A DNA stretch of 64,000 nucleotides from positions 1,460,147 through 1,524,146 of the forward strand of contig CAVXKA010000001.1 in assembly GCA_963762255.1 (NCBI GenBank). Direction: 5' to 3'. This DNA comes from Candidatus Eiseniibacteriota bacterium. Lineage in GTDB: Bacteria; Eisenbacteria; RBG-16-71-46; JABDJR01. The position numbers and the translations under genes were made by a program. The notes under the pieces are model-generated. The model worked only from the letters and a program-made list of their open reading frames with translations, made no database searches and was not told the origin of the DNA. Positions 1 through 64,000 of the stretch are shown here, piece after piece; the first letter of the stretch is position 1; every line of letters begins with the position of its first letter.

Positions 1-1058
1 GCACCGACCCCGGCACCGACGTGGCGGTGGTCAAGATGGATGTGCCGGCGGGTGACGCGCCGCTCCCCACCGTGCCGCTGGGAGATTCGGACGAGATGCG
101 CGTGGGGGACTGGGCGATCGCCATCGGCAACCCCCTCGGCGAGCTGGAGGGCACCCTCACGGTAGGCGTGATCAGCGCCAAGGGTCGCAAGGACCTGCGC
201 ATCATGGGGGGCGGCCCGGTCTACCAGGACTTCATTCAGACCGATGCCTCGATCAACTTCGGTAACTCCGGCGGACCGCTCGTGAACGTGCGCGGCGAGG
301 TCGTCGGCATCAACTCGGCGGTGAACCCGACCGGACAGGGCCTCGGTTTCTCCATCCCCATCAATCTCGCCCGCAAGGTGGCCATCGAACTCATCCGCAC
401 CGGCACGGTGCGCCGCGGGTATCTTGGGATCCTCCCGCAGCCGATCACCGCCGAAGTGCGCGAGGGATGGGAGATGCCCGGCCTGGCCGGCATCCTGGTG
501 GGAAGCGTCGAGAAGGAGACGCCCGCCGAGCGGAGCGGCCTTCTCGTCGGGGACGTGATCCTCGAGTTCAACCGCAAGCCGGTCCGCGATGTCCCGGACT
601 TCCGCGCCCTGGTAGCGGAAGCGGGAGTGGGAGTCAGCGTCCCCATCAAGTATCTGCGCAATGGCCGCGAGGCGACGCTTCAGGTCGTGCTCGACGAACG
701 GCCGGACACGCCGACGCCCCCCACGGAGTCGGAGGCACCGGCCCCTGAGGAGCCGCAGGCAGCGAAGGAGCACTGGCTTGGCGCCGTGTTCCAGGACATC
801 GATCAGGATCTGGTCGTGAACCTCGAACTCGCTGTGGACGAGGGCGTGGTGATCACCGAGCTGGACGCGATGGGTGCGGCCGCCCGCGCCGGCCTGCGGG
901 TCGGCGATGTGATCCGCGAGGTCAACCGCAAGGCCGTGACCGGCGCCAGGGAGGCGGAACGCGCTCTGGAGGCCGCCCGTAAGGCCATGAAACCCATCGT
1001 GTTCCTGATCCAGCGGGGTACCACGACCACCTTCGTCGCCGTCAGGCCCCCGGGTTGA
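1..1058 (+). CDS. HtrA/DegP-family periplasmic serine protease with two PDZ domains (5' partial; N-terminus lies upstream of the window)
   Basis: ORF 21..1058 is open to the window edge. It carries the trypsin-fold Ser motif TDASINFGNSGGPLVN, and the His and Asp regions would lie upstream. Two PDZ-like segments follow (GILVGSVEKETPAERSGLLVGDVILEFN and GVVITELDAMGAAARAGLRVGDVIREVN). Confidence 0.85.
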   Translation, partial: TDPGTDVAVVKMDVPAGDAPLPTVPLGDSDEMRVGDWAIAIGNPLGELEGTLTVGVISAKGRKDLRIMGGGPVYQDFIQTDASINFGNSGGPLVNVRGEVVGINSAVNPTGQGLGFSIPINLARKVAIELIRTGTVRRGYLGILPQPITAEVREGWEMPGLAGILVGSVEKETPAERSGLLVGDVILEFNRKPVRDVPDFRALVAEAGVGVSVPIKYLRNGREATLQVVLDERPDTPTPPTESEAPAPEEPQAAKEHWLGAVFQDIDQDLVVNLELAVDEGVVITELDAMGAAARAGLRVGDVIREVNRKAVTGAREAERALEAARKAMKPIVFLIQRGTTTTFVAVRPPG

Positions 1059-1213
1059 CGATTCGGGGTCGGGTTGGTAGCGTCTTGGGGTCTTCCCCCC
1101 CCCCGAGAGTTCTGGAGGCCACTCTGACCAGCCCGACCCACCCCCACCATGTCGTACCCATCAGCCGATCGGCCGTCCGCTTGGGGCGGCTCGCCGCCGC
1201 AGGGCTCAACATC

Positions 1214-2044
1214 ATGGTGGCTTTCGGGGTGCTGGCGCTGGTAACCGGCGTGCTGGCGGTGCGGGTTCAGACCCGCGGCCTTGGCGACGAGGCGCACCTC
1301 GATGAGATCGCGGCCCACAACGCCGCCCTCAAGGTCGAGATGATCCACATGAACGAGAGCATGGAGGAGCTGGTCGACGGTCTCATGGAGACCCGTGTCC
1401 TGGCCGGCATGTCTCGGTCGGTGATCGGGCTGGCGTCGCGTTCCGACTCGATCAGCGGCGGTGGGGTGGCGGTGGAGCCCCCCGACGTGACCGATCTGCA
1501 GGATCGCGTCCTGGCCGAAGTCATGGTGAACTCGGCCGAGCAACTCGACGAGTCACTCCGGCAGGCGCGCGAGCTCAAGGCGGTGTTCGGGGAGATCGTG
1601 GAGAGCATGGAGGCCCAGGGCGACGCGTGGGAGCGCATCCCCTCGGTGGGGCCCCTCCACGCGGCCCGGATGACGAGCGATTTCGGGCTGCGCCGCGATC
1701 CCTTCACCGGACGGCTCGCCTTGCACAAGGGGATCGACCTGGTCGCGCCGGTCGGAACGCCCGTGCGCGCTACCGCCAAAGGGCAGGTCACCCGGGCGGG
1801 GAGGGACGCCGGCTACGGCCTCATGGTCGAGATCGACCATCACAACGGCCTTGTCACCCGGTACGCGCACAACGCGGGGCTGGCGGTTCGGCCCGGGCAG
1901 ATCGTGCGCCGCGGGCAGGTCGTGGGCTATGTGGGACGAAGCGGTCGCGCCAGCGCTCCCCACGTGCACTACGAGGTGCTGCTGCACGGCGCGACGGTGA
2001 ACCCGGAGCCGTACATTCTTGCCGAGTACGTGACCGGCGATTGA
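1214..2044 (+). CDS. M23 (LytM-domain) metallopeptidase with N-terminal membrane anchor and coiled-coil, EnvC/NlpD-like
   Basis: ORF 1055..2044. The catalytic LytM signatures HKGIDL (HxxxD) and HVHYEV (HxH) are present. An N-terminal hydrophobic helix (MVAFGVLALVTGVLAV) is followed by a heptad-like helical region. The start is uncertain: ATG at 1214, or TTG at 1181 or 1055; the 1055 TTG overlaps the upstream stop. Confidence 0.78.
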   Translation: MVAFGVLALVTGVLAVRVQTRGLGDEAHLDEIAAHNAALKVEMIHMNESMEELVDGLMETRVLAGMSRSVIGLASRSDSISGGGVAVEPPDVTDLQDRVLAEVMVNSAEQLDESLRQARELKAVFGEIVESMEAQGDAWERIPSVGPLHAARMTSDFGLRRDPFTGRLALHKGIDLVAPVGTPVRATAKGQVTRAGRDAGYGLMVEIDHHNGLVTRYAHNAGLAVRPGQIVRRGQVVGYVGRSGRASAPHVHYEVLLHGATVNPEPYILAEYVTGD

Positions 2045-2082
2045 GCCCGATCCTCGCGACGCGCTAGAGTTACAGGCAACCC

Positions 2083-3300
2083 ATGCTCAGGTCACTGCGG
2101 ATCCTCATCCTCGCCCTTTCGCTCGGCCTTGTCGCGGCATCGAGCGCCGCCGCCGTTTCCCTGACCGGCGTGCGCTACTCCTCCAACGCCGAGCGCACGC
2201 GGATCGTCCTCGATCTTGACGCGCGCGCGACCTACGAGCACCGCAAGCTGTCCGATCCGGCGCGGGTCGTGCTGGAGATCGCCAAGGGCAAACTGGGCTC
2301 GCAGGTGGCGCCGGTCTCGGTGGGGGACGGCTACGTGCACCGCGTGCGCCTCAACCAGTTAACCGACGGGCGCGTGCAGGTCGTGGTCGATCTCGCGCGG
2401 GCACTCGACTACAGCGTGCTCGTCCTGTCGAAGCCGGAACGCCTCGTCATCGACGTGAAGCACCAGGGGAAGCCGGCGCCCCCCGAGACGCAGCCGACGC
2501 CCGCTGGAAGCGCGCCGCCCGGGGGCGCGGGGACGGGGAACGACGCGGTGACGACACCGCCGCCGATCCCGGTGCCGGTGCCGGCGGTGCCGCCCCGCAG
2601 AGGCCGCTGGGTGGTGGCGGTGGACGCCGGGCACGGTGGGAAAGACCCCGGTGCGCAGGGGCATGGCACGGACGAGAAGGACATCGCCTTCGCACTGGCC
2701 CGCGAAGTGGTGGCCGAGTTGAATCGCCGCCCCGGCATCACCGCGTTTCCGGTGCGCGCGGGCAATTACTTCATCCCGCTTGCGCGCCGCCGAGGCATCG
2801 CCGAGAAGGACAGCGCCGACGTTTTCGTCAGCATTCACTGCAACGCCAGCGAGAAGAAGGCGGCGCGGGGGACCGAGGTCTTCTTCCTGTCGCTAAAGGG
2901 CGCGAGCGACGAAGCGGCCAAGGAAGTCGCGAAGTTCGAGAACGAGGCCGACTCGCGCATGGGCATCGAGGCCGAAGCCCCCGAACTCGATCAGATCCTC
3001 TTCGACATGATCCAGGCCGATGTCCTCGTGAAGAGCCAGATGCTGGCCCAGAAGTGCCTGGAGAAGCTCTTCGGCCTCGGCACGGTCTACGACCGCGGCG
3101 TCAAACAAGCGGGTTTCGTCGTTCTCAAGTCCCCCCGCATCCCCTCCGTCCTCGTCGAAGCGGCCTTCATCACGAACCGCGAGGAGAACAAGCTCCTCAA
3201 GAGCGGCAAGTGGCAGGGCGATTTCGGGCGCCTTCTCGCCGACGGCGTGGAGGACTACTTGCGGGGCATCGAGCGCGCGGAGCACACCGAGCGGCCCTAG
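2083..3300 (+). CDS. amiC: N-acetylmuramoyl-L-alanine amidase with N-terminal AMIN domain (AmiC-like cell-separation amidase)
   Basis: Signal peptide, then an AMIN-like beta domain (VRYSSNAERTRIVLDLDARATYE...RVVLEI), then a Pro-rich linker. The Amidase_3 catalytic domain follows (VVAVDAGHGGKDPGA ... DVFVSIHCNAS ... VLVEAAFITN). Confidence 0.88.
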   Translation: MLRSLRILILALSLGLVAASSAAAVSLTGVRYSSNAERTRIVLDLDARATYEHRKLSDPARVVLEIAKGKLGSQVAPVSVGDGYVHRVRLNQLTDGRVQVVVDLARALDYSVLVLSKPERLVIDVKHQGKPAPPETQPTPAGSAPPGGAGTGNDAVTTPPPIPVPVPAVPPRRGRWVVAVDAGHGGKDPGAQGHGTDEKDIAFALAREVVAELNRRPGITAFPVRAGNYFIPLARRRGIAEKDSADVFVSIHCNASEKKAARGTEVFFLSLKGASDEAAKEVAKFENEADSRMGIEAEAPELDQILFDMIQADVLVKSQMLAQKCLEKLFGLGTVYDRGVKQAGFVVLKSPRIPSVLVEAAFITNREENKLLKSGKWQGDFGRLLADGVEDYLRGIERAEHTERP

Positions 3301-3310
3301 GGCCGGACGG

Positions 3311-3337
3311 GCGCCGCCCCCACCAGCGGCGGCTTTC
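3311..3337 (+). terminator. weak GC hairpin plus short T-run downstream of the amidase gene
   Basis: GCCGCC ... GGCGGC stem followed by TTTCGCG, 11 nt after the stop at 3300. Only a 6-7 bp stem and three T residues. Confidence 0.25.
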
Positions 3338-3476
3338 GCGCCTTCCCGCGCGCGCGCTTCCCAGACACTTCCCTTTCTCCTCCCCTTGTCTCAAGTCATC
3401 CCGCGCGCGGGCCGATAGCTGGAGCAGCCGCACTACCGCGCGGATCCGCGCACCAACCACGATGTGGAGCCAAGGG

Positions 3477-3881
3477 ATGAAGATCGCAGTGCACCGCAGA
3501 GAACCCTGGACCGTGCTGGCCCTTGAGGGTGATCTGGATCTGGACACGGGCCCCGGGGTCTACTTGCAGTTCCAGCGCGAGCTGCTGCAGGGACACACGC
3601 AGTTCGTCATCGACATGGACGGCGTGGAGATCGTGGACAGCTCCGGGCTCGGCGTGCTGGTGCGCTGCTACCGCGACGCGCGGAGCCGTGGCGGGGAAGT
3701 GGCGCTGCAAAAGGTACGGGAGCCGGTCGGGCGCATCCTCGAGTTCACCCGGCTGGACTCGATCTTCCGTATCCTCCCTCTCGCGGCGGACGCAAACGCG
3801 AGCGCGAGCGCGAACGCAAACGCAAGCGCGAACGCGAGCGCGGACGATCCCCCTGCGGACGTCCGGCTCGAAGCTGCCTAG
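3477..3881 (+). CDS. STAS-domain protein (anti-sigma-factor antagonist, SpoIIAA/RsbV-like) with low-complexity (AN/AS)n tail
   Basis: The ATG at 3477 is in frame with ORF 3054..3881. The STAS core is LALEGDLDLDTGP...FVIDMDGVEIVDSSGLGVLV. The upstream part of the long ORF is Arg-rich GC-artefact sequence. Confidence 0.7.
   Translation: MKIAVHRREPWTVLALEGDLDLDTGPGVYLQFQRELLQGHTQFVIDMDGVEIVDSSGLGVLVRCYRDARSRGGEVALQKVREPVGRILEFTRLDSIFRILPLAADANASASANANASANASADDPPADVRLEAA
3790..3843 (+). repeat. imperfect hexanucleotide coding repeat (GCGAAC/GCGAGC)n encoding ANASASANANASANASA
   Basis: Direct reading of 3790-3843: gcaaacgcgagcgcgagcgcgaacgcaaacgcaagcgcgaacgcgagcgcg. Confidence 0.5.
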
Positions 3882-3882
3882 C

Positions 3883-4332
3883 ATGCGCGGACGCGCCACC
3901 CGACTCAAGAACCCGGTCATCGAAGTGCTGCTATTCCAGGTGGCCGGCGTGCGCTACGGCGTCGCCCTGGGTCATGTGGTCGGTCTCGTGCGCGATCTGA
4001 GCGCGGTGACCGGTTGCGGTGTCTTCGACCCGCACGTTGTCTTCTTCGAAGGCCGCCAGGTGCCGGTGTTCCCCCCCGAGGACTTCCTCTCCGACGTCGG
4101 TCCGGGCGGATCGGTTCCCAACGAGGCCATCATCATCGACGACGGCGCCGGGGCCTACGGCATCGCGGTGGATTGCACGGAGAACGTCGTCGATGTGACG
4201 CCCGGAAGCGATCTCTACATCTTCCCGCCCCTCGACGACGCCGAGCCGTGCACCTGCCGGCCGTGGGGGATGCTCACGGTGGCCGAGCGCCCCGTGTTGC
4301 TCCTCGACCTCACTCGCGTCGGCGTGCACTGA
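3883..4332 (+). CDS. CheW-like domain protein (single-domain chemotaxis coupling-protein fold)
   Basis: The ATG at 3883 is 2 nt after the STAS stop. The N-terminus VIEVLLFQVAGVRYGVALGHVVGLVRD matches the CheW beta-barrel start, and the C-terminus RPVLLLDLTRV matches its end. The rest of ORF 3523..4332 upstream of this ATG is a frame artefact. Confidence 0.62.
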   Translation: MRGRATRLKNPVIEVLLFQVAGVRYGVALGHVVGLVRDLSAVTGCGVFDPHVVFFEGRQVPVFPPEDFLSDVGPGGSVPNEAIIIDDGAGAYGIAVDCTENVVDVTPGSDLYIFPPLDDAEPCTCRPWGMLTVAERPVLLLDLTRVGVH

Positions 4333-4360
4333 CCGTCCTGACCCGCGTCGGCGTGCACTA
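4311..4360 (+). repeat. 29-bp-period direct repeat (CGCGTCGGCGTGCACT x2) spanning the CheW-like stop codon
   Basis: The 16-mer cgcgtcggcgtgcact occurs at 4314-4329 and 4343-4358. Both copies encode TRVGVH followed by a stop in their frames. Confidence 0.45.
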
Positions 4361-4399
4361 GACGGAAGCCCCCGCCTCTTCGGATGGTAGGATTCAGTT

Positions 4400-6820
4400 A
4401 TGGAATCCTCGCTTCCCACCGTCCATCTACCCGTCAAAGGCATGACCTGTGCCGGTTGCGCGGCCACGATCGAGAAGGGGCTGAATGCCCTCGACGGCGT
4501 GGAGCGCGCGGCGGTGAACTTCGCCACCCAGGAAGCTCGGGTCGAGGGCCTTCCCCCGGGCGGCATGGACGCGGTCGTGCACGCGATCCGCGATCTGGGC
4601 TACGACGTCGCCACCGAGTCCCGCCGCTATCGCGTGGAAGGGATGCACTGCGCGTCCTGCGTAGCGAAGGTCGAGGGCGCGGTGAGCGGCGTCCCCGGCG
4701 TGCTCTCGGCGACGGTGAACCTGGCGACGGAAGAGCTGCGGGTGGCTGCGGTCTCCGGTGCGGCGGGCCCCGCCGAGGTCGCGGCGGCGGTCGAGCGCGC
4801 GGGCTACAAGCTGGCGGGCGAAGCGGTGGACGAGACGCAAGCCGAAGACGAGGCGCTACCGTGGAAGCGGCGGTTCCTGGTGAGCGCGCTCTTCACGCTG
4901 CCGATCGCGCTCGAGATGCTGCGCCACTGGATCCCGGGGGCCCGCGACTGGCCGCACCACACGGTGGCGTGGGTGCTGCTCGGCTTGGCCACGCCGGTCT
5001 ACCTGTGGGCCGGCTTCCCCTTCCATCGCGCCGCGCTGCGCGGCCTGCGTCACCGCGCCGCCGACATGAACACGTTGATCTCGGTGGGGACCACCGCCGC
5101 CTACGCCTATAGCGTGATCGCCACCGTTCTTCCCGGTCTCCTCACCGCGCGCGGCGCGGCTCCCGGCGTCTACTTCGATACGACCGCGGTCATCATCACG
5201 CTCATCCTCATGGGGCGCTGGATGGAAGCGCGCCAGCGTGACCGCACCCGTTCTGCAATGCGTGCGTTGGTGGGGCTTCGCCCCGATCGCGCGCTTCGCG
5301 TGCGCGGCCCCGTCGAGGAGATCGTGGAGGTGTCGGCGCTGCGCGTCGGCGATCTCGTGCGCGTGCGCCCCGGCGAGCGCGTGCCGGTGGACGGCGCGGT
5401 TCGCGAGGGATCGAGTACGGTGGATGAGTCGATGGTGACCGGCGAAGCGATCCCGGTGGACAAGGGCGAAGGGGACGAAGTCGTCGGCGGCACGATGAAC
5501 GGGTCGGGCGGACTTGTGGTCGAAGTGCAGCGAATCGGCGAGGACACCGCGCTCGCCCGCATCATCCGGCTCGTGCGCGAGGCCCAGGGCGCGAAGGCGC
5601 CGATTCAGCGCGTGGCCGACCGAGTGGCCGCGGTGTTCGTTCCGGTGGTGATCGCGGTGGCGGTGCTGACCTTTGCCGCGTGGCTCGTGCTCGACCCATC
5701 GCACAGCGTGGCGCGGGCGTTGGTCCCGTTCGTTGCCGTGCTGATCATCGCTTGTCCTTGCGCGCTCGGGCTGGCCACTCCGGCCGCGATCATGGTGGGA
5801 AGCGGCGTGGGCGCGCGGCACGGCATCCTCTTCAAAGGGGGCGACGTGCTCGAGCGCGCCGGTCGGAGCACGGTCGTCGTGCTCGACAAGACGGGGACGG
5901 TCACGCTCGGCCGCCCCACGCTGACGTGGATGGAGCCGGCGGACAACGACGAACTCCTCGCCCTGGCCGCGGCGGCGGAGCGCGGTTCGGAGCATCCGAT
6001 CGCGAGGGCCGTGGTGGCGGCGGCGGTCGAGAAGGGGCTCGCGATCCCAGAGGGGCGACTCTTCCAGGCGCGCGCCGGTCGCGGGGTGATCGTCTCGGTG
6101 GATCGGCTCGATGTGCGCGTCGGGAGCGAGGCGTACCTGCGCGAGGAGCGCATCGACCCCGGTCCGTGGGCGAAGAAGGCGCGCGAGGCCGCCGCGCGCG
6201 GCATGACGCCGCTCCTGGTCGCGCGGCAGAAAGACGTGCTGGGGATCCTCGGCGTGTCCGACGCGGTGAAGCCGGAGGCGAAAGAGGCGATCGAGCAGTT
6301 CCGGCGACTAGGCTTGGACGTGTGGCTCGTGACCGGGGACCGCGCGGAATCCGCCGAGCGCGTCGCGAAAGAGTTAGGCATCGAGCACGTGCGCGCGGGC
6401 GTGCTACCCGGCGAGAAGGCGACGCTGATCGAGGAGCTTCAAGAGCGCGGCGAGACGGTGCTCATGGTGGGCGACGGGGTCAACGACGCGCCCGCGCTGG
6501 CTCGCGCTGACGTGGGGATCGCGCTCGGAACCGGCACCGACGTGGCGCTCGAGACCGCGCCGGTGGCGTTGCTCTCGCGCGATCTGCGCGCCGCTCCGGC
6601 CGCCGTGCGCCTGAGCCGGCGTACGCTCTCCACGATCCGCCAGAATCTCTTCTGGGCGTTCGCCTACAACGTCGTGGGGATCCCACTGGCCGCGGGCGTC
6701 TTCTATCCGATCCTCGGTTGGCAGTTGAGCCCGATGATCGCCGCCGGGGCCATGGCCATGAGCAGCGTCTCCGTGCTGGCCAATTCGCTTCGCTTGCGCC
6801 GCTTCGACCCACAGCGCTAG
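4400..6820 (+). CDS. copA: copper-translocating P1B-type ATPase with two N-terminal HMA domains
   Basis: Two HMA motifs, [14 protein letters not shown] and [13 protein letters not shown]. The transmembrane CPC motif ([13 protein letters not shown]), the phosphorylation site DKTGTVT and the hinge [10 protein letters not shown] are all present. Confidence 0.95.
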
Positions 6821-6829
6821 GCTCCGCGG

Positions 6830-8224
6830 ATGCAACTCCAATTCTTCGGCGCCGCCCGCACCGTCACCGGCTCCCGCCACCTCCTCACCGTGAACGGGCA
6901 GAAGATCCTGCTCGATTGCGGGATGTTTCAGGGGCGCCGCGAGGAATCGGAACGGCTCAACCGCCAGCTCGGCTTCGACGCCGCCGAGATAGACGCGGTG
7001 GTGATGAGCCACGCGCACATCGACCACTCGGGGGCGCTGCCGAGCCTCGTGAAGGGCGGGTTCAAGGGAACCATTCACGCCACGCTGGCCACCGCCGATC
7101 TCCTCGGCGCGATGCTGCGCGACAGTGCCCATATCCAGGAAAGCGACGTCAAGTTCCTGAACAAGCATCGGCAACGCCGGGGAGAGAGCGAGAAGGCGCC
7201 CCTCTACACGCTGGCCGATGCGGAGAAGGCGATCGCGCGGATCCGTGAGCACCACTATCACAAGCCCATGCAGGTGGCGCCGGGAGTGGAAGTCACCTAC
7301 TACGACGCGGGGCACATCCTTGGGTCGGCGGTGGTGCAGCTTGACCTCACCGAGGGGACGCAGAAGAAGATACTCGTCTTCTCCGGCGATCTCGGGCGCC
7401 CCCATCTGCCGATTCTGCGGGATCCCGAGACCCCGCCCGAGGCCGACGCGCTCATCATCGAGAGCACCTACGGCGACCGCGAGCATGCACCCATCGAAGC
7501 CGCCGACGACCGGCTGGCCGCGCTCATCAACTCGGTCTGCGGAAACCGCGGCAAGCTCATCATCCCCGCGTTCGCGGTGGGGCGCACTCAGGAGCTGGTG
7601 TACGCGATCTCCCGGCTCATCCGCGCGCGCCGCATCCCCGGGTGCAGCGTGTACGTGGATAGCCCGCTCGCGCTCAACGTGACCGAGATCTTCGCCCGCC
7701 ACCCGGAATGCTACGACGACGAGATCCGTGCGGTGCTGCACGACACCGGCGATCCGTTCGGCTTTCATCTGCTGGAGTACGTGCGCTCGGTCGAGGAGAG
7801 CATCGAACTCAACGACAAGCCCGGGCCCTTCATCGTCATCTCGGCGAGCGGGATGCTCGAAGCGGGGCGCGTGCTCCATCACCTCAAGAACGCCATCGGC
7901 GATCCGCGCAACGTCGTGCTCATCGTCGGGTACCAGGCGGAGCATACGCTCGGGCGACACTTGGTCGAGGGCGCTCACGAGGTGAAGATCTACGGGGAGC
8001 CCCACGAGCGCAAGGCGCGCGTCGAAGTGATGAACGAGTTCTCGGCGCACGCGGACCGCAACGAATTGATCGCGTGGGTGCGCGAGTTCAAACGGACGCC
8101 CAAGCGCGCGTTCGTGGTGCACGGCGAGGAGACGCAGAGCCGGCCGTTCGCGCAGCGCTTGCGCGAGATGGCGGGCATCCCCGAGGTGTTCGTGCCGGCG
8201 ATGCGGGACAAGGGGACGGTCTAG
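6830..8224 (+). CDS. MBL-fold metallo-hydrolase of the beta-CASP family (RNA-processing nuclease-like)
   Basis: The N-terminus FFGAARTVTGSRHLLTVNGQKILLDCG and the HxHxDH motif MSHAHIDHSGALP are present. The C-terminal segment ending SAHADRNELIAWV is typical of the beta-CASP fold. Confidence 0.85.
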   Translation: MQLQFFGAARTVTGSRHLLTVNGQKILLDCGMFQGRREESERLNRQLGFDAAEIDAVVMSHAHIDHSGALPSLVKGGFKGTIHATLATADLLGAMLRDSAHIQESDVKFLNKHRQRRGESEKAPLYTLADAEKAIARIREHHYHKPMQVAPGVEVTYYDAGHILGSAVVQLDLTEGTQKKILVFSGDLGRPHLPILRDPETPPEADALIIESTYGDREHAPIEAADDRLAALINSVCGNRGKLIIPAFAVGRTQELVYAISRLIRARRIPGCSVYVDSPLALNVTEIFARHPECYDDEIRAVLHDTGDPFGFHLLEYVRSVEESIELNDKPGPFIVISASGMLEAGRVLHHLKNAIGDPRNVVLIVGYQAEHTLGRHLVEGAHEVKIYGEPHERKARVEVMNEFSAHADRNELIAWVREFKRTPKRAFVVHGEETQSRPFAQRLREMAGIPEVFVPAMRDKGTV

Positions 8225-8260
8225 CCGAACCGGATTAGGACGCGCCGGCCGCGGCGCGCG

Positions 8261-9838
8261 TCAACGTGCGACGGCCTCGATGCGCTCCACCGCGCGGAGC
8301 CCGTCCGAGGCGCTCGACATGATCCCGCCAGCATAGCCCGCGCCTTCGCCGACCGGATAGAGTCCGGCCACCGATACCGACTGGTAGCTCTCCGCATCGC
8401 GCAGCACCCGCACCGGCGATGACGTGCGCGTCTCCAATCCGATCAGCACGCCTTCCGGCCCGTCGTACCCGCGCACCAGGCGGCCGAAGTGCCGAATGCC
8501 GCGGCGCAGGAACGGAACCAGGGAGGGGGGAAGAAGACCGGTGAGATCGGTCGGCCGCACCCCGCGCCGGTAGGAGGTTTCGATGCGCGTGGTGGACGGC
8601 CGCGCGGCAAGGAAGTCGGGGATGCGCTGAGCGGGGGCAACGTGGCCGCCGCCGCCGGCCTCGTAGGCCTTCACTTCCAACCGCCGCTGGAATTCGAGTC
8701 CGGCCAACGGCCCGGAAGCGCCGAAGTCCTCCGGGCGCACGGTCACCACCACTGCCGCGTTGCCGAAGGGCTGTTCGCGATTGCTGTAGGACATGCCGTT
8801 GACGGTGAGGCCGTCGACCTCGGTGCCCGCCGCCACCACTTCACCGCCGGGGCACATGCAGAACGTGTAGGCGGAGCGATCGCCGCGCGGCGGATTGTAG
8901 GCCAGCATGTAATCCGCGGGCCCGGTCTCCGAGGCCTCCGCGCCGAGTTGCGCGCGGTTGAGAAGCGCCTGCGGGTGCTCGGCGCGCACCCCCACCGCGA
9001 AGGGGCGCGCTTCCATCGCGACCCGATGGCTACGCAGCATGCGGAACACGTCGCGCGCGCTGTGCCCGGTGGCGAGGAACACGGCATCGGTCTCGATGCG
9101 CTCGCCGTTGACGATCGCACCGCGCACGCGCCCGCCCTCGATCACGAGGTTCTCGAGACGTGCCCCGAATCGCATCTCCACGCCCGCCGCGTCCAGGCGC
9201 TCGTGCAGCGCGAGCAACGCGCGGCTGAGCCGGTTCGTGCCCAGATGCGGCTTCCCCGCGGTGACAATCTCCGGGGCCTGCGCGAGCTCGGAGAGGAGGC
9301 CCAGGATGTAGGGATTGCGCGGGTCGTTGCGCCGCGTGTAGAGCTTCCCGTCCGAAAACGTACCCGCGCCGCCGTCGCCGAAGACGACATTCGACTCGGG
9401 ATCGAGGATGCCGTCGTTCCAGTAGCGGTTGACGTCCTTCCACCGTTCGCGCAGCGCGTGGCCGCGATCGATGACGAGCGGGCGATAGCCCTTCTCGAGG
9501 AGCGCGAGCGTGATGAAGAGGCCGGCGGGGCCGGTCCCCACCACGAGCGGCTGGCCGCCGATGCGCACCTGCGGTCCCGAGTAGAGCGCATCCTTGGGCG
9601 GAGCTTCGGCCACGATGTGCGGATCGCCCGCAAACCGCTGCAACACCGGCTCGGCGTCGGCGAGCTCCACCTCCACGTTGTAGACGCGCACCGGCTGATG
9701 CTTGCGCGCGTCCACCGAGGTCTTGACCACGGCCAGGTTCAGGATCTCTTCGACGGGCACCCCGAGGCGCTCGGCCACGGCATGGCGCAGGCGGGATTCG
9801 GGCTCGGCATGGCGGAGATTATTGACGCGAATCTTCAT
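8261..9838 (-). CDS. FAD-dependent oxidoreductase (COG2509-like NAD(FAD)-dependent dehydrogenase)
   Basis: The minus-strand ORF has its ATG (MKIRVNNL) at 9838. Rossmann dinucleotide motif VVGTGPAGLFITLAL; C-terminal GEGAGYAGGIMSSASDG. The 49-codon N-terminal extension in the ORF track is probably not translated. Confidence 0.75.
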   Translation of the reverse strand: MKIRVNNLRHAEPESRLRHAVAERLGVPVEEILNLAVVKTSVDARKHQPVRVYNVEVELADAEPVLQRFAGDPHIVAEAPPKDALYSGPQVRIGGQPLVVGTGPAGLFITLALLEKGYRPLVIDRGHALRERWKDVNRYWNDGILDPESNVVFGDGGAGTFSDGKLYTRRNDPRNPYILGLLSELAQAPEIVTAGKPHLGTNRLSRALLALHERLDAAGVEMRFGARLENLVIEGGRVRGAIVNGERIETDAVFLATGHSARDVFRMLRSHRVAMEARPFAVGVRAEHPQALLNRAQLGAEASETGPADYMLAYNPPRGDRSAYTFCMCPGGEVVAAGTEVDGLTVNGMSYSNREQPFGNAAVVVTVRPEDFGASGPLAGLEFQRRLEVKAYEAGGGGHVAPAQRIPDFLAARPSTTRIETSYRRGVRPTDLTGLLPPSLVPFLRRGIRHFGRLVRGYDGPEGVLIGLETRTSSPVRVLRDAESYQSVSVAGLYPVGEGAGYAGGIMSSASDGLRAVERIEAVAR

Positions 9839-10001
9839 GATGGGCTCCTGCCGGCGGGTCAGGCCGGAAAGGGGGAGGGGACGCTGGATCAGTACCGCCA
9901 TTGTAGCAGGAATCCGGGCCCGGCACCCCGCCTTGGCAGGGACGGGCGAGGGCCTTAGGATAGCCGCCGGATTCCTTCGCCGCACCTGTCAGGAGGTCCG
10001 T

Positions 10002-10856
10002 TTGCGCTCACTCTTCGCCGCCCTACTCGCGATGTCGCTTCTCTCTTGCACGACATCCGCGCCCCGGCAGCGCGTCATCGCCGCCAGCATGCCTCCCGTG
10101 GGCGCGATGGTGCGACTCGTGACCGGCGATGCGATCCCCGTGGTCACGCTCCTCCCGGCCGGGCGCAGCCCGCACGATTTCGAGCCGAGCGCGAGCGACG
10201 TGAAGCGCATGCAGGGGGCGGAACTCTACGTCTACGTCGGCGAGGACATCGACGGCTGGATGCGCCGCTCGGCGCAGGCGGTGGCGGGGGAGAGCGCGCC
10301 GATCCTCGCGATGCGCACCGTCGCGCCCGAGCCCGATCGCGATCCGCATCTCTGGCTCGATCTCGACACCGTGCGCAAGTTTCTCCCGGTGCTCGCCGAG
10401 CAGCTCGCCGCGGCGGATCCCGAGGGCGCCGCCGCATACCGTGCGCGTGCGGCCGCCGCGCTGGACAGCCTGACCGCCTTCGACGCCTGGGCGCGCGAGG
10501 AATTGGCCGGCGTGCACGATGTCCCGTTCGCGCTGCTCCACTCCGCCTTCACGTCCTTCTGCCGCCGCTACAACCTGTCCGCGGTGGGCATCCTGATGCT
10601 GCATCCCGAGGGGGAGGCGCTCCCGCGCTCGCTCGGCGACGTGGCCCGCGAACTCGAGACATCGAATGCGCATGTCGTCTTTGCCGAACCGCAACAGCCG
10701 CGGCGACTCGCCGAGTCGGTGGCGGCGGAGATCGGCGGCCAAGTCGGAATCGTGGACCCGCAGGGAGGCCCCGACCTGCCCGGACGCGACACCTACCTCG
10801 GACTGCTGCGGTGGAACGTGCGCAGTCTGGCCGAGAGCCTCCGCGGAGCCCGCTGA
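10002..10856 (+). CDS. znuA: zinc/manganese ABC transporter substrate-binding protein (TroA/ZnuA family)
   Basis: TTG at 10002 sits 5 nt after AGGAGG (9991-9996). A signal/lipoprotein peptide (LRSLFAALLAMSLLSCTTS) precedes TroA-like sequence. The upstream 100 codons of ORF 9702..10856 overlap the divergent FAD gene region. Confidence 0.8.
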   Translation: MRSLFAALLAMSLLSCTTSAPRQRVIAASMPPVGAMVRLVTGDAIPVVTLLPAGRSPHDFEPSASDVKRMQGAELYVYVGEDIDGWMRRSAQAVAGESAPILAMRTVAPEPDRDPHLWLDLDTVRKFLPVLAEQLAAADPEGAAAYRARAAAALDSLTAFDAWAREELAGVHDVPFALLHSAFTSFCRRYNLSAVGILMLHPEGEALPRSLGDVARELETSNAHVVFAEPQQPRRLAESVAAEIGGQVGIVDPQGGPDLPGRDTYLGLLRWNVRSLAESLRGAR

Positions 10857-10860
10857 TCCG

Positions 10861-11616
10861 ATGGAAGCCTCTCCGCGCGCGCCGGTGATCGAGGTCAGCG
10901 GGGTCTCGCTGCGCCGCGCCGGCCGGCCCGTGCTCACCGACGTCTCGTTCAGCATCGATGCGCAGGAGCTCGTCGGTCTGATCGGCCCCAACGGCGGCGG
11001 CAAGACCACGCTCCTCCAGGTCATCCTCGGGGTGCTGCGCCCCGACACCGGAAGCGTCCTCGTGTTCGGAAGGGATCCCGCGCGCCGCGGTCAGGATCGC
11101 GGCGATATCGGCTACGTGGCCCAGGCCAAGCTCTTCGAGCGCGACTTCCCCGCGCGCGCCAAGGACGTCGTCCTCATGGGCACCTTTGCCCAGATCGGCA
11201 TTCTTCGGATTCCCGGCGCCGCGGAGAAGCGGCGGGCGATGGAGGCGTTGGAGCAGGTGGGCATGGCCGACCGCGCCGACCGTCCGATCGGCCGGCTCTC
11301 CGGCGGCGAACAGCAGCGCGTCTTCATCGCGCAGGCGCTCGTCTCGCATCCCAAGCTGCTCATCCTCGACGAGCCCACCGTGGGGGTGGATCGCGAGGGA
11401 GAGGAAGCCCTGCTCCATCTATTGTCGCGGCTCAAAAAGGAAGTCCAGCTCACCATCCTGATGGTCAGTCACAACGTGGCCCTCATCCGCTCTCACACCG
11501 ACCGCATCCTCTGCGTGAACCGCGAACTCTGCTTCACCGGTCCCGCCGTCGGGCTGACCGACGAGGTGATCGCCGAGGCCTATCACGCCCACCGGACGAG
11601 GCACTCCCATGCTTGA
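10861..11616 (+). CDS. znuC: metal ABC transporter ATP-binding protein
   Basis: The ATG at 10861 lies 5 nt after the znuA stop. Walker A GPNGGGKTT, signature LSGGEQQRVFIA and Walker B LLILDEPT are present. Confidence 0.88.
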   Translation: MEASPRAPVIEVSGVSLRRAGRPVLTDVSFSIDAQELVGLIGPNGGGKTTLLQVILGVLRPDTGSVLVFGRDPARRGQDRGDIGYVAQAKLFERDFPARAKDVVLMGTFAQIGILRIPGAAEKRRAMEALEQVGMADRADRPIGRLSGGEQQRVFIAQALVSHPKLLILDEPTVGVDREGEEALLHLLSRLKKEVQLTILMVSHNVALIRSHTDRILCVNRELCFTGPAVGLTDEVIAEAYHAHRTRHSHA

Positions 11617-12427
11617 TCATCTTCGCGAGATGCTCGGGCTCGGGTTCATGCAGCGCGCGTTCCTCGGCGGGGCGATGATCGGCGCCACCTGCGCGTTTCT
11701 CTCGGTGTTCGTCGTGCTGCGGCGCATGGCGTTCGTGAGCCAGGGGGTGAGCCACGCCGCTTTCGGCGGAGTCGCGCTCGCGGTGCTGCTCGGTCTGGAT
11801 CCCACCTGGGGAGCCGCCGTCTTCTCCGTCGCCACCGCGTTCGGCATCGGCGCGGTGAGCCGCCGCCGCCGCGTGGCCGAGGACAGCACGATCGGGATCT
11901 TCCTCGCCGTGGCCATGGCCCTCGGCGTGATCTTCCTCGGATTGCGCAAGGGGAGCACCGCGAACCTCTTCGGATACCTCTTCGGCAGCATCCTCTCCAT
12001 CCTTCCCAGCGATCTCCCCTGGATGCTCGGAATGACGGGACTCGTCTTCGTGCTTTTGGTGGCCTTCGTCAAGGAACTCTACTTCTATGTCTTCGACGAG
12101 GAGATGGCGAGGGTCGCCGGGATCCCCGTCGACTTCCTCTACTTCGGACTCCTCGTGCTGCTCGCGGTCACGATCGTGGTCAGCATCAAGCTCGTGGGGG
12201 TGATCCTGGTCACCGCGCTGCTCGTCATTCCCGGCGCCGCGGCCCGGCTCGTCACCAGCAACATCGTCGCGTTGATCGGGGTCTCGGTCGGGATGGGTGT
12301 GCTGAGCGTGGTCATCGGGCTGACCGGGGCCTATCTCCTGGATGTGAGTCCCGGCGCCGCGATTGTCATCGTCCTCTTCGCCGGCTTCATCGTGTCGCTT
12401 CTGGGCACCTCGCGCAAGAACCGCTGA
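11609..12427 (+). CDS. znuB: metal ABC transporter permease (ZnuB/TroC family)
   Basis: The start overlaps the znuC stop by 8 nt. Eight hydrophobic segments typical of ABC-3 permeases. Confidence 0.88.
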   Translation: MLDHLREMLGLGFMQRAFLGGAMIGATCAFLSVFVVLRRMAFVSQGVSHAAFGGVALAVLLGLDPTWGAAVFSVATAFGIGAVSRRRRVAEDSTIGIFLAVAMALGVIFLGLRKGSTANLFGYLFGSILSILPSDLPWMLGMTGLVFVLLVAFVKELYFYVFDEEMARVAGIPVDFLYFGLLVLLAVTIVVSIKLVGVILVTALLVIPGAAARLVTSNIVALIGVSVGMGVLSVVIGLTGAYLLDVSPGAAIVIVLFAGFIVSLLGTSRKNR

Positions 12428-12470
12428 CCGAGCGGTTCGCGTCTTCGCCCGCTCGGGGTACACTCTGGCC

Positions 12471-13703
12471 ATGGCCACCCCCAAGGACACTCCCTTCCCC
12501 GCAGCCGCCTTCGCGGAGGCCGCCCGCGTCTACGCGGAAGAGCACGATCTCTTCGCGCTGGCCGCTCGGTGCGGCGCGCGCAAGAAGGGATATCGCTTGC
12601 AGACCCTGGGCGTGGACGCGGTGGCCGATCTACTCGCCGAGCGCGTGGCGGAGCACGCCGTCGCACGCAAGCGCGCCCTTTCGCAGATGCTGGAGGATCT
12701 CGGGGGAGCGCCGGAACCGCTTGCCGCCGAGGAGCCGGCGGCCCTGCGCAAGCGACTGCGCACCGTGCCGATCCCCGACGCCCCGACGCGCGCGCGGTGG
12801 ATTTTTGCCCTCTTGCTCGATCCGAGGCCGGAGATGTGGCCGCTGGTCTCCGCGCTGCGCCGACCGCCGCGACGGGCCTCGGTGGGCGCGCGCGCCGAGC
12901 AGCACGCGGAGGTTGACGCCGGCCGCCTGGCAAAGGATCTGGATCGCGCCGGACACACGGCGGATGCGCTGCGCGAAGAGCGCGATCGCATGGCCCGGGA
13001 TGTACGAACCCTCCAGCGGGTCATCGCGCGCGAGACCGATCTGCGCAAGCAAGCCGAGCGCCGGGCGGAGCGCGCCTACGAGACCGCTAGAAAGAGCGCG
13101 GATGAAGCGACCGAGGCCAAAGCGGAGCTTCGACGCCGGGTGCAGCGGGCGGCCCAGGTGACCGACGGCGCGGCTTCCGCCAGGCAGTGGCGCGACCTGC
13201 AGAGCCGCATGACCGAGCTGGCTGAGATGAACGCCGCACTGCGGCGCGATTACTCGGCGGCGCACAGCGCCCTGCGATCGCTCAAAGATCGCATGGCCGA
13301 GCGCTGGACCGAGGGGAAGATCAGGGAGAGGGATCTGAAACCGATCGATCCCGACGAGCCCCTGGTGGTGGAGCCGCCGCTCGAGCGTGACCCGCGCCCG
13401 GCCGCGGAGAAGGTGCGCATGCCGAGCGATCCCCATCACTGGCCCGGCGGCTCGGCGCGGTTCCGCGGTTTTCTCGAGCGCATCGCCCGATGCGAGCATG
13501 TCACGCGGATCATGCCGCGATCGTTCCAGCATCCCACCCGGCACGGCATCTCGTTCGTCACCGACGAGGGAGATCTCATCGCGCGCGTCTCGGAGGGAGA
13601 CCACGCGGCGATCGTCCTGATCCTCACCACCGCCACGCATCGGGGGCAGGGGGAGCATGTGCGCCGGGAGATCACGCCTCTTTTTGCCGAGAGAGGACTC
13701 TAG
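12471..13703 (+). CDS. hypothetical protein with central coiled-coil region
   Basis: ATG at 12471 (MATPKDTPF). A charged, heptad-like region runs RDRMARDVRTLQRVIARETDLRKQAERRAERAYETARKSADEATEAKAELRRR. No domain is recognisable by eye. Confidence 0.5.
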   Translation: MATPKDTPFPAAAFAEAARVYAEEHDLFALAARCGARKKGYRLQTLGVDAVADLLAERVAEHAVARKRALSQMLEDLGGAPEPLAAEEPAALRKRLRTVPIPDAPTRARWIFALLLDPRPEMWPLVSALRRPPRRASVGARAEQHAEVDAGRLAKDLDRAGHTADALREERDRMARDVRTLQRVIARETDLRKQAERRAERAYETARKSADEATEAKAELRRRVQRAAQVTDGAASARQWRDLQSRMTELAEMNAALRRDYSAAHSALRSLKDRMAERWTEGKIRERDLKPIDPDEPLVVEPPLERDPRPAAEKVRMPSDPHHWPGGSARFRGFLERIARCEHVTRIMPRSFQHPTRHGISFVTDEGDLIARVSEGDHAAIVLILTTATHRGQGEHVRREITPLFAERGL

Positions 13704-13923
13704 TCCGCCCGCAACTGCGGCCTCGCCCCTGCCTTCATCGCGAGACGCCTCGCCCCCGGGATTAGCGACGCCCTCGGCGCGGTACTCGCTCTCGTTGGGG
13801 TTCTCCCTCAGACCTGGCCCCACGAGGTCCGGCCGGCGCGGAGCCCGTCGCCGACCGACCTCGTAACTAAATGAAACAAAAAGACTTAAACGCGAACATC
13901 GGACGTTCGGAGGTCGAGTCATC

Positions 13924-15396
13924 ATGAAGCGCAGGGTTTGGATTGTGTTCAGCGTCGTGGTCATGGCGGCATTCCTGGCCGGAGGTTGGGCCGTGCCCCA
14001 GCTCTTTTCCGCTAGCGCGGCGAAGCCGGTCGACCAGTTCACCCCGGAGCAGAGGGCGGCCTTACAGGATCTCAAGGCGTTCTCCTCGGGATTCGCCGCG
14101 GTGGCCCAGGCGGTGTCGCCGTCGGTGGTAACGGTCACGAGCGAGAAGCTCGTGCAGCCCGCCGCAAACCCGTTCAGCAACGACCCCATGTTCCGCCGGT
14201 TCTTCGGCGACCAGGGGCAGAACGATCAGCCGTTCAAGCAGCGCGGCCTCGGCTCGGGGGTCATCGTCCGTGAAGACGGCTACGTCTTGACCAACAACCA
14301 TGTGATCCAGGGCGCAGACGAACTCACCGTGGAACTCTTCGACGGGCGGAAGCTCCCCGCCAAGGTGGTGGGCGCCGACCCGCGCAGCGATCTGGCGGTG
14401 CTACGCGTGGATGCGAGCGGTCTCCCCGCCATGTCTATAGGCGACTCCGAGAAGGTGCGCATCGGCGAGTGGGTGCTGGCGATCGGCTCGCCCTTCAACG
14501 AGAACCTGCAGCACACCGTCACGGCCGGTATCGTGAGCGCCACCGGGCGCTCGGGGATGAACCTCAACGAGTACGAGGACTTCATTCAGACCGACGCCGC
14601 CATCAATCCCGGCAACTCCGGGGGCGCGCTCGTGAACCTGGACGGCGAGATGATCGGCATCAACTCCGCGATCGCCTCGCGCACCGGCGGCTCCAACGGC
14701 ATCGGGTTCGCCATTCCCGCGAACATCGCGGTGGATGTGATGAACGACCTCATCACCGACGGGAAGGTCACCCGCGGATGGCTGGGAGTCAGCATCCAGG
14801 ACGTGAACCAGGATCTCGCCCAGGCCATGGGCTTGAGCACGGAGAGCGGCGTGCTCATCAACTCGGTGGCGAAAGACGGACCGGCCGAGAAGGCGGGTCT
14901 CGATCAGGGCGACGTGATCGTGCGTTTCGACGGCAAGACCATGAAGAACGTGTCCGAGCTGCGCCTCGCCGTGGCCAAGGCGGACCCGAGCGACGAAGCC
15001 GAAGTCGTCGTCCTGCGCGACGGCAAGGAGAAGACCGTCGCCGTTCGACTCGGGGAGTTTCCCGAGGACGGCTCCGCGGTCGCCGTCGAGAGCGGAGAGG
15101 TGCACCAGGACGATCTCGGCATCACGGTGGAGCCGATCACGCCCGATCTGGTCGATCAGTTCGAATTGCAGGACGTGTCGAAGGGCCTGGTGGTCACCAC
15201 GGTCACTCCGGCCAGCCCCGCCCAGGACGCCGGTATCCAACCCGGCGACGTCGTGCTCAAGGTAAACCGCGTGAGCATCGCCTCGCTCAAGGACTACCGC
15301 GAGGCGCTCGCCCGCGCCGAGAAGGGAAGCCCGGCGCTCTTCCTCCTCCAGCGAGGCACGAACACGTTCTTCATAGCCCTCCGTTCGAAGCCGTAA
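13924..15396 (+). CDS. htrA: HtrA/DegP/DegQ-family periplasmic serine protease, full length, two PDZ domains
   Basis: Signal peptide, then catalytic His (TNNHVIQGA), Asp (DLAVLRV) and Ser (GNSGGALVNLDGEMIGINSA) regions, then two PDZ domains. Paralogue of the partial gene at 1..1058. Confidence 0.9.
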   Translation: MKRRVWIVFSVVVMAAFLAGGWAVPQLFSASAAKPVDQFTPEQRAALQDLKAFSSGFAAVAQAVSPSVVTVTSEKLVQPAANPFSNDPMFRRFFGDQGQNDQPFKQRGLGSGVIVREDGYVLTNNHVIQGADELTVELFDGRKLPAKVVGADPRSDLAVLRVDASGLPAMSIGDSEKVRIGEWVLAIGSPFNENLQHTVTAGIVSATGRSGMNLNEYEDFIQTDAAINPGNSGGALVNLDGEMIGINSAIASRTGGSNGIGFAIPANIAVDVMNDLITDGKVTRGWLGVSIQDVNQDLAQAMGLSTESGVLINSVAKDGPAEKAGLDQGDVIVRFDGKTMKNVSELRLAVAKADPSDEAEVVVLRDGKEKTVAVRLGEFPEDGSAVAVESGEVHQDDLGITVEPITPDLVDQFELQDVSKGLVVTTVTPASPAQDAGIQPGDVVLKVNRVSIASLKDYREALARAEKGSPALFLLQRGTNTFFIALRSKP

Positions 15397-15420
15397 GAAG
15401 GCATCCCCATGAGGTGAGAA

Positions 15421-15452
15421 CGGGGCTCCGCATCCGGAGCCCCGTTTCTCTA
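15421..15452 (+). terminator. rho-independent terminator after htrA
   Basis: The stem cggggctccg(15421-15430)/cggagccccg(15435-15444) has a catc loop and is followed by TTTCTCT. Confidence 0.8.
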
Positions 15453-15462
15453 TACTTGGCGG

Positions 15463-16632
15463 GTGCGAACCCCACCCATCCGGCTCCTGGTCGCCACGTT
15501 CCTCGTCCTCTGCGGCTGCGCGCCCCCCGGAGCGGGGCCGATCTCCGACCGCGATCCCGGCTGGCCTTACGCCGGCGTCCAGTCGAGGACGCGCGTTCCG
15601 GCGGAGCTGATCGGGCAGCCGATCTTCACCGGACGTTGGATCGCCGCCGATGCCGAGGGGGTGGCCGCGTACACCGAGACGTCGGAGGCCCGGTATTTCT
15701 GCCGGGTCCCCTTCGACGACCCGCACCGGTTGCAGTTCCTCGACCTCGGCGTCGGCGCCGAAGTCGAGACCATCGGCTTCCTCCCGCGGGATCGCAGCCT
15801 GCTCCTGGTGGGGGCTGTGATGTCACCGCATCATCGCGAGGCGGTGGTCGTCCGCTCGCTTCTCGAAGTGGATTCCGAGACGCTCGCCCTGGTCGGCATG
15901 GTTCCTCTACCGCGGGACGGACGCGCCCGCGGTCTCGCGATCGATGCCTACCGCCGTCGCGTGTTCCTTCTCGATGACACGGCGGGCTCGGGCGAGGTCG
16001 TCGCGATCGACCTGTACGGGGGGCGGCGTGTCGCGCGCGCCTCTGCGGGGATCGTGCCGGCGTCGGTGGAGCGCAAGGGACTGGCGGGCGACGAGGACGG
16101 GCGCGTGCTCTTCTGCCTCGCCGGTGGAGAGGGGGTGCGCAGCGATTTCCAGCCCATCGGGGGGGACACCGCCGACGCGCCGCACCTGGTCGTGTTCGAG
16201 GCCGAGGGCCTTACCGTGCGCGCGCGCGTGCCCCTGGATCCCGGCTTCGAGCCACGGGCGGTGGCCTACGATGACGATCGTTCCCGCGCGTACGTCCTGG
16301 AGGCGCGGCGCGATCGCAGCCGCCTCGTGGTGGTAGACGGCAACTTCGATACGGTGCGCAGCCGCATCGACCTCCCCGAGGCGACAACCGATCTGGTTCT
16401 CTCCGGCGGCTTCGCCTTCATGCCCGGTTCCTACGGCATCTACATCGTGGATCTCGATCTCGAGTCGCTCATCAGCCGGCCTACGCAGTTCTTCGATCTC
16501 ACCGGCGAGATGGCGGTCTCCGCCGCGGGCTCGACGGCGCTCGTGCTCTATCAATCGGCCCGAAGCGGGGGAATCCCTGGACTTGCCGTTCTGTCCCTGC
16601 AAACCGGGGCGCTCCTGGACGTGCTGCAATGA
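15463..16632 (+). CDS. hypothetical lipoprotein, repeat/beta-propeller-like
   Basis: GTG start. A lipoprotein signal (LLVATFLVLCGCAPP) precedes repeated beta-strand-rich segments. The stop overlaps the next gene by 4 nt. Confidence 0.55.
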   Translation: MRTPPIRLLVATFLVLCGCAPPGAGPISDRDPGWPYAGVQSRTRVPAELIGQPIFTGRWIAADAEGVAAYTETSEARYFCRVPFDDPHRLQFLDLGVGAEVETIGFLPRDRSLLLVGAVMSPHHREAVVVRSLLEVDSETLALVGMVPLPRDGRARGLAIDAYRRRVFLLDDTAGSGEVVAIDLYGGRRVARASAGIVPASVERKGLAGDEDGRVLFCLAGGEGVRSDFQPIGGDTADAPHLVVFEAEGLTVRARVPLDPGFEPRAVAYDDDRSRAYVLEARRDRSRLVVVDGNFDTVRSRIDLPEATTDLVLSGGFAFMPGSYGIYIVDLDLESLISRPTQFFDLTGEMAVSAAGSTALVLYQSARSGGIPGLAVLSLQTGALLDVLQ

Positions 16633-17618
16633 GCGAAGCCCTGCTCCAGAACCTGGACCAGATTCCACAAGCGATGGTCCGACACGGGCTCGACCCCGAG
16701 CGCCACGCGGAACTGCTCGTCCATGTGCGCGACTTCTTTCGTCGTTACGCCGATCTCGAGCGGCGCCTGCTCGGGGAGGTGTGGGTGACCTATCCTGCTC
16801 ACCTGCTCGAAGGGCTTCCCACGGACGACCCGATGCAGGCGGGCGAAACGCTGGCCCGCCGAGAGCGGGCCCGGCTTCATCTGGGCGACGGCGAGAGCGG
16901 GGATCTCATGACGCTTCTCGACCGCGAGGGGCTCAAGGTCTACCGGCCGCTCTTTCCGCAGGACACTCCCCTCGAGGGGATCTTCCTCTTCGATGCGGAG
17001 GCCGGTCCGAGCCTCATCGTCAACGGACTGTTGGCGCCCCTGGAGGCGGACTTCGTCTTCTCGCGCCTCTACGCCCACTACCTCATCGACAACGATCCCT
17101 ATTCGATTCATCTGTTGGTGCGGGGGGAGGAGCCCTCGGCCGTCGACCTGCGCGCACAAGCTTTCGCCGCCGCGTTTCTGATCCCCGCGGAAGGCCTCGC
17201 CACCTACTTGAAGGCGCTGCATTGGACCCCCGACTCCGTGGTGGACGCCGGCATCGCGGTTCAGCTCGCTGCCTACTTCGAGGTCGGCTTTCGGACGCTG
17301 TTCGCGCGCCTCTTGAGCCTGAACCTCGTCGGGCCGGACGATGTCTCACCGCTCCTCATCGCACTCGAATCCGCGGGGGGACCGGTCGTGGCCGAGCGAC
17401 CGGAGAACGCCATACCCGAGCGGTTCGTGCGGCTCGCGCTGGAGGCGCACGCGCGCAAGCTCTTCGACGTTCACGCTCTCGCCCTCTATCTGGAGACCGA
17501 CCTCGCCGCCACGCGGCGCCTGGCCGGACGTTTTCAACTCGGCGACGAAACCTCCGGCCGCGAAGAACGACCCCGACTCCCGCGCGGCCGTGTCGAGAAA
17601 GGAAAGCCGAAACCGTGA
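16629..17618 (+). CDS. ImmA/IrrE-like (COG2856) domain protein with degenerate HEXXH site
   Basis: Region FVFSRLYAHYLIDN ... AQAFAAAFLIPAEGL aligns by eye to the ImmA/IrrE core (FTLAHELGHxLLH ... AN.FAaelLmP), but HEXXH is replaced by AHYLID. Translationally coupled to both neighbours. Confidence 0.45.
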   Translation: MSEALLQNLDQIPQAMVRHGLDPERHAELLVHVRDFFRRYADLERRLLGEVWVTYPAHLLEGLPTDDPMQAGETLARRERARLHLGDGESGDLMTLLDREGLKVYRPLFPQDTPLEGIFLFDAEAGPSLIVNGLLAPLEADFVFSRLYAHYLIDNDPYSIHLLVRGEEPSAVDLRAQAFAAAFLIPAEGLATYLKALHWTPDSVVDAGIAVQLAAYFEVGFRTLFARLLSLNLVGPDDVSPLLIALESAGGPVVAERPENAIPERFVRLALEAHARKLFDVHALALYLETDLAATRRLAGRFQLGDETSGREERPRLPRGRVEKGKPKP

Positions 17619-18271
17619 CCCTCGCCCGCCGGCTCCCCGTGATCGGCGCGGATCCCATCCCGGTGGGGAAGATCCTCGCCGTGGGCCGCAACTACGCGGA
17701 TCATGCCGCGGAGATGCAGGCGCCAGCCGACCCCGTCATCTTCATGAAACCGACGACCGCGCTGCGGCTCCCGGGGGAGGACGTCGTTCTGCCGCGCGAT
17801 CGGGGGAGTGTCCACCACGAGGTGGAGATTCTGGTGGCGCTCTCTCGCGGCGGAACGCACCTCACCGAGGCCGAGGCGGCGCGTGCGGTCGGCGCCTACG
17901 GAATCGGGCTCGATCTCACCCTGCGCGATGTACAGGCCGCGGCCAAGGCCAAGGGTCTCCCGTGGACCCTTGCCAAGGGGTTCGACGGCGCGCTTCCGGT
18001 GAGCGAGTTCGTCCCGGCCGCGCGCATTCCCGAACCCCGCGACCTCCGTTTCCGGCTGGAGCTGAACGGCACGCTGCGCCAGGAAGGGCGCGCAGTGGAC
18101 ATGGTGCTTTCCGTGCCTGCACTCCTCGCGTTCATCTCCACCTGGATCACCCTCGAGCCGGGCGACCTCGTCCTTACCGGTACTCCCGCGGGAGTGGGGC
18201 CGATCGTGGCCGGCGACGAGGCGCACATCGTGCTCGATGGCTGGACGGAAGCGCGCTTCCGCTTCTCCTAG
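17615..18271 (+). CDS. fumarylacetoacetate hydrolase (FAH) family protein
   Basis: The GTG at 17615 overlaps the upstream stop (GTGA). FAH-family signatures: ILAVGRNYADHAAEM, the metal-binding region HHEVEILVAL, and the C-terminal segment LEPGDLVLTGTPAGVGPI. Confidence 0.85.
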   Translation: MTLARRLPVIGADPIPVGKILAVGRNYADHAAEMQAPADPVIFMKPTTALRLPGEDVVLPRDRGSVHHEVEILVALSRGGTHLTEAEAARAVGAYGIGLDLTLRDVQAAAKAKGLPWTLAKGFDGALPVSEFVPAARIPEPRDLRFRLELNGTLRQEGRAVDMVLSVPALLAFISTWITLEPGDLVLTGTPAGVGPIVAGDEAHIVLDGWTEARFRFS

Positions 18272-18378
18272 AGGGCACGCGCCCTTGATTCCCTGCGCGC
18301 GAGGGCGCTAGACTCGCCGCACTTTCTGGCCGGAGATCGTCGGCCGTTTCCGCAGCTCCGGCAAGGAGCTGCTCGAAG

Positions 18379-19704
18379 GTGGAGCGCGTGGGTTTTCTCA
18401 AGACGCTGTTCGGCCGCGGTGCCGACAAGGATGAAGACAAGGGCGACGAGCTGCGGCTGGATTTCGAGTATCGCGAAGCCGCGTACTACTACCAGCAGGC
18501 GCTGGACAAGCTCGGCTCCGGCGATGAGGACGCGACGGATCGCGTCCGCCGCAAGCTGCGCGAAGTGCGCCGCCAGGCCCTCGACCAGCTCCTCGAGGAA
18601 TTCGACGAGCTCATGACGAACGACGCGCTCACGCTCGCCCACGAGAAGCTCGAGATGGCGGGCAATTTCGCCGAGGATGACGGCGGGCAGCTCGAAGTGG
18701 AGCGTCGCCGGGATCGCTTGAACGAGCTGCAGGAGCATGTCGAGGAGCAACCCGAGACGCCGGAATCGGTGGATGGCACCGAGGGCGACCTCCTCGAACT
18801 GGCGCTCTCCGCGATGGACGCCGAAGACCGCGAGCGCGCGGCGGCGCTGGGTGACGGCTTCCGGCTGGGTTTCGAGGCCTGCCAGCGCGAGGACTGGCAG
18901 GAGGGACTGGATCGTTTCGAGAAGGTCCTGGGCGATCATCCGGACGACGTGATGGTGCTCGAACTTGCCGGCATCGCCGCCGAGCATGTAGAGGACAACG
19001 AGAAGGCCCTCGCGTACTTTCAGAAGGCGCAGAGCGCGGCACCCAACCGCGCCGTGACCGTGAGCGGACTCGCCGCGATCTACCGGCGGCTCGACCGCAA
19101 GGACGAGGCGCGCAAGCTGCTTGCCGAGGCGGCCGCGGCGCACCCGGTCGGCGAGGGTTTCGCGCCGGCGTGGGCGGACATCCATCTCGAGCACGCCCTG
19201 ATGCTCGGCGAAGCGGGGAAGCACGCGGAGGCGGTGAAGATCCTGGTCGAACTCCTCGACGTCCGCGGCGTGGACCGGGGCTTCCTCCTCTACAACCTCG
19301 CCGGCGTTCTCGAGACGATGGGTCGCGATCGCGATGCGATGGCCGCTCTGGAGGAGGCCATCCAACTCTCGCCGCGCCAGCCGCTCTATCGCGAACGCCT
19401 CTCGGATTTTCTCGCCCAGCGCGGGCAGGATCTGGAGCACGCGTTGCGACTCATCGAGGAAGCCAACCAGGTGGAGACGACCGGTGCCGCGGGAATGCTC
19501 GGCGGCGGCGGATCGCGGGTTTCCATCAGCCCCAACCGCGCGCGCTATCTCTACAAGCTCGCGCGCATCTACTTCTTGAAGGGGGACGACCTCGAGGCCG
19601 ACCGGACCGCCACCGCGGCCCAGCATCTTGCCCGCGATCCGGAGGTCGTGCGCGCGCTCGAGGAGCTTCGCAAGGATCTCAAGGAGGTCCGCCAGAACCG
19701 CTGA
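18379..19704 (+). CDS. TPR-repeat protein (cytoplasmic, acidic N-terminus)
   Basis: GTG start. Multiple 34-residue TPR-like units (e.g. ALAYFQKAQSAAPNRAVTVSGLAAIYRRLDRKDEARKLL). The antisense ORF 18268..19626 is an artefact. Confidence 0.7.
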   Translation: MERVGFLKTLFGRGADKDEDKGDELRLDFEYREAAYYYQQALDKLGSGDEDATDRVRRKLREVRRQALDQLLEEFDELMTNDALTLAHEKLEMAGNFAEDDGGQLEVERRRDRLNELQEHVEEQPETPESVDGTEGDLLELALSAMDAEDRERAAALGDGFRLGFEACQREDWQEGLDRFEKVLGDHPDDVMVLELAGIAAEHVEDNEKALAYFQKAQSAAPNRAVTVSGLAAIYRRLDRKDEARKLLAEAAAAHPVGEGFAPAWADIHLEHALMLGEAGKHAEAVKILVELLDVRGVDRGFLLYNLAGVLETMGRDRDAMAALEEAIQLSPRQPLYRERLSDFLAQRGQDLEHALRLIEEANQVETTGAAGMLGGGGSRVSISPNRARYLYKLARIYFLKGDDLEADRTATAAQHLARDPEVVRALEELRKDLKEVRQNR

Positions 19705-19966
19705 GCGGGCGGTCCTCCTCGATCGCCAACACTGTTAATGGTGTAATCCAAATCATTGTAAAGGGTTAGGAGCTGTCCGTCCCGCCCCTCGAAAGGTGCG
19801 GCCACCCTATTCCCGCGCCGCCCGCCTCCGCCACGGTAAACACCGCCGCGTTTAGTCCGATGATAGAGAGGCGATTACAGGGGTGTTCGAGGAGGGCCCG
19901 CCCGGCGACCGGGCCGTGCTTCCCAACGACACAGACCATGGATTCTCATTCGACGAGGGAGATCGC

Positions 19967-20965
19967 GTGCGGCTCCTGCTCCTGGCCGATTTGCACCTTG
20001 GGGCGAGGCTTCCCGAGAGCGATGGGTGGATCTCCGGGAAGGGATCCGGCCGCAGTCACGCGTGGACCGACGCCGTCGATGTGGCCCTCGACCCGAGGCA
20101 ACGCATCGACGCGGTCCTCTGCGCCGGCGATCTCTTCGACCATCCGTCTCCCAACGCTGAACTCGTCGGGCACGTCGCCGAGGGCGCCGAGGCGCTGCTC
20201 GGAGGCGGCAAGAGCGTGGTCCTCCTCCCCGGCGCGTACGACGGCCTCACCCAGCCGAACGGCGTCTACTCCACGCGAGCTTTCCCCGCGGGAGTCCTGG
20301 TCGTGGACTGGGCAGAACCGAGGCGCGTGGAACTTGCCATCGGCTCCACCCAGCTTCACCTCTACACTGCCGCCTCACGCCCGGGCCGCAACGGAATCGA
20401 ACCCGCGCAGTTCGCGCGACAGGGGATGGAAGGGCGCCACGTAGGACTGCTGCATGGCGTTCTCGGCGGGCCCGGCCCCGGAGATCCCCCTTGTCTGTGG
20501 GGACGCCGCGATCTCCCCGAAAGTTTCTTCGCCGGCGGCGATCTCGATCTCTTCGTGCTCGGGGGTGGGCACAGTTATCTTGCCGCCCGGCACGGTCGCA
20601 CGCTGGTCGTGCAGCCAGGCGCTTCGCACGGGCTCGACGCGAACGGACCCGGTCGCAGAGGATTTCTGGTCGCCGATCTCGAAGTCGAGGGGGTGCAGGT
20701 CACGCGTGAGGGACGGCCTACCGCTCGTCCCGAGACTCCTCCCGCACCGCGCGGCCCCCGCCCGGCCGCCGCCGGCGCCGATCTCGATCCGGATGAAGCC
20801 GTTCTGGCCGGACTGCGCGCGGAGAACAGCGTGCTCGGCCACTTCGTACGCCACATGGAGTCGCGGTGCGCCGCGGCGGCCGGGAACGCGCGCGAGATGG
20901 AAGCCCGAGCCCTCGGGCTGGGTGTCACCGCATGGCGGCGAGTGGAGGCCACGCATGTGGATTGA
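19967..20965 (+). CDS. sbcD: calcineurin-like metallophosphoesterase, SbcD/Mre11-like nuclease
   Basis: VRLLLLADLHLG matches the SbcD N-terminal motif (MRxLHTSDWHLG), and GDLFD (motif II) follows. The GTG at 19967 is preceded by GAGGGAG. The ORF track's alternative start at 19883 adds 28 residues. Confidence 0.72.
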   Translation: MRLLLLADLHLGARLPESDGWISGKGSGRSHAWTDAVDVALDPRQRIDAVLCAGDLFDHPSPNAELVGHVAEGAEALLGGGKSVVLLPGAYDGLTQPNGVYSTRAFPAGVLVVDWAEPRRVELAIGSTQLHLYTAASRPGRNGIEPAQFARQGMEGRHVGLLHGVLGGPGPGDPPCLWGRRDLPESFFAGGDLDLFVLGGGHSYLAARHGRTLVVQPGASHGLDANGPGRRGFLVADLEVEGVQVTREGRPTARPETPPAPRGPRPAAAGADLDPDEAVLAGLRAENSVLGHFVRHMESRCAAAAGNAREMEARALGLGVTAWRRVEATHVD

Positions 20966-23129
20966 GCGGCTGCGCATGCGTGACCCGAACGGGGTGGAGC
21001 GCGCCGTCCACTTCGGCCGCGGGCTTGGCGTGATTCTCGGCGGCAGCGAGTCGGGGAAGACCCGTCTCGCCTCGGTTCTCTTCGAGACGCTCTTCGGGCC
21101 TCGCCTCGGGTGCCGCCCCGAGGGCTGCGCGCCGATTCTCGGCGTCGCCGCCTGGGCGGAGGTGACGTTCCACGTCGGTCCTCGCCGGTTCGTATTGCGC
21201 CGCGGTTTCCTTCGGGGAAGCGTGTTGCTCGTCGAGGAATGCGCGGAGGGCGGATCCACCAAGACGGTCTGGTTCAAGGGGACCTCGTCCGACCCCGGGC
21301 ACGAGGCGGCATGGCGCCGTGCTCTGCACGGGCTCCTCGGCGTGTCGCACGGAGGTGTGTGGGCCGACTCGGGGTTCGTGCTGCAGGGCGAGCTCGCCTT
21401 GCGCGCCGGTTCAACAGGGAACCCCGGGGGTGAGGGAGGCGGACACGCGGAGGCGCGGGAGGCGCTGGCCGTGCTCGAATCCGAGAATCGCGCTCTCGTC
21501 GGGGGCGCGGGGAGCGGCCGGCCGGGCACGCTGGACGAGACTCGCGCCGAGCTGGAACAGCGGCGAGGCGAGGCCGCGCAATGGGAAGAGCGCGCGGCCC
21601 GTCTGTGGAGTCTGGAGGAGGAGCGCGAGCGGCTCGAATCGGAGCGGGCTCAGGCCGAGCAGGAGTCGGCGGAGCAAGAGGAGATGTTGCAGAACCTCAA
21701 GCGTTTCGAGGATCTCACCCAGGATCGCACGCGCCTCGAGGAGACCCTCGGCCAGCTTCGTGGAGAGCAGAACCGGATTCGAAAGCAGGTGGAGGCGGTG
21801 GAGGCGGGCGAGACGCGTCTCGAAGCGGACTTCGCCGATTTCCTCGACGCTCCCGGCGACTTGGAAGAGTGCGTGCACGGGTGGTCGGAAAGCGCGGCGC
21901 GGCTGCGCGACGTGGAAGTGGACCTGGCTCGTATCGAGGACGTGATCGCGTCGCTGCCGCGAAGCCACGCACGCCGGACCGGGCTTCTCGCCGCGGCGGC
22001 GCTCGGGGCCCTGGCGTGGCTGGCCTGTCTGGGTGCGGACGCCATGACCGTCGGGTTCATTCTCGCCCCCTTCCTGGCCGCCGGCGGGTACGGCGCCGTC
22101 TGGTACCTCGATCGCAACACGCAGAAAATGCGGCTGCGGCAGGAGCAGGATCTGGTCCGCCTGAGCGCGGAGCATGACGAGGTGGCTCGGCGCGAGCGCG
22201 AAGCCCGAGCCGGGCTGGGACGCCTGAGTCGCCTCGGCGATCCTTCCGCACTGCGGGCCGCATACCGTCGTTACACCGAGGCTCGCGGAACGCTCGACCG
22301 CGCCCGAACCGCTCGCGACAGCCATCGCCCGTTGCTCGAGGTCGTGGACGCGTACGAGCAGGTCTTTGCCGATCTCCAGCTTCTCGACACCCAGACCCGC
22401 GATCTTGTGGCGCGGGCCAGGTACCTCTCGGGTCTCGACGCGAACGCGCAGGTGCTGGCGGTCGAGATGGAGAAGGCGCGGGGCCGAGGCGAGGCGGCGG
22501 TCGCGCGGTGCGCCCGGGCTGCCGAGGCTCTCGTCGACGTGCAGGGGGAGATGGCGCGCCTGGAGTCGGAGGTGCCGGCGCCGGGCTGGCTCGCGGAGGA
22601 TCTCGTGCGACTCGAGGCGCGAGCGGAGCGTCTCGACCGGCGCGCCGAGGCCACCCGGATTGCCGTGGGCGTGCTTCAGGAGTGCATTCGCGAGTTCCAG
22701 GACGAGTTTCTCGACCGGCTTGCCGAGCGCGCAAGCGTCCACCTCGCCGCGCTCACCGACAATCGCTTCACGGAGGTGCGTTTCGGCAGCGTCGAGCGGA
22801 TAGAGGCCCGGCAGGCGGTCGGGGAGTGGTGCGAAGACGTTCGGTTGAGCGGGGTGACTCGAAACGCGCTCCACCTGGCGGTGCGAATCGCCATCGCCGA
22901 GGGCGTGAGCGGGGACCGGGCACTCCCCATCGTGCTGGACGAGCCCTGCGCGGCCTGGGATGACGAGCGACTTGCCGCCGCGCACCGTGCCTTCGCCGCG
23001 CTCGCTCGCGCCGGCCGCCAGGTCGTCGTGCTCAGCGCGGACGAACGTCTCGCCGCGTGGGACGTGACCTGGGAGCGCCTTTCCGCTCCGCCGGAGCGGA
23101 ACGAGGACGCTCACCGCCGCGCCGCCTGA
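20955..23129 (+). CDS. sbcC: SbcC/Rad50-like SMC-fold ATPase (short, about 725 aa)
   Basis: The ATG at 20955 overlaps the sbcD end by 11 nt. Walker A GGSESGKT, long heptad coiled coils (LEQRRGEAAQWEERAARLWSLEEERERLESE...), then C-terminal VVVLSADERLAAW (Walker B/D-loop-like). Confidence 0.75.
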   Translation: MWIERLRMRDPNGVERAVHFGRGLGVILGGSESGKTRLASVLFETLFGPRLGCRPEGCAPILGVAAWAEVTFHVGPRRFVLRRGFLRGSVLLVEECAEGGSTKTVWFKGTSSDPGHEAAWRRALHGLLGVSHGGVWADSGFVLQGELALRAGSTGNPGGEGGGHAEAREALAVLESENRALVGGAGSGRPGTLDETRAELEQRRGEAAQWEERAARLWSLEEERERLESERAQAEQESAEQEEMLQNLKRFEDLTQDRTRLEETLGQLRGEQNRIRKQVEAVEAGETRLEADFADFLDAPGDLEECVHGWSESAARLRDVEVDLARIEDVIASLPRSHARRTGLLAAAALGALAWLACLGADAMTVGFILAPFLAAGGYGAVWYLDRNTQKMRLRQEQDLVRLSAEHDEVARREREARAGLGRLSRLGDPSALRAAYRRYTEARGTLDRARTARDSHRPLLEVVDAYEQVFADLQLLDTQTRDLVARARYLSGLDANAQVLAVEMEKARGRGEAAVARCARAAEALVDVQGEMARLESEVPAPGWLAEDLVRLEARAERLDRRAEATRIAVGVLQECIREFQDEFLDRLAERASVHLAALTDNRFTEVRFGSVERIEARQAVGEWCEDVRLSGVTRNALHLAVRIAIAEGVSGDRALPIVLDEPCAAWDDERLAAAHRAFAALARAGRQVVVLSADERLAAWDVTWERLSAPPERNEDAHRRAA

Positions 23130-23202
23130 GTTGTTGCGCGGCGGTCGTGCCGGCCGTCTCGCTCTGGTCGCCACTCTGCCGCCCGGATAGAATCACGAGC
23201 CT

Positions 23203-24060
23203 ATGCGTTCAACCATCCGAGCACCGCTCACCCTCCTCGCCGCCCTGTGTTTGATCCACCTGCCCGCCCGTGCCGCGGCTCGCACGGAGGAGCTTTACCT
23301 TTCCCTCGCGCCGGGCCCGCTTCGCCTCGCGCTGCCGTCGCCCGACGGAAGTCGGCTGGCCGTGATCGGCGGTCCGGGTGAGGAAGGGCGCGAGCACACC
23401 GTGCTCGTGGTGGACGGTTCCTGCCGTGGCGACTCCCTCCGCGTGGTCACGCTCTCGCGGAGCGCCTCCTATCTCAACCGGCCCGAGGAAATGCCCGTCG
23501 ATTATCTGCGCCTGCAGTGGTCGCCGGATGGAACGCACCTCTACGCGTTGGGTTCGGTGTACCGGTTGCGAGAGGATGGAGGCGCCCTCGTCGCGCGCGC
23601 GCTACGCACCGTGCCCAAGCCCGTGCTCGATTTCCGCTTCGGCCCGGCCGATCGCGCGGCCGGTATCGGCGTGAGCGAGGCCCGCCGCCGCGAGGTGCGC
23701 AAGGGCGAGCAGGGCTTCATCGTCATCATGGAGTACGCGATCTACGCGCTCGACGGCGATCTCGTCATCCCCATCCCGCCCCGCGAGAAGTACGGCGTTG
23801 CCTGGTTGCCGAAAGAGTATCCGGATGCGCCGGCTCTGGAGTGGGAGCCGGACGGCAAGCTCCTCCTCTTCTACCCCTATCACTACATCACCGAGCGGTT
23901 CGAAGCGGGGAAGGAACGAGACGAGATCAAGGACCGGCGTCCGACGCCACGGGCGGAGCCGGGGATGGGGCCGTTCGCCTTCTCCAAGCCCTGCGCGCGA
24001 ACCTGGACGCTCGTTTCCGACGGGCGGTCGGATCGCGTGATCCTCGATCGGCGGGATTGA
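23203..24060 (+). CDS. hypothetical secreted protein
   Basis: Signal peptide MRSTIRAPLTLLAALCLIHLPARAAA. No recognisable domain. The stop overlaps the downstream ATG by 1 nt. Confidence 0.55.
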   Translation: MRSTIRAPLTLLAALCLIHLPARAAARTEELYLSLAPGPLRLALPSPDGSRLAVIGGPGEEGREHTVLVVDGSCRGDSLRVVTLSRSASYLNRPEEMPVDYLRLQWSPDGTHLYALGSVYRLREDGGALVARALRTVPKPVLDFRFGPADRAAGIGVSEARRREVRKGEQGFIVIMEYAIYALDGDLVIPIPPREKYGVAWLPKEYPDAPALEWEPDGKLLLFYPYHYITERFEAGKERDEIKDRRPTPRAEPGMGPFAFSKPCARTWTLVSDGRSDRVILDRRD

Positions 24061-24836
24061 TGCTCGAGACTCGGGGCCTGACCAGGGACTACGGCGCCTT
24101 CCGCGCGGTGGATCATCTCGATCTGCATGTGGAACGCGGCGAGCTGTTCGGATTCCTGGGACCCAACGGCGCAGGCAAGACCACTACGGTGAAGATGATG
24201 GTCGGATTGCTGCGCCCCACCGAGGGGACCGTCCTCGTGGACGGCCTCGACGTGCGCACCGAAACCGGCAAGGTCAAGGCGAAGGTCGGCTACGTGGCCG
24301 AGGAGCCTCAGCTCTACGACAAGCTCACGGTGCGCGAGTTCCTCACCTTCTGCGGCGAGCTGTACGGCGTTCCCGTACCCGAGGCCCGCCGCCGCGGAGA
24401 TGACTGGCTCGACTTCATGGCCCTGGCGGATCAGGCCGACAAGCTGATCGAGACCCTCTCCCACGGTCTTCGCCAGCGGGTGGCCTTGGGGGCCGCCCTC
24501 ATCCATCGCCCCCCGGTGCTCTTCCTGGACGAGCCCACGGTCGGTCTCGACCCGCGCAGCGCCCGTCAGGTGAAGGACTACCTGCGCGCGCTCTGCAAGG
24601 AAGGCACCACCGTCTTTCTCACCACGCACATCCTGGAGATCGCCGAGAAGATCTGCGACCGGGTGGGCATCCTGGATCGGGGCCGTCTCCGCGCGCTCGG
24701 TTCGCTCGAGACCCTTCGAGGCGAGGCGCGCGACCGAAGCCTCGAGGACATCTTTCTCGAACTCACCGCGGGGACGCGCGAACCGGAAGACGCGCAGTCT
24801 CCGGTCGACCCTCGGCCGCCCGCCCCGTCGTCATGA
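24060..24836 (+). CDS. ABC transporter ATP-binding protein (ABC-2 type exporter)
   Basis: Walker A GPNGAGKTT, signature LSHGLRQRVALG, Walker B VLFLDEPTVGLD. The ATG at 24060 is in frame with ORF 23517..24836. Confidence 0.9.
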   Translation: MLETRGLTRDYGAFRAVDHLDLHVERGELFGFLGPNGAGKTTTVKMMVGLLRPTEGTVLVDGLDVRTETGKVKAKVGYVAEEPQLYDKLTVREFLTFCGELYGVPVPEARRRGDDWLDFMALADQADKLIETLSHGLRQRVALGAALIHRPPVLFLDEPTVGLDPRSARQVKDYLRALCKEGTTVFLTTHILEIAEKICDRVGILDRGRLRALGSLETLRGEARDRSLEDIFLELTAGTREPEDAQSPVDPRPPAPSS

Positions 24837-26407
24837 TCCCGTTCCATCGGCTGCTCCGGTACCGCTTCATCGCGCTCTGGAACGGATCCCTCTCGAGTCA
24901 GTCGCGCCACCGGACCATGAATTGGGTCATGGTCGTGTTCGTGATCCCCTGGATGTTCCTCTTCTTCGGGGGGGTGGGGATCGGCATGGGGCGCGCGGCG
25001 CGCGATGCACCAGCCGCCCCGCTCCTGCTCGCGTGGATCGTGACCGGACTCCTCGCCAGCGAGTTCCTCCTCATGCTGGTGGGGGAAGTCGGAGGATTCG
25101 CGAACCTCCTCTTCTTCTCCGGGCGCGGCGAGTGGCTGCGGCGGGCGCCGATATCCGGCCGACGTTTTCTCCTGTACCAGGTCATGGAGGGGACGCTGGT
25201 CATGGCGGCGGTGCCGACGATGTTCCTCTTCGTCGTCTTTCTATGCGTCCTCGTGGGATACAAGGCCTCGGTCGCGGTCATTCTCGGGGGGGTGCTTGCC
25301 TTTGCGCTGGTGCGGCTCATGCCGCTCGGGCTCTCCCTGGTCACCGTGTGGCTTCTCGCCCCGCGCACGAGCCGGGAGACCTTCCGATGGCTGGACGCGA
25401 TTCTCGGCCTCATCTTCGGCTTTCTCATGCTCGCCCTGTGGCGGGTGAACATCGATCCCGACGCGATGCTGGGCCTCATCGAAGGGCGCATCGTGCCACC
25501 GATTCCGCCGATCCTGATCGCGCTCTTTCCCCCCGCAGCGGTGGGAAGCATCACGAGCACGCTCCTGGCCGGCGGCGCCTTGCCTCTGTACACCGTGCTT
25601 CTCGCCGTCACCCAGACCGCGCTTCTCGTCGGTTTGCCTCTGGCGCTGGCGGACCGATGGCTCGCCGAGGGGCGCTATCCCGAGCCGGGTTCCTCCGCGG
25701 TTCGTTCGCGCACTTGGTGGGGTGGTCCCTCCGGCCCCTTCTTTGCGATGCTCCGCAAAGACACGCTGGTGTTTCTTCGCGAGGGGCGCCTGGGATTGAG
25801 GCTTGCCGCGTCGGCCGTGACCACGCTCATGGTCATCTGGTTCGTGTTTGCCCATCAGGGGTCCGCGGGGGGGAGTCCCGCCCTGCTGGTGCTCTTCCTC
25901 ATCTCATCGGAGGCGGGGATGCTGGTGATCCCCAGCGAGGGGAAGGGGATGGTATGGGTGGCAGGATCGCCGTTCTCGCCACGTGCCTTCGTGCTGGCCA
26001 AGCTCGGAATCGCGCTCTTCTTTACCGCGGTCACGGCCTCCGTCCCGCTCCTCATTCTGGGGCTCGGCCACGACTGGCCCGCCCGGGCGTGGGGGGTGGC
26101 GTTCCTCGCCGGGCCGCTGGTGGCGCTCATGGGGGCGTCGGTGGGAGTCCTGCTCGCCGCCCGTTGGGGGCGCCTCGACTGGGACGATCCCCGGCGCATG
26201 CTCCAGCCCGCCGCCCATCTCTTTCACGGGGTCTTCATCATCGTCGGGTTTATCGCGGTGGCCACTGCGGGCGCGTTGGCCAGCGAGGATGCCCTCGCGG
26301 TGCGAGGTTGGGCCCTGACCGCGCTCGCGGCGGCGAGCGCTCTCGTCACCTGGGCGAGCCTCGCTCTTGCCATCCGCGCCGCCGCGCGTAAAGAATGGCT
26401 GGTCTAG
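24833..26407 (+). CDS. large polytopic membrane protein, probable ABC-2 permease partner
   Basis: ATGA overlaps the ATPase stop. About 12 hydrophobic helices. No soluble domain. Confidence 0.68.
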   Translation: MIPFHRLLRYRFIALWNGSLSSQSRHRTMNWVMVVFVIPWMFLFFGGVGIGMGRAARDAPAAPLLLAWIVTGLLASEFLLMLVGEVGGFANLLFFSGRGEWLRRAPISGRRFLLYQVMEGTLVMAAVPTMFLFVVFLCVLVGYKASVAVILGGVLAFALVRLMPLGLSLVTVWLLAPRTSRETFRWLDAILGLIFGFLMLALWRVNIDPDAMLGLIEGRIVPPIPPILIALFPPAAVGSITSTLLAGGALPLYTVLLAVTQTALLVGLPLALADRWLAEGRYPEPGSSAVRSRTWWGGPSGPFFAMLRKDTLVFLREGRLGLRLAASAVTTLMVIWFVFAHQGSAGGSPALLVLFLISSEAGMLVIPSEGKGMVWVAGSPFSPRAFVLAKLGIALFFTAVTASVPLLILGLGHDWPARAWGVAFLAGPLVALMGASVGVLLAARWGRLDWDDPRRMLQPAAHLFHGVFIIVGFIAVATAGALASEDALAVRGWALTALAAASALVTWASLALAIRAAARKEWLV

Positions 26408-26438
26408 ATCGGCGGTTTTGGCTGCGGAGAGCATCACG

Positions 26439-27809
26439 ATGACCTCGATGGAGCGCCCGCGCGCGGTAGTTGTCGACAAAGATGACGTGCGTGGGCGGGA
26501 GATGGCGAGCTTCCTCGAGAACTCCCTGGGTTGCGAAGTGACCTGGGTGCGTGACGGGGAGGCGGCGTACAACGTCCTCGACGGAGAGGTCGTGGACGTG
26601 CTTGTCACCGACCTCCGCGCCCAGCGCATCGACGGGTTGCGCTTGCTGGAGATCGCCCGCGCGCGCAACCCCGAGGCGGCGGTGATCCTGATCGCTCCCG
26701 ACGCCGAGCTTGCGACCGCCACGGAGGCCATGCGTCGCGGCGCCTACGACGTGCAGACCCGCCCCATCAATCTGGAGCGTCTGGGCGCGGTGGTGGAGCG
26801 GGCGCTTTCGCACCAGCGTCTGGTCGTCGCGGTGAGCGACTTGCAGGCGCGTCTCGACCATCGCTACGGCATCCAGCACCTCACCGGCATGGCGCCGCAA
26901 ATGGTCCAGATCTACGACCGCATCCGCCAGTTGGCCAATGCCCGCACGACCATCCTCGTCACCGGCGACACCGGCACCGGCAAGGAATTGGTGGCCAAGG
27001 CCATCCACCACTTGAGTCCGCGACGCAACGAGCCGTTCGTGGCGCTGAACTGCAGCGCTCTGGCCGAGGGGGTGGTGGAGAGCGAACTCTTCGGCCACGA
27101 GCGGGGAGCGTTCACCGGCGCGGTCAGCGAGCGCAAGGGGCGGTTCGAAATAGCCGACGGCGGCACCCTCTTCCTGGACGAGATCTCGGAGGTGAGCGCG
27201 GCGGTGCAGGTCAAGCTCCTGCGCGTGATCCAGGAGCGGGAGTTCGAGAGGGTGGGAAGCGCCCGCTCCATCAGCGTGGACGTGCGCCTCATCTGCGCCA
27301 CCAACCGAGACCTGGGAGCCATGGTCCGCCAGGGGAGCTTCCGCGAGGATCTCTACTACCGTCTGAACGTCGCCTCCATCCATCTGCCGCCCCTGCGTGA
27401 GCGCAAGTCGGACATCCCGATTCTTGTCGACGAGTTCATCAAGCAATTCAACGAAGAGAACAAGCGCCGGGTGAAGGGGATCACTCGCGGAGCGATGGAG
27501 TTGCTCATGCAGTACGACTGGCCGGGGAACGTGCGCGAGCTGCGCAACCTGGTCGAGGGGATGGTCGTGTTCGGCCGGGATGCCATGCCGCTCGACGTGG
27601 GGGATCTTCCTACCCACCTCCGCACGCAAGCTCCCACCTCGCGCGATCTGAGGCTACGAATCGGGATGACCATGCAGGAGATCGAGATCCGTGCGATCGA
27701 GGAAACGCTGAAGGCGACCGGCTACGACAAGCAGCGCACGGCGCAGATTCTCGAGATCGGGCTGCGCACGCTCTATCGAAAGATGAAGCAGTATCAGATC
27801 GGGGGTTGA
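26439..27809 (+). CDS. sigma-54-dependent transcriptional activator (receiver + AAA+ + Fis-type HTH; NtrC family)
   Basis: Receiver domain (VVVDKDD ... VLVTDLRAQRIDG), then Walker A GDTGTGKE, the GAFTGA loop (ERGAFTGAVSERKG) and an arginine-finger region. The protein ends with a C-terminal HTH (QRTAQILEIGLRTLYRKMK). Confidence 0.88.
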   Translation: MTSMERPRAVVVDKDDVRGREMASFLENSLGCEVTWVRDGEAAYNVLDGEVVDVLVTDLRAQRIDGLRLLEIARARNPEAAVILIAPDAELATATEAMRRGAYDVQTRPINLERLGAVVERALSHQRLVVAVSDLQARLDHRYGIQHLTGMAPQMVQIYDRIRQLANARTTILVTGDTGTGKELVAKAIHHLSPRRNEPFVALNCSALAEGVVESELFGHERGAFTGAVSERKGRFEIADGGTLFLDEISEVSAAVQVKLLRVIQEREFERVGSARSISVDVRLICATNRDLGAMVRQGSFREDLYYRLNVASIHLPPLRERKSDIPILVDEFIKQFNEENKRRVKGITRGAMELLMQYDWPGNVRELRNLVEGMVVFGRDAMPLDVGDLPTHLRTQAPTSRDLRLRIGMTMQEIEIRAIEETLKATGYDKQRTAQILEIGLRTLYRKMKQYQIGG

Positions 27810-27929
27810 CCGCCGAGGCCTCGGCGGGCGCCACCACGCTGTCCCGTTCGGTTCGACATCACCCGAACCGGCTGTCCCTCCCGGTACGATTCTCGCCGTC
27901 GGGTCTCGGTACCCCGGTTCGAGTGATGT

Positions 27930-27958
27930 TGTAACTCATTTGTTTACAATTAGTTACA
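27930..27958 (+). promoter_or_regulatory. inverted repeat TGTAACT-N15-AGTTACA in an AT-rich patch, candidate enhancer (UAS) for the EBP
   Basis: TGTAACT lies at 27930-27936 and AGTTACA at 27952-27958, about 25 bp upstream of the -24 element. Confidence 0.35.
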
Positions 27959-27982
27959 GTCAATACGATCCCCGGATTTCCC

Positions 27983-27999
27983 TTGGCATCGGAGTTGCG
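27983..27999 (+). promoter_or_regulatory. sigma-54 (-24/-12) promoter
   Basis: TGGCAT (27984-27989) - CGGAG - TTGCG (27995-27999) is a near-perfect match to TGGCAC-N5-TTGCW. It lies 60 nt upstream of the lipoprotein ATG at 28062. Confidence 0.6.
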
Positions 28000-28061
28000 A
28001 TACATGGCGCCCGTGCTCGGGCGGACCGATGAACACAGGGCCAGGACAGGAGGATTCGACG

Positions 28062-29324
28062 ATGCGACAGAGTGGATGGCGGCTTTCTGCCGTCGCGCTG
28101 ATGGGAGCGGCAACGCTCGCCCTTCTACTTTTCGGGTGCGGCGACGATAAGTCGATCACATCCGGCTTCGATGGCTTCGAGAATGAGACCGCCGAGATGT
28201 CCATCGACCTCGGTATAGAGGACGGCGGAGTCGGGACGTCGGCCGAGCAACCGGGCTTCGGCGAAAGCTACTTCGACCGGTACCTGCAGGGCGGGGAGCC
28301 GGTCGTCGATGCGTTGAACGCGGATCCGAGAATGAATCCTCTCGAGCGGCGTCCCGGTACCTCCGTGCAGTACCTGCGCGTCACGTGGGGAAACCTGCGG
28401 CGCGGGCCCGAAGCGGTCGACGACACGACGCGGGGGCCGGTCCTCGACTGGAGCGGCAAGGCGGTCGTCTCCGATGGGCTCCTCCTGCCGCTGCAGGTGC
28501 TCCGCTTCGAGCGCGGTGACTTTCTCGTGCGCCCCACGAAGCCGGAGCCGGGCCAGCCTGCCAACCGCCAGGTTGTGGAGTGGGTCTCCAAGACCGCGGG
28601 CGCGTGGGACGGTGTCCTGCTCAAGATCGTGGTGCCTCCGGCGGGTGACTCCACGTTCGCCGCCTATCGCTTGAACGTCAATGGGGACGGGCTCACCGTC
28701 GACGACCTCTTCACATTCGACACCGAGCTTCTCGACGTGAGCTTCCCGCTGAACGGGATCGCTGATCTCGACACCGTGATCCTGCTCGACGAAGAGAACG
28801 GGGTCTCGTTCACCGGCTTCAGCCGGGAAGACGTGGAACTCTGCCCGCGGGGCGCCCTCGTCGGCGCGTGGGTGAAGGTGGACACCGACAGCGCGAACGG
28901 CGGGTTCTTCCGCGCGGTGTGGGAAGGTCCCCTCGGCGACGTGCGCGGCCATCTGCGAGGCCGCTGGGGTGTTCTCGAGGACGGCACCCAGGCCTTCGTC
29001 GGCAAGATCATCGACCGCAAAGGCGGCTATGCCGGCTTCGTGCGCGGGACGTGGGAGGCGGATGCCGCCGATCCCACCCAGGGGACATTTCACGGAATCT
29101 GGAAGCGGCGAGCCGGCGACGGACCGCCGGCGGTGGTCGGGACCGTGCGCGGTGTGTGGGGCCTGAGCGACCGCATCCGAGAAGGGTGGACTCCTTCGCG
29201 GGGTGTGGAAGAAGGACTGCGGGGAAGCGAACGGCGCCGACTGACCGACGCGAGTCACGCAGATCCTAACCGGACCAGGAAAGGCGGGGCGGTCTCGTGG
29301 AGGCCGCCCCGCCTTGCTGCGTGA
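28062..29324 (+). CDS. hypothetical lipoprotein (sigma-54-controlled)
   Basis: The ATG at 28062 is preceded by AGGAGG (28047-28052). Lipoprotein signal with lipobox LLLFGCGDD. No recognisable domain. The in-frame ATG at 28029 is a less likely alternative. Confidence 0.65.
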   Translation: MRQSGWRLSAVALMGAATLALLLFGCGDDKSITSGFDGFENETAEMSIDLGIEDGGVGTSAEQPGFGESYFDRYLQGGEPVVDALNADPRMNPLERRPGTSVQYLRVTWGNLRRGPEAVDDTTRGPVLDWSGKAVVSDGLLLPLQVLRFERGDFLVRPTKPEPGQPANRQVVEWVSKTAGAWDGVLLKIVVPPAGDSTFAAYRLNVNGDGLTVDDLFTFDTELLDVSFPLNGIADLDTVILLDEENGVSFTGFSREDVELCPRGALVGAWVKVDTDSANGGFFRAVWEGPLGDVRGHLRGRWGVLEDGTQAFVGKIIDRKGGYAGFVRGTWEADAADPTQGTFHGIWKRRAGDGPPAVVGTVRGVWGLSDRIREGWTPSRGVEEGLRGSERRRLTDASHADPNRTRKGGAVSWRPPRLAA

Positions 29325-29360
29325 TATCCTGACCCGTCTCAAACCAGGAGGGTCCGTCTC

Positions 29361-29840
29361 GTGTCCGATGCGCATCCCCGCCTCGATTGGGATCAGTACT
29401 TCATGCAGATCTGCCGGGTGGTGGCCCAGCGTTCCACCTGTAACCGGGCCGCGGTGGGTGCGGTGATCGTGCGAGCGCGCGCGATCCTGGCCACCGGGTA
29501 CAACGGCTCTCCTGCGGGCATGCCGCACTGCACGGAAGTGGGGTGCCTCGTCACCACATCGCGCACCCCCGACGGCGAGGAAGAGGAGAACTGCTTCCGG
29601 ACCATCCACGCGGAAATCAACGCCATCGCCCAGGCGGCCAGGCACGGCGTGATGATCGCGGGCAGCGACATCTACATCACCCACAGCCCCTGCATCCACT
29701 GCCTGAAGACGCTCATCAACACGGGCATCCAGCGCGTCTGCTACGAGAAGCCGTACAAGCTCGACCGCGTCGAGGAGCTGGTGCGCCTGAGCGGGATCCG
29801 GATGGTGCAGGTGAGCATGGACGAGATCGCGAGACCCTGA
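29361..29840 (+). CDS. deoxycytidylate (dCMP) deaminase, ComEB-like
   Basis: GTG start, with AGGAGG 9 nt upstream. Zinc-binding motifs HAEINAI and [19 protein letters not shown]. Confidence 0.85.
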
Positions 29841-29871
29841 ACTCCACGGTCTGCTCGCGTCCCGGGCTTTC

Positions 29872-31185
29872 CTACTCCCCGACGCGCGGCGGCGCGTACT
29901 CCTCGTCGAGCCGCACCGGGTACGCGTAGGGACTTCCCCAGAGCGTGCGGAAGTCGCGGTCGAGCGCGGCGGTGAGTTCTCGGCTCTGTGCCACCAACCC
30001 CACGTTGCGCGTCGTGTAGAAGTAGCTCTTCTCCCAGTTGCTCGTCCCCACCCAGCATGTCGTCCCGTCCACGGTCATGTACTTGGCGTGGGTCACGCGC
30101 GCGAAGGGGATGAAACCCGTCGAGGCCTCGGGGATCGTGACGAGGCGCACTTCAATCCCCGGCACGCAGGTGAGGCTCTTGAGGAAGTCGATCGCCGGTT
30201 TGCGCTTGCTCCAGTCGGCGACCATGAGCCGCACGCGAACGCCTCGCACCGCCGCCCGCCGCAGCGCGTCGTCGAGCTCCGGCCAATAGGTCTTGTCGCG
30301 CGAGACCGGGTTGTACGTGAGGACGGTGACCTGGATCGAGTCGCGCGCGCCGTCGATGGCCGCAACGATCTGCGGGAGATCCCACGAGGTGGGGTCGGGG
30401 AGGCGGCCGGTCGGGCTCATGGCAGGGCGGAAGCGCGCGGTGTCTCCGGACGCCTCGATCCACGCGAAGGGGAGATGGGCTCTGTAGGTCAGAATGGGGC
30501 CCGTCACCTCCGGGAGCGGCCGCGCTGCGTCCAGCGGACTCGCGTCGGCCCAGTCCGCCTCGAATACCCGATCCAGCTCGACCGCGTACTCTGGGAAGGG
30601 GACGCGCACCCCGATCTCGTGGATGTGCTCGAGCGCGCGCCAGTCGAAGTTCTGGCTCCCGAAATACGCCTCCCACGCATCGACCACAAAGTACTTGGCG
30701 TGCATGACGCCGCCGGTGAGCGCGCGGTAGTCGATGAGCCGCACCTGCACGTTCTTCGCCCGCGACAGCCGGTCGAGCGTGGCGGGGTAGGTCTTGTAGA
30801 ACCCGGCGTCGCCGAGCACCCGCACCCGCACGCCTCGCTCGCCGGCCGCCTCGATGGCGACGATCGTCGGTTCGAGGCGGCTCCCCGGCTCGTCCGAGAA
30901 GTAGAAGCTCGGCGACGTCGAGCGTGCTCCGGGCCCGGCCGATCATCTCCGGCCACACCTGCCACGCATCGGGCACCTCCGGGTGGTCGAGGATCGTCTC
31001 CACAGGCGCGGTCTCGACGACCGTGATCGATGCCGGGGGGTCAGAGGAAACCTCTCCCGCGTGTGCGGGACACCAGGATGCCACGGCCAGCGCTGCCGAG
31101 AACAGGCCGACGCGGCGGAGAAGCGGGCGCAGTGACCGAACGAGAGCGGGCGCAGTGACGCGAGCGAGAGCGGGCTGGTTTTCAC
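29872..31185 (-). pseudogene. phospholipase D (HKD)-family protein, disrupted (1-nt frameshift plus 23-bp tandem duplication in the 5' region)
   Basis: ORF 29872..30831 carries two HKD motifs (HAKYFVVD...GSQNF and HAKYMTVDG...GTSNWE) but no N-terminus. The missing N-terminal PLD region (ITVVETAPVETILDHPEVPDAWQVWPEMIGRARSTLDVAE) is readable in another frame at 30910-31100. The signal peptide is in a third frame, starting from the GTG at 31185. Removing one 23-nt repeat unit restores MKTSPLSLASLRPLLRRVGLFSAALAVASWCPAHA. Confidence 0.6.
31122..31175 (+). repeat. 23/24-bp tandem repeat, 2.3 copies (AGCGGGCGCAGTGACCGAACGAG / AGCGGGCGCAGTGACGCGAGCGAG / AGCGGGC)
   Basis: Direct reading. The repeat lies inside the 5' coding region of the PLD-family gene on the opposite strand. 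Confidence 0.7.
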
Positions 31186-31252
31186 GGGCGGCCTCCGCTA
31201 GATTGAGCTTTGCTGCGGGAAACGTCCTGGATCTTACGCCCACGCCCCGCGC

Positions 31253-32581
31253 ATGAGGAACCCGCTCGTGATGCGTCTTCGCCCCGCTCTCAGAACGGGA
31301 TCTCCGCGCCGGCCGGTCATGCTCCCGGTTGCGTCCGCGCTTGTGGCTGTCACCATGCTCCTGACGGTGGGGACGGCTCGAGCGCAGAGTACGATGTGGG
31401 ACGCCTTCCGCAAACGTCCGTCCGAGCCGGTCGTCTATCCGGAGATCCTGCGCGACGCGGCGTGGGTCAAGGTTCATGCGGCGGATCGCAACGTGATCGT
31501 CGTGGACGCGCGCCCCGCCGCCGCGTTCGCTGCGGGGCACGTGCCGGGAGCAAGACGCGTCGATCCCACCGCCTGGGACGGTCGCATCGACGCTCTGGCC
31601 GCCTGGTTCGCAGGCGCGGGCGTGTCCAGCGACGGCGAGGTCGTGTGCGTCTCCGATCGCGCGAACCCAGCCGCATCGGGCGCGCTCTTCTGGCTTCTCG
31701 AATTGGCCGGCCATCCGCACGTCACCCTGCTCAACGGCGGCATGGAGGCATGGCGGGGTGCCGGCGGCGCAATCGAGGACGGTGAGGCCTCGGCGCGCGC
31801 GGCGCACTTTGCCGCCGCTCCCGACACATCCAGGATCTGCGACTACGCCTTCGTGCGCGCCCGCTTCGGAACGCGGGGGACCAGCATCCTGGACTGGCGC
31901 TCGGCGGAGGCGTGGGCGACAGGCCACATCCCGCACAGCCTGCCCTTTCCGCTCGAGACGCTCGTCACCGAGGACGGGCTCACTCGCACGGGCCCCGACA
32001 TGCGCCCTCTCTTCGAGCAGTGGGGGCCGCGCGAGCGGGAGTACGTGGACCTGAGCGACGAGATCGTCGTGTGCGGCGACCTGCGTCCGAGCGACGCGCC
32101 GATCCACCCGTACTTCGCCGCGCGCCTTGCCGGGATTGCCCGCGTGCGCGTCTACCCCGAAGGGTTCTCGGGATGGCGCGCGCATGCCGACGCCCCCGTC
32201 GTCCGCCTGATCGGAACGGAGGAGCTGCGCGGCATGCTCCACGCGGCGTGGGGCCGGACCTTGCCGGACATCCCTCCGCCGCGCTTCATCCTGCTCGACC
32301 TGCGTGGGGAGAACGATTTCAGACGGGGGCATCTGCCCGGCGCCCTGAGCCTGCAGCCCCACCTGTTCGAGAAGTACCTCGACTACCTGGCGGGTGAGTA
32401 CTGGCCGGGGGCCGACCGGGCCCGTATCCCCCTGGTCGTCTATTGCTACGGACCCACCTGCACCCGCAGCCGGAACGGCTCGACCCAGGCCGCCCGGCGC
32501 GGCTTCCTGAACCTCTTCTGGTACAAGGAAGGCACGCAGGGATGGCGAGCGGCGGGCGAGACCTGGATCGAGGGCGAGTGA
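31253..32581 (+). CDS. secreted multi-domain rhodanese (sulfurtransferase) protein, three rhodanese modules
   Basis: Signal peptide. Three rhodanese-like units; the last has the active-site loop VVYCYGPTCTRSRNG. Confidence 0.85.
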   Translation: MRNPLVMRLRPALRTGSPRRPVMLPVASALVAVTMLLTVGTARAQSTMWDAFRKRPSEPVVYPEILRDAAWVKVHAADRNVIVVDARPAAAFAAGHVPGARRVDPTAWDGRIDALAAWFAGAGVSSDGEVVCVSDRANPAASGALFWLLELAGHPHVTLLNGGMEAWRGAGGAIEDGEASARAAHFAAAPDTSRICDYAFVRARFGTRGTSILDWRSAEAWATGHIPHSLPFPLETLVTEDGLTRTGPDMRPLFEQWGPREREYVDLSDEIVVCGDLRPSDAPIHPYFAARLAGIARVRVYPEGFSGWRAHADAPVVRLIGTEELRGMLHAAWGRTLPDIPPPRFILLDLRGENDFRRGHLPGALSLQPHLFEKYLDYLAGEYWPGADRARIPLVVYCYGPTCTRSRNGSTQAARRGFLNLFWYKEGTQGWRAAGETWIEGE

Positions 32582-32631
32582 GGCTCTGCGCTAGCTGAGC
32601 CCCGCTCCCGGATCGATCCCCAAGAGTCCGA

Positions 32632-33124
32632 TCACGACTCTCCTGATGAGGTGATGACGATCCAGCCCAACAAGACAGTGATCACCGCGCGGCGGGTGCT
32701 GAAATCCAGGGCTTGGCGAATGGCCACGACGCCGGCGACGAGAGCCCAAACCCCGCCGATGAGCCCCAGCCACCCTCCCACCTTCGGGATGAAGACGAAG
32801 AAGGAGAGCAGAGTCGGAGTGTGGGCGTAACCCAGGACGCGCAGCATCTCGCCCATGTTCGATTCCGTGTCCGGTCCCTTGGTGACGCGGGTTCCGATCA
32901 GGAGCGTGATCCCCGACCAGATCATCCAGCTGATGAAAGAGGCGATCACGCCCACGATGAGGGTCTTCACGTCCCCTCCGTGGCCGATCATGAGTCCCAA
33001 GACCCCAAGCCAGCGAGGCCAGGAGCACCACGATCGCCGACTCCCTCGTGTAGGACGAGTCGGTCTCCACCATCTCGTAGAACTGCGTGTCGAGCCGCGC
33101 TGCACGCATCATCCGAGTGAGCAT
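32632..33124 (-). pseudogene. Yip1-domain membrane protein, frameshifted at a C4/G4 homopolymer (about 33003-33006)
   Basis: The N-terminal 45 residues (MLTRMMRAARLDTQFYEMVETDSSYTRESAIVVLLASLAWGLG) are in the frame of ORF 32591..33124. The remaining TM-rich body (LMIGHGGDVKTLIVGVIASF...) is in the frame of ORF 32632..33105. The junction is at GGGG. Confidence 0.5.
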
Positions 33125-33161
33125 GAATCCCCCCTTGTCGGTCCCTCGATCGCCGGACGGA

Positions 33162-35984
33162 TCAGCGGGGCGCTGTCCCCACCGGCGTCTCCGGCATCAG
33201 CCGGATGACGGTGTGATTGTCGTCCGGGTAATACCGGGCGAACGTCTCCTGTAGCTTCTTGGCGGTGATGTCGTCGATGCGCTCCCGCCGCGCCAGGATT
33301 CGCCGAGGATCCCATCCCAGGGCGTCCACGGTGCTGAAGCTCGATAGCCAGTACCGGTTCTGCTTGGCCGATGTCTCGAGCTCGCGGATCTGGATCTCCT
33401 GGACCTTCGACACTTCCTCCGCGGTCGGGCCGTCGCGCTTGAATCTCGCGATCTCCTCAAAGACCTTCGCGGTGAGCGTGTCCGCGCTCTCCGGCGCCGA
33501 GCCGAAGCTGATCGAGGTCTCGCCGTACCCCGGGTAGGGGGACAGGTTCGACTCGCTCACGCCGACCGAGTACGTCCCGCTCAACGCCTCGCGCAACAGC
33601 TCGCGGAGCCTCGTCTCCAGGATGTCGTTCGCTCTGCGGAGCATGAACATTTCTATCTCATCCAACCTGGTGAGGGCGGGCCAGGTGATCAGGGTCTGGC
33701 TCTTGGGCTCGGTCCCCGCGTTCACCGTGCGCTCGATCACCCCATCCGGAAAGCGCACGCCCGGATCGGTGTACGTCGAGCGGGGGCCGGGCCGGGCCGG
33801 CAGCGAACCCAGGTAGCGGGCGACGAGCGGTTCCATGGACTCCACCGTGAACGCACCCACGAAGTAGAAGTGGAAATCCGCCGCGTTGGCGAAAAGTCTC
33901 CGGTAGAACGTGTAGGCCACTTCACGATCCACGGTGTCCAGTATCTCGACCGTCCACGGTCGGAACATATAGTGATTGCGATGGTTCACAATCCCCGCCT
34001 CGTCCGCGAACCGCATCTCGGGCACGGCCCTGAGGCTCTGGAGGAGCGTGCGCCATTGCCCCATCACGACCTGGAACGCATCCGGGCGGTCGTTGGGAGC
34101 GGTGAAGACGAGGTGGGTGAGCTGGAGCGCAGTCTCCAGCTCGCGGGGAGTCGCCTTCCCGCTCACACCGTGCTGAAAATCAGTGACGAATGGAGCGGCC
34201 GAGGCGATCTTGCCGGAGAGCATCTTCTGCAGATCGACGGGGGTGAATCCGCCGAAGCCCGCCTGCTGGATGTAGCTGTCGGCGAAATTGACCGAGCGGT
34301 ACACGCCGCTGTCGGCGAGCGAGAATCCTCCCGAGGCAGCCGCGGAAAACAGGATCTCGTCGTTCTTGAAATCGGTCGGCTTGAGCCAGACCTCGACCCC
34401 GTTCGAGAGCGTGAGGATCGTGAGGTCCATCTCGGGGATCGTGCGCCGCGCGGAGATCACGCCCGGCTCCGGAAGTTGCGCCAAGAGTCCGGTCGCGGCG
34501 GGGGCATCCTCGTAGGCCGAAGGGCTCGTTCCCTCGGCCTCTGTCACTACCGCCACCAGCGCGGAAGAATCGGGAAACGCCGCGCCGCTCTTCTCCGGGG
34601 CGGTGGCGAGTACGATCGAGTTATCGGCGTGGACGAGCCGCGAAACCGCGACGTTGACCTCGTCCAGCGTGATGGCGGCCATGATCTCGCCGGCCAGCGC
34701 GAACTCAACGGCGATGCCGGGAATCGGTTCCCCATCCAGGAAGTTGTTCGTGTACTCCTTCACGTAGGCGCCGCTCTCGGTCTTGTCGCGTTCGTTGAAG
34801 GCCCGCTCCAGCGAGGCCAGGAAACGCGCCTTGGCCCGCTCCAGCTCGCCGGCGGTGAACCCATGCGATCGCACACGCGCGGTCTCTGTGACGATCGCCT
34901 GCAGGCCGCGGGTCGTCCCCCCCTCCGGCACCATCGCGCCCACCCGGAACATGTCGAGCGCGCGCACGAAGGAACCCGCGCCGCTCCCGGCAAAGGTGAA
35001 CGGGGCGTCGGGCTTCTGGGCGATCTCCTCGAATCGCGCGTTGAGCATGCTGCTGAAGAGGATGTCGACCATCGCCCGCCGGTAGTCTCCCACCGTCCCT
35101 TGAGGCAGGCGCGGGTGCGCGAAGAGGAGGCTCACCTGGGTCACCGGCTGCTCGGGGTCGACGGCAGGCGCGGCGCGCAGACCGGGGTGCGACGGGACAT
35201 CGAACGTCGGTCGACCCGCGGGATCCGCCGGACGCGGGATGCCTCCGAAGTGCTCGCGGATGAGCTCTTCGACCGCGGTGGCATCGAAGTCGCCCACCGC
35301 CACCACCGCCATGAGGTCCGGGCGATACCAGCGCCGGTAGAACTCCCGCACGCGCTCTGCGGTGGCGCCTTCGATCACTTCAGGGCGGCCGATCGGGAAG
35401 CGCTCAGGATAGAGCGATCCCTCCAGCAATACCGGCCATTGCTTGCGCCGGATGCGCTCATCGGCACCGCGCCCGAGCCGCCACTCCTCGAGGATCACCC
35501 CGCGCTCCTTTTCGACCTCCACCGGGTCGAACGTGATGGCGTGAGCCCAGTCGCTCAGCACGAGGAACCCGGTATCGAGGAGCCCCTCCCGATCGGTGGG
35601 GATCTCGAGCATGTAGACCGTCTCGTCAAAGCTCGTGTACGCGTTGAGATCGGGCCCGAAGCGGGAGCCGATCGACTCCAGGAACGAGATGAGTTCGTTG
35701 GCCGCGAAGTGCTCCGTGCCGTTGAACGCCATGTGCTCCACGAAATGGGCGTACCCCTGCTGGTCGTCCCGTTCGAGCAGCGAGCCTGCGTTCACCGCCA
35801 CCCGCAGCTCGGCGCGATGCTCCGGCTTGTGGTTTTCGCGAACGTAGTAGGTGAGCCCGTTCTCGAGCCGGCCGATGCGTACCCCCGGGTCTACGGGGAG
35901 CGGATCCGATGCGGGGGGAAGGGCCAGAGCCGGATGGACCAAGCAGAGGCCGAGGAGGAGGGCGAGGGTCAGACGCAGTGACAT
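33162..35984 (-). CDS. secreted M16-family (pitrilysin/insulinase-like) zinc peptidase, tandem M16 units
   Basis: Signal peptide. Inverzincin motif HFVEHMAFNGT (HxxEH). Length 940 aa, consistent with a double active-plus-inactive M16 pair. Confidence 0.9.
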   Translation of the reverse strand: MSLRLTLALLLGLCLVHPALALPPASDPLPVDPGVRIGRLENGLTYYVRENHKPEHRAELRVAVNAGSLLERDDQQGYAHFVEHMAFNGTEHFAANELISFLESIGSRFGPDLNAYTSFDETVYMLEIPTDREGLLDTGFLVLSDWAHAITFDPVEVEKERGVILEEWRLGRGADERIRRKQWPVLLEGSLYPERFPIGRPEVIEGATAERVREFYRRWYRPDLMAVVAVGDFDATAVEELIREHFGGIPRPADPAGRPTFDVPSHPGLRAAPAVDPEQPVTQVSLLFAHPRLPQGTVGDYRRAMVDILFSSMLNARFEEIAQKPDAPFTFAGSGAGSFVRALDMFRVGAMVPEGGTTRGLQAIVTETARVRSHGFTAGELERAKARFLASLERAFNERDKTESGAYVKEYTNNFLDGEPIPGIAVEFALAGEIMAAITLDEVNVAVSRLVHADNSIVLATAPEKSGAAFPDSSALVAVVTEAEGTSPSAYEDAPAATGLLAQLPEPGVISARRTIPEMDLTILTLSNGVEVWLKPTDFKNDEILFSAAASGGFSLADSGVYRSVNFADSYIQQAGFGGFTPVDLQKMLSGKIASAAPFVTDFQHGVSGKATPRELETALQLTHLVFTAPNDRPDAFQVVMGQWRTLLQSLRAVPEMRFADEAGIVNHRNHYMFRPWTVEILDTVDREVAYTFYRRLFANAADFHFYFVGAFTVESMEPLVARYLGSLPARPGPRSTYTDPGVRFPDGVIERTVNAGTEPKSQTLITWPALTRLDEIEMFMLRRANDILETRLRELLREALSGTYSVGVSESNLSPYPGYGETSISFGSAPESADTLTAKVFEEIARFKRDGPTAEEVSKVQEIQIRELETSAKQNRYWLSSFSTVDALGWDPRRILARRERIDDITAKKLQETFARYYPDDNHTVIRLMPETPVGTAPR

Positions 35985-36071
35985 ACGCGTTCCTTTCGAC
36001 GGGGGGCTGGTCCGAACGCGCAGAGTCTATAGGAACCGGCCGGGACCGGCCAGCGGGGGCAAGACAGGTCG

Positions 36072-36989
36072 TCAGGCGGCCCGACTACCCGATTCCTGCT
36101 GGATCTGCAGCGCGTCATCGAGGCGGCGGATGGTCTGGCGCATCCACTCCGCCTGCTCGGCATGCCGGCAGGTGATGCCTGCGTGCTCGGCGAAGACTTG
36201 CGCCGCCTGGAGGTCGTCGGGTCCGTACTGCTTCCCGTCGTTGGGATTGGTTACGTTGAGCACACCCACCAGCTCCCCGCGGACCTCGATCGGAACGATC
36301 ATCGAAGCGTTGATGGAGTAGTCCCTGGGCTTGAAGCCGACGTACTGGGACGTGTCGACCGTCGGGCCGAGGAGGAGCGGCTCGCGATGCTGTGCCACCC
36401 AACCGGCGATTCCCTCGCCGATGTGGGTGCGCAGTCCGACCAGTTTCTCGGAGCTCTCCTCGCCGGTGACTGCACGCAACTCGAGATCCCCGGTTGCGCG
36501 GTCGACGAGCATGAGGGAGACCTGACGGCAGTCGAAGGTGTCCAGGCACGCCCGGGTAATGATGTCGAAGATGGCCTGTCGACTGGTCTCGGTGCTCACC
36601 GCCCGGCTCACGGTGAGTAGGGCGTAGAGATGATCGCAGTGACGCTGCATGCGTTCGGCACTCTCCTGCCGCGATGCGCGTAGCCGGCGGCGGAGGCTCG
36701 CGACTTGAAACTGCTGGCGGGTCAGGTGCGCGGTGAAGAGGAACACCATCAGAGACAGCCCCACCATCAGGATCGTCTCGGTCTGCGCCCACGGCCAGAG
36801 CGTCCCGACCCTGTCCCGTAGCTGCGGCAGAAGGCCGGTGACCAGGCCCGAGGTTGTGAGGATCATCACGCCGGCGATGAGAAGCCAGTTGTGCCAACTC
36901 AGACGGTCCAGCGCAGCGTCCTCTGCGTTGGGATCCGCAGGGTTGACGCAGACGAGTACGTCGTTCGGATCATGTCGGCTTGGCGGCAT
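36072..36989 (-). CDS. membrane-anchored GAF-domain protein
   Basis: The ATG at 36989 is preceded by AAGGAG. Two TM helices are followed by a GAF domain (SRQAIFDIITRACLDTFDCRQVSLMLVD ... IGEGIAGWVAQHREPLLL ... MIVPIEVRGELVGVLNV). Confidence 0.7.
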   Translation of the reverse strand: MPPSRHDPNDVLVCVNPADPNAEDAALDRLSWHNWLLIAGVMILTTSGLVTGLLPQLRDRVGTLWPWAQTETILMVGLSLMVFLFTAHLTRQQFQVASLRRRLRASRQESAERMQRHCDHLYALLTVSRAVSTETSRQAIFDIITRACLDTFDCRQVSLMLVDRATGDLELRAVTGEESSEKLVGLRTHIGEGIAGWVAQHREPLLLGPTVDTSQYVGFKPRDYSINASMIVPIEVRGELVGVLNVTNPNDGKQYGPDDLQAAQVFAEHAGITCRHAEQAEWMRQTIRRLDDALQIQQESGSRAA

Positions 36990-37178
36990 CTCGGCTCCTT
37001 CGATCGGGGAAAACCCCGCGTCTTCCGTATATCGGCGGCCGAGGGGTGCGTCATCGGCGCGGCGGAGGGCAGGCCGCGGGGGGGGCATGAGCTTGGGGCG
37101 AAAACCCCGCGGGGGCCCTTCCGGGGGGCCGATTCTCATAGAGTCCCGCCTTCAGTCGAGCCTGATTCGTATCTCCGC

Positions 37179-37901
37179 TCAGACTTGGGTGACTCTAGCC
37201 TCGCGGCGAAGGAACGCGTAGGCCAGGAGGCCGCTGTTCAGGTCGATGAAGGCGTGCAGGAGCATCGGGACCCAGAGGCTTCCGCTGACGGTGTAGAGGA
37301 TGGCCATGCCGAGGCCCACCAGCGCCGTCTGTCCAACTCCCCGCGTTCCCTGATAGGCGTGGGCCATTCCGAAGAGAAGCGAAGCCAGGAGGATCGCCGG
37401 GATCGGCGGGACGAGGGCCCGCAGATACCAGATCACGAAACCTCGGAAGAGAACCTCCTCGCAGATGCCGGCGGTGACCGAGAGGGCGCTGAAGTGAACG
37501 AGTTCGCGGCGCGTGTGAGGAAGCAGCGGACGCAAGGGCTCCAGGTGAGCGAGCACCGTCGCGCGCGCCTCGTCGTCGACCTCGCGCACGAGATTCACCC
37601 GCTGACGCCCGACGAAAACTGCGAAGCCCGCCGCCAGAACGAGGGCGGTCCAGAACCCCCAGCCGGAGGGCGCGCGAAACCCCAGATCCGACCACCCTCG
37701 ACTCTGGATCGCCCAGGCGGCGAGCGTCGCGGCCAGGAGCGCCCACTCCGTGGTCAGGCTCTGGAAGTAAGCCCGATGGCGCGCGTTCCGTAGCCGCTCG
37801 GCGGCGGCCCGCACGAGGCGGGGATACCAGAAGAGGAGGTCGTGTACCGGCAGCAGGATGGTGATGAGGGCCACCACCACATGATCGAGCGGGGTCAGCA
37901 T
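37179..37901 (-). CDS. CPBP-family (CAAX/Abi) intramembrane metalloprotease
   Basis: The ATG at 37901 is in frame with ORF 37179..38192. The three CPBP motifs are present: EExxxR (ICEEVLFRG), FxxxH (FGMAHAY) and HxxxN/D (HAFIDLNS). Polytopic. Confidence 0.8.
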   Translation of the reverse strand: MLTPLDHVVVALITILLPVHDLLFWYPRLVRAAAERLRNARHRAYFQSLTTEWALLAATLAAWAIQSRGWSDLGFRAPSGWGFWTALVLAAGFAVFVGRQRVNLVREVDDEARATVLAHLEPLRPLLPHTRRELVHFSALSVTAGICEEVLFRGFVIWYLRALVPPIPAILLASLLFGMAHAYQGTRGVGQTALVGLGMAILYTVSGSLWVPMLLHAFIDLNSGLLAYAFLRREARVTQV

Positions 37902-37930
37902 CGGGTGGGGATTCCAGGCGCGCGCGTCGT

Positions 37931-39973
37931 CTAGTCCACGCCGCCGCTCTCGCTTCTCTGCAGCTCGAGCAGCCGCTCGATCTCCGCCTTCACGAACGGC
38001 GTGGGCGGATCCTCGAGCGCGCGGGTGAGGTAATCCGTCGCTTCTTCGGGGCGGTCCATCAGGCGGTAGAGATAGCCGAGGTGGTAGTAGATCTCCGAGA
38101 GATCCGTGCGCTCCTGCTCGCGAGCGAGCCGCAGGGTTCGCAGAAAAGTCTTCTCCGCCTCCTCGTAGCGATGGAGCCGGACCAGCGTCCAACCGAGGGT
38201 ATCGAGGTGCCCGGGATCGTCGGGGGTGAGGCGGTTGGCCTTCTGCGCCAGATCGTTCGCCCGTTCCGGGTTCTCGCCCGCGTCGGCGTAGCTCATGGCG
38301 AGGTTGTTGTTGTAGATCGCGTTCTCGGGATCCCGAGTGAGAAGCATCTCGCCGATGAAGATGGCGTCGTCGAAACGGCGCACGGTGGCCAGGAAGAGGC
38401 TCGTCATCTCCAGGAGTTGCGCGTCGCTCATCCGCGCGGTGTCGGAAGGGGCGAGCGCGCTGTCCATCTCCACGACACGGCGTAGCGCCGAGTACCCCTG
38501 CTCGTCGCGTCCCACCCGCAGGTAGTCCACCCCGAGGCGAAAGAGCACCGCCGGATCCGGCTTGGTGATCTGGAGGTAGCGCTCGAGTCGCATGATCGCT
38601 TCACCCCGGCGTCCGTCCTCGTCGGCAATGATGCCGAGGCCGAGCTGCGCGCCGGGAAAATCGGGGTAGGCTTCCGCGCATTCGGTGAACGCATGCCGCG
38701 CCTGGTCATTGTGGCCCAGGCGCAACTCCAGCGATCCGAGAACGCACGGGAGGTTGTCGATCTGCGCCCCCTGGTCGCGCGCCCGCTCGAGAATCTCGAC
38801 CGCCTCCGCCTCCTGTCCGGGCTGGTCGGCCAGGGTGAGACCCAGGAGACGCAGCGCGTTGCCGTCCTCGGGATCGAGGGCCAGCGCGCTGCGTAGGCGG
38901 CTTTGCCCATCCTCGATGTGACCGCGGCGCAGGGCGCTCGCGGCCAGGTAGTAGAGCACCTCCGGATCCTGAGGGTTCTCCTGGTTCACACCGGTGAGAA
39001 GACTCTCGGCCTCGGCGTCCTTGGACAGAAAGAACTTGGCGATGCCCAGCGCCTTGCGGTTACCGGAAATCGGATCGTGCGCCGCCGCGTCTTCCAGCAC
39101 CGGTTCCGCCTTCGCGTACTCGCCGGCCGAGAGGTAGGCGCGGCCGAGTAGCGCGAGATCGGCGGGATCCTGGCTCTTCGGATCGCGTCCACCGAGAATG
39201 AGAATGATCCCCTCGAAGGTCGGGCGGTATGCGTCCTCCAGGGCGAAGGCGCGGCGGAAGTGAACGAGGGCGGCCGTGGTGTCTCCGCTCGCGGCAAGAA
39301 TCTGGCCCAGCGCGGCCTGCGATTCGTGGTCGGTCGGGTTCAGCTCCAGCGCGCGCGTGTACGCGGCGAGGGCGTCGTTCGGACGTCCGGCCATGCGGAG
39401 GGCGCCGCCGAGCGCGCGATGCGCATCCGCAACCTCGGGCTCGGCGTCCACGGCGGCAGTAAAGGCCTCGGCCGCGGCCGGGCCGTCGTTCTTGCGCAGG
39501 GCTTGTTCCCCCGCTGCCCAGGCGCGCCGTCCGCGGTCGGTCTCCATCGGCATGCCCCGCCCGCCGACGTAGCGATCCAGCAGGAGTCGGATGCCCCGCT
39601 GCGCTTCCGAGTTGTCGGGGTCGCGGGCGAGAGCCCACCGGTACTGCCTGAGGGCCTCGGCGGCGGCGGCCCGCACGTCCTTCACCTGGTCGTTTAGGAT
39701 GCCGGTGGTGAGGGCGCGGGCGAGGAGGATATGCCCCTCCAACCGCTCCGGATCCATCGCGATGACCCGAGTAAACGCGGCGGCGGCGTTCGCCATGTCG
39801 CCCGAGTCGAGGTACAGCTCCCCGTCGAAGATGATGAGATCGACGGCGTCCGAGTCCGGAGCGGCGGGCGCGCCCTCCAGCGCAAGCGGGATCGACACGT
39901 CTTGAGCCGCCAGGGGCGAGGCCGCGGCAGATGACAGCAGCAGGGTGAGGACGAACAGGGTTCGAGTGTGCAT
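37931..39973 (-). CDS. secreted TPR-repeat protein (about 680 aa, more than 12 TPR units)
   Basis: The ATG at 39973 (MHTRTLFVLTLLLSSAAASPLAAQ) gives a signal peptide. Many canonical TPR units follow (e.g. AHRALGGALRMAGRPNDALAAYTRALELNPTDHESQAALGQIL). Confidence 0.8.
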   Translation of the reverse strand: MHTRTLFVLTLLLSSAAASPLAAQDVSIPLALEGAPAAPDSDAVDLIIFDGELYLDSGDMANAAAAFTRVIAMDPERLEGHILLARALTTGILNDQVKDVRAAAAEALRQYRWALARDPDNSEAQRGIRLLLDRYVGGRGMPMETDRGRRAWAAGEQALRKNDGPAAAEAFTAAVDAEPEVADAHRALGGALRMAGRPNDALAAYTRALELNPTDHESQAALGQILAASGDTTAALVHFRRAFALEDAYRPTFEGIILILGGRDPKSQDPADLALLGRAYLSAGEYAKAEPVLEDAAAHDPISGNRKALGIAKFFLSKDAEAESLLTGVNQENPQDPEVLYYLAASALRRGHIEDGQSRLRSALALDPEDGNALRLLGLTLADQPGQEAEAVEILERARDQGAQIDNLPCVLGSLELRLGHNDQARHAFTECAEAYPDFPGAQLGLGIIADEDGRRGEAIMRLERYLQITKPDPAVLFRLGVDYLRVGRDEQGYSALRRVVEMDSALAPSDTARMSDAQLLEMTSLFLATVRRFDDAIFIGEMLLTRDPENAIYNNNLAMSYADAGENPERANDLAQKANRLTPDDPGHLDTLGWTLVRLHRYEEAEKTFLRTLRLAREQERTDLSEIYYHLGYLYRLMDRPEEATDYLTRALEDPPTPFVKAEIERLLELQRSESGGVD

Positions 39974-40108
39974 GGGTCGATGATTGTATACCCTCGGGCC
40001 GGGGTCGATTCTCCCAAGCCGTGGAGCCGGTCCAGGAATCCTCATCCGGGGCCAGGGGTATCCGCGGTGCTATAGTGCCGGTTGGACCGTAGGGCGATGA
40101 GGGATTGA

Positions 40109-40957
40109 ATGTTGCGTCGATCTATCTGGCTCGTTCTTCTGGGGCTTCTCATGGCAGGTCGCAGCGAGGCCGCCGGAGGGGACTTCTATGCACGGCTCCG
40201 CGTGGACGACGGCCCGGTCGCGGGCCGCTTCACCGTCTACGCCTACTTCCTCGACAGCCTCGACACGGCCGTGTCCTCGCCCGCTCCCGGACGGATCCTG
40301 CTCCTCAACTTCGGCGAGGCCAACGGGGACAACTCGTTCATCGTGCCGGGCGATCTCCACATCCAGGATCGCCGCGGCCGCGCGTGGACCCGCGGTTTCA
40401 ACACGCTCGAGACGGGTCGGCTGGCGGGCTTTCTGGACAGGGACGAGGCGCGCTGGGCTCTGTGGTGGGTGCCTGCGGAGGTCGATTCCCTCGTCTGGTC
40501 GACGCCCCTCGATCTCTCCTTGTGGTACGGGTTCGGCAAGGCGTCGTTCGCTCCGCTCAAACCGGAAGACGCGCGCGCCGTGGCCGAGGCGTTGCCCTGG
40601 GAGCGCGTCGACACCGTCGAGGTGAGCGCGGATCGCTCGGTCGCCGACCTCGGCGATGCGATCGACCCGGCCGCGTTCGATGTTCCCCCCTCCGTGCGGG
40701 AGCGCGTGAATCCCGTCTATCCGAAATCCGCGCGGCAGTACGATTTCGTCGGCACGGTGAACGTCGTCGCGGTGGTGGATGAGCGCGGCGACGTCGCCGA
40801 TGTCTTCGTGCTGCAGTCGAGCGCGACTCACGACCTGAACGCGGCCGCCCTTGCGGCGGTGCGGCGATGGAAGTTCAAGGCGGGGACCAAGGGCGGCATG
40901 TCGGTCAAGGGCGGGTTCCTGATTCCCGTCAGCTTCGGCCGCGGCTCCGACCGATGA
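40109..40957 (+). CDS. periplasmic protein with C-terminal TonB-C (energy-transducer TonB C-terminal) domain
   Basis: Signal peptide. The C-terminus NPVYPKSARQYDFVGTVNVVAVVDERGDVADVFVLQSSATHDLNAAALAAVRRWKFKAG matches the TonB_C pattern. There is no Pro-rich spacer or TM anchor. Confidence 0.6.
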   Translation: MLRRSIWLVLLGLLMAGRSEAAGGDFYARLRVDDGPVAGRFTVYAYFLDSLDTAVSSPAPGRILLLNFGEANGDNSFIVPGDLHIQDRRGRAWTRGFNTLETGRLAGFLDRDEARWALWWVPAEVDSLVWSTPLDLSLWYGFGKASFAPLKPEDARAVAEALPWERVDTVEVSADRSVADLGDAIDPAAFDVPPSVRERVNPVYPKSARQYDFVGTVNVVAVVDERGDVADVFVLQSSATHDLNAAALAAVRRWKFKAGTKGGMSVKGGFLIPVSFGRGSDR

Positions 40958-42327
40958 CGGCCCCGCGCCTGCGCGCCGTTCTGCTCAACCTCGCGGTGGT
41001 CTTCGGGTCGGTCTTGCCCGGGAGCGTGCCGTGGACCGCCGCTCAGCCCGCAGAGGCTCTTCGCGGCGCCGCAGAGGACGTCCCAGCGGCGACGGCGTTT
41101 GCAGCCGAGGTCGTCGTCACCGAGGTCGGCTTCGACGCGCGCCTGCGCGTGCGGCTCTATCACGATCCCGCGTTCGTCAGCGTCCCCGGTTCCGCGGGAA
41201 CCCTGTTCCTCGTGGCTGCCGACAGCTCCGCCGGGCGCGACGCGTTCTTCATCGCGTCCGATCTCGCGTTCGAGCTCGGTGATCGCCAGGAATACCGCGT
41301 CGAGTTCGAGCAGGCCTCGGATCTCCTCGGCCAGGCGCTGGGCGGCCGATTGCGGCCGGGTGAGGTGCAGCTCGGATTCGTGCTCGTGCCCTCGGCGGTC
41401 GACTTCGCCCGCTACTTCCCCGCGCATCCCGAGTCGGTGGTGGTGCGGTACGCGAACCACCGGTCTCGTTTTCACCGCGCGGACGCCGCCGAGTCGCTCA
41501 CCTGGCGCGACGCACTCGCCCCCTCCATTCTCGCCGGCGGGCTGAACGCGTGGTGGGATTGGACGGTGGCGATGTCCGATGCGCCGGACATGAACGAGGG
41601 CGAGAAGCAGTTCTTTCAGGAGCGGCTCTTTCCCGCGCAGGGGCACCTGCTGGTGGAGGAGGGGATTAACGCCGAGGCGCTGCGCGACGCGATCCTGCGT
41701 GTGGGGGAGCGCCGGCTGCTCGAAGGGCCGGCCATCCAGCGCGTCGCGCCCCGCTATCCCGCCGCGGCGCGGCAGCTCGGAGTCGGAGGGCTCGTCATCG
41801 CGCTCTGCTACGTCGATGAAGCGGGCGAGGTGGCGGACGCCGTTCTGCTCGCTTCCAATACCGCCCACATGCTCAACCTCTCCGCGCTGAGTGCGGCGAT
41901 GGAGTGGCGCTTCCCGCGCCGGCGCGACCAGAGCGGGGTGTTCAGCGACGGATGGAGGCTCCTCCCCTTCCAGTTCAAGCTCGCGGCGTCCGCGGCCGCC
42001 GATTCGACAGCGGCCGCGAGCGGGGACTACGTCCCGCCGCGCATCGTTCGATCGGTGGAGCCCGAGTACCCGGAAGCCGCGCGCAAGCGCCGCATCGAGG
42101 GGACGGTCATCTACCGGGCCACCATTGCCGCGGATGGGAAGCTGATCGAGGCATTGCTGGAAGCGGGCGCGCACGAGTTGCTGAATCAGGCGGCATTGGA
42201 GGCGCTGGAGCGCATGCTCTTCATTCCCGCCAGCCGCAACGGCAGGGCGGTACAGGGGCAGATCAGCGTGCCGTTCACGTTCGGAGCGCCGAAGGAAGAG
42301 AAGAAGAAGAACTGGAAGACGGACTGA
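40954..42327 (+). CDS. periplasmic protein with two TonB-C-like domains
   Basis: ATGA overlaps the upstream stop. Two TonB_C-like units: RVAPRYPAAARQLGVGGLVIALCYVDEAGEV...EWRF and VEPEYPEAARKRRIEGTVIYRATIAADGKL...LFIPASRNGRAVQGQISVPFTF. Confidence 0.6.
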   Translation: MTAPRLRAVLLNLAVVFGSVLPGSVPWTAAQPAEALRGAAEDVPAATAFAAEVVVTEVGFDARLRVRLYHDPAFVSVPGSAGTLFLVAADSSAGRDAFFIASDLAFELGDRQEYRVEFEQASDLLGQALGGRLRPGEVQLGFVLVPSAVDFARYFPAHPESVVVRYANHRSRFHRADAAESLTWRDALAPSILAGGLNAWWDWTVAMSDAPDMNEGEKQFFQERLFPAQGHLLVEEGINAEALRDAILRVGERRLLEGPAIQRVAPRYPAAARQLGVGGLVIALCYVDEAGEVADAVLLASNTAHMLNLSALSAAMEWRFPRRRDQSGVFSDGWRLLPFQFKLAASAAADSTAAASGDYVPPRIVRSVEPEYPEAARKRRIEGTVIYRATIAADGKLIEALLEAGAHELLNQAALEALERMLFIPASRNGRAVQGQISVPFTFGAPKEEKKKNWKTD

Positions 42328-42366
42328 CGGCCGCAGCGGGACCCGGCGGGCGCGCTCCCGCGACGC

Positions 42367-43503
42367 TCAGCTCAGCGGAACGCGGACCCACAGGGACCAC
42401 TTGTCCACTCGCGGCAGCCCCCAGCCTTGAGGAATGGAAGCGTAGTCGAGCCCGCCCAGCCGGAAGAGCGACAAGCCCATTCCCTGGGTCCATGCCTCGA
42501 TGCCGCCGCTCTCGTCGTGCACGTAGCCAACGCGCAAGGCGATGTAATCGAGGAGGCGCAGTTCTCCACCCACGCTCAGAATGATGTCGTGCCGTTCGAG
42601 ATAGCTCAGCCGGTCCGCGACCGAGTCCGGGAGATCCGATGAGATCAGGCTCTTCTCGAACCCCATCGCGACGGATGCGCCGAACACGCTCGTGTCGCGG
42701 ATGAGGGAGCTTGGACCGGCCCCTTGGAACCAACCACCCTCGGCCACGGGGAGCGCGGAGAGATCGAACCCGACCGCGGCCCGGAGGTTCCGGGGCAAAG
42801 GGTCGCCATCTCCCCAGCCGGTGGGGTTGATGTTCGAGCCGAGATTCTTGACCGTGACTCCGGCCAGGACGTTCGTCTTGACCTGACCCGGCTCGCCCAC
42901 GCTCACCGGGAATCGTCCGAGCGCGCCGAGATCGAACGCAACGGACGATCCCTCAGCGTCTTCGAGTCCCAACTGGTTCTCGATCGTTTCGCTGACCCCG
43001 TTCAAATAGTCGACCTTTACGTTCTTGACGCCGAAACCGATCCCCACCCGCCGGCCGATCTGCAGGGCCGTGGCCACGCCGAAGACGTGTTCGTATGATG
43101 AGAAAGTCCCGAGTTGGGTCGAAGAACCGTCGGTGAGCTGAGACTCTCCGTAATCCAACCGGGTGAAATTGAAGTCAAACGTCATCGGCAGGTGTTTCAG
43201 AAGCGCGACCTGCATCGACGCAGTGCCGTAGTAGTAACGGACTCCGCCGTCGCTCGGGCCCTCCCTGAGCCGGGAGTAGGTGGCCGCGCCCTGCACGCCG
43301 TCGGCGAAGGCCAGCCCCCCCACGTTGCCCCAGGCGGCCATGGGCCCTTGGTCCAGCACGTAGTAGGCCCGCCCCATACCCTCGCTGCGGGCGCCAGGTG
43401 GGATCTGAAGAGAAAAGGCCCCGGCCATTGATCCGGCTTCCGCGGCGGAACCGGTCCATAGGAGCGCCAGAGTCAACCCGAAACCAAGTCGAGATAAGCG
43501 CAT
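42367..43503 (-). CDS. putative outer-membrane beta-barrel protein (PorV/PorQ-like?)
   Basis: The ATG at 43503 gives a signal peptide ([23 protein letters not shown]). The body shows alternating amphipathic beta-strand character with G/Y/F-rich segments. The family assignment is a guess. Confidence 0.45.
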
Positions 43504-43612
43504 GTCCGTCACGGCAAGCCCCCCTCCACGCGAAGGTCCGATCACCGCCTCCAACACCTGCCGCGCGCTCGCAGTTCCCGGGTACCCGCTCAGCCCAGTG
43601 CGGCCGCGGGGG

Positions 43613-45462
<1,850 letters not shown>

Positions 45463-45599
45463 GAGAGTGTGTACTCGGCAAGTATACACGGGAGAGGGCG
45501 TGGCCCGAGAACCTACGGGATCAGGTATAGTGACTCGGTGCATCGGCGCACGCTAACATCGATGCCGACCATCTGCCGACGAAAGGCGCAATAGCAGGT

Positions 45600-46595
45600 A
45601 TGAAGCTCGTCGTTTCTCTCGACGTCGAAGCAGATAACCAGTGGAACCACGGTGGCCCTCTAACGACACGAAACGTGCAGCACTGGGCCCCCTTTCAAGA
45701 GCTCTGCGATCGACACGGTGTCGTGCCGACCTATCTCGTGACGACCGAGATTGTCGAAGATGATCACGCGCGCAAGCAGCTGACCGACTGGCGCTCTCGG
45801 GGAGCGGCCGAGATCGGTGCCCACCTGCATCCGTGGTCGACGCCGCCGTACGCCGACGTGCCCGGATTGCGCTTCAACGACGAGCAACACGCGTACCCGT
45901 GTCAGCTGCCGGACGAGTTGATGGGCGCCAAGCTCGCCACCCTTACCGCGCAGATTACCCAGGTTTTCTCCCACGCTCCCACTGCGTTCCGCGCAGGCCG
46001 GTTCGGTTTTGACGCCCGGCTGGCGCGGTGCTTGGCGGCGGAAGGGTTCGTCGTCGACTCATCGGTGACTCCCGGTGTTTCGTTGCGGGGCGTGGTCGGC
46101 ATGGGTGGTGGTGGCCCGGATTTTTCCAGCTTCTCCATCGAGCCCTTCCGCATCGCCGGGACCGGCGAACCCGGTCTCCTGGAGATTCCCGTCACGATCG
46201 CACAGACCTACCGAGTCTTCGACCGGTTTCCCGGCCTATTGAAGCCCTACTCCTGGCTGCCCGTCAGGGCGGTGCGCAAAGTTCTGCTCAGCGCCTGGCT
46301 TCAGGCCCAACCGATGTGGCTGAACCCGCGTCCCAACTACAGGTCCAAGGATCTCGCTCTGGTCTGGCGCCGAGCCGAAGAGGCGGGTGCCGAGGTCGCG
46401 GTCATGATGTTTCACAGCAGCGAGCTCATGCCCGGCGGCAGTCCGTTCCGACCGACGGTCGAATCCGTGCGCGACTTGTATACGTGCCTGGACGGGTTCT
46501 TCGCCTACGTCCGTGATCACGGCGGGAGCTTCTCCGGCATGACGGACGCGGCGCTGAGCCTTTCCCGGCAAGAACTCGCCGTGCGCCCGGTTTGA
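45600..46595 (+). CDS. polysaccharide-deacetylase-like (CE4-fold?) hypothetical protein
   Basis: The N-terminus MKLVVSLDVEADNQW resembles deacetylase/NodB-like starts, and there is a His-rich central region. Assigned by resemblance only. Confidence 0.45.
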   Translation: MKLVVSLDVEADNQWNHGGPLTTRNVQHWAPFQELCDRHGVVPTYLVTTEIVEDDHARKQLTDWRSRGAAEIGAHLHPWSTPPYADVPGLRFNDEQHAYPCQLPDELMGAKLATLTAQITQVFSHAPTAFRAGRFGFDARLARCLAAEGFVVDSSVTPGVSLRGVVGMGGGGPDFSSFSIEPFRIAGTGEPGLLEIPVTIAQTYRVFDRFPGLLKPYSWLPVRAVRKVLLSAWLQAQPMWLNPRPNYRSKDLALVWRRAEEAGAEVAVMMFHSSELMPGGSPFRPTVESVRDLYTCLDGFFAYVRDHGGSFSGMTDAALSLSRQELAVRPV

Positions 46596-46662
46596 GAGCA
46601 TTCATCCTTTCTCAGGGTCGTGGCCGGCGGCCCACACCTCGAGCCGGGGGACCGGACCGAAC

Positions 46663-47787
46663 ATGAAGTTGTGCATGGTTACCCTGAGCGGGCTGTCCAT
46701 CCACTTCCGAGACCCGCGCCGACCCGCGGGGGGATCGGAGCGGCAGGTCTCCCTTCTGGCCCAGGCACTGGTCCGGCGGGGGCACCAGGTGACCGTGGTG
46801 GTCACGGACTACAGCGGCGCCGCCCTCACCACCCCTCGTTCCACGACCTTGCCTCTGGTCAACGCATACGACAACCACAGCGGCGTCCGCGGGTTTCGTT
46901 TCCTGATTCCGCGTTGGCGCGGACTTCACCGAGCCCTGGCGCGGGTCGACGCTGATGTGTGTTTCCAGCGCGGTGCCGGTGCGGCCACCGGCCAGGTGGC
47001 TTGGTTCGCCCAACGTCGGCGCCGGGGGTTCGTGTTCGGCCTGGCCAGCGATACCGATGCCGATCGAGCCCGGGTCCGTCTCGGGTTCCGAGACCGTCGT
47101 CTCTACCAGTACGGCCTCCGCCGGGCCCAGCGGGCGGTGGCCCAGCACGCCGACCAAGTTGTCTCCCTGCGGGCCAGCTATGGGGTGGAGGCGACGGTGA
47201 TCGGGAGCATCGCCCCCTACCTGCCGGAGCGGATTGAGCCACCCGATTCCCACCCCACCGTGGTGTGGCTGGGGGATCTTCGCTCCCTGAAGCGACCGGA
47301 GCTCTTCCTGGCCATGGCGCGGCGCTTTCCCGAGGCCCGGTTCGTGATGATGGGTGGGCCCGTCCTGAGCGATGCCGACTGCTATGCGCGAGTGGAGGCA
47401 GAGGCGCGCATGATTCCCAACGTGGAGTTCCTGGGTTTCACCGGCGATCCCGCTCCCCGGCTGGCGCGGGCCTGGGTGCTTCTGAACACTTCGATACTGG
47501 AGGGATACCCTTCCAGTTTTCTGGAGGCCTGGGGTCACGGGGTGCCCACCGTCTCCTTCGTGGACCCTGGGGGGACGGTGCGCAAGGAAGGTATCGGGCG
47601 GGTCGTGGAAGACCCTCAGCACCTTGCTCAGGTCCTCGGAGAGGTGCTGGAATCGGCTGCGCTCCGCAACGAACTGGGCGCGCGCGCGCGTCCCTACGTG
47701 GAACGGGAGCATACCGCGGATACGGTGGCCGCTCGCTATGAGGCGGTATTCGCCGAGGCCGCGGCAGCGGCCCGAAGGTCCGGATAG
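46663..47787 (+). CDS. glycosyltransferase family 4 (GT-B fold)
   Basis: The N-terminus CMVTLSGLSIHFRDPRRPAGGSERQVSLLAQALVRRGHQV is followed by the C-terminal EX7E region (EGYPSSFLEAWGHGVPTVS). Confidence 0.85.
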   Translation: MKLCMVTLSGLSIHFRDPRRPAGGSERQVSLLAQALVRRGHQVTVVVTDYSGAALTTPRSTTLPLVNAYDNHSGVRGFRFLIPRWRGLHRALARVDADVCFQRGAGAATGQVAWFAQRRRRGFVFGLASDTDADRARVRLGFRDRRLYQYGLRRAQRAVAQHADQVVSLRASYGVEATVIGSIAPYLPERIEPPDSHPTVVWLGDLRSLKRPELFLAMARRFPEARFVMMGGPVLSDADCYARVEAEARMIPNVEFLGFTGDPAPRLARAWVLLNTSILEGYPSSFLEAWGHGVPTVSFVDPGGTVRKEGIGRVVEDPQHLAQVLGEVLESAALRNELGARARPYVEREHTADTVAARYEAVFAEAAAAARRSG

Positions 47788-47823
47788 ACCGCGTCGTCGT
47801 GGCCGCCGGGTGCTCGGCTTGCC

Positions 47824-49318
47824 CTACGGCGTGAGCAGCTCCGCTTCCGGCGCGCGCTTCAAGAGCGTGCGCACGCCGCGGGTGACGTGGCAGGCACGGA
47901 ACCCCGACTTGTGCATCAGTTCTGCAAGGTAGGCGCTCTTGAACCCCACTTCGCAGTAGAGGGCGTAGCTCTGGTCGCGGCTGAACGCGGGGTACGCGGC
48001 GAGGGCCTTCATGTATTCGAGGTGCAGGGCGCCGGGATAGTGCCAGGCCTCGAAGGCCGCTCGCGAGCGAAGATCGAGCACCGTCGTTCCGTCCGGAATC
48101 GTCTCGATCTCGAGGTCGGACGGCGCCGTTGCCTCGAGTTCGATCGTACGCAGCTCGTGCACGATGCGCGCGGAGAAGACGCGATCCAGGAGCGAAGGGT
48201 CGAGCCGCGATTCCTCGGTCTCGACCACCGAATGCGACGCGTTGGTGGAGGGATTCTTGGGAACGAGCGCGCAGTATTCGTCCACCTCCGCCGATCGGTC
48301 GTAGGTGCCGATCCGCCGCGCGATGGAGATGATCTCCTCCTTGTTCATGCCCACCAGGGGGCGCAGCACGGCAAGGTCCGTCGCTCGGGACACCACCGCC
48401 ATGTTCTGGAGCGTCTGCGAGGAGACCTGGCCGACGGAATCCCCGGTGATGAGGGCCTCGATCTCCAGCTCGCGCGCCAGACGCTCGCCGGCGCGCAGCA
48501 TGAACCGCTTCAGGATCACCTGCCAGTACTTGGGCAGAACCTTGGCCTGGATCTCCTCCACCGCGGGTTGGAAGTCGATCTCGTAGAGGTGCGGTCGGTC
48601 GCCGTAGCTCCAATGATCGGCGATGATCTTCATCACCCGCAGCACGCCGCGTCGGTGCGCCGGCCCGCCGAGATTGCAGAAGAGATAGTCGAGCGACACG
48701 CCGCGCCGCAGGAGCATCCACGAGGCCACCGCGGAATCGAATCCGCCCGAGACCAGGGACAGCGCGCGTCCCTGCACGCCGACCGGGAGGCCGCCTTCCG
48801 CCGGGATCATCTCGGTGAAGAGGTACGCCTCCTCCGGGTACACCTCGAGGTACGCGGTCACCTCCGGGGTGCGCAGATCGACGCGGGCCGCATGCTCGAG
48901 GAGCGCGGTGCCGAGAGCGCGCTGCACGTCCGCGGAGCGAAACGGAATGAGCTGGGTCTTGCCCGCCCGCCGCGCGCGCACCGCGAACCGCTTCCCGCGC
49001 ACCGCCTCGGCGAAGAACTTCTCTCCCTGATTGACGAGATCGGGCAGATCCCGCCACGTGTGTCGCGCGATCGGCGAAACCGATTGCAGCCCGAACACGT
49101 GCGGGAGGATATCGATGCGCGAGCGGAGACTGGGTCTCCACGATCATGCGGTGCCACTCGCGCTCCGTTTCGTATGGAGCGCCGGTGGTCCCCAACGCGT
49201 TCTTCACGTTCTGGGCGAGCCGCTTGGTGAACCGCTGCTTGGTCTTGGGAAACTTGATGGATACCTCCCCCGAATAACGGAGGAGGATCCATCGCGGCGC
49301 CGCCGGATCGGAATGCAA
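47824..49318 (-). CDS. thiI: tRNA 4-thiouridine synthase with C-terminal rhodanese domain, interrupted by a single frameshift near 49120-49135
   Basis: The N-terminal ferredoxin-like/THUMP start (WILLRYSGEVSIKFPKTKQRFTKRL...REWHRMIVETQSP) is in the frame of ORF 47438..49318. The PP-loop SGGFDS, the body and the rhodanese tail (CEVGFKSAYL) are in the frame of ORF 47824..49098. The junction lies at GGAGACTGGGTCTCC. Confidence 0.7.
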
Positions 49319-49320
49319 AG

Positions 49321-52300
49321 CTACGGCACCCGGGTGATCTTGACCGCGCCCGCGGTGCGGCCATCCACCACCACTCGGGTGAAGAAGATCCCCGCGCCGG
49401 CGTCGAGGCCGGTGTCGGTGCGGCCGTCCCAGCTCAGCCGGTGCTCGCCCGCATTCAGGCGGCCGGAGTAGATCACGCGCACGCGACGTCCGGTCAGATC
49501 GAACACCTCGGCGCGCACCTCGTACTCGTCCTTGCCGCCGTCGGCGCGGCCCGCCAAAACCACCGGCACCTGCGCGGCACCGATCATCGGGTTCGGGAAC
49601 GCGGCGAGAAGCCGCGTCACGCCCGCCGGCGTGTCACCGGGGACGCTCGTCGTGCTCTTGGCATCGGGAAGGCCGTCGTCATCCGCGTCGACGGTCACCA
49701 TGCACCGATTGTCCACCGCGGGCAGCGTGGCGCTCTCATTGTTCGGGCAGACGTCGCCGCCGAGTGTGCCGGTCGGCTCGGGATCCCAGCACACGGAGGC
49801 CACCGCCGCGATCTTCGTTCCCGCCGGCACCTGGCCCGCTCCCAGCCCGTAGAGCACGTCCCACGGAATCGCCAGCTCGCTCCCGCCGTTGTTGCCGTTC
49901 AGGTGGTTGGGATCGAAGGCCATGATCGCCTGCGAGCTCAAGTCCACCGCGGTCGTCGGACTGGTGATCCGCCAGAGGCTCTGGCCGTCGTAGACGCTCT
50001 GGTGCTGATAGGCGCCCATCTGAATGTCGGGCTTGAAGCCGGGACCGCTGAAGCTCGCGCCTCGTTCCCAGCTCGAGATCGCGGTCAGGTCGGTCTGCCC
50101 GTTCGGCCCGCCGAAATCGGTGTCGAGATAGAGGAGCCAGGAATTCCCCTTCACGCGACCCTGGATGCCGATGTAGAGGTAGTCGGCATCCCAGTCCATG
50201 TAGAGGACGTTGATCTCGTTGGTGTCACCGGGAGAAGAACTGTTCCAGGCCGAGTCCCACCAGTCCTCGCACTGCCAGCGCGCATTCCCCCAGTCGGCCG
50301 TCGAGAAGAGTCCGTCGATCTGGATCGCGGTCGGCGGCGTGTAGTTCACGGCCACGTTGTCGTTTTGCGTGACCTGGACGTTCCCGTTGCTCGCCGCGTC
50401 GCGCACGGTGTTGGCCGCCAGGAGCAGTTCCAGCGAGCCCGTGCTGAGCGCCTCCAGCGCGGCCGCGGTCGTCGGCGTCAAGTCGAAGTCGAGCTTCGTG
50501 CTGGTACCGGTCGTGGTGAGCGTCTCCGAGTTGGTGAGCGTCACCTCGGCGATCGCCGTCGTTGTCGTCGTCGATGGCGATTCCGGTCTTCACCACCAGG
50601 GACGCCTGCACCGGCTCGTCGAAGTAAAGCGTGAGGTGGTTCGTGCCCGGGAAGTAGGTGCCGCTCAGGGCCAGCGGTCCAAGCTGGTCGGTGAGTGCGT
50701 CGCGCAGCGCCTTCAGCTCGGGGATGTGCCCCTGGCCGTCCAGCGCGCTCGAGAAGCCGCCGTAGACGAGCACCCGGAACTGACTGTCGCCGTAGAACTC
50801 GTCGCCCTCCAGGAGCGTGGCCGAGAACTGGGTGTTGTGATGTCCGCCCGCCGATCCCACCACGACGCCTGCGGTCGCGTTCGTGTTGGGGTTCTTCTGA
50901 CCGAAGTAGCCGCCGCCGTCGGGATCCCACACCCGGTTCAGCGTACCGTTCCAGGTCATGTCGCGCAGGTCGGGGCTGAACCCGTTCTTGACGTAGACAC
51001 GCTGCCCGGGTGCCTTGTACGTGACGTCCAGGTAGGGCTGGCCCAGCGTCAAGGACACCGTCTTCGTCACCGCGGGATGGGTGAGCCTGGCGGTGACGGT
51101 GTTGCCGGAGCCGGCCACCACGGAGAGCCCGTAGAGTTCGTGCTCCTTGTCGCTGCCGCCCACGCTCACGTCGGAGAGCGTGGCCACGTGGTTCGTCTCG
51201 TTGTAGTCGCCGTCGGTGTCCACCCAGTAAGCGTTGTCGTTGGAGACCACTGAGTAGTTGTAGTCGCTCCCCTTGGCGAAGAGCCACTGCAGCTTGCCGC
51301 CGATGGTATCGAAGACCGCCAGCAGGCGGTCGTTGTACATCACCAACTCTTCCACCCCGTCGTCGTCGATGTCGCTCGTGTAGGCGCCGGTGGGGTTCAC
51401 ATAGAGCCCGCCCGCCCAGCGCGCGGCCTCGGTGTGCGGATTCGCGGAACGAATGTGGTTCGAATAGTGGTTCTGCCACCCGGAGATCTCGCCGGCGTCG
51501 TGCCAACCGGTCTCGTGGAGGTTGGTGACCAGGATGTACCACGCCATCTCGCTCAGGTTGTTGGCCGGCGCGGTGAGGAGCTTGTTCAGCACGTTGTTCC
51601 ACTGCTGGCCGTAGTTCCACTTGGGCGTGTGGCCGTCCAGGTTCGCGGCCCCGGTGTAGGCCGCCCAATCGCCGTACCAATAGTTGTTGCCGCCGCCATA
51701 GCCGTCCAGCCCGCCGAGGAGCCCGTAGGTGCCGCTCTGAAGCGTGATCGCCTGCGTGGTGAAGCCGGGATCCTGGAGCACGTCGGTCAGCTTCCACACA
51801 CTCACGGTGCCGCTGTTGGCCGAGCACTGCTGGAGGATGTGGATGTAGTTGTTGAGCGCGTCCGGATTGCCGGCTCCCTGCGAGACTTCGGCCGCGATCT
51901 CCGCGTCGTTGCCGTAGAGGATGATCTCGTCCGAAGTGCTGGAGAGGATGCGGTTCCAGGCGTTGCCCCAGTTCCAGTTCACGTCGCCCACGAACGTGTT
52001 GTCGATGGGGAGGACCTTGATCCCGCCGTAGGTGTAGATGTGGTGGTCGTTGAACGCGTTGTTGTTGTATCCGCAGTGAATGTAGTCGTCGAGGATGACC
52101 GCCCAGATGCCGTTGTCCGCGAAATCGTCGCCGATCCAGTCGATCACGTTCCCCGACGCGGTGACGCCGTTTCCGTCGTTGTCGGGGTTCTCGCACCACA
52201 CGCGCTCCGGCACCCAGGCGACGCGCGGCGTGAAGCCGTAGCGGTAGGAGATCATCGAGTTCTCGAGATCCACCGCCTTGCCGTTGATCTCGTCGCGCAG

Positions 52301-53338
52301 GAACGGCATCATGTGCTGCCCGTACGCGGAGGTGATCATCTCGATCCATCCGCCGGTGACGCCCGCCGAGAGCCAGTCGTTGAAGCTCTTGTCGTGCCAC
52401 TCCGCCGCCGAGATCAGCGTCCCCGCCTGGTGCCAGTTGACCGGCAGGTTGTAGTAGTCGTGGGCGGCAAGAAGCTCGTCGGCGCCGTCGTCGGGGTTGT
52501 TGACATCGCCGTCGTTCACCGCATTCTCGCCGCGCTCACCGCGGAACACCGTGGTATAGGTGAGCCCCTGGTTCAGGTGCTGCACGAACGCGACGTTGTG
52601 GACGTTGCTCGTGGGGCTGTTGTCGGCGGTGATGCCGTCCAGCACGATGCCGCCCTCGGTGGTGAACACGTAGAAGTTGATGGGCGTGGACTCGTCTGCC
52701 GCCGCCCGGGGCGCGACCGCGTCGAACGCCGCCGCGGACTTTCCAGCGCCTTGCGCCACCGCTTCCTGGAACCCGCTCGGGAGCCAGCAACTCGCCTCGA
52801 GCATGTCCCACTCGCGGGTGGCGCGCACCGAGCGCACGCGTTCCGTCTCGCGGGCATCGCCAGCAGTGTCGAGCAAACGCGCGGTCGCCCCGGCCGAGGA
52901 CTCGGTGAGTTCCACCGCGCGATCCCACGCGATGGGGGCTTCACCCGCGATGCCGTCGGGGAGCGACTTCGTCCCGCCGGACGCGTAGTCCATGAGCACG
53001 AACACCCGCACGCCGGCGTCGAGGACGCGCTCGGCGGTCTCCGCGCTCGGGGTCGGGTAGACGTTCACGCGCATCGAAAGCCGGTCCACTTCCTGATCGA
53101 AGTAGAAGCCCATGAGATCGCCACGCGCGGTCTGGCCGGTCGTGCCGTCGAAGACGGGGTCCAATGCCTTGGCGTTGGCGCGCTGCCAGAGATGCGGGTT
53201 GCCCTCGATCTCGAGACCGGGGGCCGCGACGAGCGGCGCGATCCAGTCATGCGCGTCGAGTTCGCCGACGGAATGGCTCGCGAGCGGGAGCGCGGCGAGG
53301 ACAAGGAGAAGAGGAAGCGTGCGACGGATCCAGTTCAT
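49321..53338 (-). CDS. large secreted glycoside-hydrolase-like protein (GH57-like core) with T9SS/FlgD-type C-terminal sorting domain; the CTD is in a shifted frame (junction about 50545-50575)
   Basis: Signal peptide. GH57-like regions GWIEMI (region II-like) and AWVPERVW (WxxERV, region III-like). ORF 50225..53338 degenerates into Arg-rich frame noise after ...GIAIDDDNDG. ORF 49321..50544 continues in another frame and ends with a typical CTD: FPNPM...VFDLTGRRVRVIYSGRLNAGEHRLSWDGRTDTGLDAGAGIFFTRV. Confidence 0.55.
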
Positions 53339-53590
53339 GGGGCTCCTCCCAGAGGATTGGACCGGTCCAAACCCCGTGGATGCTAAGCCTTGTTGCCTGT
53401 CGATTGGTGGCCGTCGGAAGGCGGCCGTACCGGGATCGTGGGTGCCAGAGGATGTCGTAAACCGAAGAAGATTCTACCAGATACGCGGTCGCGGACAAAC
53501 CGGGCCGGGCAAGTCCAACCAGTCACAGCAGTTGTGCGGTCGCGGCCGCTGTGCAATGCTCCCCGTCACGCGCAATCCACGGAGGCATCC

Positions 53591-54331
53591 ATGACCCGAC
53601 GCATTCCTCGCAAGGTCCACCACGTCCTGCCCCTACCGCGGCTCGACACGGAATCGAACCCGCCCTTCGGTCGGGAAGTTGCGCAGGAAGTCGATTTCCT
53701 CATCCAGTTGATGGATCTCAAACCCGATGAGGCGATCCTGGACGTGGCATCGGGCGCGGGGCGACATGCTTTGGAGTTGGCTCGGCGCGGGTTTACCAAC
53801 GTAACTGCGATGGATCCCTCCGATCAATTGCTGGGGATCGGGGCGAGGTGCGCGGCGTCGCTGGATCTCAAGGTGAAGTTCTTGAAGGGCGACGCGCAGA
53901 AGCCGGCGGGCAAGGACGCGTACGATGCTGCGTTGGTGCTAGGAGGTGGCGCATTCGGGCTGATGGAGTCGGACAGGGAGAACGTGCAGGTTCTCGATGC
54001 CGTGTTCGACGCGCTGAAGCCGGGTGGGCGGATGGCGCTGAGCGCGATGAGCCTCTTGAACCTGCTGCGGCACCGAACGGAGCTGGCGAACTTCGATCCC
54101 GACACGAACTATCTGACCACGACCGAGCAGGTACCGGTGGAGGGAGACACCATCGAGGAATTCCCGCTCCACGAGCGCTATTACGTGGTGCCGGGGCTGC
54201 GCAACGACCTCCTGCGGATCGGGTTCCGCAACATCATGGCGTTCGGCGCGGACTCGGGGCGGTTCTCCAGCCGGTCGGTGAGCACCGACGACCCGGAGAT
54301 CCTCATGTCGGCGGTCAAGCCGAAGGGGTGA
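53591..54331 (+). CDS. class I SAM-dependent methyltransferase (small-molecule type)
   Basis: The ATG at 53591 is preceded by GGAGG. Motif I LDVASGAGRHALELA; post-I acidic TAMDPS. No DNA-MTase DPPY/NPPY motif. Confidence 0.82.
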   Translation: MTRRIPRKVHHVLPLPRLDTESNPPFGREVAQEVDFLIQLMDLKPDEAILDVASGAGRHALELARRGFTNVTAMDPSDQLLGIGARCAASLDLKVKFLKGDAQKPAGKDAYDAALVLGGGAFGLMESDRENVQVLDAVFDALKPGGRMALSAMSLLNLLRHRTELANFDPDTNYLTTTEQVPVEGDTIEEFPLHERYYVVPGLRNDLLRIGFRNIMAFGADSGRFSSRSVSTDDPEILMSAVKPKG

Positions 54332-54601
54332 GGGCTGGGCCTCCGGATACTCGGGTGCCATACCCGGTTTCCTGCACACATCAGAGCGTCTCCACAGAGT
54401 ACGGCCACCCCAGCTCATCGCTCAGGCGTGCTGGGGAGTTGCTGCGTTCGCCGGAAAGGAAGATCGAGGGTAGATCTCGCGCCTTCTGGATTGCGGTGGT
54501 TCATTACCACCACCGCGAGACTAGCTCAGTGGACAGCCGGGAGACACGAAACTCATGATAATATTCCATCAGTGTCCGCAGGCCCAGTTGGGAGGCAATC
54601 C

Positions 54602-55186
54602 ATGCCCGAGGAACTGCGAAACCACGAACTCGTCACCCTGGCTGTCTATTTGGTGGGAGGGGACGCCCATGAAGTTGACACGGAAGATGTCGCTATAAAG
54701 GCTGATGAACTAGCGCCAGGTCGATTCACGTGGAGGAAATATAGAGATCAGATTAATATTGAGATAATCAGAGCGTTTCTATCCGACGCTAAGAAACCAA
54801 AGAATGGTGGCTACCTCATTGGCACGGGGAACACGGGTTGGCTGTTGACTGGGGCCGGTTTGTCATTCGTTACTGCGAACCTGATCCGACTCAAAACAAT
54901 ACATGATCGCGGGGCACGTCTGGGCGCAGAGGAGCGTCGGCGTCGGACAAGAGAACATGATCGCTTACTCAGTACTGCGGCCTTCCAGAAGTACTCGGCG
55001 GGCGAACAGTCTGCTATATCTATGCGGGACGCAGAGGCTGCCTTCAGGCTGAATGAGTACATTGTTGGAGAGGCGCGACGCAGGAAGGTACAAAAGCTGG
55101 TCAATACATTCGCAGATGATGAGGAACTGGGAGGCGCGATCCGGTTCCTGGCTGCCCTTGCGTGCGGGGAGACCGGTGATGACTGA
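54602..55186 (+). CDS. hypothetical protein (island gene 1)
   Basis: The ATG at 54602 is preceded by GGGAGG. 194 aa, no recognisable domain. Overlaps the next gene by 8 nt (ATGACTGA). Confidence 0.55.
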   Translation: MPEELRNHELVTLAVYLVGGDAHEVDTEDVAIKADELAPGRFTWRKYRDQINIEIIRAFLSDAKKPKNGGYLIGTGNTGWLLTGAGLSFVTANLIRLKTIHDRGARLGAEERRRRTREHDRLLSTAAFQKYSAGEQSAISMRDAEAAFRLNEYIVGEARRRKVQKLVNTFADDEELGGAIRFLAALACGETGDD

Positions 55187-56840
55187 AGCAGAAGAGCTGT
55201 ATGTGAAAAGTCACGTTTCACGTGATCTATTGCAGAGCGCGGCACTCTTCAAGAATGACCACCTCGTCGTTTGGGAATACGTCTCCAATGGGCTTCAGTA
55301 CGTCGACCCGGGTACGGTTCCCAGAGTCCGGGTGACGCTGGATGATAGGCGAAAGCGAATCGCGATCAAAGACAATGGGCGAGGAATGACGTTCGCTGAC
55401 CTTCAGGACTTCTTCGTCATGCACGGAGAGAACGTCGATCGAAAGATCGGGCGACCGGGTCGCGGGATGTTCGGAACGGGCAAGTCAGCGGCGTTCGGGA
55501 TCGCAGAAAGACTGATCATCTCCACCACCCGGAACGGGATGCGAACACGGGTATCCTTGTCCCGTGACGACATAAATGGGATGCGAGACAACTCCCCCAT
55601 TCCCGTTCAGGTCTTGGAGAGAACAGAGAATTCGGAGGAAGCGAATGGGACACTGGTAGAGATTGAGGGCGTCCATCTTCGGAAGCTTGATCAGAAGAAC
55701 GTCATTCGGTTTGTGGAACGACATCTCGCGCATTGGCCTCGCAACGTCGTTGTGTGGATCAACAATCACGAATGCCAGTATGTGCCCCCCGCGGCCCTGC
55801 GACTGGATGTGATTCACCCAAGCGGGGAAATCGCGGAGATTCTGGGGCCGTGCAAACTGAATCTGCGTGTGTCCGCGGTGCCGTTGGGCGCTGACGAGGC
55901 AGGCGTGGCGGTGTTCTCAAAAGGGGTGTGGTATGAGACGACCCTCGCCGGAAGCGAAGGGCGCGAGATGGCTAGCTTCATCTTTGGCGATATCGACATT
56001 CCTAGAATCGACGAGGATGACTCACCGATTGCTCCGTTTGATATGAGCAGGGCGATGCATCTTAACGCTGCCAATCCCTTGGTTCAGACTGCATACGCGT
56101 TCATTGGGACCAGCGTTGAGAAGCTAAGAAGGGAGCTGGTGGCTGAGGAGCGTAGGAGGCGTGCTTCTGAGGAGGCGCAGAAACTGGCGATGCAGGGGAG
56201 CGAAATCGCCCGCGTGATCAATGAGGATTTCCGTGAGTTTCAGCAAAGAGTGGCCAAAGCGCGCGCACGTGCGCGGGGAGGAGACGACCTTGGGGTGACC
56301 GAGCTGGACGGGGGGGGAGAAGCAGCCGACCTGGTGTTTGGGCGCGACGAGGGAGCGGTTATTCTGGATGATCATGGCAGCCCTGGAGCAGAAGGGAGTG
56401 GGGGGGGCGGAGCGGGGGGAGAGCCGCGCACGCTGAACCCGGAGGTCGAAGCCGGTACGGACGCGGACCCAAAGCTCGGACAGAGATCCGGTAGCGATGG
56501 TGGGGGTAGGGCCAAGCCCCGTGGCGGGTTCAGTATTGAATTTAGACACATGGGCCAAGACCAGGACCGGGCCAAGTACCAGCGAGAAGCAAGGCAGATT
56601 GTCATCAACTTGGACCATCCCCAGCTACATGCCGCGCTTGGTTCAGGTAGCGTAGAAGACCCCGTGTTTCGACGGCTTGCATATGAGGTCGCGTTCTCAG
56701 AGTACGCGCTTGCACTGGCACTTGAGTTGGCGTTGCGCGATGAGTATGTGGACATCACAGATCCGATCGTCGAGATTGGGGAGACCTTGAATCGAGTTGC
56801 GCGGCGCGGAGCGTCCCTCTATGAGGAACCCAGTACCTAG
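55179..56840 (+). CDS. GHKL/HATPase_c-type ATPase (histidine-kinase-like ATP-binding fold), island gene 2
   Basis: N-box-like WEYVSNGLQYVD, G1 box IKDNGRGM and G2 box GRGMFGTGKSAAFGIA. A long C-terminal region has a Gly-rich linker. Confidence 0.68.
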   Translation: MTEAEELYVKSHVSRDLLQSAALFKNDHLVVWEYVSNGLQYVDPGTVPRVRVTLDDRRKRIAIKDNGRGMTFADLQDFFVMHGENVDRKIGRPGRGMFGTGKSAAFGIAERLIISTTRNGMRTRVSLSRDDINGMRDNSPIPVQVLERTENSEEANGTLVEIEGVHLRKLDQKNVIRFVERHLAHWPRNVVVWINNHECQYVPPAALRLDVIHPSGEIAEILGPCKLNLRVSAVPLGADEAGVAVFSKGVWYETTLAGSEGREMASFIFGDIDIPRIDEDDSPIAPFDMSRAMHLNAANPLVQTAYAFIGTSVEKLRRELVAEERRRRASEEAQKLAMQGSEIARVINEDFREFQQRVAKARARARGGDDLGVTELDGGGEAADLVFGRDEGAVILDDHGSPGAEGSGGGGAGGEPRTLNPEVEAGTDADPKLGQRSGSDGGGRAKPRGGFSIEFRHMGQDQDRAKYQREARQIVINLDHPQLHAALGSGSVEDPVFRRLAYEVAFSEYALALALELALRDEYVDITDPIVEIGETLNRVARRGASLYEEPST

Positions 56841-56913
56841 TCCTTCCGCTTCTGACAGTGCCGGCTCCGCCATGGCCGCAGCAGCTGAGCACTGAGCCGA
56901 GGCGGAATTTGCG

Positions 56914-59316
56914 ATGAAGACGCAGGGGCGGCGCACTATTCCACAGTTGTTCCTTTCGGATAGTGCTCGGAGATGTCTCAAGAGACTGGCAATCGAGCGC
57001 GTCGTTGACCTAGCGCGCGTGACGCCCACGGAGATTTTGGGAGCCTGTGAAGAGAATCATGACACGCTCCAGGAAATCACGCAGCTCGCTTGGGAGATGG
57101 GCTCCCCGGTCGCAAGTCAACTAACGATTGACTTTGCCGGCACGCGCATTCATGAAGCTGATACTTCCGCCAACGTCCACCACCAGCATTCTGCGGATGT
57201 GGTCCCTCGTGTCCTTCTCTTGGGTGTTACGGACTTTCATCTTTCGGTACGTGCTCGAAATGGGCTAAAGAGGCTGAACATCGAGTTTGTAGGAGACCTT
57301 GTGACGACGCCAAGGTCGATCCTGCTGCGAACGCGTAACCTGGGCCGAAAGACACTCGGCGAGCTCGAGCATCTCGCGGCTGGACTAGGCATGGTGCTGG
57401 GTATGCAGATTCCCTCCTGGGAGACGATCGACGCTTGTCGTGAGGCGACGCGACACCGTGCTGCCTTGGATGGATTGCGGGAGCGTCTGAAGCGCGGGGT
57501 CCGCGCCGAGGTCGTTCCTGTTGCTGAGTCGGCGAGTGCAGCCGCAGCGCCGATGCAGAGCCATTGGAGATCCGAAGAACTCGCACTAATCATGCTCATG
57601 CGAGTGGCTGATTTCGGGCTCTCAGCACGCGCGAAGAGCGGCCTGGAGAAGTTGCACATCGAGTTTCTGGGTGACTTGGTCACGACGAAGGAGAGGAAGT
57701 TTCGAACGACGCGCAACTTTGGTCAGAAGACCCTGGAGGAGCTGCGCAATCTCGTGGGGTCGTTCGGGCTTGTTCTCGGATCCGATATGTCGGGATGGCT
57801 AGGCGTAGCAGCGCATGAGGCTGAAAAGCGGCACAAGGAGGAGATAGATAGGCTGTGGAGACGAGTTGCGCAGGAGCGCTTCTCTATTGATTCAACTTGC
57901 GGGGTAGAGCAAGAGATCGAATCGGCGCTGCACTTGGCACTACGTGCTGACCGTGTCAGGAGAGTCAGCGCATGGATGGGTCTCGGACGAGACGTGTGTC
58001 CAACGTTGGAGGAGGTTGGTTCGGAGTGCGGGGTTACGCGTGAGCGAATCCGGCAGATCGTGATGGCTGGAAGCACGAGGGTGCGTACAGTGCGGCTGGA
58101 AATGCCCAGGCTGCGCGGGGCACTTAGGGGACTTGAGGGAGCTGGATTGTTGTCAATCAGGAGCGCTGAGGCGTTTCTCAAGGAAGAGGGGTACACGACG
58201 GGGAACATCTCAATGGCGTGCCTGCTTCGGACTGCGAGGTTCTTCGGCATTCAGACGCAACTGAGGATGATCAAGGGAGGTGGGCAAGAGTTCGTTGGCA
58301 CGCCGAGAGCAAGAATGGTCCTCTTGCCAATCCGTCGTGAAACGCGACGGGCGGTCAGAAGGTGGGGATGCGCAACACTGGAGGATGTGGCGGCACAAGC
58401 GAGTCGGGAAGCTGCTCGTGCGATCTCAGCGGATCTGGTCGGGGACGTCGCGAAGACCTTCGGTGATTTCCGATGGCTGGATGAGGAGTCGGGCTGGTTC
58501 TGGCTTTCTAAGACGCGTCAGAATCGCCTGCTTTCTAGGATCGACAAGATTCTGGCTGTCGCGCCCCGCGTTGATCTGGCGCAACTCCGGGCCGGTGTTG
58601 GGCGGCACTATCGGATGGAGGGCTTTGCTCCACCCCTCCGAGTACTCCGCTCCCTTTGTGAACAGATGGAGGGCTGTGACGTCATTGATGGACAGATCAT
58701 CGTTGCCCTGCGCCCACGAAGACTGGACATGGTACTCAGCGGCACCGAAAGAGTCCTCGTTACTGTAATGCGTGACCACGGGCCAGTCGTGTCATATGCG
58801 GAGATCGTGCGCCGATGTGTCGCCGCCGGCCTCAATCCGACAACGACGAGTGTTCATCTGGGTAACTCACCGGTCGTCCGTCGCCTCGCTCCTGGAGCGT
58901 ATTCGCTGATTGGACAATCAGTGCTTCCCGGAGAGGTGGCTAGAGTGATCGCAGGCGCAACACATGGGAAACGGGTCATTCAGGATTCAGGCTGGGCTCG
59001 TGACGGGAGTGCATTCTGGGTGACATACAAGATCTCCGAGAGCGTTCTCCGGAGCGGTGTTGTGAGTGTTCCGGCCGGACTTGCGAAGCTCATGACGCCT
59101 CAGGGGTACGACTTGATCGGAGTTGATGGTGGGCATGTCGGACGCATCAGGGTTGCGGGGTCAAGCATATGGGGGTTCCTACCCGTCTTCCGAAGGCGTG
59201 GGGGAGATGCGGGGGACTATGTGCGTGTGACCTTTCGAAATAGCAGTGCTACGGCCAAGTTCGAATTCAGCGACATTCCATTCGAGGATGCGTACGTGAC
59301 CCGGACCCTGTCCTGA
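56914..59316 (+). CDS. protein with three tandem RNA-polymerase alpha-subunit C-terminal-domain (alpha-CTD)-like HhH modules plus a sigma-70 region-4-like HTH and an uncharacterised C-terminal half, island gene 3
   Basis: Repeats LSVRARNGLKRLNIEFVGDLVTTPRSILLRTRNLGRKTLGELEHLAAGLGMVLGM and LSARAKSGLEKLHIEFLGDLVTTKERKFRTTRNFGQKTLEELRNLVGSFGLVLG align by eye to E. coli alpha-CTD ([55 protein letters not shown]). PTLEEVGSECGVTRERIRQI matches sigma-70 region 4.2 (TLEEVGKQFDVTRERIRQIE). Confidence 0.7.
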   Translation: MKTQGRRTIPQLFLSDSARRCLKRLAIERVVDLARVTPTEILGACEENHDTLQEITQLAWEMGSPVASQLTIDFAGTRIHEADTSANVHHQHSADVVPRVLLLGVTDFHLSVRARNGLKRLNIEFVGDLVTTPRSILLRTRNLGRKTLGELEHLAAGLGMVLGMQIPSWETIDACREATRHRAALDGLRERLKRGVRAEVVPVAESASAAAAPMQSHWRSEELALIMLMRVADFGLSARAKSGLEKLHIEFLGDLVTTKERKFRTTRNFGQKTLEELRNLVGSFGLVLGSDMSGWLGVAAHEAEKRHKEEIDRLWRRVAQERFSIDSTCGVEQEIESALHLALRADRVRRVSAWMGLGRDVCPTLEEVGSECGVTRERIRQIVMAGSTRVRTVRLEMPRLRGALRGLEGAGLLSIRSAEAFLKEEGYTTGNISMACLLRTARFFGIQTQLRMIKGGGQEFVGTPRARMVLLPIRRETRRAVRRWGCATLEDVAAQASREAARAISADLVGDVAKTFGDFRWLDEESGWFWLSKTRQNRLLSRIDKILAVAPRVDLAQLRAGVGRHYRMEGFAPPLRVLRSLCEQMEGCDVIDGQIIVALRPRRLDMVLSGTERVLVTVMRDHGPVVSYAEIVRRCVAAGLNPTTTSVHLGNSPVVRRLAPGAYSLIGQSVLPGEVARVIAGATHGKRVIQDSGWARDGSAFWVTYKISESVLRSGVVSVPAGLAKLMTPQGYDLIGVDGGHVGRIRVAGSSIWGFLPVFRRRGGDAGDYVRVTFRNSSATAKFEFSDIPFEDAYVTRTLS

Positions 59317-59635
59317 CCGGATGTGGCGGCGGCCATCCCCCGCACCATCACCTGCTGCACCGCGAACACGATCCCCAGGAGCGTTCCGCCGGCATCATCC
59401 CGGTGTAAGTCGCTCCGAAGTCGCCAACCACATGCTCGCAGGACCAAGTCTCCTCGCGATGGCGCTTATTCGGTGTCTAGAAGATGGACGACTTCAGGAG
59501 CGCTGCCCGCGAGTCGGAGAACCCCAGCACCAACGCAAGCTCCGTCCACATGCCGAGGAGCAAGACCCGGCTCTTGCTCGATTGATTGAAGATCTGAAGG
59601 AGGTCGTTCAGCGCTCCGCCGATGGCAACGATGGT

Positions 59636-59670
59636 CCAAAAGAAAGGGAGGGGCCTCTCGGGCCCCTCCC
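59636..59670 (-). terminator. rho-independent terminator for the minus-strand gene ending at 59722
   Basis: On the minus strand, a perfect 10-bp GC stem (GGGAGGGGCC/GGCCCCTCCC, 59646-59670) with a 5-nt loop is followed by UUUCUUUU (plus-strand AAAAGAAA, 59638-59645). Confidence 0.65.
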
Positions 59671-59721
59671 TCGCGTAGCACCCCCCAGGGATATCGATAC
59701 GCTCTGAAGCGAAACTGCGAG

Positions 59722-60231
59722 TTACTGGACGACGATCGCGCCGCGATCGACGAGATCGATGCCGGTCACCTTCCAGATCTGGAAGGGGCCTTTGTCGCCG
59801 CCGCGAGCCACGATCTGGTCGCCGTCACCGACGAGGCGCAGATTGCCGGCGATGACCGCAACCTGATAATTGAGTACCTTTCCGTCGAGGTCCTTCACCT
59901 CGAACGAAGCGCCGCGCACGGCGCGCACTTCCTGGCTGAACTCGCTCACGAGCTGCCCGCCCGAGATCGTGTCCTTGCGCCGGTCGATGAGGATCAGAGT
60001 CTGTGCGTCGTCGAGGTTCCCGGCGCCGGAAGCGATCGTGTAATTGGTGCCGTCGAACGAGAACGCCGTGCTGCGGGTCTGAGTCGTCGCGCCGCTGGCG
60101 CCGGCAAGGCCGTCGATCGCCGTGACGCGGACGACCGCCACCTTCCCGTCGGGGATCGCCGCCGCGGAGGCGGTTGTAGCGATACCCGCAGCCAAGATGA
60201 GAGTCAGAAGGACAAAGCTTGCAGATTTCAT
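59722..60231 (-). CDS. hypothetical secreted protein (about 169 aa)
   Basis: The ATG at 60231 gives a signal peptide MKSASFVLLTLILAAGIATTASAAA. The upstream extension of ORF 59722..60327 is unlikely. Confidence 0.6.
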   Translation of the reverse strand: MKSASFVLLTLILAAGIATTASAAAIPDGKVAVVRVTAIDGLAGASGATTQTRSTAFSFDGTNYTIASGAGNLDDAQTLILIDRRKDTISGGQLVSEFSQEVRAVRGASFEVKDLDGKVLNYQVAVIAGNLRLVGDGDQIVARGGDKGPFQIWKVTGIDLVDRGAIVVQ

Positions 60232-60491
60232 GGTGTGCTCCACCTCCGATTGGGTAGTCCGAAGGGTTCGGCCATCAGTATAGCACTCTAACTCGTTGTC
60301 GTTCAATGGGTTAATTTGCCCATCCATTCAAGTGTCGGTCGATCAACAGGTTGCGTGCGATTTGCATGACGCGCCGGCTCATCGGTGGGGGATATCGCCC
60401 GGGACAGTTGTGCGGGATCGTCGCCATGGGTACTCTCGGCGCCGGACTCCCGGCCGCACATCTCACCATCGCCCCTCAGCGAGAGACAACC

Positions 60492-63400
60492 ATGACGCGT
60501 TCCATTCGCCTCGCTCTTCTTGCTGCGCTCGTATGCGTGCTCGCGCCCGTCTCGGCGAGCGCCACCTCTCCTGTCGGTTATTACCGCCAGCCGTGGTTGC
60601 ATGGCAACACGCTCGTCTTCATCGCCGAGGGGGATATATGGAAGGTGCCCGACACGGGCGGCACCGCCACGCGGCTTACCAGTCACGCCGGCAACGAGGC
60701 AACTCCCGCAATCTCTCCCGACGGCAAGACGCTCGCGTTCGTCGCGTCCTACGAGGGCCCCACCGAGGTCTATACGATGCCGCTCGCGGGCGGGCTGCCC
60801 ACCCGCCGCACCTATGGAAGCGGGAACAACATCGCCGTTGTCGGCTGGACCCCCGACGGTCGGGTGCTGGTGACGACCGACGTGTACTCCACGATTCCCA
60901 ATCGTCAACTGGTCGCGCTGGACGTCTCGCGCGCGGACGCCGCCGGGCTTCCGACGCGCCTCCCGCTCTTCCAGGCCGCCGACGGCGACTACACCCCCGA
61001 CGGCAAGACGCTCTTCTTCACGCGGTTCGCCTTCCAGGGGAGCCATACCAAGCGATACAAGGGAGGCACCGCGCAGAACATCTGGAAGTTCGCCGACGGC
61101 GACGACGAGGCGACCTGCCTCACCGGGGATTACGCGGGCACCAGCCGGCGCCCCATGGTGTGGAACGGTCGCGTCTACTTCGTCTCCGACCGCGACGGCT
61201 CCATGAACCTCTGGTCGATGCTCCCCGACGGAGGCGATCTCCGGCAGCACACCCGCCACGAGGGTTGGGATGCGCAGGGCGCGGCGCTCGACGGAGGGCG
61301 AATCGTCTACCAGCTCGGCGCGGACATTCATCTCTACGACATCGCCGCCGGCGCCGACCGGGTCGTGCCGATCGCGCTCGACAGCGACCTCGACCAGATG
61401 CGGGAGCACTGGGTCGACAAGCCGATGACCTACCTCACCGCGGCGCACGTCGCACCCGACGGCAAGCGCATCGCGCTCACCGCGCGCGGCGAGGTGTTCG
61501 TGGCGCCGGTGGAACAGGGCCGCTTCGTGCAAGTGACCCGCAAGGAAGGCGTGCGCTACCGCAACGCCCGCTTCATGCCCGACGGCAAGACGCTGCTCGC
61601 TCTCTCCGACGAGTCGGGGGAAGTCGAACTCTGGAAGCTGCCCGCGAACGGCGTGGGGCAAGGCGAGCGGCTCACCACCGACGCGGGGATCCTGCGCTGG
61701 GACGGCATTCCATCGCCGGACGGCAAGCGCGTGGCGCACTGGGACAAGAAGCAACGGCTCTTCCTGTTCGACCTTGCCACGAAGCGCAACGTTCTGATCG
61801 AGGCGAGTGAGGTCGATCAGATTTCCGACGTCACCTGGTCGCCGGACAGCCGATGGGTCGCCTACGTCGCGCGTGCGGAGAACTCGTTCCGCCGCATCAA
61901 GGTCTACAGCGTCGCCGACGGTTCGGTCACGCCCGTCACCAGCGATCGCTTCGATAGCTACAGCCCGGCGTGGAGCGTGGACGGCAAGTGGCTCTACTTC
62001 ATCTCCGACCGGAACCTGGTCTCCATCGTGCACGGCGTGTGGGGGAGCTATCAGCCCGAGCCGTACCTGGACAAGACGAGCCAGATCTTCGAGCTGGCGC
62101 TCGTGAAAGGGGCGCGCTCGCCGTTCGCCCCCGACGATGAGCTGCAAGCGGCGGAGACGGACGACGGCGGCGAGAAGGACGCGAAGGACGACAAGGACGC
62201 GAAGGACGAGAAGAAGGACGAGGAGGCCTCGGAGGGGCCCGCCGAGGTGCGCATCGACAAGGAGGGCATCCAGGAGCGGTTGGCCCTCACCCCGATCCCG
62301 CCCGGCAACTATGGCTCGCTGGTCGCCGTCGACAAGGCGCTGTTCTGGCTCTCGACCCAGACCGGCGCCGCCAAGGCGGATCTCGCCGGCGCCGAGATCA
62401 CGAACCAGGATCTCGAGGTGAAGACGGTGGTGGAGGGGGTCACGAGCTACGAAGCCACCGCCGATGGCAAGAAGCTCCTCGTGCGCAAGGGCGAGACGTT
62501 CCACGTGATCGACGCGTCTCCCAAGGAGGCGGAGCTGGAGAAGAACGACGTCGATCTGTCCACGTGGGCGCTCTCGGTGATTCCCCGCGAAGAATGGCGG
62601 CAGATGTTCACCGAGGCATGGCGGCTCGAGCGCGACTACTTCTACGACCCCGGCATGCACGGCGTGGACTGGGATGCGATGCGCAAGAAGTACGAGCCCC
62701 TGGTGGATCGCGTCACCAATCGCGCCGAGCTGTCGGATCTGCTCGCGCAGCTCGTCTCGGAACTCTCCGCGCTTCACATCTTCGTCTACGGGGGTGAATT
62801 CCGTTCCGGCCCCGACAAGGCGGAGCCGTCCACCCTGGGTGCGGTGCTGCGCGCGCGACGCACGGGCCGGCGGCTATCGCGTCGAGCATATCTACCGTTC
62901 CGACCCCGACGAGCCCGGCCGCGCCAGCCCGCTCGCACGTCCGGGTGTGAACGTGGCCGACGGGGACGTGATCACGATGGTGAACGGGGTGCCCACGCTG
63001 GACGCCGCCGATATCGGAGTCATGCTTCGCCGGCAGGCGGGGCGGCAGGTGCTCCTGCGCGTGCAACCGTCGGCGGGCGAGCGCGCGGGACGCGATCGTG
63101 GAGCCGATGTCGCTGCGCGAGGAGTCCGAGCTGCGCTACCACGAGTGGGAGTACACGCGACGGCTCGAGGTGGAGCGGTTGAGCCATGGCCGCATCGGCT
63201 ACGTCCATCTTCGCGCGATGGGGAGCGGGAACTACACCGAGTGGGCCAAGGGGTTCTACCCCGAGTACACGAACGAAGGGCTCATCGTCGATGTGCGTCG
63301 CAACACCGGCGGCAACATCGACAGTTGGGTGCTCTCCCGGCTCATGCGCAAGGCATGGATGTTCTGGAGCCAGCCGGTAGGGAAGTCGCCGACCTGGAAC

Positions 63401-63799
63401 ATGCAGTGCGCGTTCCGCGGGCACGTGGCGGCGTTGTGCGACGAGAAGACCGCATCGGACGGCGAGGTGTTCGCCGAGGGCATCCGCCGTCTCGGAATCG
63501 GCACGCTGATCGGCACGCGCACCTGGGGCGGAGAGATCTGGCTCAGCTCGGACAACTTCCTCGTCGACGGCGGCATCGCCACCGCCGCCGAGTACGGCGT
63601 GTACGGACCGGAAGGGGAGTGGCTCATCGAGGGCCACGGCGTCGAGCCCGACATCGTGGTGGACAACTTGCCGCACGCGACGTTCCGAGGCGAAGACGCG
63701 CAGCTCAAGGCGGCGGTGGATCACCTGCTCAAGAAGTTGGCGGACGAGCCGGTGCCGCCTCCGCCGCAACCCGAGTATCCCGACAAGTCGTTCAAGTAG
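60492..63799 (+). CDS. tricorn-protease homologue (beta-propellers + PDZ + S41-like catalytic domain), interrupted by two frameshifts at (CG)n runs (about 62847-62858 and about 63079-63092)
   Basis: The ATG at 60492 gives a signal peptide. The propeller region reads GDIWKVPDTGGTATRLTSHAGNEATPAISPDGKTLAFV. The PDZ domain (GYRVEHIYRSDPDEPGRASPLARPGVNVADGDVITMVNGVP) is in the +1 frame. The S41-like catalytic domain (LIVDVRRNTGGNIDSW...TASDGEVFAEG...TRTWGGEIW) is in ORF 63098..63799. Confidence 0.7.
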
Positions 63800-63852
63800 G
63801 GCGCGCGCGGGGCGCCCTCGCGTCCCGCGCAATTCCCCGCGGAGCGGTCAAC

Positions 63853-64000
63853 ATGACGGAGGACTTGTTCGTTCTCTACGTTGCGGATCAAAGACGGAGC
63901 GCGGCGTTCTACGCGGCCGTGTTGGGCCGCGAGCCGAGGCTGGATGTGCCGGGGATGACCGAGTTCGACCTGCCCGGCGGGGGCGCGCTCGGCCTGATGC
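63853..64000 (+). CDS. VOC/glyoxalase-like protein (3' partial)
   Basis: ATG at 63853. The N-terminus MTEDLFVLYVADQRRSAAFYAAVLG resembles a VOC-family beta-alpha-beta-beta-beta start. Truncated by the window end. Confidence 0.4.
   Translation, partial: MTEDLFVLYVADQRRSAAFYAAVLGREPRLDVPGMTEFDLPGGGALGLM

What the first reader, a model, noticed from the sequence alone, without database searches (positions are those of the whole stretch)
31122..31185. 23-bp tandem duplication that knocks the signal peptide of a PLD-family gene out of frame
Two and a third copies of AGCGGGCGCAGTGAC(C/G)(G)CGA(A/G)CGAG lie inside the 5' end of the minus-strand PLD gene. Deleting one 23-nt unit in silico joins the GTG start at 31185 to a perfect Sec signal peptide, MKTSPLSLASLRPLLRRVGLFSAALAVASWCPAHAGEV, and on into the PLD N-domain. 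A 23-bp duplication is not a typical sequencing error, so this looks like a genuine insertional inactivation or a reversible on/off switch. A second 1-nt shift at about 30907 also separates the N-domain from the two HKD motifs.
Basis: seen in the sequence. Interest (0 to 1): 0.6.

Follow-up and report, generated by a model that had tools for sequence, protein, structure and literature searches.

The report
Probable assembly frameshifts in PLD gene
The repeat and both frame breaks in this secreted phospholipase-D-family gene are really in the sequence, but the same 64-kb window has seven more single-base frame breaks in five other conserved genes, so the "knock-out" is most likely a sequencing or assembly error laid over a harmless eight-codon duplication, not a genetic switch.

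Summary
A tandem repeat lies at 31122-31175. Removing 23 nt rejoins the GTG start (31185) to a good signal peptide, and a second 1-nt shift lies at 30907-30909. Six independent orthologue lineages all have one unit and lack the extra base, so both lesions are specific to the window.

The interpretation does not hold well.
1. The units are 24 nt and 23 nt. The 24-nt spacing matches a CCCGCT microhomology already present in single-unit relatives. The simplest history is an in-frame 8-codon duplication, with one base missing from the second copy.
2. The window has 9 frame breaks in 6 genes (PLD x2, Yip1 x2, tricorn x2, ThiI, a GH57/FlgD-Ig protein, a hypothetical protein). The four placed against short-read relatives are isolated 1-nt indels; the rest were placed only against a relative that is itself broken, or by frame and domain analysis.
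3. All four short-read-assembled lineages are in frame. A related long-read-style assembly is broken at different sites, including its own PLD signal peptide.
4. The catalytic part of the repaired PLD has dN/dS 0.12, like intact neighbours.
5. The second frameshift and only two imperfect copies argue against a reversible switch.

Most likely the gene is intact in the organism. Interest is low.

The parts
29872..31185 (-). PLD-superfamily gene (GTG start to TAG stop), 1314 nt as deposited. The repaired one-unit product is 429 aa and the in-frame two-unit product is 437 aa.
   Evidence: Pfam PLDc_2 x2 (E 2e-40) and PLDc_3. Orthologues P0002 and P0247 are 429 aa. Nearest solved structure is 7e0m (Serratia plymuthica PLD), E 2.7e-94, then PLD3/PLD4.
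31183..31185 (-). GTG start codon. GGAGG lies at 31192-31196 (6-nt spacer) and an in-frame TAG at 31198-31200.
   Evidence: Sequence. The start context GGAGGCCGCC(G/T)TGAAAAC is conserved in L001, L006, L089, L153 and L154.
31231..31236 (-). TAAGAT hexamer, invariant in all six lineages, about 46 nt upstream of the start. Possibly a -10 element (inference only).
   Evidence: Invariant columns in alignment A4. The simple sigma-70 scan found no full promoter.
31151..31174 (-). Repeat copy A, 24 nt (CCCGCTCTCGCTCGCGTCACTGCG), encoding PLSLASLR.
31128..31150 (-). Repeat copy B, 23 nt (CCCGCTCTCGTTCGGTCACTGCG): one C>T and one base missing relative to copy A. This is the extra segment absent from all orthologues. 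The missing base is what shifts the frame.
   Evidence: L153's single unit reads ...TCGTTCGTGTCACTGCG, so copy B equals that allele minus one T.
31117..31127 (-). Partial third copy (CCCGCTTCTCC), the downstream arm of the CCCGCT microhomology that lies 24 nt from the upstream arm in single-unit relatives.
30943..30945 (-). Stop codon that ends the 80-codon frame-0 product of the sequence as deposited.
   Evidence: ORF 30943..31185.
30907..30909 (-). Second frame break: one extra base (window GCCGAGCTTC, relatives GCCGG(G/C)TTC). It returns the reading to the start frame.
30694..30702 (-). First HxK of HKD motif 1 (HAKYFVVD...GSQN), intact.
   Evidence: Sequence; translation.
30082..30090 (-). 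HxK of HKD motif 2 (HAKYMTVD...GTSN), intact.
   Evidence: Sequence; translation.

Best explanation
The gene encodes a secreted two-HKD PLD-family enzyme and is most probably intact in the living organism.

The repeat is best read as an in-frame 24-nt (8-codon) tandem duplication in the n-region of the signal peptide. It probably arose by slippage between CCCGCT microhomologies that already lie 24 nt apart in relatives. The product would be MKTS-PLSLASLR-PLSF(A/V)SLR-PLLRRVGLF...AHA|GEV, still a workable signal peptide.

The two frame breaks are a missing base in copy B and an extra base at 30907-30909. They belong to the same class as the isolated single-base indels measured elsewhere in this window. 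They are most likely consensus errors of a long-read metagenome assembly, not mutations.

Shown: the lesions are specific to the window; single-base frame breaks recur across the window; the short-read versus long-read-style contrast holds; purifying selection is still visible. Inferred: the 24-nt origin of the repeat; that the indels are errors; that the window's source is a long-read assembly.
For: 1. Unit lengths are 24 and 23 nt, and copy B equals copy A with one C>T and one gap. Single-unit relatives already carry CCCG(C/G)TCTCG ... 24 nt ... CCCGCT(T/A)CT. Every other tandem array in the window has a period that is a multiple of 3.
2. There are nine frame breaks in six genes within 64 kb.
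   - PLD: 31128-50 and 30907-9.
   - Yip1: +1 near 32995 and -1 at 32651, seen against three relatives. The Yip1 domain is found only in the shifted segment.
   - hyp392: C-terminus WKKDCGE lies in another frame.
   - ThiI: +1 at 49116.
   - GH57/FlgD-Ig protein: split 929 + 407 aa where orthologues are about 1335 aa.
   - Tricorn protease: C1, PDZ and S41 domains lie in three frames.
3. Every short-read-type lineage is in frame: JGI L001-5/L007, JGI L153, Logan L006, SPAdes L089. The 16 genes of L007 align to the window without long-range shifts except in PLD, Yip1 and hyp392.
4. The related ENA assembly ERZ25039527 (contig_N names) is fragmented at different sites: tricorn in 3 pieces, OPT in 3, GH57 in 2. 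Its PLD has its own 1-nt break inside the signal peptide.
5. The window's 1037-aa ORF is in NCBI+ENA on a 1.72-Mb metagenomic contig. Named relatives come from the Nanopore-only MFD catalogue, made with Flye plus one Medaka round (PMC12313526). Small-indel frameshifts are a documented problem of such data (PMC9262707; bioRxiv 10.1101/2021.08.23.457338).
6. dN/dS of the repaired PLD against L007 is 0.19 overall and 0.12 for the catalytic part. Intact neighbours range 0.05-0.25.
7. Both HKD motifs are intact.
Against: No reads are available, so none of the indels is proven to be an error.

The window's source record could not be retrieved, so its sequencing platform is inferred.

The indel contexts are not homopolymers, which is the classic Nanopore error site.

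It is somewhat coincidental that an error falls inside the 47-nt repeat. My estimate is roughly 1-6%, given the observed local density of breaks.

The breaks cluster in pairs within genes (PLD, Yip1, tricorn), which uniform random error does not predict. Local low coverage or strain mixing could explain this, but neither is shown.

A 23/24-nt duplication is itself not a usual consensus error, so at least that part may be a true difference.
Confidence: 0.55

Rival explanations
1. The whole extra 23 nt, not only the missing base, is an assembly or polishing artefact. For example, two co-occurring strain alleles of the unit could have been laid down in tandem. The organism would then have the ordinary one-unit, 429-aa gene.
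For: The two copies carry different alleles. Copy A reads CTCGCG. Copy B reads TTCG-G, which matches the TTCGTG allele seen in lineage L153. The region 29.2-33.0 kb holds five of the nine frame breaks, so it looks locally unreliable. All six orthologue lineages have one unit.
Against: Polishing normally removes a 23-nt insertion that the reads do not support. A duplication bounded by pre-existing microhomology looks like a real replication-slippage product. No other multi-base tandem artefact was seen in the window; other length differences lie in low-complexity, in-frame tracts.
Confidence: 0.2
2. It is a genuine pseudogene. A real net 23-nt insertion and a real 1-nt insertion have inactivated the PLD gene in this lineage, very recently.
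For: Both lesions are specific to the window and absent from all relatives. As deposited, translation from the conserved GTG stops after 80 codons. The indel contexts are not homopolymers. A 23-nt change is not a typical base-calling error.
Against: It would require about 12% of the genes in this window to be fresh pseudogenes, including ThiI and tricorn protease, in a free-living-type, high-GC genome with normal coding signal. dN/dS shows no relaxation. The breakage tracks assembly type, not phylogeny.
Confidence: 0.18
3. It is a reversible on/off (phase-variation) switch. Gain and loss of one repeat unit would toggle expression of the secreted enzyme. Known parallels are opa-type repeats in a leader-peptide region and the cap3A tandem-duplication switch of Streptococcus pneumoniae.
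For: The repeat lies in the signal-peptide coding region. In the deposited sequence, removing 23 nt restores that junction. A duplication-and-reversion switch is known for cap3A (Waite et al. 2001, as summarised in PMC11163986).
Against: There are only two full copies, of unequal length and 93% identical. The second frameshift at 30907-9 keeps the gene off whatever the repeat does. No copy-number variation appears among 17 contigs of related lineages, all with one unit. The same window has similar frame breaks in genes without repeats.
Confidence: 0.03
4. Programmed recoding: a -1 ribosomal frameshift at the repeat and a +1 shift at CTT-CTA near 30907 would yield the full-length protein from the deposited sequence.
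For: The two shifts sum to zero, as do those in Yip1. CTT followed by the rare codon CTA loosely recalls Ty1-type +1 sites (my own knowledge, not tested).
Against: There is no in-frame X_XXY_YYZ slippery heptamer between 31185 and 30880. Neither site is conserved, since every orthologue is simply in frame. A stop at 30943 precedes the second site in the start frame.
Confidence: 0.01

Closest known systems
Small-indel consensus errors in long-read (Nanopore) metagenome-assembled genomes, which split genes into frame-shifted pieces (PMC9262707; proovframe preprint 10.1101/2021.08.23.457338; MFD long-read MAG catalogue PMC12313526)
   Same: Isolated 1-nt insertions and deletions split conserved genes at many loci. 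Short-read assemblies of close relatives are intact. A sister long-read-style assembly is broken at different positions. The source is a megabase-scale metagenomic contig.
   Different: The indels here are not in long homopolymers. One of them sits inside a 24-nt duplication that is probably real. The platform of the window's source was not verified.
In-frame tandem duplications generated by replication slippage between short direct repeats (microhomology), a common source of length variation in signal-peptide n-regions and low-complexity tracts
   Same: The 24-nt unit is bounded by CCCGCT repeats already present 24 nt apart in relatives. The duplicated 8 residues lie in the tolerant n-region. 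Other arrays in the window are in frame (periods 6-27).
   Different: As deposited, the second copy is 23 nt, so the array is not in frame.
Phase variation by repeats in a leader-peptide coding region (Neisseria opa CTCTT repeats; own knowledge) and by reversible tandem duplication (S. pneumoniae cap3A, Waite et al. 2001 via PMC11163986)
   Same: A repeat in the 5' coding region sets the reading frame of a secreted or surface protein.
   Different: There are two imperfect copies rather than many perfect ones (opa) or an exact duplication (cap3A). A second independent frameshift lies downstream. No copy-number heterogeneity was seen.
Serratia plymuthica AS9 phospholipase D (PDB 7e0m, PMC8004604) and the mammalian PLD3/PLD4 5'-3' exonucleases
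   Same: Same two-HKD fold family. The alignment to 7e0m covers residues 47-428 at E 2.7e-94, and PLD3/4 score about 1e-46. The PLDc_3 domain is present.
   Different: The substrate (lipid or nucleic acid) of the window's enzyme is unknown. This comparison concerns the gene, not the repeat.

Membership tests
PLD superfamily, two-HKD enzyme (7e0m / PLD3-4-like branch) | Two HxK(x)4D(x)6G(S/T)xN motifs | tested here: met
   HAKYFVVDAWEAYFGSQN and HAKYMTVDGTTCWVGTSN in the translation.
PLD superfamily, two-HKD enzyme (7e0m / PLD3-4-like branch) | Profile match above the curated threshold | tested here: met
   PLDc_2 138 bits (cut-off 27), PLDc_3 56.9 bits (cut-off 27). 7e0m E 2.7e-94.
PLD superfamily, two-HKD enzyme (7e0m / PLD3-4-like branch) | Uninterrupted reading frame | tested here: not met
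   There are two frame breaks in the deposited sequence. All orthologues are intact.
Sec-type signal peptide | Positively charged n-region, hydrophobic h-region, small-x-small cleavage site | tested here: inconclusive
   Heuristics only. The repaired 1-unit form has n-region charge +4 and the 2-unit form +5. The h-region VGLFSAALAVA has mean KD 2.25. A-H-A|G is conserved in L153, with A-Q-A|G in L001. SignalP was not available. The as-is frame-0 product lacks these features.
Repeat-mediated phase-variable (contingency) locus | Tract of several identical units able to slip | tested here: not met
   2.3 copies, 93% identity, units of 24 and 23 nt.
Repeat-mediated phase-variable (contingency) locus | A change of unit number alone restores the ORF | tested here: not met
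   A second frameshift at 30907-9 remains.
Repeat-mediated phase-variable (contingency) locus | Unit-number heterogeneity among reads or strains | not testable with these tools
   No reads are available. All related contigs have one unit. Exact-pattern scans for 1-3 units in the window's own lineage found nothing.
Reversible tandem-duplication switch (cap3A type) | Exact duplication whose precise loss restores function | tested here: not met
   The copies differ at two positions, and the downstream frameshift persists.
Genuine pseudogene | Disabling lesion absent from orthologues | tested here: met
Genuine pseudogene | Relaxed selection or further decay | tested here: not met
   dN/dS is 0.12 for the catalytic part and 0.19 overall, against 0.05-0.25 in intact neighbours. 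The HKD motifs are intact.
Genuine pseudogene | Lesion confirmed in independent reads or assemblies | not testable with these tools
   The window's lineage is absent from the searchable contig collections.
Long-read consensus indel error | Many isolated 1-nt indels breaking unrelated conserved genes | tested here: met
   Nine breaks in six genes within 64 kb.
Long-read consensus indel error | Absent from short-read assemblies of relatives; other long-read assemblies broken elsewhere | tested here: met
   Short-read lineages are in frame, 4 of 4. ERZ25039527 contigs are broken at other sites, including the PLD signal peptide.
Long-read consensus indel error | Source is an unpolished or lightly polished long-read assembly | tested here: inconclusive
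   The source is a 1,723,983-bp metagenomic contig in NCBI+ENA. Named relatives are Nanopore MFD MAGs (PMC12313526). The record itself was not retrieved.

The most novel reading that the evidence does not exclude
The organism truly carries the 24+23-nt imperfect duplication, and the population is heterogeneous for unit number, so that expression of a secreted PLD3/4-like enzyme in an uncultured Eisenbacteria lineage is toggled by gain or loss of a long repeat unit. The 30907 base would then be the only error.
Probability: 0.03. Interest if true: 0.45.

Novelty: not a real feature. Interest (0 to 1): 0.1.

Why it matters
If the frame breaks were real, this would be one fresh pseudogene in an uncultured lineage, which is of minor interest. 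The more useful result is cautionary. About one gene in eight in this window is split by isolated small indels, so any 'pseudogene', 'frameshift' or 'switch' call from this assembly needs read-level support. Gene catalogues built from it will contain truncated and chimeric proteins. One example is the 1037-aa ORF already in public protein databases, whose orthologues are about 1335 aa.

Tried and rejected
- Exact-pattern scans for the window's own lineage with 1-3 repeat units found nothing in GTDB representative genomes or JGI metagenomes. Not even the window itself was found.
- Exact-protein look-ups of window proteins (dCMP deaminase, PLD fragment, P0121, P0246) found nothing on record. The source record and its platform therefore could not be read.
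- The JGI scan with ThiI returned only relatives at 57% identity or less. It was useful for confirming the ThiI split but not for nucleotide-level comparison.
- An alternative upstream start (GTG at 31243, in the mature frame) was rejected. It lies upstream of the invariant TAAGAT, has no conserved SD, and overlaps the divergent rhodanese gene. All orthologues use the (G/T)TG after GGAGG, with an in-frame TAG just upstream.
- A direct 23-nt duplication was rejected as less parsimonious. No register gives two near-identical 23-mers, and the ancestor has no microhomology at 23-nt spacing (by hand).
- A lipoprotein signal was rejected: ASWC does not fit a lipobox. A Tat signal is unlikely: the RR in LLRRVG is not conserved in L006 or L089.
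- Programmed frameshifting was rejected: no slippery heptamer and no conservation.
- The simple sigma-70 and terminator scan of 31100-31420 found nothing.

Full report
**What is in the sequence.**
- On the minus strand a gene runs from a GTG at 31185 to a stop at 29872-29874.
- Tandem Repeats Finder places an array at 31122-31175 (period 23, 2.3 copies, 93% matches, score 94). The same array can be read as period 24 over 31109-31175.
- It is the best-scoring tandem array in the window and the only one whose period is not a multiple of three.
- The motif CCCGCT starts at 31174, 31150 and 31127.
- Copy A is therefore 24 nt (CCCGCTCTCGCTCGCGTCACTGCG). Copy B is 23 nt (CCCGCTCTCGTTCG-GTCACTGCG), with one C>T and one missing base. 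A partial third copy follows (CCCGCTTCTCC).
- Reading from the GTG, the frame changes after the repeat and changes back at 30907-30909.
- The extra sequence totals 23 + 1 = 24 nt, so the gene begins and ends in the same frame. The start frame meets a stop at 30943, which gives only 80 codons as deposited.

**What the gene is.**
- The repaired protein matches PLDc_2 twice and PLDc_3 above Pfam thresholds. It carries two intact HKD motifs.
- Its nearest solved relative is PDB 7e0m (E 2.7e-94), the phospholipase D of Serratia plymuthica AS9 (PMC8004604). The PLD3/PLD4 5'-3' exonucleases follow at about 1e-46.
- The nearest named genomic relatives are Candidatus Eisenbacteria MAGs.
- The start is secure. 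Five other lineages begin (M)KTSP at a G/TTG that follows the same GGAGG, with an in-frame TAG just upstream. An invariant TAAGAT lies about 46 nt further up.
- Simple heuristics give the repaired N-terminus a charged n-region, a hydrophobic core and a conserved A-x-A|G site.

**Comparison with orthologues.**
- Six independent orthologue lineages were aligned at nucleotide level:
  - JGI contigs L001-L005/L007 (93% protein identity, 13 contigs)
  - JGI L153 (P0247, 429 aa)
  - ENA L154
  - Logan L006 (P0002, 429 aa)
  - SPAdes L089
  - more distant MAGs
- All have one unit and none has the extra base at 30907-30909.
Both lesions are specific to the window.

**How the repeat arose.**
- Single-unit relatives already have CCCG(C/G)TCTCG and CCCGCT(T/A)CT exactly 24 nt apart. 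Slippage between these would duplicate 24 nt, which is eight codons and stays in frame.
- No register of the sequence gives two good 23-mers.
- The simplest history is therefore an in-frame duplication (PLSLASLR | PLSF(A/V)SLR) in the tolerant n-region of the signal peptide, followed by loss of one base in copy B.
- Copy B reads TTCG-G and L153's unit reads TTCGTG. The C>T difference between the copies may thus be a natural allele rather than noise.
- What breaks the frame is therefore a single missing base, not the duplication as such.

**The decisive context: the window is full of such breaks.** The window aligns collinearly over 21 kb with the JGI contig L007 (86% nucleotide identity). Most intragenic indels there are tight compensating pairs in divergent stretches, but some are long-range. 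A codon-usage frame model of the whole window flags several same-strand frame switches that lack a nearby stop. The broken genes are:
- PLD, at the two sites already described.
- Yip1. It has +1 near 32995 and -1 at 32651, seen against L007, L153 and L154. The Yip1 domain is detectable only in the shifted middle segment.
- The hypothetical gene at 28029-29324. Its conserved C-terminus WKKDCGE lies in another frame.
- ThiI. Residues 11-65 and 68-488 lie in different frames, with +1 at 49116.
- A GH57/FlgD-Ig protein. It is split 929 + 407 aa where orthologues are about 1335 aa.
- Tricorn protease. Its C1, PDZ and S41 domains lie in three frames.

That makes nine frame breaks in six of roughly fifty genes. 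The Yip1 pair and the two PLD events are isolated 1-nt indels when measured against short-read relatives. The ThiI and GH57 breaks were placed only against L152, which is itself broken. The tricorn breaks (one lies beside a 4-nt gap against L152) and the hyp392 break (which lies among larger indels) were not resolved to a single base.

**Breakage tracks the type of assembly, not phylogeny.**
- Every short-read-type lineage keeps these genes whole.
- The related ENA assembly ERZ25039527 has contig_N names. It is fragmented at other positions: tricorn in three pieces, an OPT transporter in three, the GH57 protein in two.
- The PLD of that assembly has its own 1-nt break inside the signal peptide, at a different place.
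- The window's 1037-aa truncated ORF is present in NCBI+ENA on a 1,723,983-bp metagenomic contig. A contig of that size is expected only from long reads.
- The named Eisenbacteria relative L090 belongs to the Nanopore-only MFD catalogue, assembled with Flye and polished with one round of Medaka (PMC12313526).
- Residual small indels that fragment genes are a documented weakness of such data (PMC9262707; bioRxiv 10.1101/2021.08.23.457338).
- I could not retrieve the window's own record, so its platform remains an inference.

**Selection.**
- Nei-Gojobori dN/dS of the repaired PLD against L007 is 0.19 overall. It is 0.12 for the catalytic 344 codons and about 0.5 for the signal-peptide and linker part, as is usual for such regions.
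- Eight intact neighbours range from 0.05 to 0.25.
- The gene has been under purifying selection for essentially all of its divergence. Any inactivation is therefore either extremely recent or not real.

**Weighing the explanations.**
- Best, about 0.55: a real in-frame 24-nt duplication, with both frame breaks being consensus errors, so the enzyme is made and exported.
- About 0.2: the whole extra unit is also an artefact. This could be linked to strain mixing, since the two copies look like two alleles and the 29.2-33.0 kb stretch holds five of the nine breaks.
- About 0.18: a real, very recent pseudogene. It cannot be excluded without reads, and the non-homopolymer contexts of the indels count in its favour. 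It would, however, require about 12% fresh pseudogenes here, including housekeeping genes.
- About 0.03: a reversible switch. Against it are only two imperfect copies, the second frameshift, and the absence of unit-number variation in relatives. The known analogues are opa-type leader repeats and the cap3A duplication switch (PMC11163986); they have many perfect units or an exact duplication, and a gene that is otherwise intact.
- About 0.01: programmed frameshifting. There is no slippery heptamer and no conservation.

**Verdict.** The finding is ordinary. It is best filed as likely assembly error on top of a trivial length polymorphism, and the main lesson is about the quality of this assembly.

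Noticed in passing
window 32594-33112 (minus): The Yip1-family gene has +1 near 32995 and -1 at 32651 relative to three relatives. The single-frame 173-codon ORF stays open, but its middle roughly 119 codons are out of frame. The Pfam Yip1 domain is found only in the shifted segment.
   Followed up: yes
window 29178-29187 (plus), gene 28029-29324: The conserved C-terminus (...GLLRGVWKKDCGE...*) of this hypothetical secreted protein lies in a different frame. The ORF therefore reads through to 431 aa instead of about 392.
   Followed up: yes
window 47824-49318 (minus), break at ~49116: The ThiI (tRNA sulfurtransferase) gene is split: its N-terminal ~65 residues lie in one frame and the remaining ~420 in another. 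The window has a 1-nt insertion relative to L152, whose ThiI is intact at 497 aa.
   Followed up: yes
window 49321-53338 (minus), break at ~50554: A large GH57 / FlgD-Ig (T9SS-type) secreted protein is split into 929 + 407 aa, while orthologues are about 1335 aa. The truncated 1037-aa ORF is already in public protein databases as P0121.
   Followed up: yes
window 60351-63799 (plus), breaks at ~62853-62865 and ~63066-63088: The tricorn-protease homologue is split across three frames: beta-propeller plus C1, then PDZ, then the S41 peptidase domain.
   Followed up: yes
L152 and L154 (ENA ERZ25039527 contigs 75733 and 66191): This related assembly is itself riddled with isolated 1-nt indels relative to the window. 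Its genes are fragmented at other sites (tricorn x3, OPT x3, GH57 x2, PLD signal peptide).
   Followed up: partly
window 54500-59500: A low-GC island (0.53-0.61 against 0.67) lacks the host codon signal and has no counterpart in L152. Its ORFs include a 595-aa GHKL ATPase (HATPase_c_3) and an 800-aa protein with two RNA-polymerase alpha-CTD domains plus a weak sigma-70 region 4 match. It may be a horizontally acquired cassette.
   Followed up: partly
window 45363-45471 (minus): A TPP riboswitch (Rfam RF00059, 62.9 bits) lies upstream of a ThiC-associated gene. At 45362, next to the riboswitch, the window has a 27-nt insertion relative to L152.
   Followed up: no
L001-L005, L154: PLD gene calls: Public gene callers started the orthologous PLD at an internal GTG (VETILDH..., 376 aa), even where the full 429-aa ORF from the conserved TTG/GTG start is intact. 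Database entries for this family therefore often lack the signal peptide.
   Followed up: yes
window 31231-31236 and orthologous positions: A TAAGAT hexamer is invariant across six lineages in the otherwise variable PLD-rhodanese intergenic region. It is a candidate -10 element.
   Followed up: no

What the first reader, a model, noticed from the sequence alone, without database searches (positions are those of the whole stretch)
56914..59316. Chimeric protein mimicking two RNA-polymerase promoter-recognition modules: three alpha-CTD-like domains plus a sigma-70 region-4-like HTH
Three tandem units of about 60-80 aa each reproduce the alpha-CTD helix-hairpin-helix signature. That signature is LSxRxxNxLK..(I/L)EF(V/L)GDLV...........NLGxKTLxEL..L....GxVLG. 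A segment PTLEEVGSECGVTRERIRQI then sits almost on top of the sigma-70 region 4.2 recognition helix. A free-standing protein that combines the UP-element/activator contact domain of alpha with the -35 reading head of sigma is unusual. It could act as a decoy that titrates activators or promoter DNA, a sensor of phage RNAP-hijack factors, or a transcriptional takeover factor. The C-terminal half of about 380 aa has no recognisable fold.
Basis: partly seen in the sequence, partly recalled or inferred. Interest (0 to 1): 0.75.

Follow-up and report, generated by a model that had tools for sequence, protein, structure and literature searches.

The report
DNA-reading partner of GHKL ATPase
The 800-residue protein is real and consists only of DNA-binding modules (three RNA-polymerase alpha-tail copies, a sigma-factor -35-reading head, four winged helices and a B3-like barrel). 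It is the fast-evolving third gene of a widespread three-gene cassette with a MORC-like ATPase that sits in bacterial defence islands and that I could not find described.

Summary
ORF 56914-59316 encodes three alpha-CTD units (Pfam E=6e-30; the first is degenerate) and a sigma-70 region-4 HTH. The HTH shares VTRERIRQI with my recalled E. coli sigma-70 sequence.

The protein is not a one-off chimera. Its C-half defines a family of about 1,700 clusters at 50% identity. Among representatives, 57/64 carry Sigma70_r4 and 42/64 carry RNA_pol_A_CTD. The DNA-contact residues of both modules are about 90-98% conserved.

It is also not free-standing. It is gene C of a conserved cassette: A (about 195 aa, no known family), B (553-aa GHKL ATPase with transducer and coiled coil) and C. 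The cassette occurs across phyla and coincides with the window's low-GC island. Elsewhere it lies next to or inside Hma, Hachiman, type IIG R-M and Bub systems.

The alpha-CTD/sigma-4/wHTH module is homologous to the central sensory part of BREX PglW. No nuclease was found.

Best reading: C is the DNA-targeting or sensing subunit of an undescribed GHKL-ATPase conflict system. The decoy and takeover ideas remain untested.

The parts
54602..55186 (+). Gene A: ~194-aa protein with no Pfam, NCBIfam, PADLOC or PDB-sequence match. First gene of the cassette (true start is M59 of ORF 54428..55186).
   Evidence: Homologues of 38-48% identity lie directly upstream of B in 9 other loci. An independent gene call gives 194 aa. 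No family hits.
55179..56840 (+). Gene B: 553-aa GHKL ATPase (HATPase_c_3) with a transducer domain, a ~65-aa helix, a disordered Gly-rich linker and a conserved unassigned ~100-aa C-terminal domain. Overlaps the A stop by 8 nt.
   Evidence: Pfam HATPase_c_3 at 48 bits against a cutoff of 25. The catalytic E33, N37, DNGRGM and GTGK motifs are invariant. AF2 pLDDT 77. Foldseek matches Hsp90/TRAP1, GyrB-43K and MORC3 at E 1e-12 to 1e-14. More than 1,900 homologues.
56914..59316 (+). Gene C: the 800-aa target protein, made entirely of DNA-binding modules.
56935..57123 (+). Alpha-CTD-like unit 1 (aa ~8-70), degenerate.
   Evidence: 25% identity to the recalled E. coli alpha-CTD; R265 and G296/K298 equivalents are lost. 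Counted only at a permissive threshold.
57199..57423 (+). Alpha-CTD unit 2 (aa ~96-170), with R113, N116, G144 and K146 equivalent to R265, N268, G296 and K298.
   Evidence: Pfam best stretch 101-151. PDB alpha-CTD E=5e-14. 41% identity to the recalled E. coli alpha-CTD. Family conservation of R in 114/121 and G in 115/118.
57577..57801 (+). Alpha-CTD unit 3 (aa ~222-296).
   Evidence: PDB hits at aa 221-294. 33% identity to the recalled E. coli alpha-CTD, with R, G and K retained. Own HMM gives aa 230-277 at E=3e-9.
57913..58095 (+). Sigma-70 region-4-like HTH (aa ~334-394), with recognition helix VTRERIRQI at aa 374-382.
   Evidence: Pfam 21.4 bits. NCBIfam RpoD/RpoS/MzaA matches. PDB RpoS region 4. 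Family-wide conservation of R584 117/126, E585 120/126, R586 122/126, R588 119/126 and Q589 124/126.
58096..58956 (+). Four tandem winged-helix modules (aa ~395-462, 464-531, 538-598, 610-665) plus a connecting helix.
58984..59271 (+). C-terminal B3-like beta (pseudo)barrel (aa ~691-786), with the conserved motif WG..PFFRRRGGE.GD.
54400..59800 (.). Low-GC island (0.52-0.62 against 0.65-0.70 in the flanks) that coincides with the A-B-C cassette.
   Evidence: No tRNA or att-like repeats at the borders.

Best explanation
Gene C is the DNA-recognition (targeting or sensing) subunit of a compact, horizontally mobile three-gene cassette, A-B-C, that behaves like a genome-conflict (defence-type) system.

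Shown here:
- C consists only of DNA-binding modules: alpha-CTD helix-hairpin-helix units (0-4 per family member, 3 in this protein), a sigma-4 HTH, four winged helices and a B3-like barrel.
- The DNA-contact residues of the alpha-CTD and sigma-4 modules are under strong purifying selection across the family.
- C is linked, often with overlapping or closely abutting start and stop codons, to B.
- B is a catalytically intact GHKL ATPase with a transducer domain and a long helix.
- Only A, B and C are conserved together.
- The cassette sits in defence islands.

Inferred:
- C binds DNA multivalently. The sigma-4 head would read a -35-like hexamer. The alpha-CTD units would read adjacent A/T-rich minor groove. 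The winged helices and B3 barrel would add affinity or specificity.
- C loads or activates the B dimer. B would then use ATP-driven N-terminal dimerisation to clamp, loop or compact the bound DNA, as MORC, MutL and Hsp90-type GHKL engines do.
- The outcome would be a block on transcription or replication of incoming DNA, or a signal to unlinked effectors.
- A is a small adaptor or regulator.
- The variable N-terminal region and the lower conservation of C relative to B fit a specificity subunit.
For: Domain content of C.

Family size and architecture. The C-half family has 1,744, 1,102 and 431 representatives at E<=1e-3, 1e-10 and 1e-30. Of 64 representatives, 57 carry Sigma70_r4 and 42 carry RNA_pol_A_CTD. 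The distance from the TRER motif to the C-terminus is fixed (median 426 aa, IQR 420-432), whereas the N-terminal region ranges from 126 to 595 aa.

Conservation of DNA-contact residues.

A-B-C synteny. It is seen in metagenomic and genomic loci from Acidobacteriota, Alpha- and Gammaproteobacteria, Chloroflexota and Myxococcota. An all-against-all comparison of neighbouring ORFs finds only A, B and C conserved.

Relative rates. C diverges faster than B in the same locus pairs: the C-half is 22-38% identical, B 35-56%.

B is an intact GHKL ATPase with a transducer domain.

Defence-island context. The cassette lies inside an Hma system (HmaA 1e-190, HmaB 4e-131, HmaC 2.5e-125). It lies next to Hachiman (HamB E=0, HamA 3e-98), next to a type IIG R-M gene and next to a Bub/E1 operon with an integrase. 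One locus has an adjacent integrase. The window's GC dip matches the cassette.

Homology to defence proteins. Aa 230-554 match the PglW central module (E=5e-12 and 1.6e-14), which PMC12839542 describes as an alpha-CTD-like domain plus three wHTH forming a sensory hub. Sigma-related HTH, B3-like and wHTH domains are documented sensor modules in DndH and Menshen (PMC10853773; PMC12065111).
Against: - No nuclease or other effector was found in A, B or C by Pfam, NCBIfam, PADLOC, PHROGs, PDB sequence or fold searches. The output step is therefore conjecture.
- PADLOC-DB 2.0 has no model for the cassette, and no anti-phage phenotype is known.
- The defence-island evidence rests on a handful of loci, not on a genome-wide enrichment statistic. 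In this window the flanks are ordinary genes.
- How such a reader would tell host promoters from foreign ones is unexplained.
- The B3 assignment rests on fold alone.
- No physical B-C interaction was tested.
- One locus has B alone (L011). In one locus an unrelated XRE-type HTH protein replaces A.
Confidence: 0.5

Rival explanations
1. RNAP-mimic decoy or guard. The alpha-CTD and sigma-4 modules would act as baits for phage proteins that hijack host RNAP. Binding or modification of the bait would switch on B. From my own background knowledge, T4 Alt/ModA ADP-ribosylate alpha R265, and AsiA- and gp67-type factors bind sigma region 4.
For: The bait-like modules copy exactly the two RNAP parts that phages commonly target. 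The R265 equivalent is conserved in 114/121 members and the sigma-4 helix in 117-124 of 126. Alpha-CTD copy number varies between 0 and 4, as might be expected for baits. The context is defence islands.
Against: The conserved positions are the DNA-contact residues. The equivalent of E261, which contacts sigma, is not conserved (E in 34/116). The remaining ~470 aa of C are further DNA-binding folds, which a protein-sensing decoy would not need. The homologous module in PglW is interpreted as nucleic-acid binding (PMC12839542). No binding to phage proteins was or could be tested.
Confidence: 0.12
2. Restriction-like paraMORC system with a hidden or unlinked effector. C would be the sequence- or modification-reading subunit, using its B3-like barrel as in EcoRII, BfiI, NgoFVII and LlaJI. 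B would loop DNA. Cleavage would come from the unassigned conserved C-terminal domain of B, from A, or from a neighbouring system such as Hma.
For: The B N-terminus matches the BbrUII/HgiDII restriction-enzyme GHKL region (E=4e-11 and 2e-18). paraMORC GHKL ATPases are components of R-M operons (PMC2292703). There is fold similarity to the LlaJI.R1 N-domain and a Pfam RE_NgoFVII_C hit in one family member. The B C-terminal domain has invariant polar residues N, H, E and Y and no assignment. The cassette is nested inside Hma in L018.
Against: No nuclease, helicase or DNA methylase is conserved with the cassette. No nuclease fold or motif was detected. The adjacent methyltransferase in the window is a generic class I SAM enzyme that lies outside the GC island and is not conserved.
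Confidence: 0.15
3. Transcription regulator module. C, an HTH-rich protein, and B would control expression of the cassette or of adjacent defence operons, in the manner of BrxR, CapW or CapK-CapS. It would not itself act on invaders.
For: C is rich in HTH and wHTH domains. The cassette lies directly beside different defence systems in 4 of 4 long contigs. A GHKL protein paired with a wHTH protein controls immune operons in the CapK/CapS system (PMC13373217).
Against: CapK/CapS have STAS domains and a kinase-type GHKL, neither of which is present here. The neighbouring systems differ from locus to locus. In this window and in L002, L003 and L009 the cassette has no adjacent defence operon. The GC island contains only A-B-C. 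An 800-aa reader with nine DNA-binding domains plus a 553-aa ATPase is large for a local repressor.
Confidence: 0.12

Closest known systems
PglW of type 2 BREX/Pgl (central sensory region)
   Same: Aa 230-554 of C align to PglW residues ~800-1113 (PADLOC E=5e-12, NCBIfam E=1.6e-14). That region is described as an RNAP alpha-CTD-like domain followed by three wHTH modules acting as a DNA-binding and sensing hub (PMC12839542). The order of modules is the same: alpha-CTD, then HTH/wHTH array, then a C-terminal variable module.
   Different: C has no NERD nuclease, no kinase or pseudokinase and no iSTAND domain. It scores 52.7 bits against a cutoff of 990. There are no PglX, PglZ, BrxC, BrxD or BrxH neighbours. 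C has up to three alpha-CTD units, a clear sigma-4 helix and a B3-like end domain, and its partner is a GHKL ATPase.
Mza system (MzaA sigma-70-family protein with MzaB GHKL ATPase)
   Same: It pairs a protein carrying sigma-70 region 4 with a MutL-like GHKL ATPase in a defence context. There are weak local matches to MzaA (E=2.9e-6) and MzaB (E=1.7e-3).
Prokaryotic MORC/paraMORC GHKL ATPases of restriction-modification operons (Iyer, Abhiman and Aravind 2008, PMC2292703)
   Same: B has an N-terminal GHKL domain with intact ATP-binding motifs and a transducer-type middle domain. It is sporadically distributed and mobile, and it lies in conflict-system neighbourhoods.
   Different: No linked SF2 helicase, nuclease or DNA methylase is conserved. 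The partners A and C are not among those described in that paper, which does not mention sigma at all. I did not test assignment to a specific paraMORC family.
RNA polymerase alpha C-terminal domain and sigma-70 region 4 themselves
   Same: Sequence-level homology: 41% identity to the recalled E. coli alpha-CTD, and an identical VTRERIRQI recognition helix. The UP-element and -35 contact residues are retained.
   Different: There is no alpha N-terminal assembly domain and no sigma region 2 or 3. C therefore cannot assemble into RNAP as alpha or act as a sigma factor. The two modules sit in one polypeptide with seven further nucleic-acid-binding domains.
B3-like DNA-binding domains of restriction enzymes (EcoRII-N, BfiI-C, NgoFVII-C, LlaJI.R1-N) and of Menshen NsnA sensors
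   Different: There is no detectable sequence similarity in this protein, and no fused nuclease or NTPase.
Eukaryotic MORC silencing complexes recruited by sequence-specific DNA-binding proteins (my own background knowledge, not checked here)
   Same: The proposed logic is the same: a GHKL clamp or compaction engine is directed to target DNA by a separate DNA-reading protein.
   Different: This is an analogy only. No orthology was shown, and B matches Hsp90, GyrB and MORC3 about equally well.

Membership tests
RNA polymerase alpha subunit (RpoA) | Alpha C-terminal domain (RNA_pol_A_CTD) | tested here: met
   Pfam 103 bits against a cutoff of 23.8. PDB alpha-CTD E=5e-14.
RNA polymerase alpha subunit (RpoA) | Alpha N-terminal dimerisation/assembly domain, and a full-length score above the family cutoff | tested here: not met
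   No N-terminal-domain hit. NCBIfam rpoA models score 92-122 bits against cutoffs of 228-523, and match only their C-terminal ~90 positions.
Sigma-70 family sigma factor | Region 4 (-35-binding HTH) | tested here: inconclusive
   This protein scores 21.4 bits against a cutoff of 24.1. Homologues score 28-39 bits, 57/64 family members hit at E<=1e-3, and the recognition helix matches my recalled sigma-70 sequence. So the feature is met at family level and marginal by the curated cutoff here.
Sigma-70 family sigma factor | Region 2 (core binding, -10 recognition) | tested here: not met
   No Sigma70_r2 or r3 hit. RpoD/RpoS models score ~23 bits against cutoffs of 354-555, over region 4 only.
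BREX type 2 PglW | Central alpha-CTD-like + wHTH sensory module | tested here: met
   Aa 230-554 match PglW 806-1113 at E=5e-12. Aa 231-389 match 800-948 at E=1.6e-14.
BREX type 2 PglW | NERD nuclease, Ser/Thr kinase modules, a whole-protein score above cutoff, and BREX gene neighbours | tested here: not met
   No kinase or nuclease domains. 52.7 bits against a cutoff of 990. The neighbours are only A and B.
[not shown]
   26 bits against 800 and 17 bits against 850. No further conserved genes.
GHKL ATPase of MORC/paraMORC type (gene B) | Bergerat-fold ATP-binding motifs | tested here: met
   HATPase_c_3 at 48.3 bits against a cutoff of 25. E33, N37, D65-N-G-R-G and G99-T-G-K are invariant in 32 sequences.
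GHKL ATPase of MORC/paraMORC type (gene B) | Transducer (S5-fold) middle domain | tested here: met
   Foldseek alignments of 355-414 columns to the N+middle domains of Hsp90/TRAP1, GyrB-43K and MORC3, at E 1e-12 to 1e-14. This is fold level only, and the model's pLDDT is 77.
GHKL ATPase of MORC/paraMORC type (gene B) | Operon partners typical of paraMORC R-M systems (SF2 helicase, nuclease, DNA methylase) | tested here: not met
   Only A, B and C are conserved across 11 loci.
B3-like DNA-binding pseudobarrel | Fold similarity | tested here: met
   [not shown]
B3-like DNA-binding pseudobarrel | Sequence-profile match | tested here: not met
   No Pfam or PDB-profile hit for this domain. One of 64 relatives hits RE_NgoFVII_C at E=1e-4.
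Anti-phage defence system (generic) | Enrichment next to known defence genes | tested here: inconclusive
   All 4 long contigs examined have a known system adjacent, and the P0011 locus has AAA_13 and Ea47 neighbours. The sample is small, no background statistic was computed, and the window's own flanks are ordinary genes.
Anti-phage defence system (generic) | Protection phenotype | not testable with these tools
   Needs phage and plasmid challenge experiments.

The most novel reading that the evidence does not exclude
The A-B-C cassette is a new kind of immunity that senses promoter architecture rather than sequence or modification. C would use RNAP's own UP-element reader (alpha-CTD) and -35 reader (sigma-4), fused in one chain, to find very strong sigma-70-type promoters on incoming DNA. 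It would then occlude them, or load a MORC-like ATPase clamp that silences the DNA without cutting it.

An alternative version is that the same modules are decoys that detect phage factors attacking alpha-CTD or sigma-4.
Probability: 0.15. Interest if true: 0.85.

Novelty: new variant of a known kind. Interest (0 to 1): 0.6.

Why it matters
If the model is right, three things follow:
- It would add a widespread, nuclease-free, GHKL-driven system to the list of bacterial conflict systems. The C-half family has more than 1,000 clusters at 50% identity (E<=1e-10).
- It would give a tractable bacterial model for how MORC-type ATPases are directed to DNA by a separate reader protein.
- It would help explain why RNAP's alpha-CTD and sigma-4 modules recur in defence proteins such as PglW, MzaA and DndH variants.

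The conserved DNA-contact residues give direct, cheap tests: point mutants, and EMSA on UP/-35 DNA. A cultured carrier exists, Allopontixanthobacter confluentis KCTC 52259. If instead it proves to be a local regulator or an R-M accessory, it is a modest addition to known themes.

Tried and rejected
- Island borders. I found no tRNA and no convincing direct or inverted repeats. The promoter and terminator scans were not above chance.
- Phage or plasmid carriage. B has no phage match and only one partial plasmid match. A Foldseek search of the C-half against viral structures found nothing at E<=1e-3.
- Mza, PglW, RpoA or sigma membership. All were rejected on scores and missing domains.
- CapK/CapS analogy. 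Rejected: there are no STAS domains and the GHKL type differs.
- Identity of A. No Pfam, NCBIfam, PHROG or PADLOC hit. A PDB profile search gave only a weak EF-hand-like match that I regard as spurious. hhalign against the C profile was negative.
- B C-terminal domain. No PDB or Pfam match.
- Sequence-level proof of the B3 domain. Negative.
- The ~75-aa gene upstream of A in L002 and L003. It has no counterpart in the window or in other loci.
- The afdb50 fold library was unavailable.
- Literature. Searches for the trio under several term sets found no description. The held library is incomplete, so absence is not proof of novelty.
Full report
**1. The observation**

ORF 56914..59316 (+) encodes 800 aa. 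An independent public gene call gives the same product.

Pfam finds RNA_pol_A_CTD at E=6.3e-30 (103 bits, cutoff 23.8, three stretches). It finds Sigma70_r4 at 21.4 bits, just under the cutoff of 24.1. NCBIfam matches only the last ~90 positions of the rpoA models and region 4 of the RpoD/RpoS models. PDB chains of alpha-CTD match aa 100-170 at E=5e-14, and RpoS/SigA region-4 chains match aa 353-393 at E=5e-4.

I aligned the protein to E. coli alpha-CTD and sigma-70 region-4 sequences that I supplied from memory; the residue numbering is also from memory.
- Unit 2 is 41% identical and keeps R265, N268, G296 and K298.
- Unit 3 is 33% identical and keeps R265, G296 and K298.
- Unit 1 is 25% identical and has lost these residues, so it is degenerate.
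- The sigma segment TLEEVG....VTRERIRQI matches the recalled sigma-70 sequence at 15 of 19 positions, including an identical recognition helix.

**2. The C-terminal half has clear folds**

An AF2 model of aa 395-800, built on 13 sequences, reached pLDDT 85.6. It shows four successive helix-helix-helix-strand-strand units and a terminal beta domain.

- many single winged-helix domains;

One family member hits Pfam RE_NgoFVII_C, a B3-like DNA-binding domain. Sequence profiles of the terminal domain did not recover B3 domains, so that assignment is at fold level only. The whole protein is thus a chain of nine nucleic-acid-binding modules with no enzymatic domain.

**3. A large family, not a one-off chimera**

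The word-indexed search found only 22 relatives. An exhaustive phmmer search of the C-half against 1.84 billion cluster representatives found 1,744 at E<=1e-3, 1,102 at E<=1e-10 and 431 at E<=1e-30. The match always lies at the C-terminus of proteins of about 250-1,170 aa.

Of 64 representatives, 57 carry Sigma70_r4 and 42 carry RNA_pol_A_CTD. With my own HMM, members have 0 to 4 alpha-CTD-like units, most often 1 or 2. The distance from the TRER motif to the C-terminus is fixed (median 426 aa, IQR 420-432). The region before it ranges from 126 to 595 aa.

Mean column identity across 126 members is only 14%, yet the DNA-contact residues are nearly invariant:

| Module | Residue (E. coli numbering) | Conserved in |
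|---|---|---|
| sigma-4.2 | R584 | 117/126 |
| sigma-4.2 | E585 | 120/126 |
| sigma-4.2 | R586 | 122/126 |
| sigma-4.2 | R588 | 119/126 |
| sigma-4.2 | Q589 | 124/126 |
| alpha-CTD | R265 | 114/121 |
| alpha-CTD | N268 | 93/119 |
| alpha-CTD | G296 | 115/118 |
| alpha-CTD | K/R298 | 83/120 |

E261, which in RNAP contacts sigma, is not conserved (E in 34/116).

**4. Genomic context: a three-gene cassette**

Directly upstream lie gene B and gene A.
- B (55179..56840, 553 aa) is a GHKL ATPase (HATPase_c_3 48 bits).
- A (54602..55186, 194 aa) matches no family in any library searched.

The same A-B-C order, or A-B divergent from C, occurs in many places:
- metagenomic loci L002 and L003 and the P0011 contig;
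- genomes of Acidobacteriota, Allopontixanthobacter confluentis, a gammaproteobacterium and a Limnocylindria MAG, with a degraded copy in a betaproteobacterium;
- L017 to L020.

An all-against-all comparison of every ORF in 11 loci found only A, B and C conserved. One locus has B alone (L011). In one locus an unrelated XRE-type HTH protein replaces A.

B is much better conserved than C in the same locus pairs: 35-56% identity against 22-38% for the C-half. The B family has more than 1,900 hits at 54-68% identity.

In the window, the GC dip (0.52-0.62 against 0.65-0.70) spans 54.4-59.8 kb, which is exactly the cassette. No tRNA or att repeats mark the borders.

**5. What B is**

The catalytic E33, N37, DNGRGM and GTGK motifs are invariant. 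The AF2 model (pLDDT 77) shows a Bergerat fold, a transducer domain, a 65-residue helix, a disordered Gly-rich linker and a small conserved C-terminal domain.

Foldseek aligns 355-414 columns with Hsp90/TRAP1, GyrB-43K and MORC3 at E 1e-12 to 1e-14. The C-terminal ~100 aa carry invariant N, H, E and Y residues and have no match. No nuclease was detected anywhere in the cassette.

**6. Defence-island association**

- In L018 the cassette lies inside an Hma system (HmaA 1e-190, HmaB 4e-131, HmaC 2.5e-125).
- In L019 it lies between a PIN gene and a complete Hachiman system (HamB E=0, HamA 3e-98).
- In L020 it lies next to a type IIG methylase/restriction gene (6e-162).
- In L017 it lies next to an integrase and a Multi_ubiq-ThiF-BubE operon.
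- L003 has an adjacent integrase and AlpA.
- The P0011 contig has AAA_13, Ea47 and DUF932 neighbours.

B is absent from 50,697 phage records and has only one partial match in 72,556 plasmid records. The sample is small and I computed no background statistic.

**7. Relation to known systems**

PADLOC and NCBIfam align aa 230-554 to the central part of BREX type 2 PglW (E=5e-12 and 1.6e-14). A 2026 analysis describes that part as an alpha-CTD-like domain followed by three wHTH modules serving as a DNA-binding sensory hub (PMC12839542).

Weak local matches to MzaA and MzaB recall another pairing of a sigma-4 protein with a GHKL ATPase. The scores are far below the cutoffs and the other Mza genes are missing.

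The literature records sigma-related HTH insertions in DndH (PMC10853773) and B3-like and wHTH sensor domains in Menshen (PMC12065111). The 2008 survey of prokaryotic MORC/paraMORC operons does not mention sigma (PMC2292703). Several literature searches found no description of this trio. PADLOC-DB 2.0, NCBIfam 20 and Pfam have no model for A or for the C-half.

**8. Mechanism**

Shown: C is a multivalent DNA-binding protein whose DNA-contact residues are under selection. It is genetically coupled to an intact GHKL ATPase. The unit is mobile and sits in defence islands.

Inferred:
- C selects DNA. It may recognise a -35-like hexamer with adjacent A/T-rich minor groove, because those are the specificities of the retained residues.
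- C loads or activates B.
- B clamps, loops or compacts that DNA.
- The effect is non-nucleolytic interference, or signalling to other systems.

I give about 0.8 to "DNA-binding targeting or sensing subunit coupled to B", about 0.5 to the whole statement including a conflict or defence role, and about 0.15-0.25 to the specific promoter-reading and silencing version.

Rivals:
- a decoy or guard for phage anti-RNAP factors (0.12);
- a restriction-like system with a cryptic or unlinked nuclease (0.15);
- a local transcription regulator of defence operons (0.12).

**9. Verdict**

On novelty, it is a new variant of a known kind. The cassette is assembled from module types already seen in PglW, paraMORC and B3-containing defence proteins, and I could not find it described. 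Interest is 0.6.

Noticed in passing
window 45363-45471 (-): TPP riboswitch (Rfam RF00059, 62.9 bits against a gathering score of 54.3, E=6e-10). Unrelated to the finding.
   Followed up: no
L018 4840-20604: The A-B-C cassette is inserted between HmaA and HmaB/HmaC of an otherwise complete Hma system, with a PIN gene as well. This could mean a functional link or simply nesting within a defence island.
   Followed up: partly
L017 9361-9996: In a Myxococcota MAG, the slot of gene A is taken by a 211-aa XRE-type HTH protein with no detectable similarity to A (hhalign probability ~1%). This suggests that A is a replaceable regulator or adaptor.
   Followed up: partly
L002 1145-1372; L003 7513-7737: A conserved ~75-aa lysine-rich gene (34% identity between the two loci) lies just upstream of A in two metagenomic loci. 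It has no counterpart in the window or in the other genomes.
   Followed up: partly
L005 10001-11773 (P0013); L004 10001-11938 (P0010): Other proteins carry alpha-CTD x2 plus sigma-4 with a different (P0013) or weakly related (P0010) C-terminal region. One lies beside DndC/D/E and SMC-like/SNF2 genes. The other lies between transposases in an island with a Dcm/Vsr pair and an Mrr gene. The alpha-CTD + sigma-4 module therefore recurs with different C-terminal partners.
   Followed up: partly
P0014-P0018: Alpha-CTD is also fused to TPR arrays (440-470 aa proteins). In one 928-aa protein it is fused to integrase SAM-like domains plus sigma-4. These are further non-RpoA uses of the domain.
   Followed up: no
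window 56511-56837 (B residues 445-553): The C-terminal domain of B is highly conserved (motifs GGF, INLDHPQ and RLAYEVAFSEY; N, H, E and Y are invariant). It matches nothing in Pfam or in PDB sequences. It could be a dimerisation module or a cryptic effector.
   Followed up: partly
L013 4178-8602; L011 5797-7416: One betaproteobacterial locus carries a fragmented, apparently decaying A-B-C cassette. A Planctomycetaceae locus has B without A or C.
   Followed up: partly
window 59644-59672: A 12-bp GC-rich hairpin followed by a T-run on the minus strand lies just downstream of the convergent gene 59722..60327 (-) and 330 nt after the stop codon of C. It is probably that gene's terminator.
   Followed up: no
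window 62154-62221: A short tandem repeat (units of 9, 18 and 27 nt; GAGAAGGAC-type) encodes a Lys/Asp/Glu-rich stretch inside the long ORF 60351..63182.
   Followed up: no
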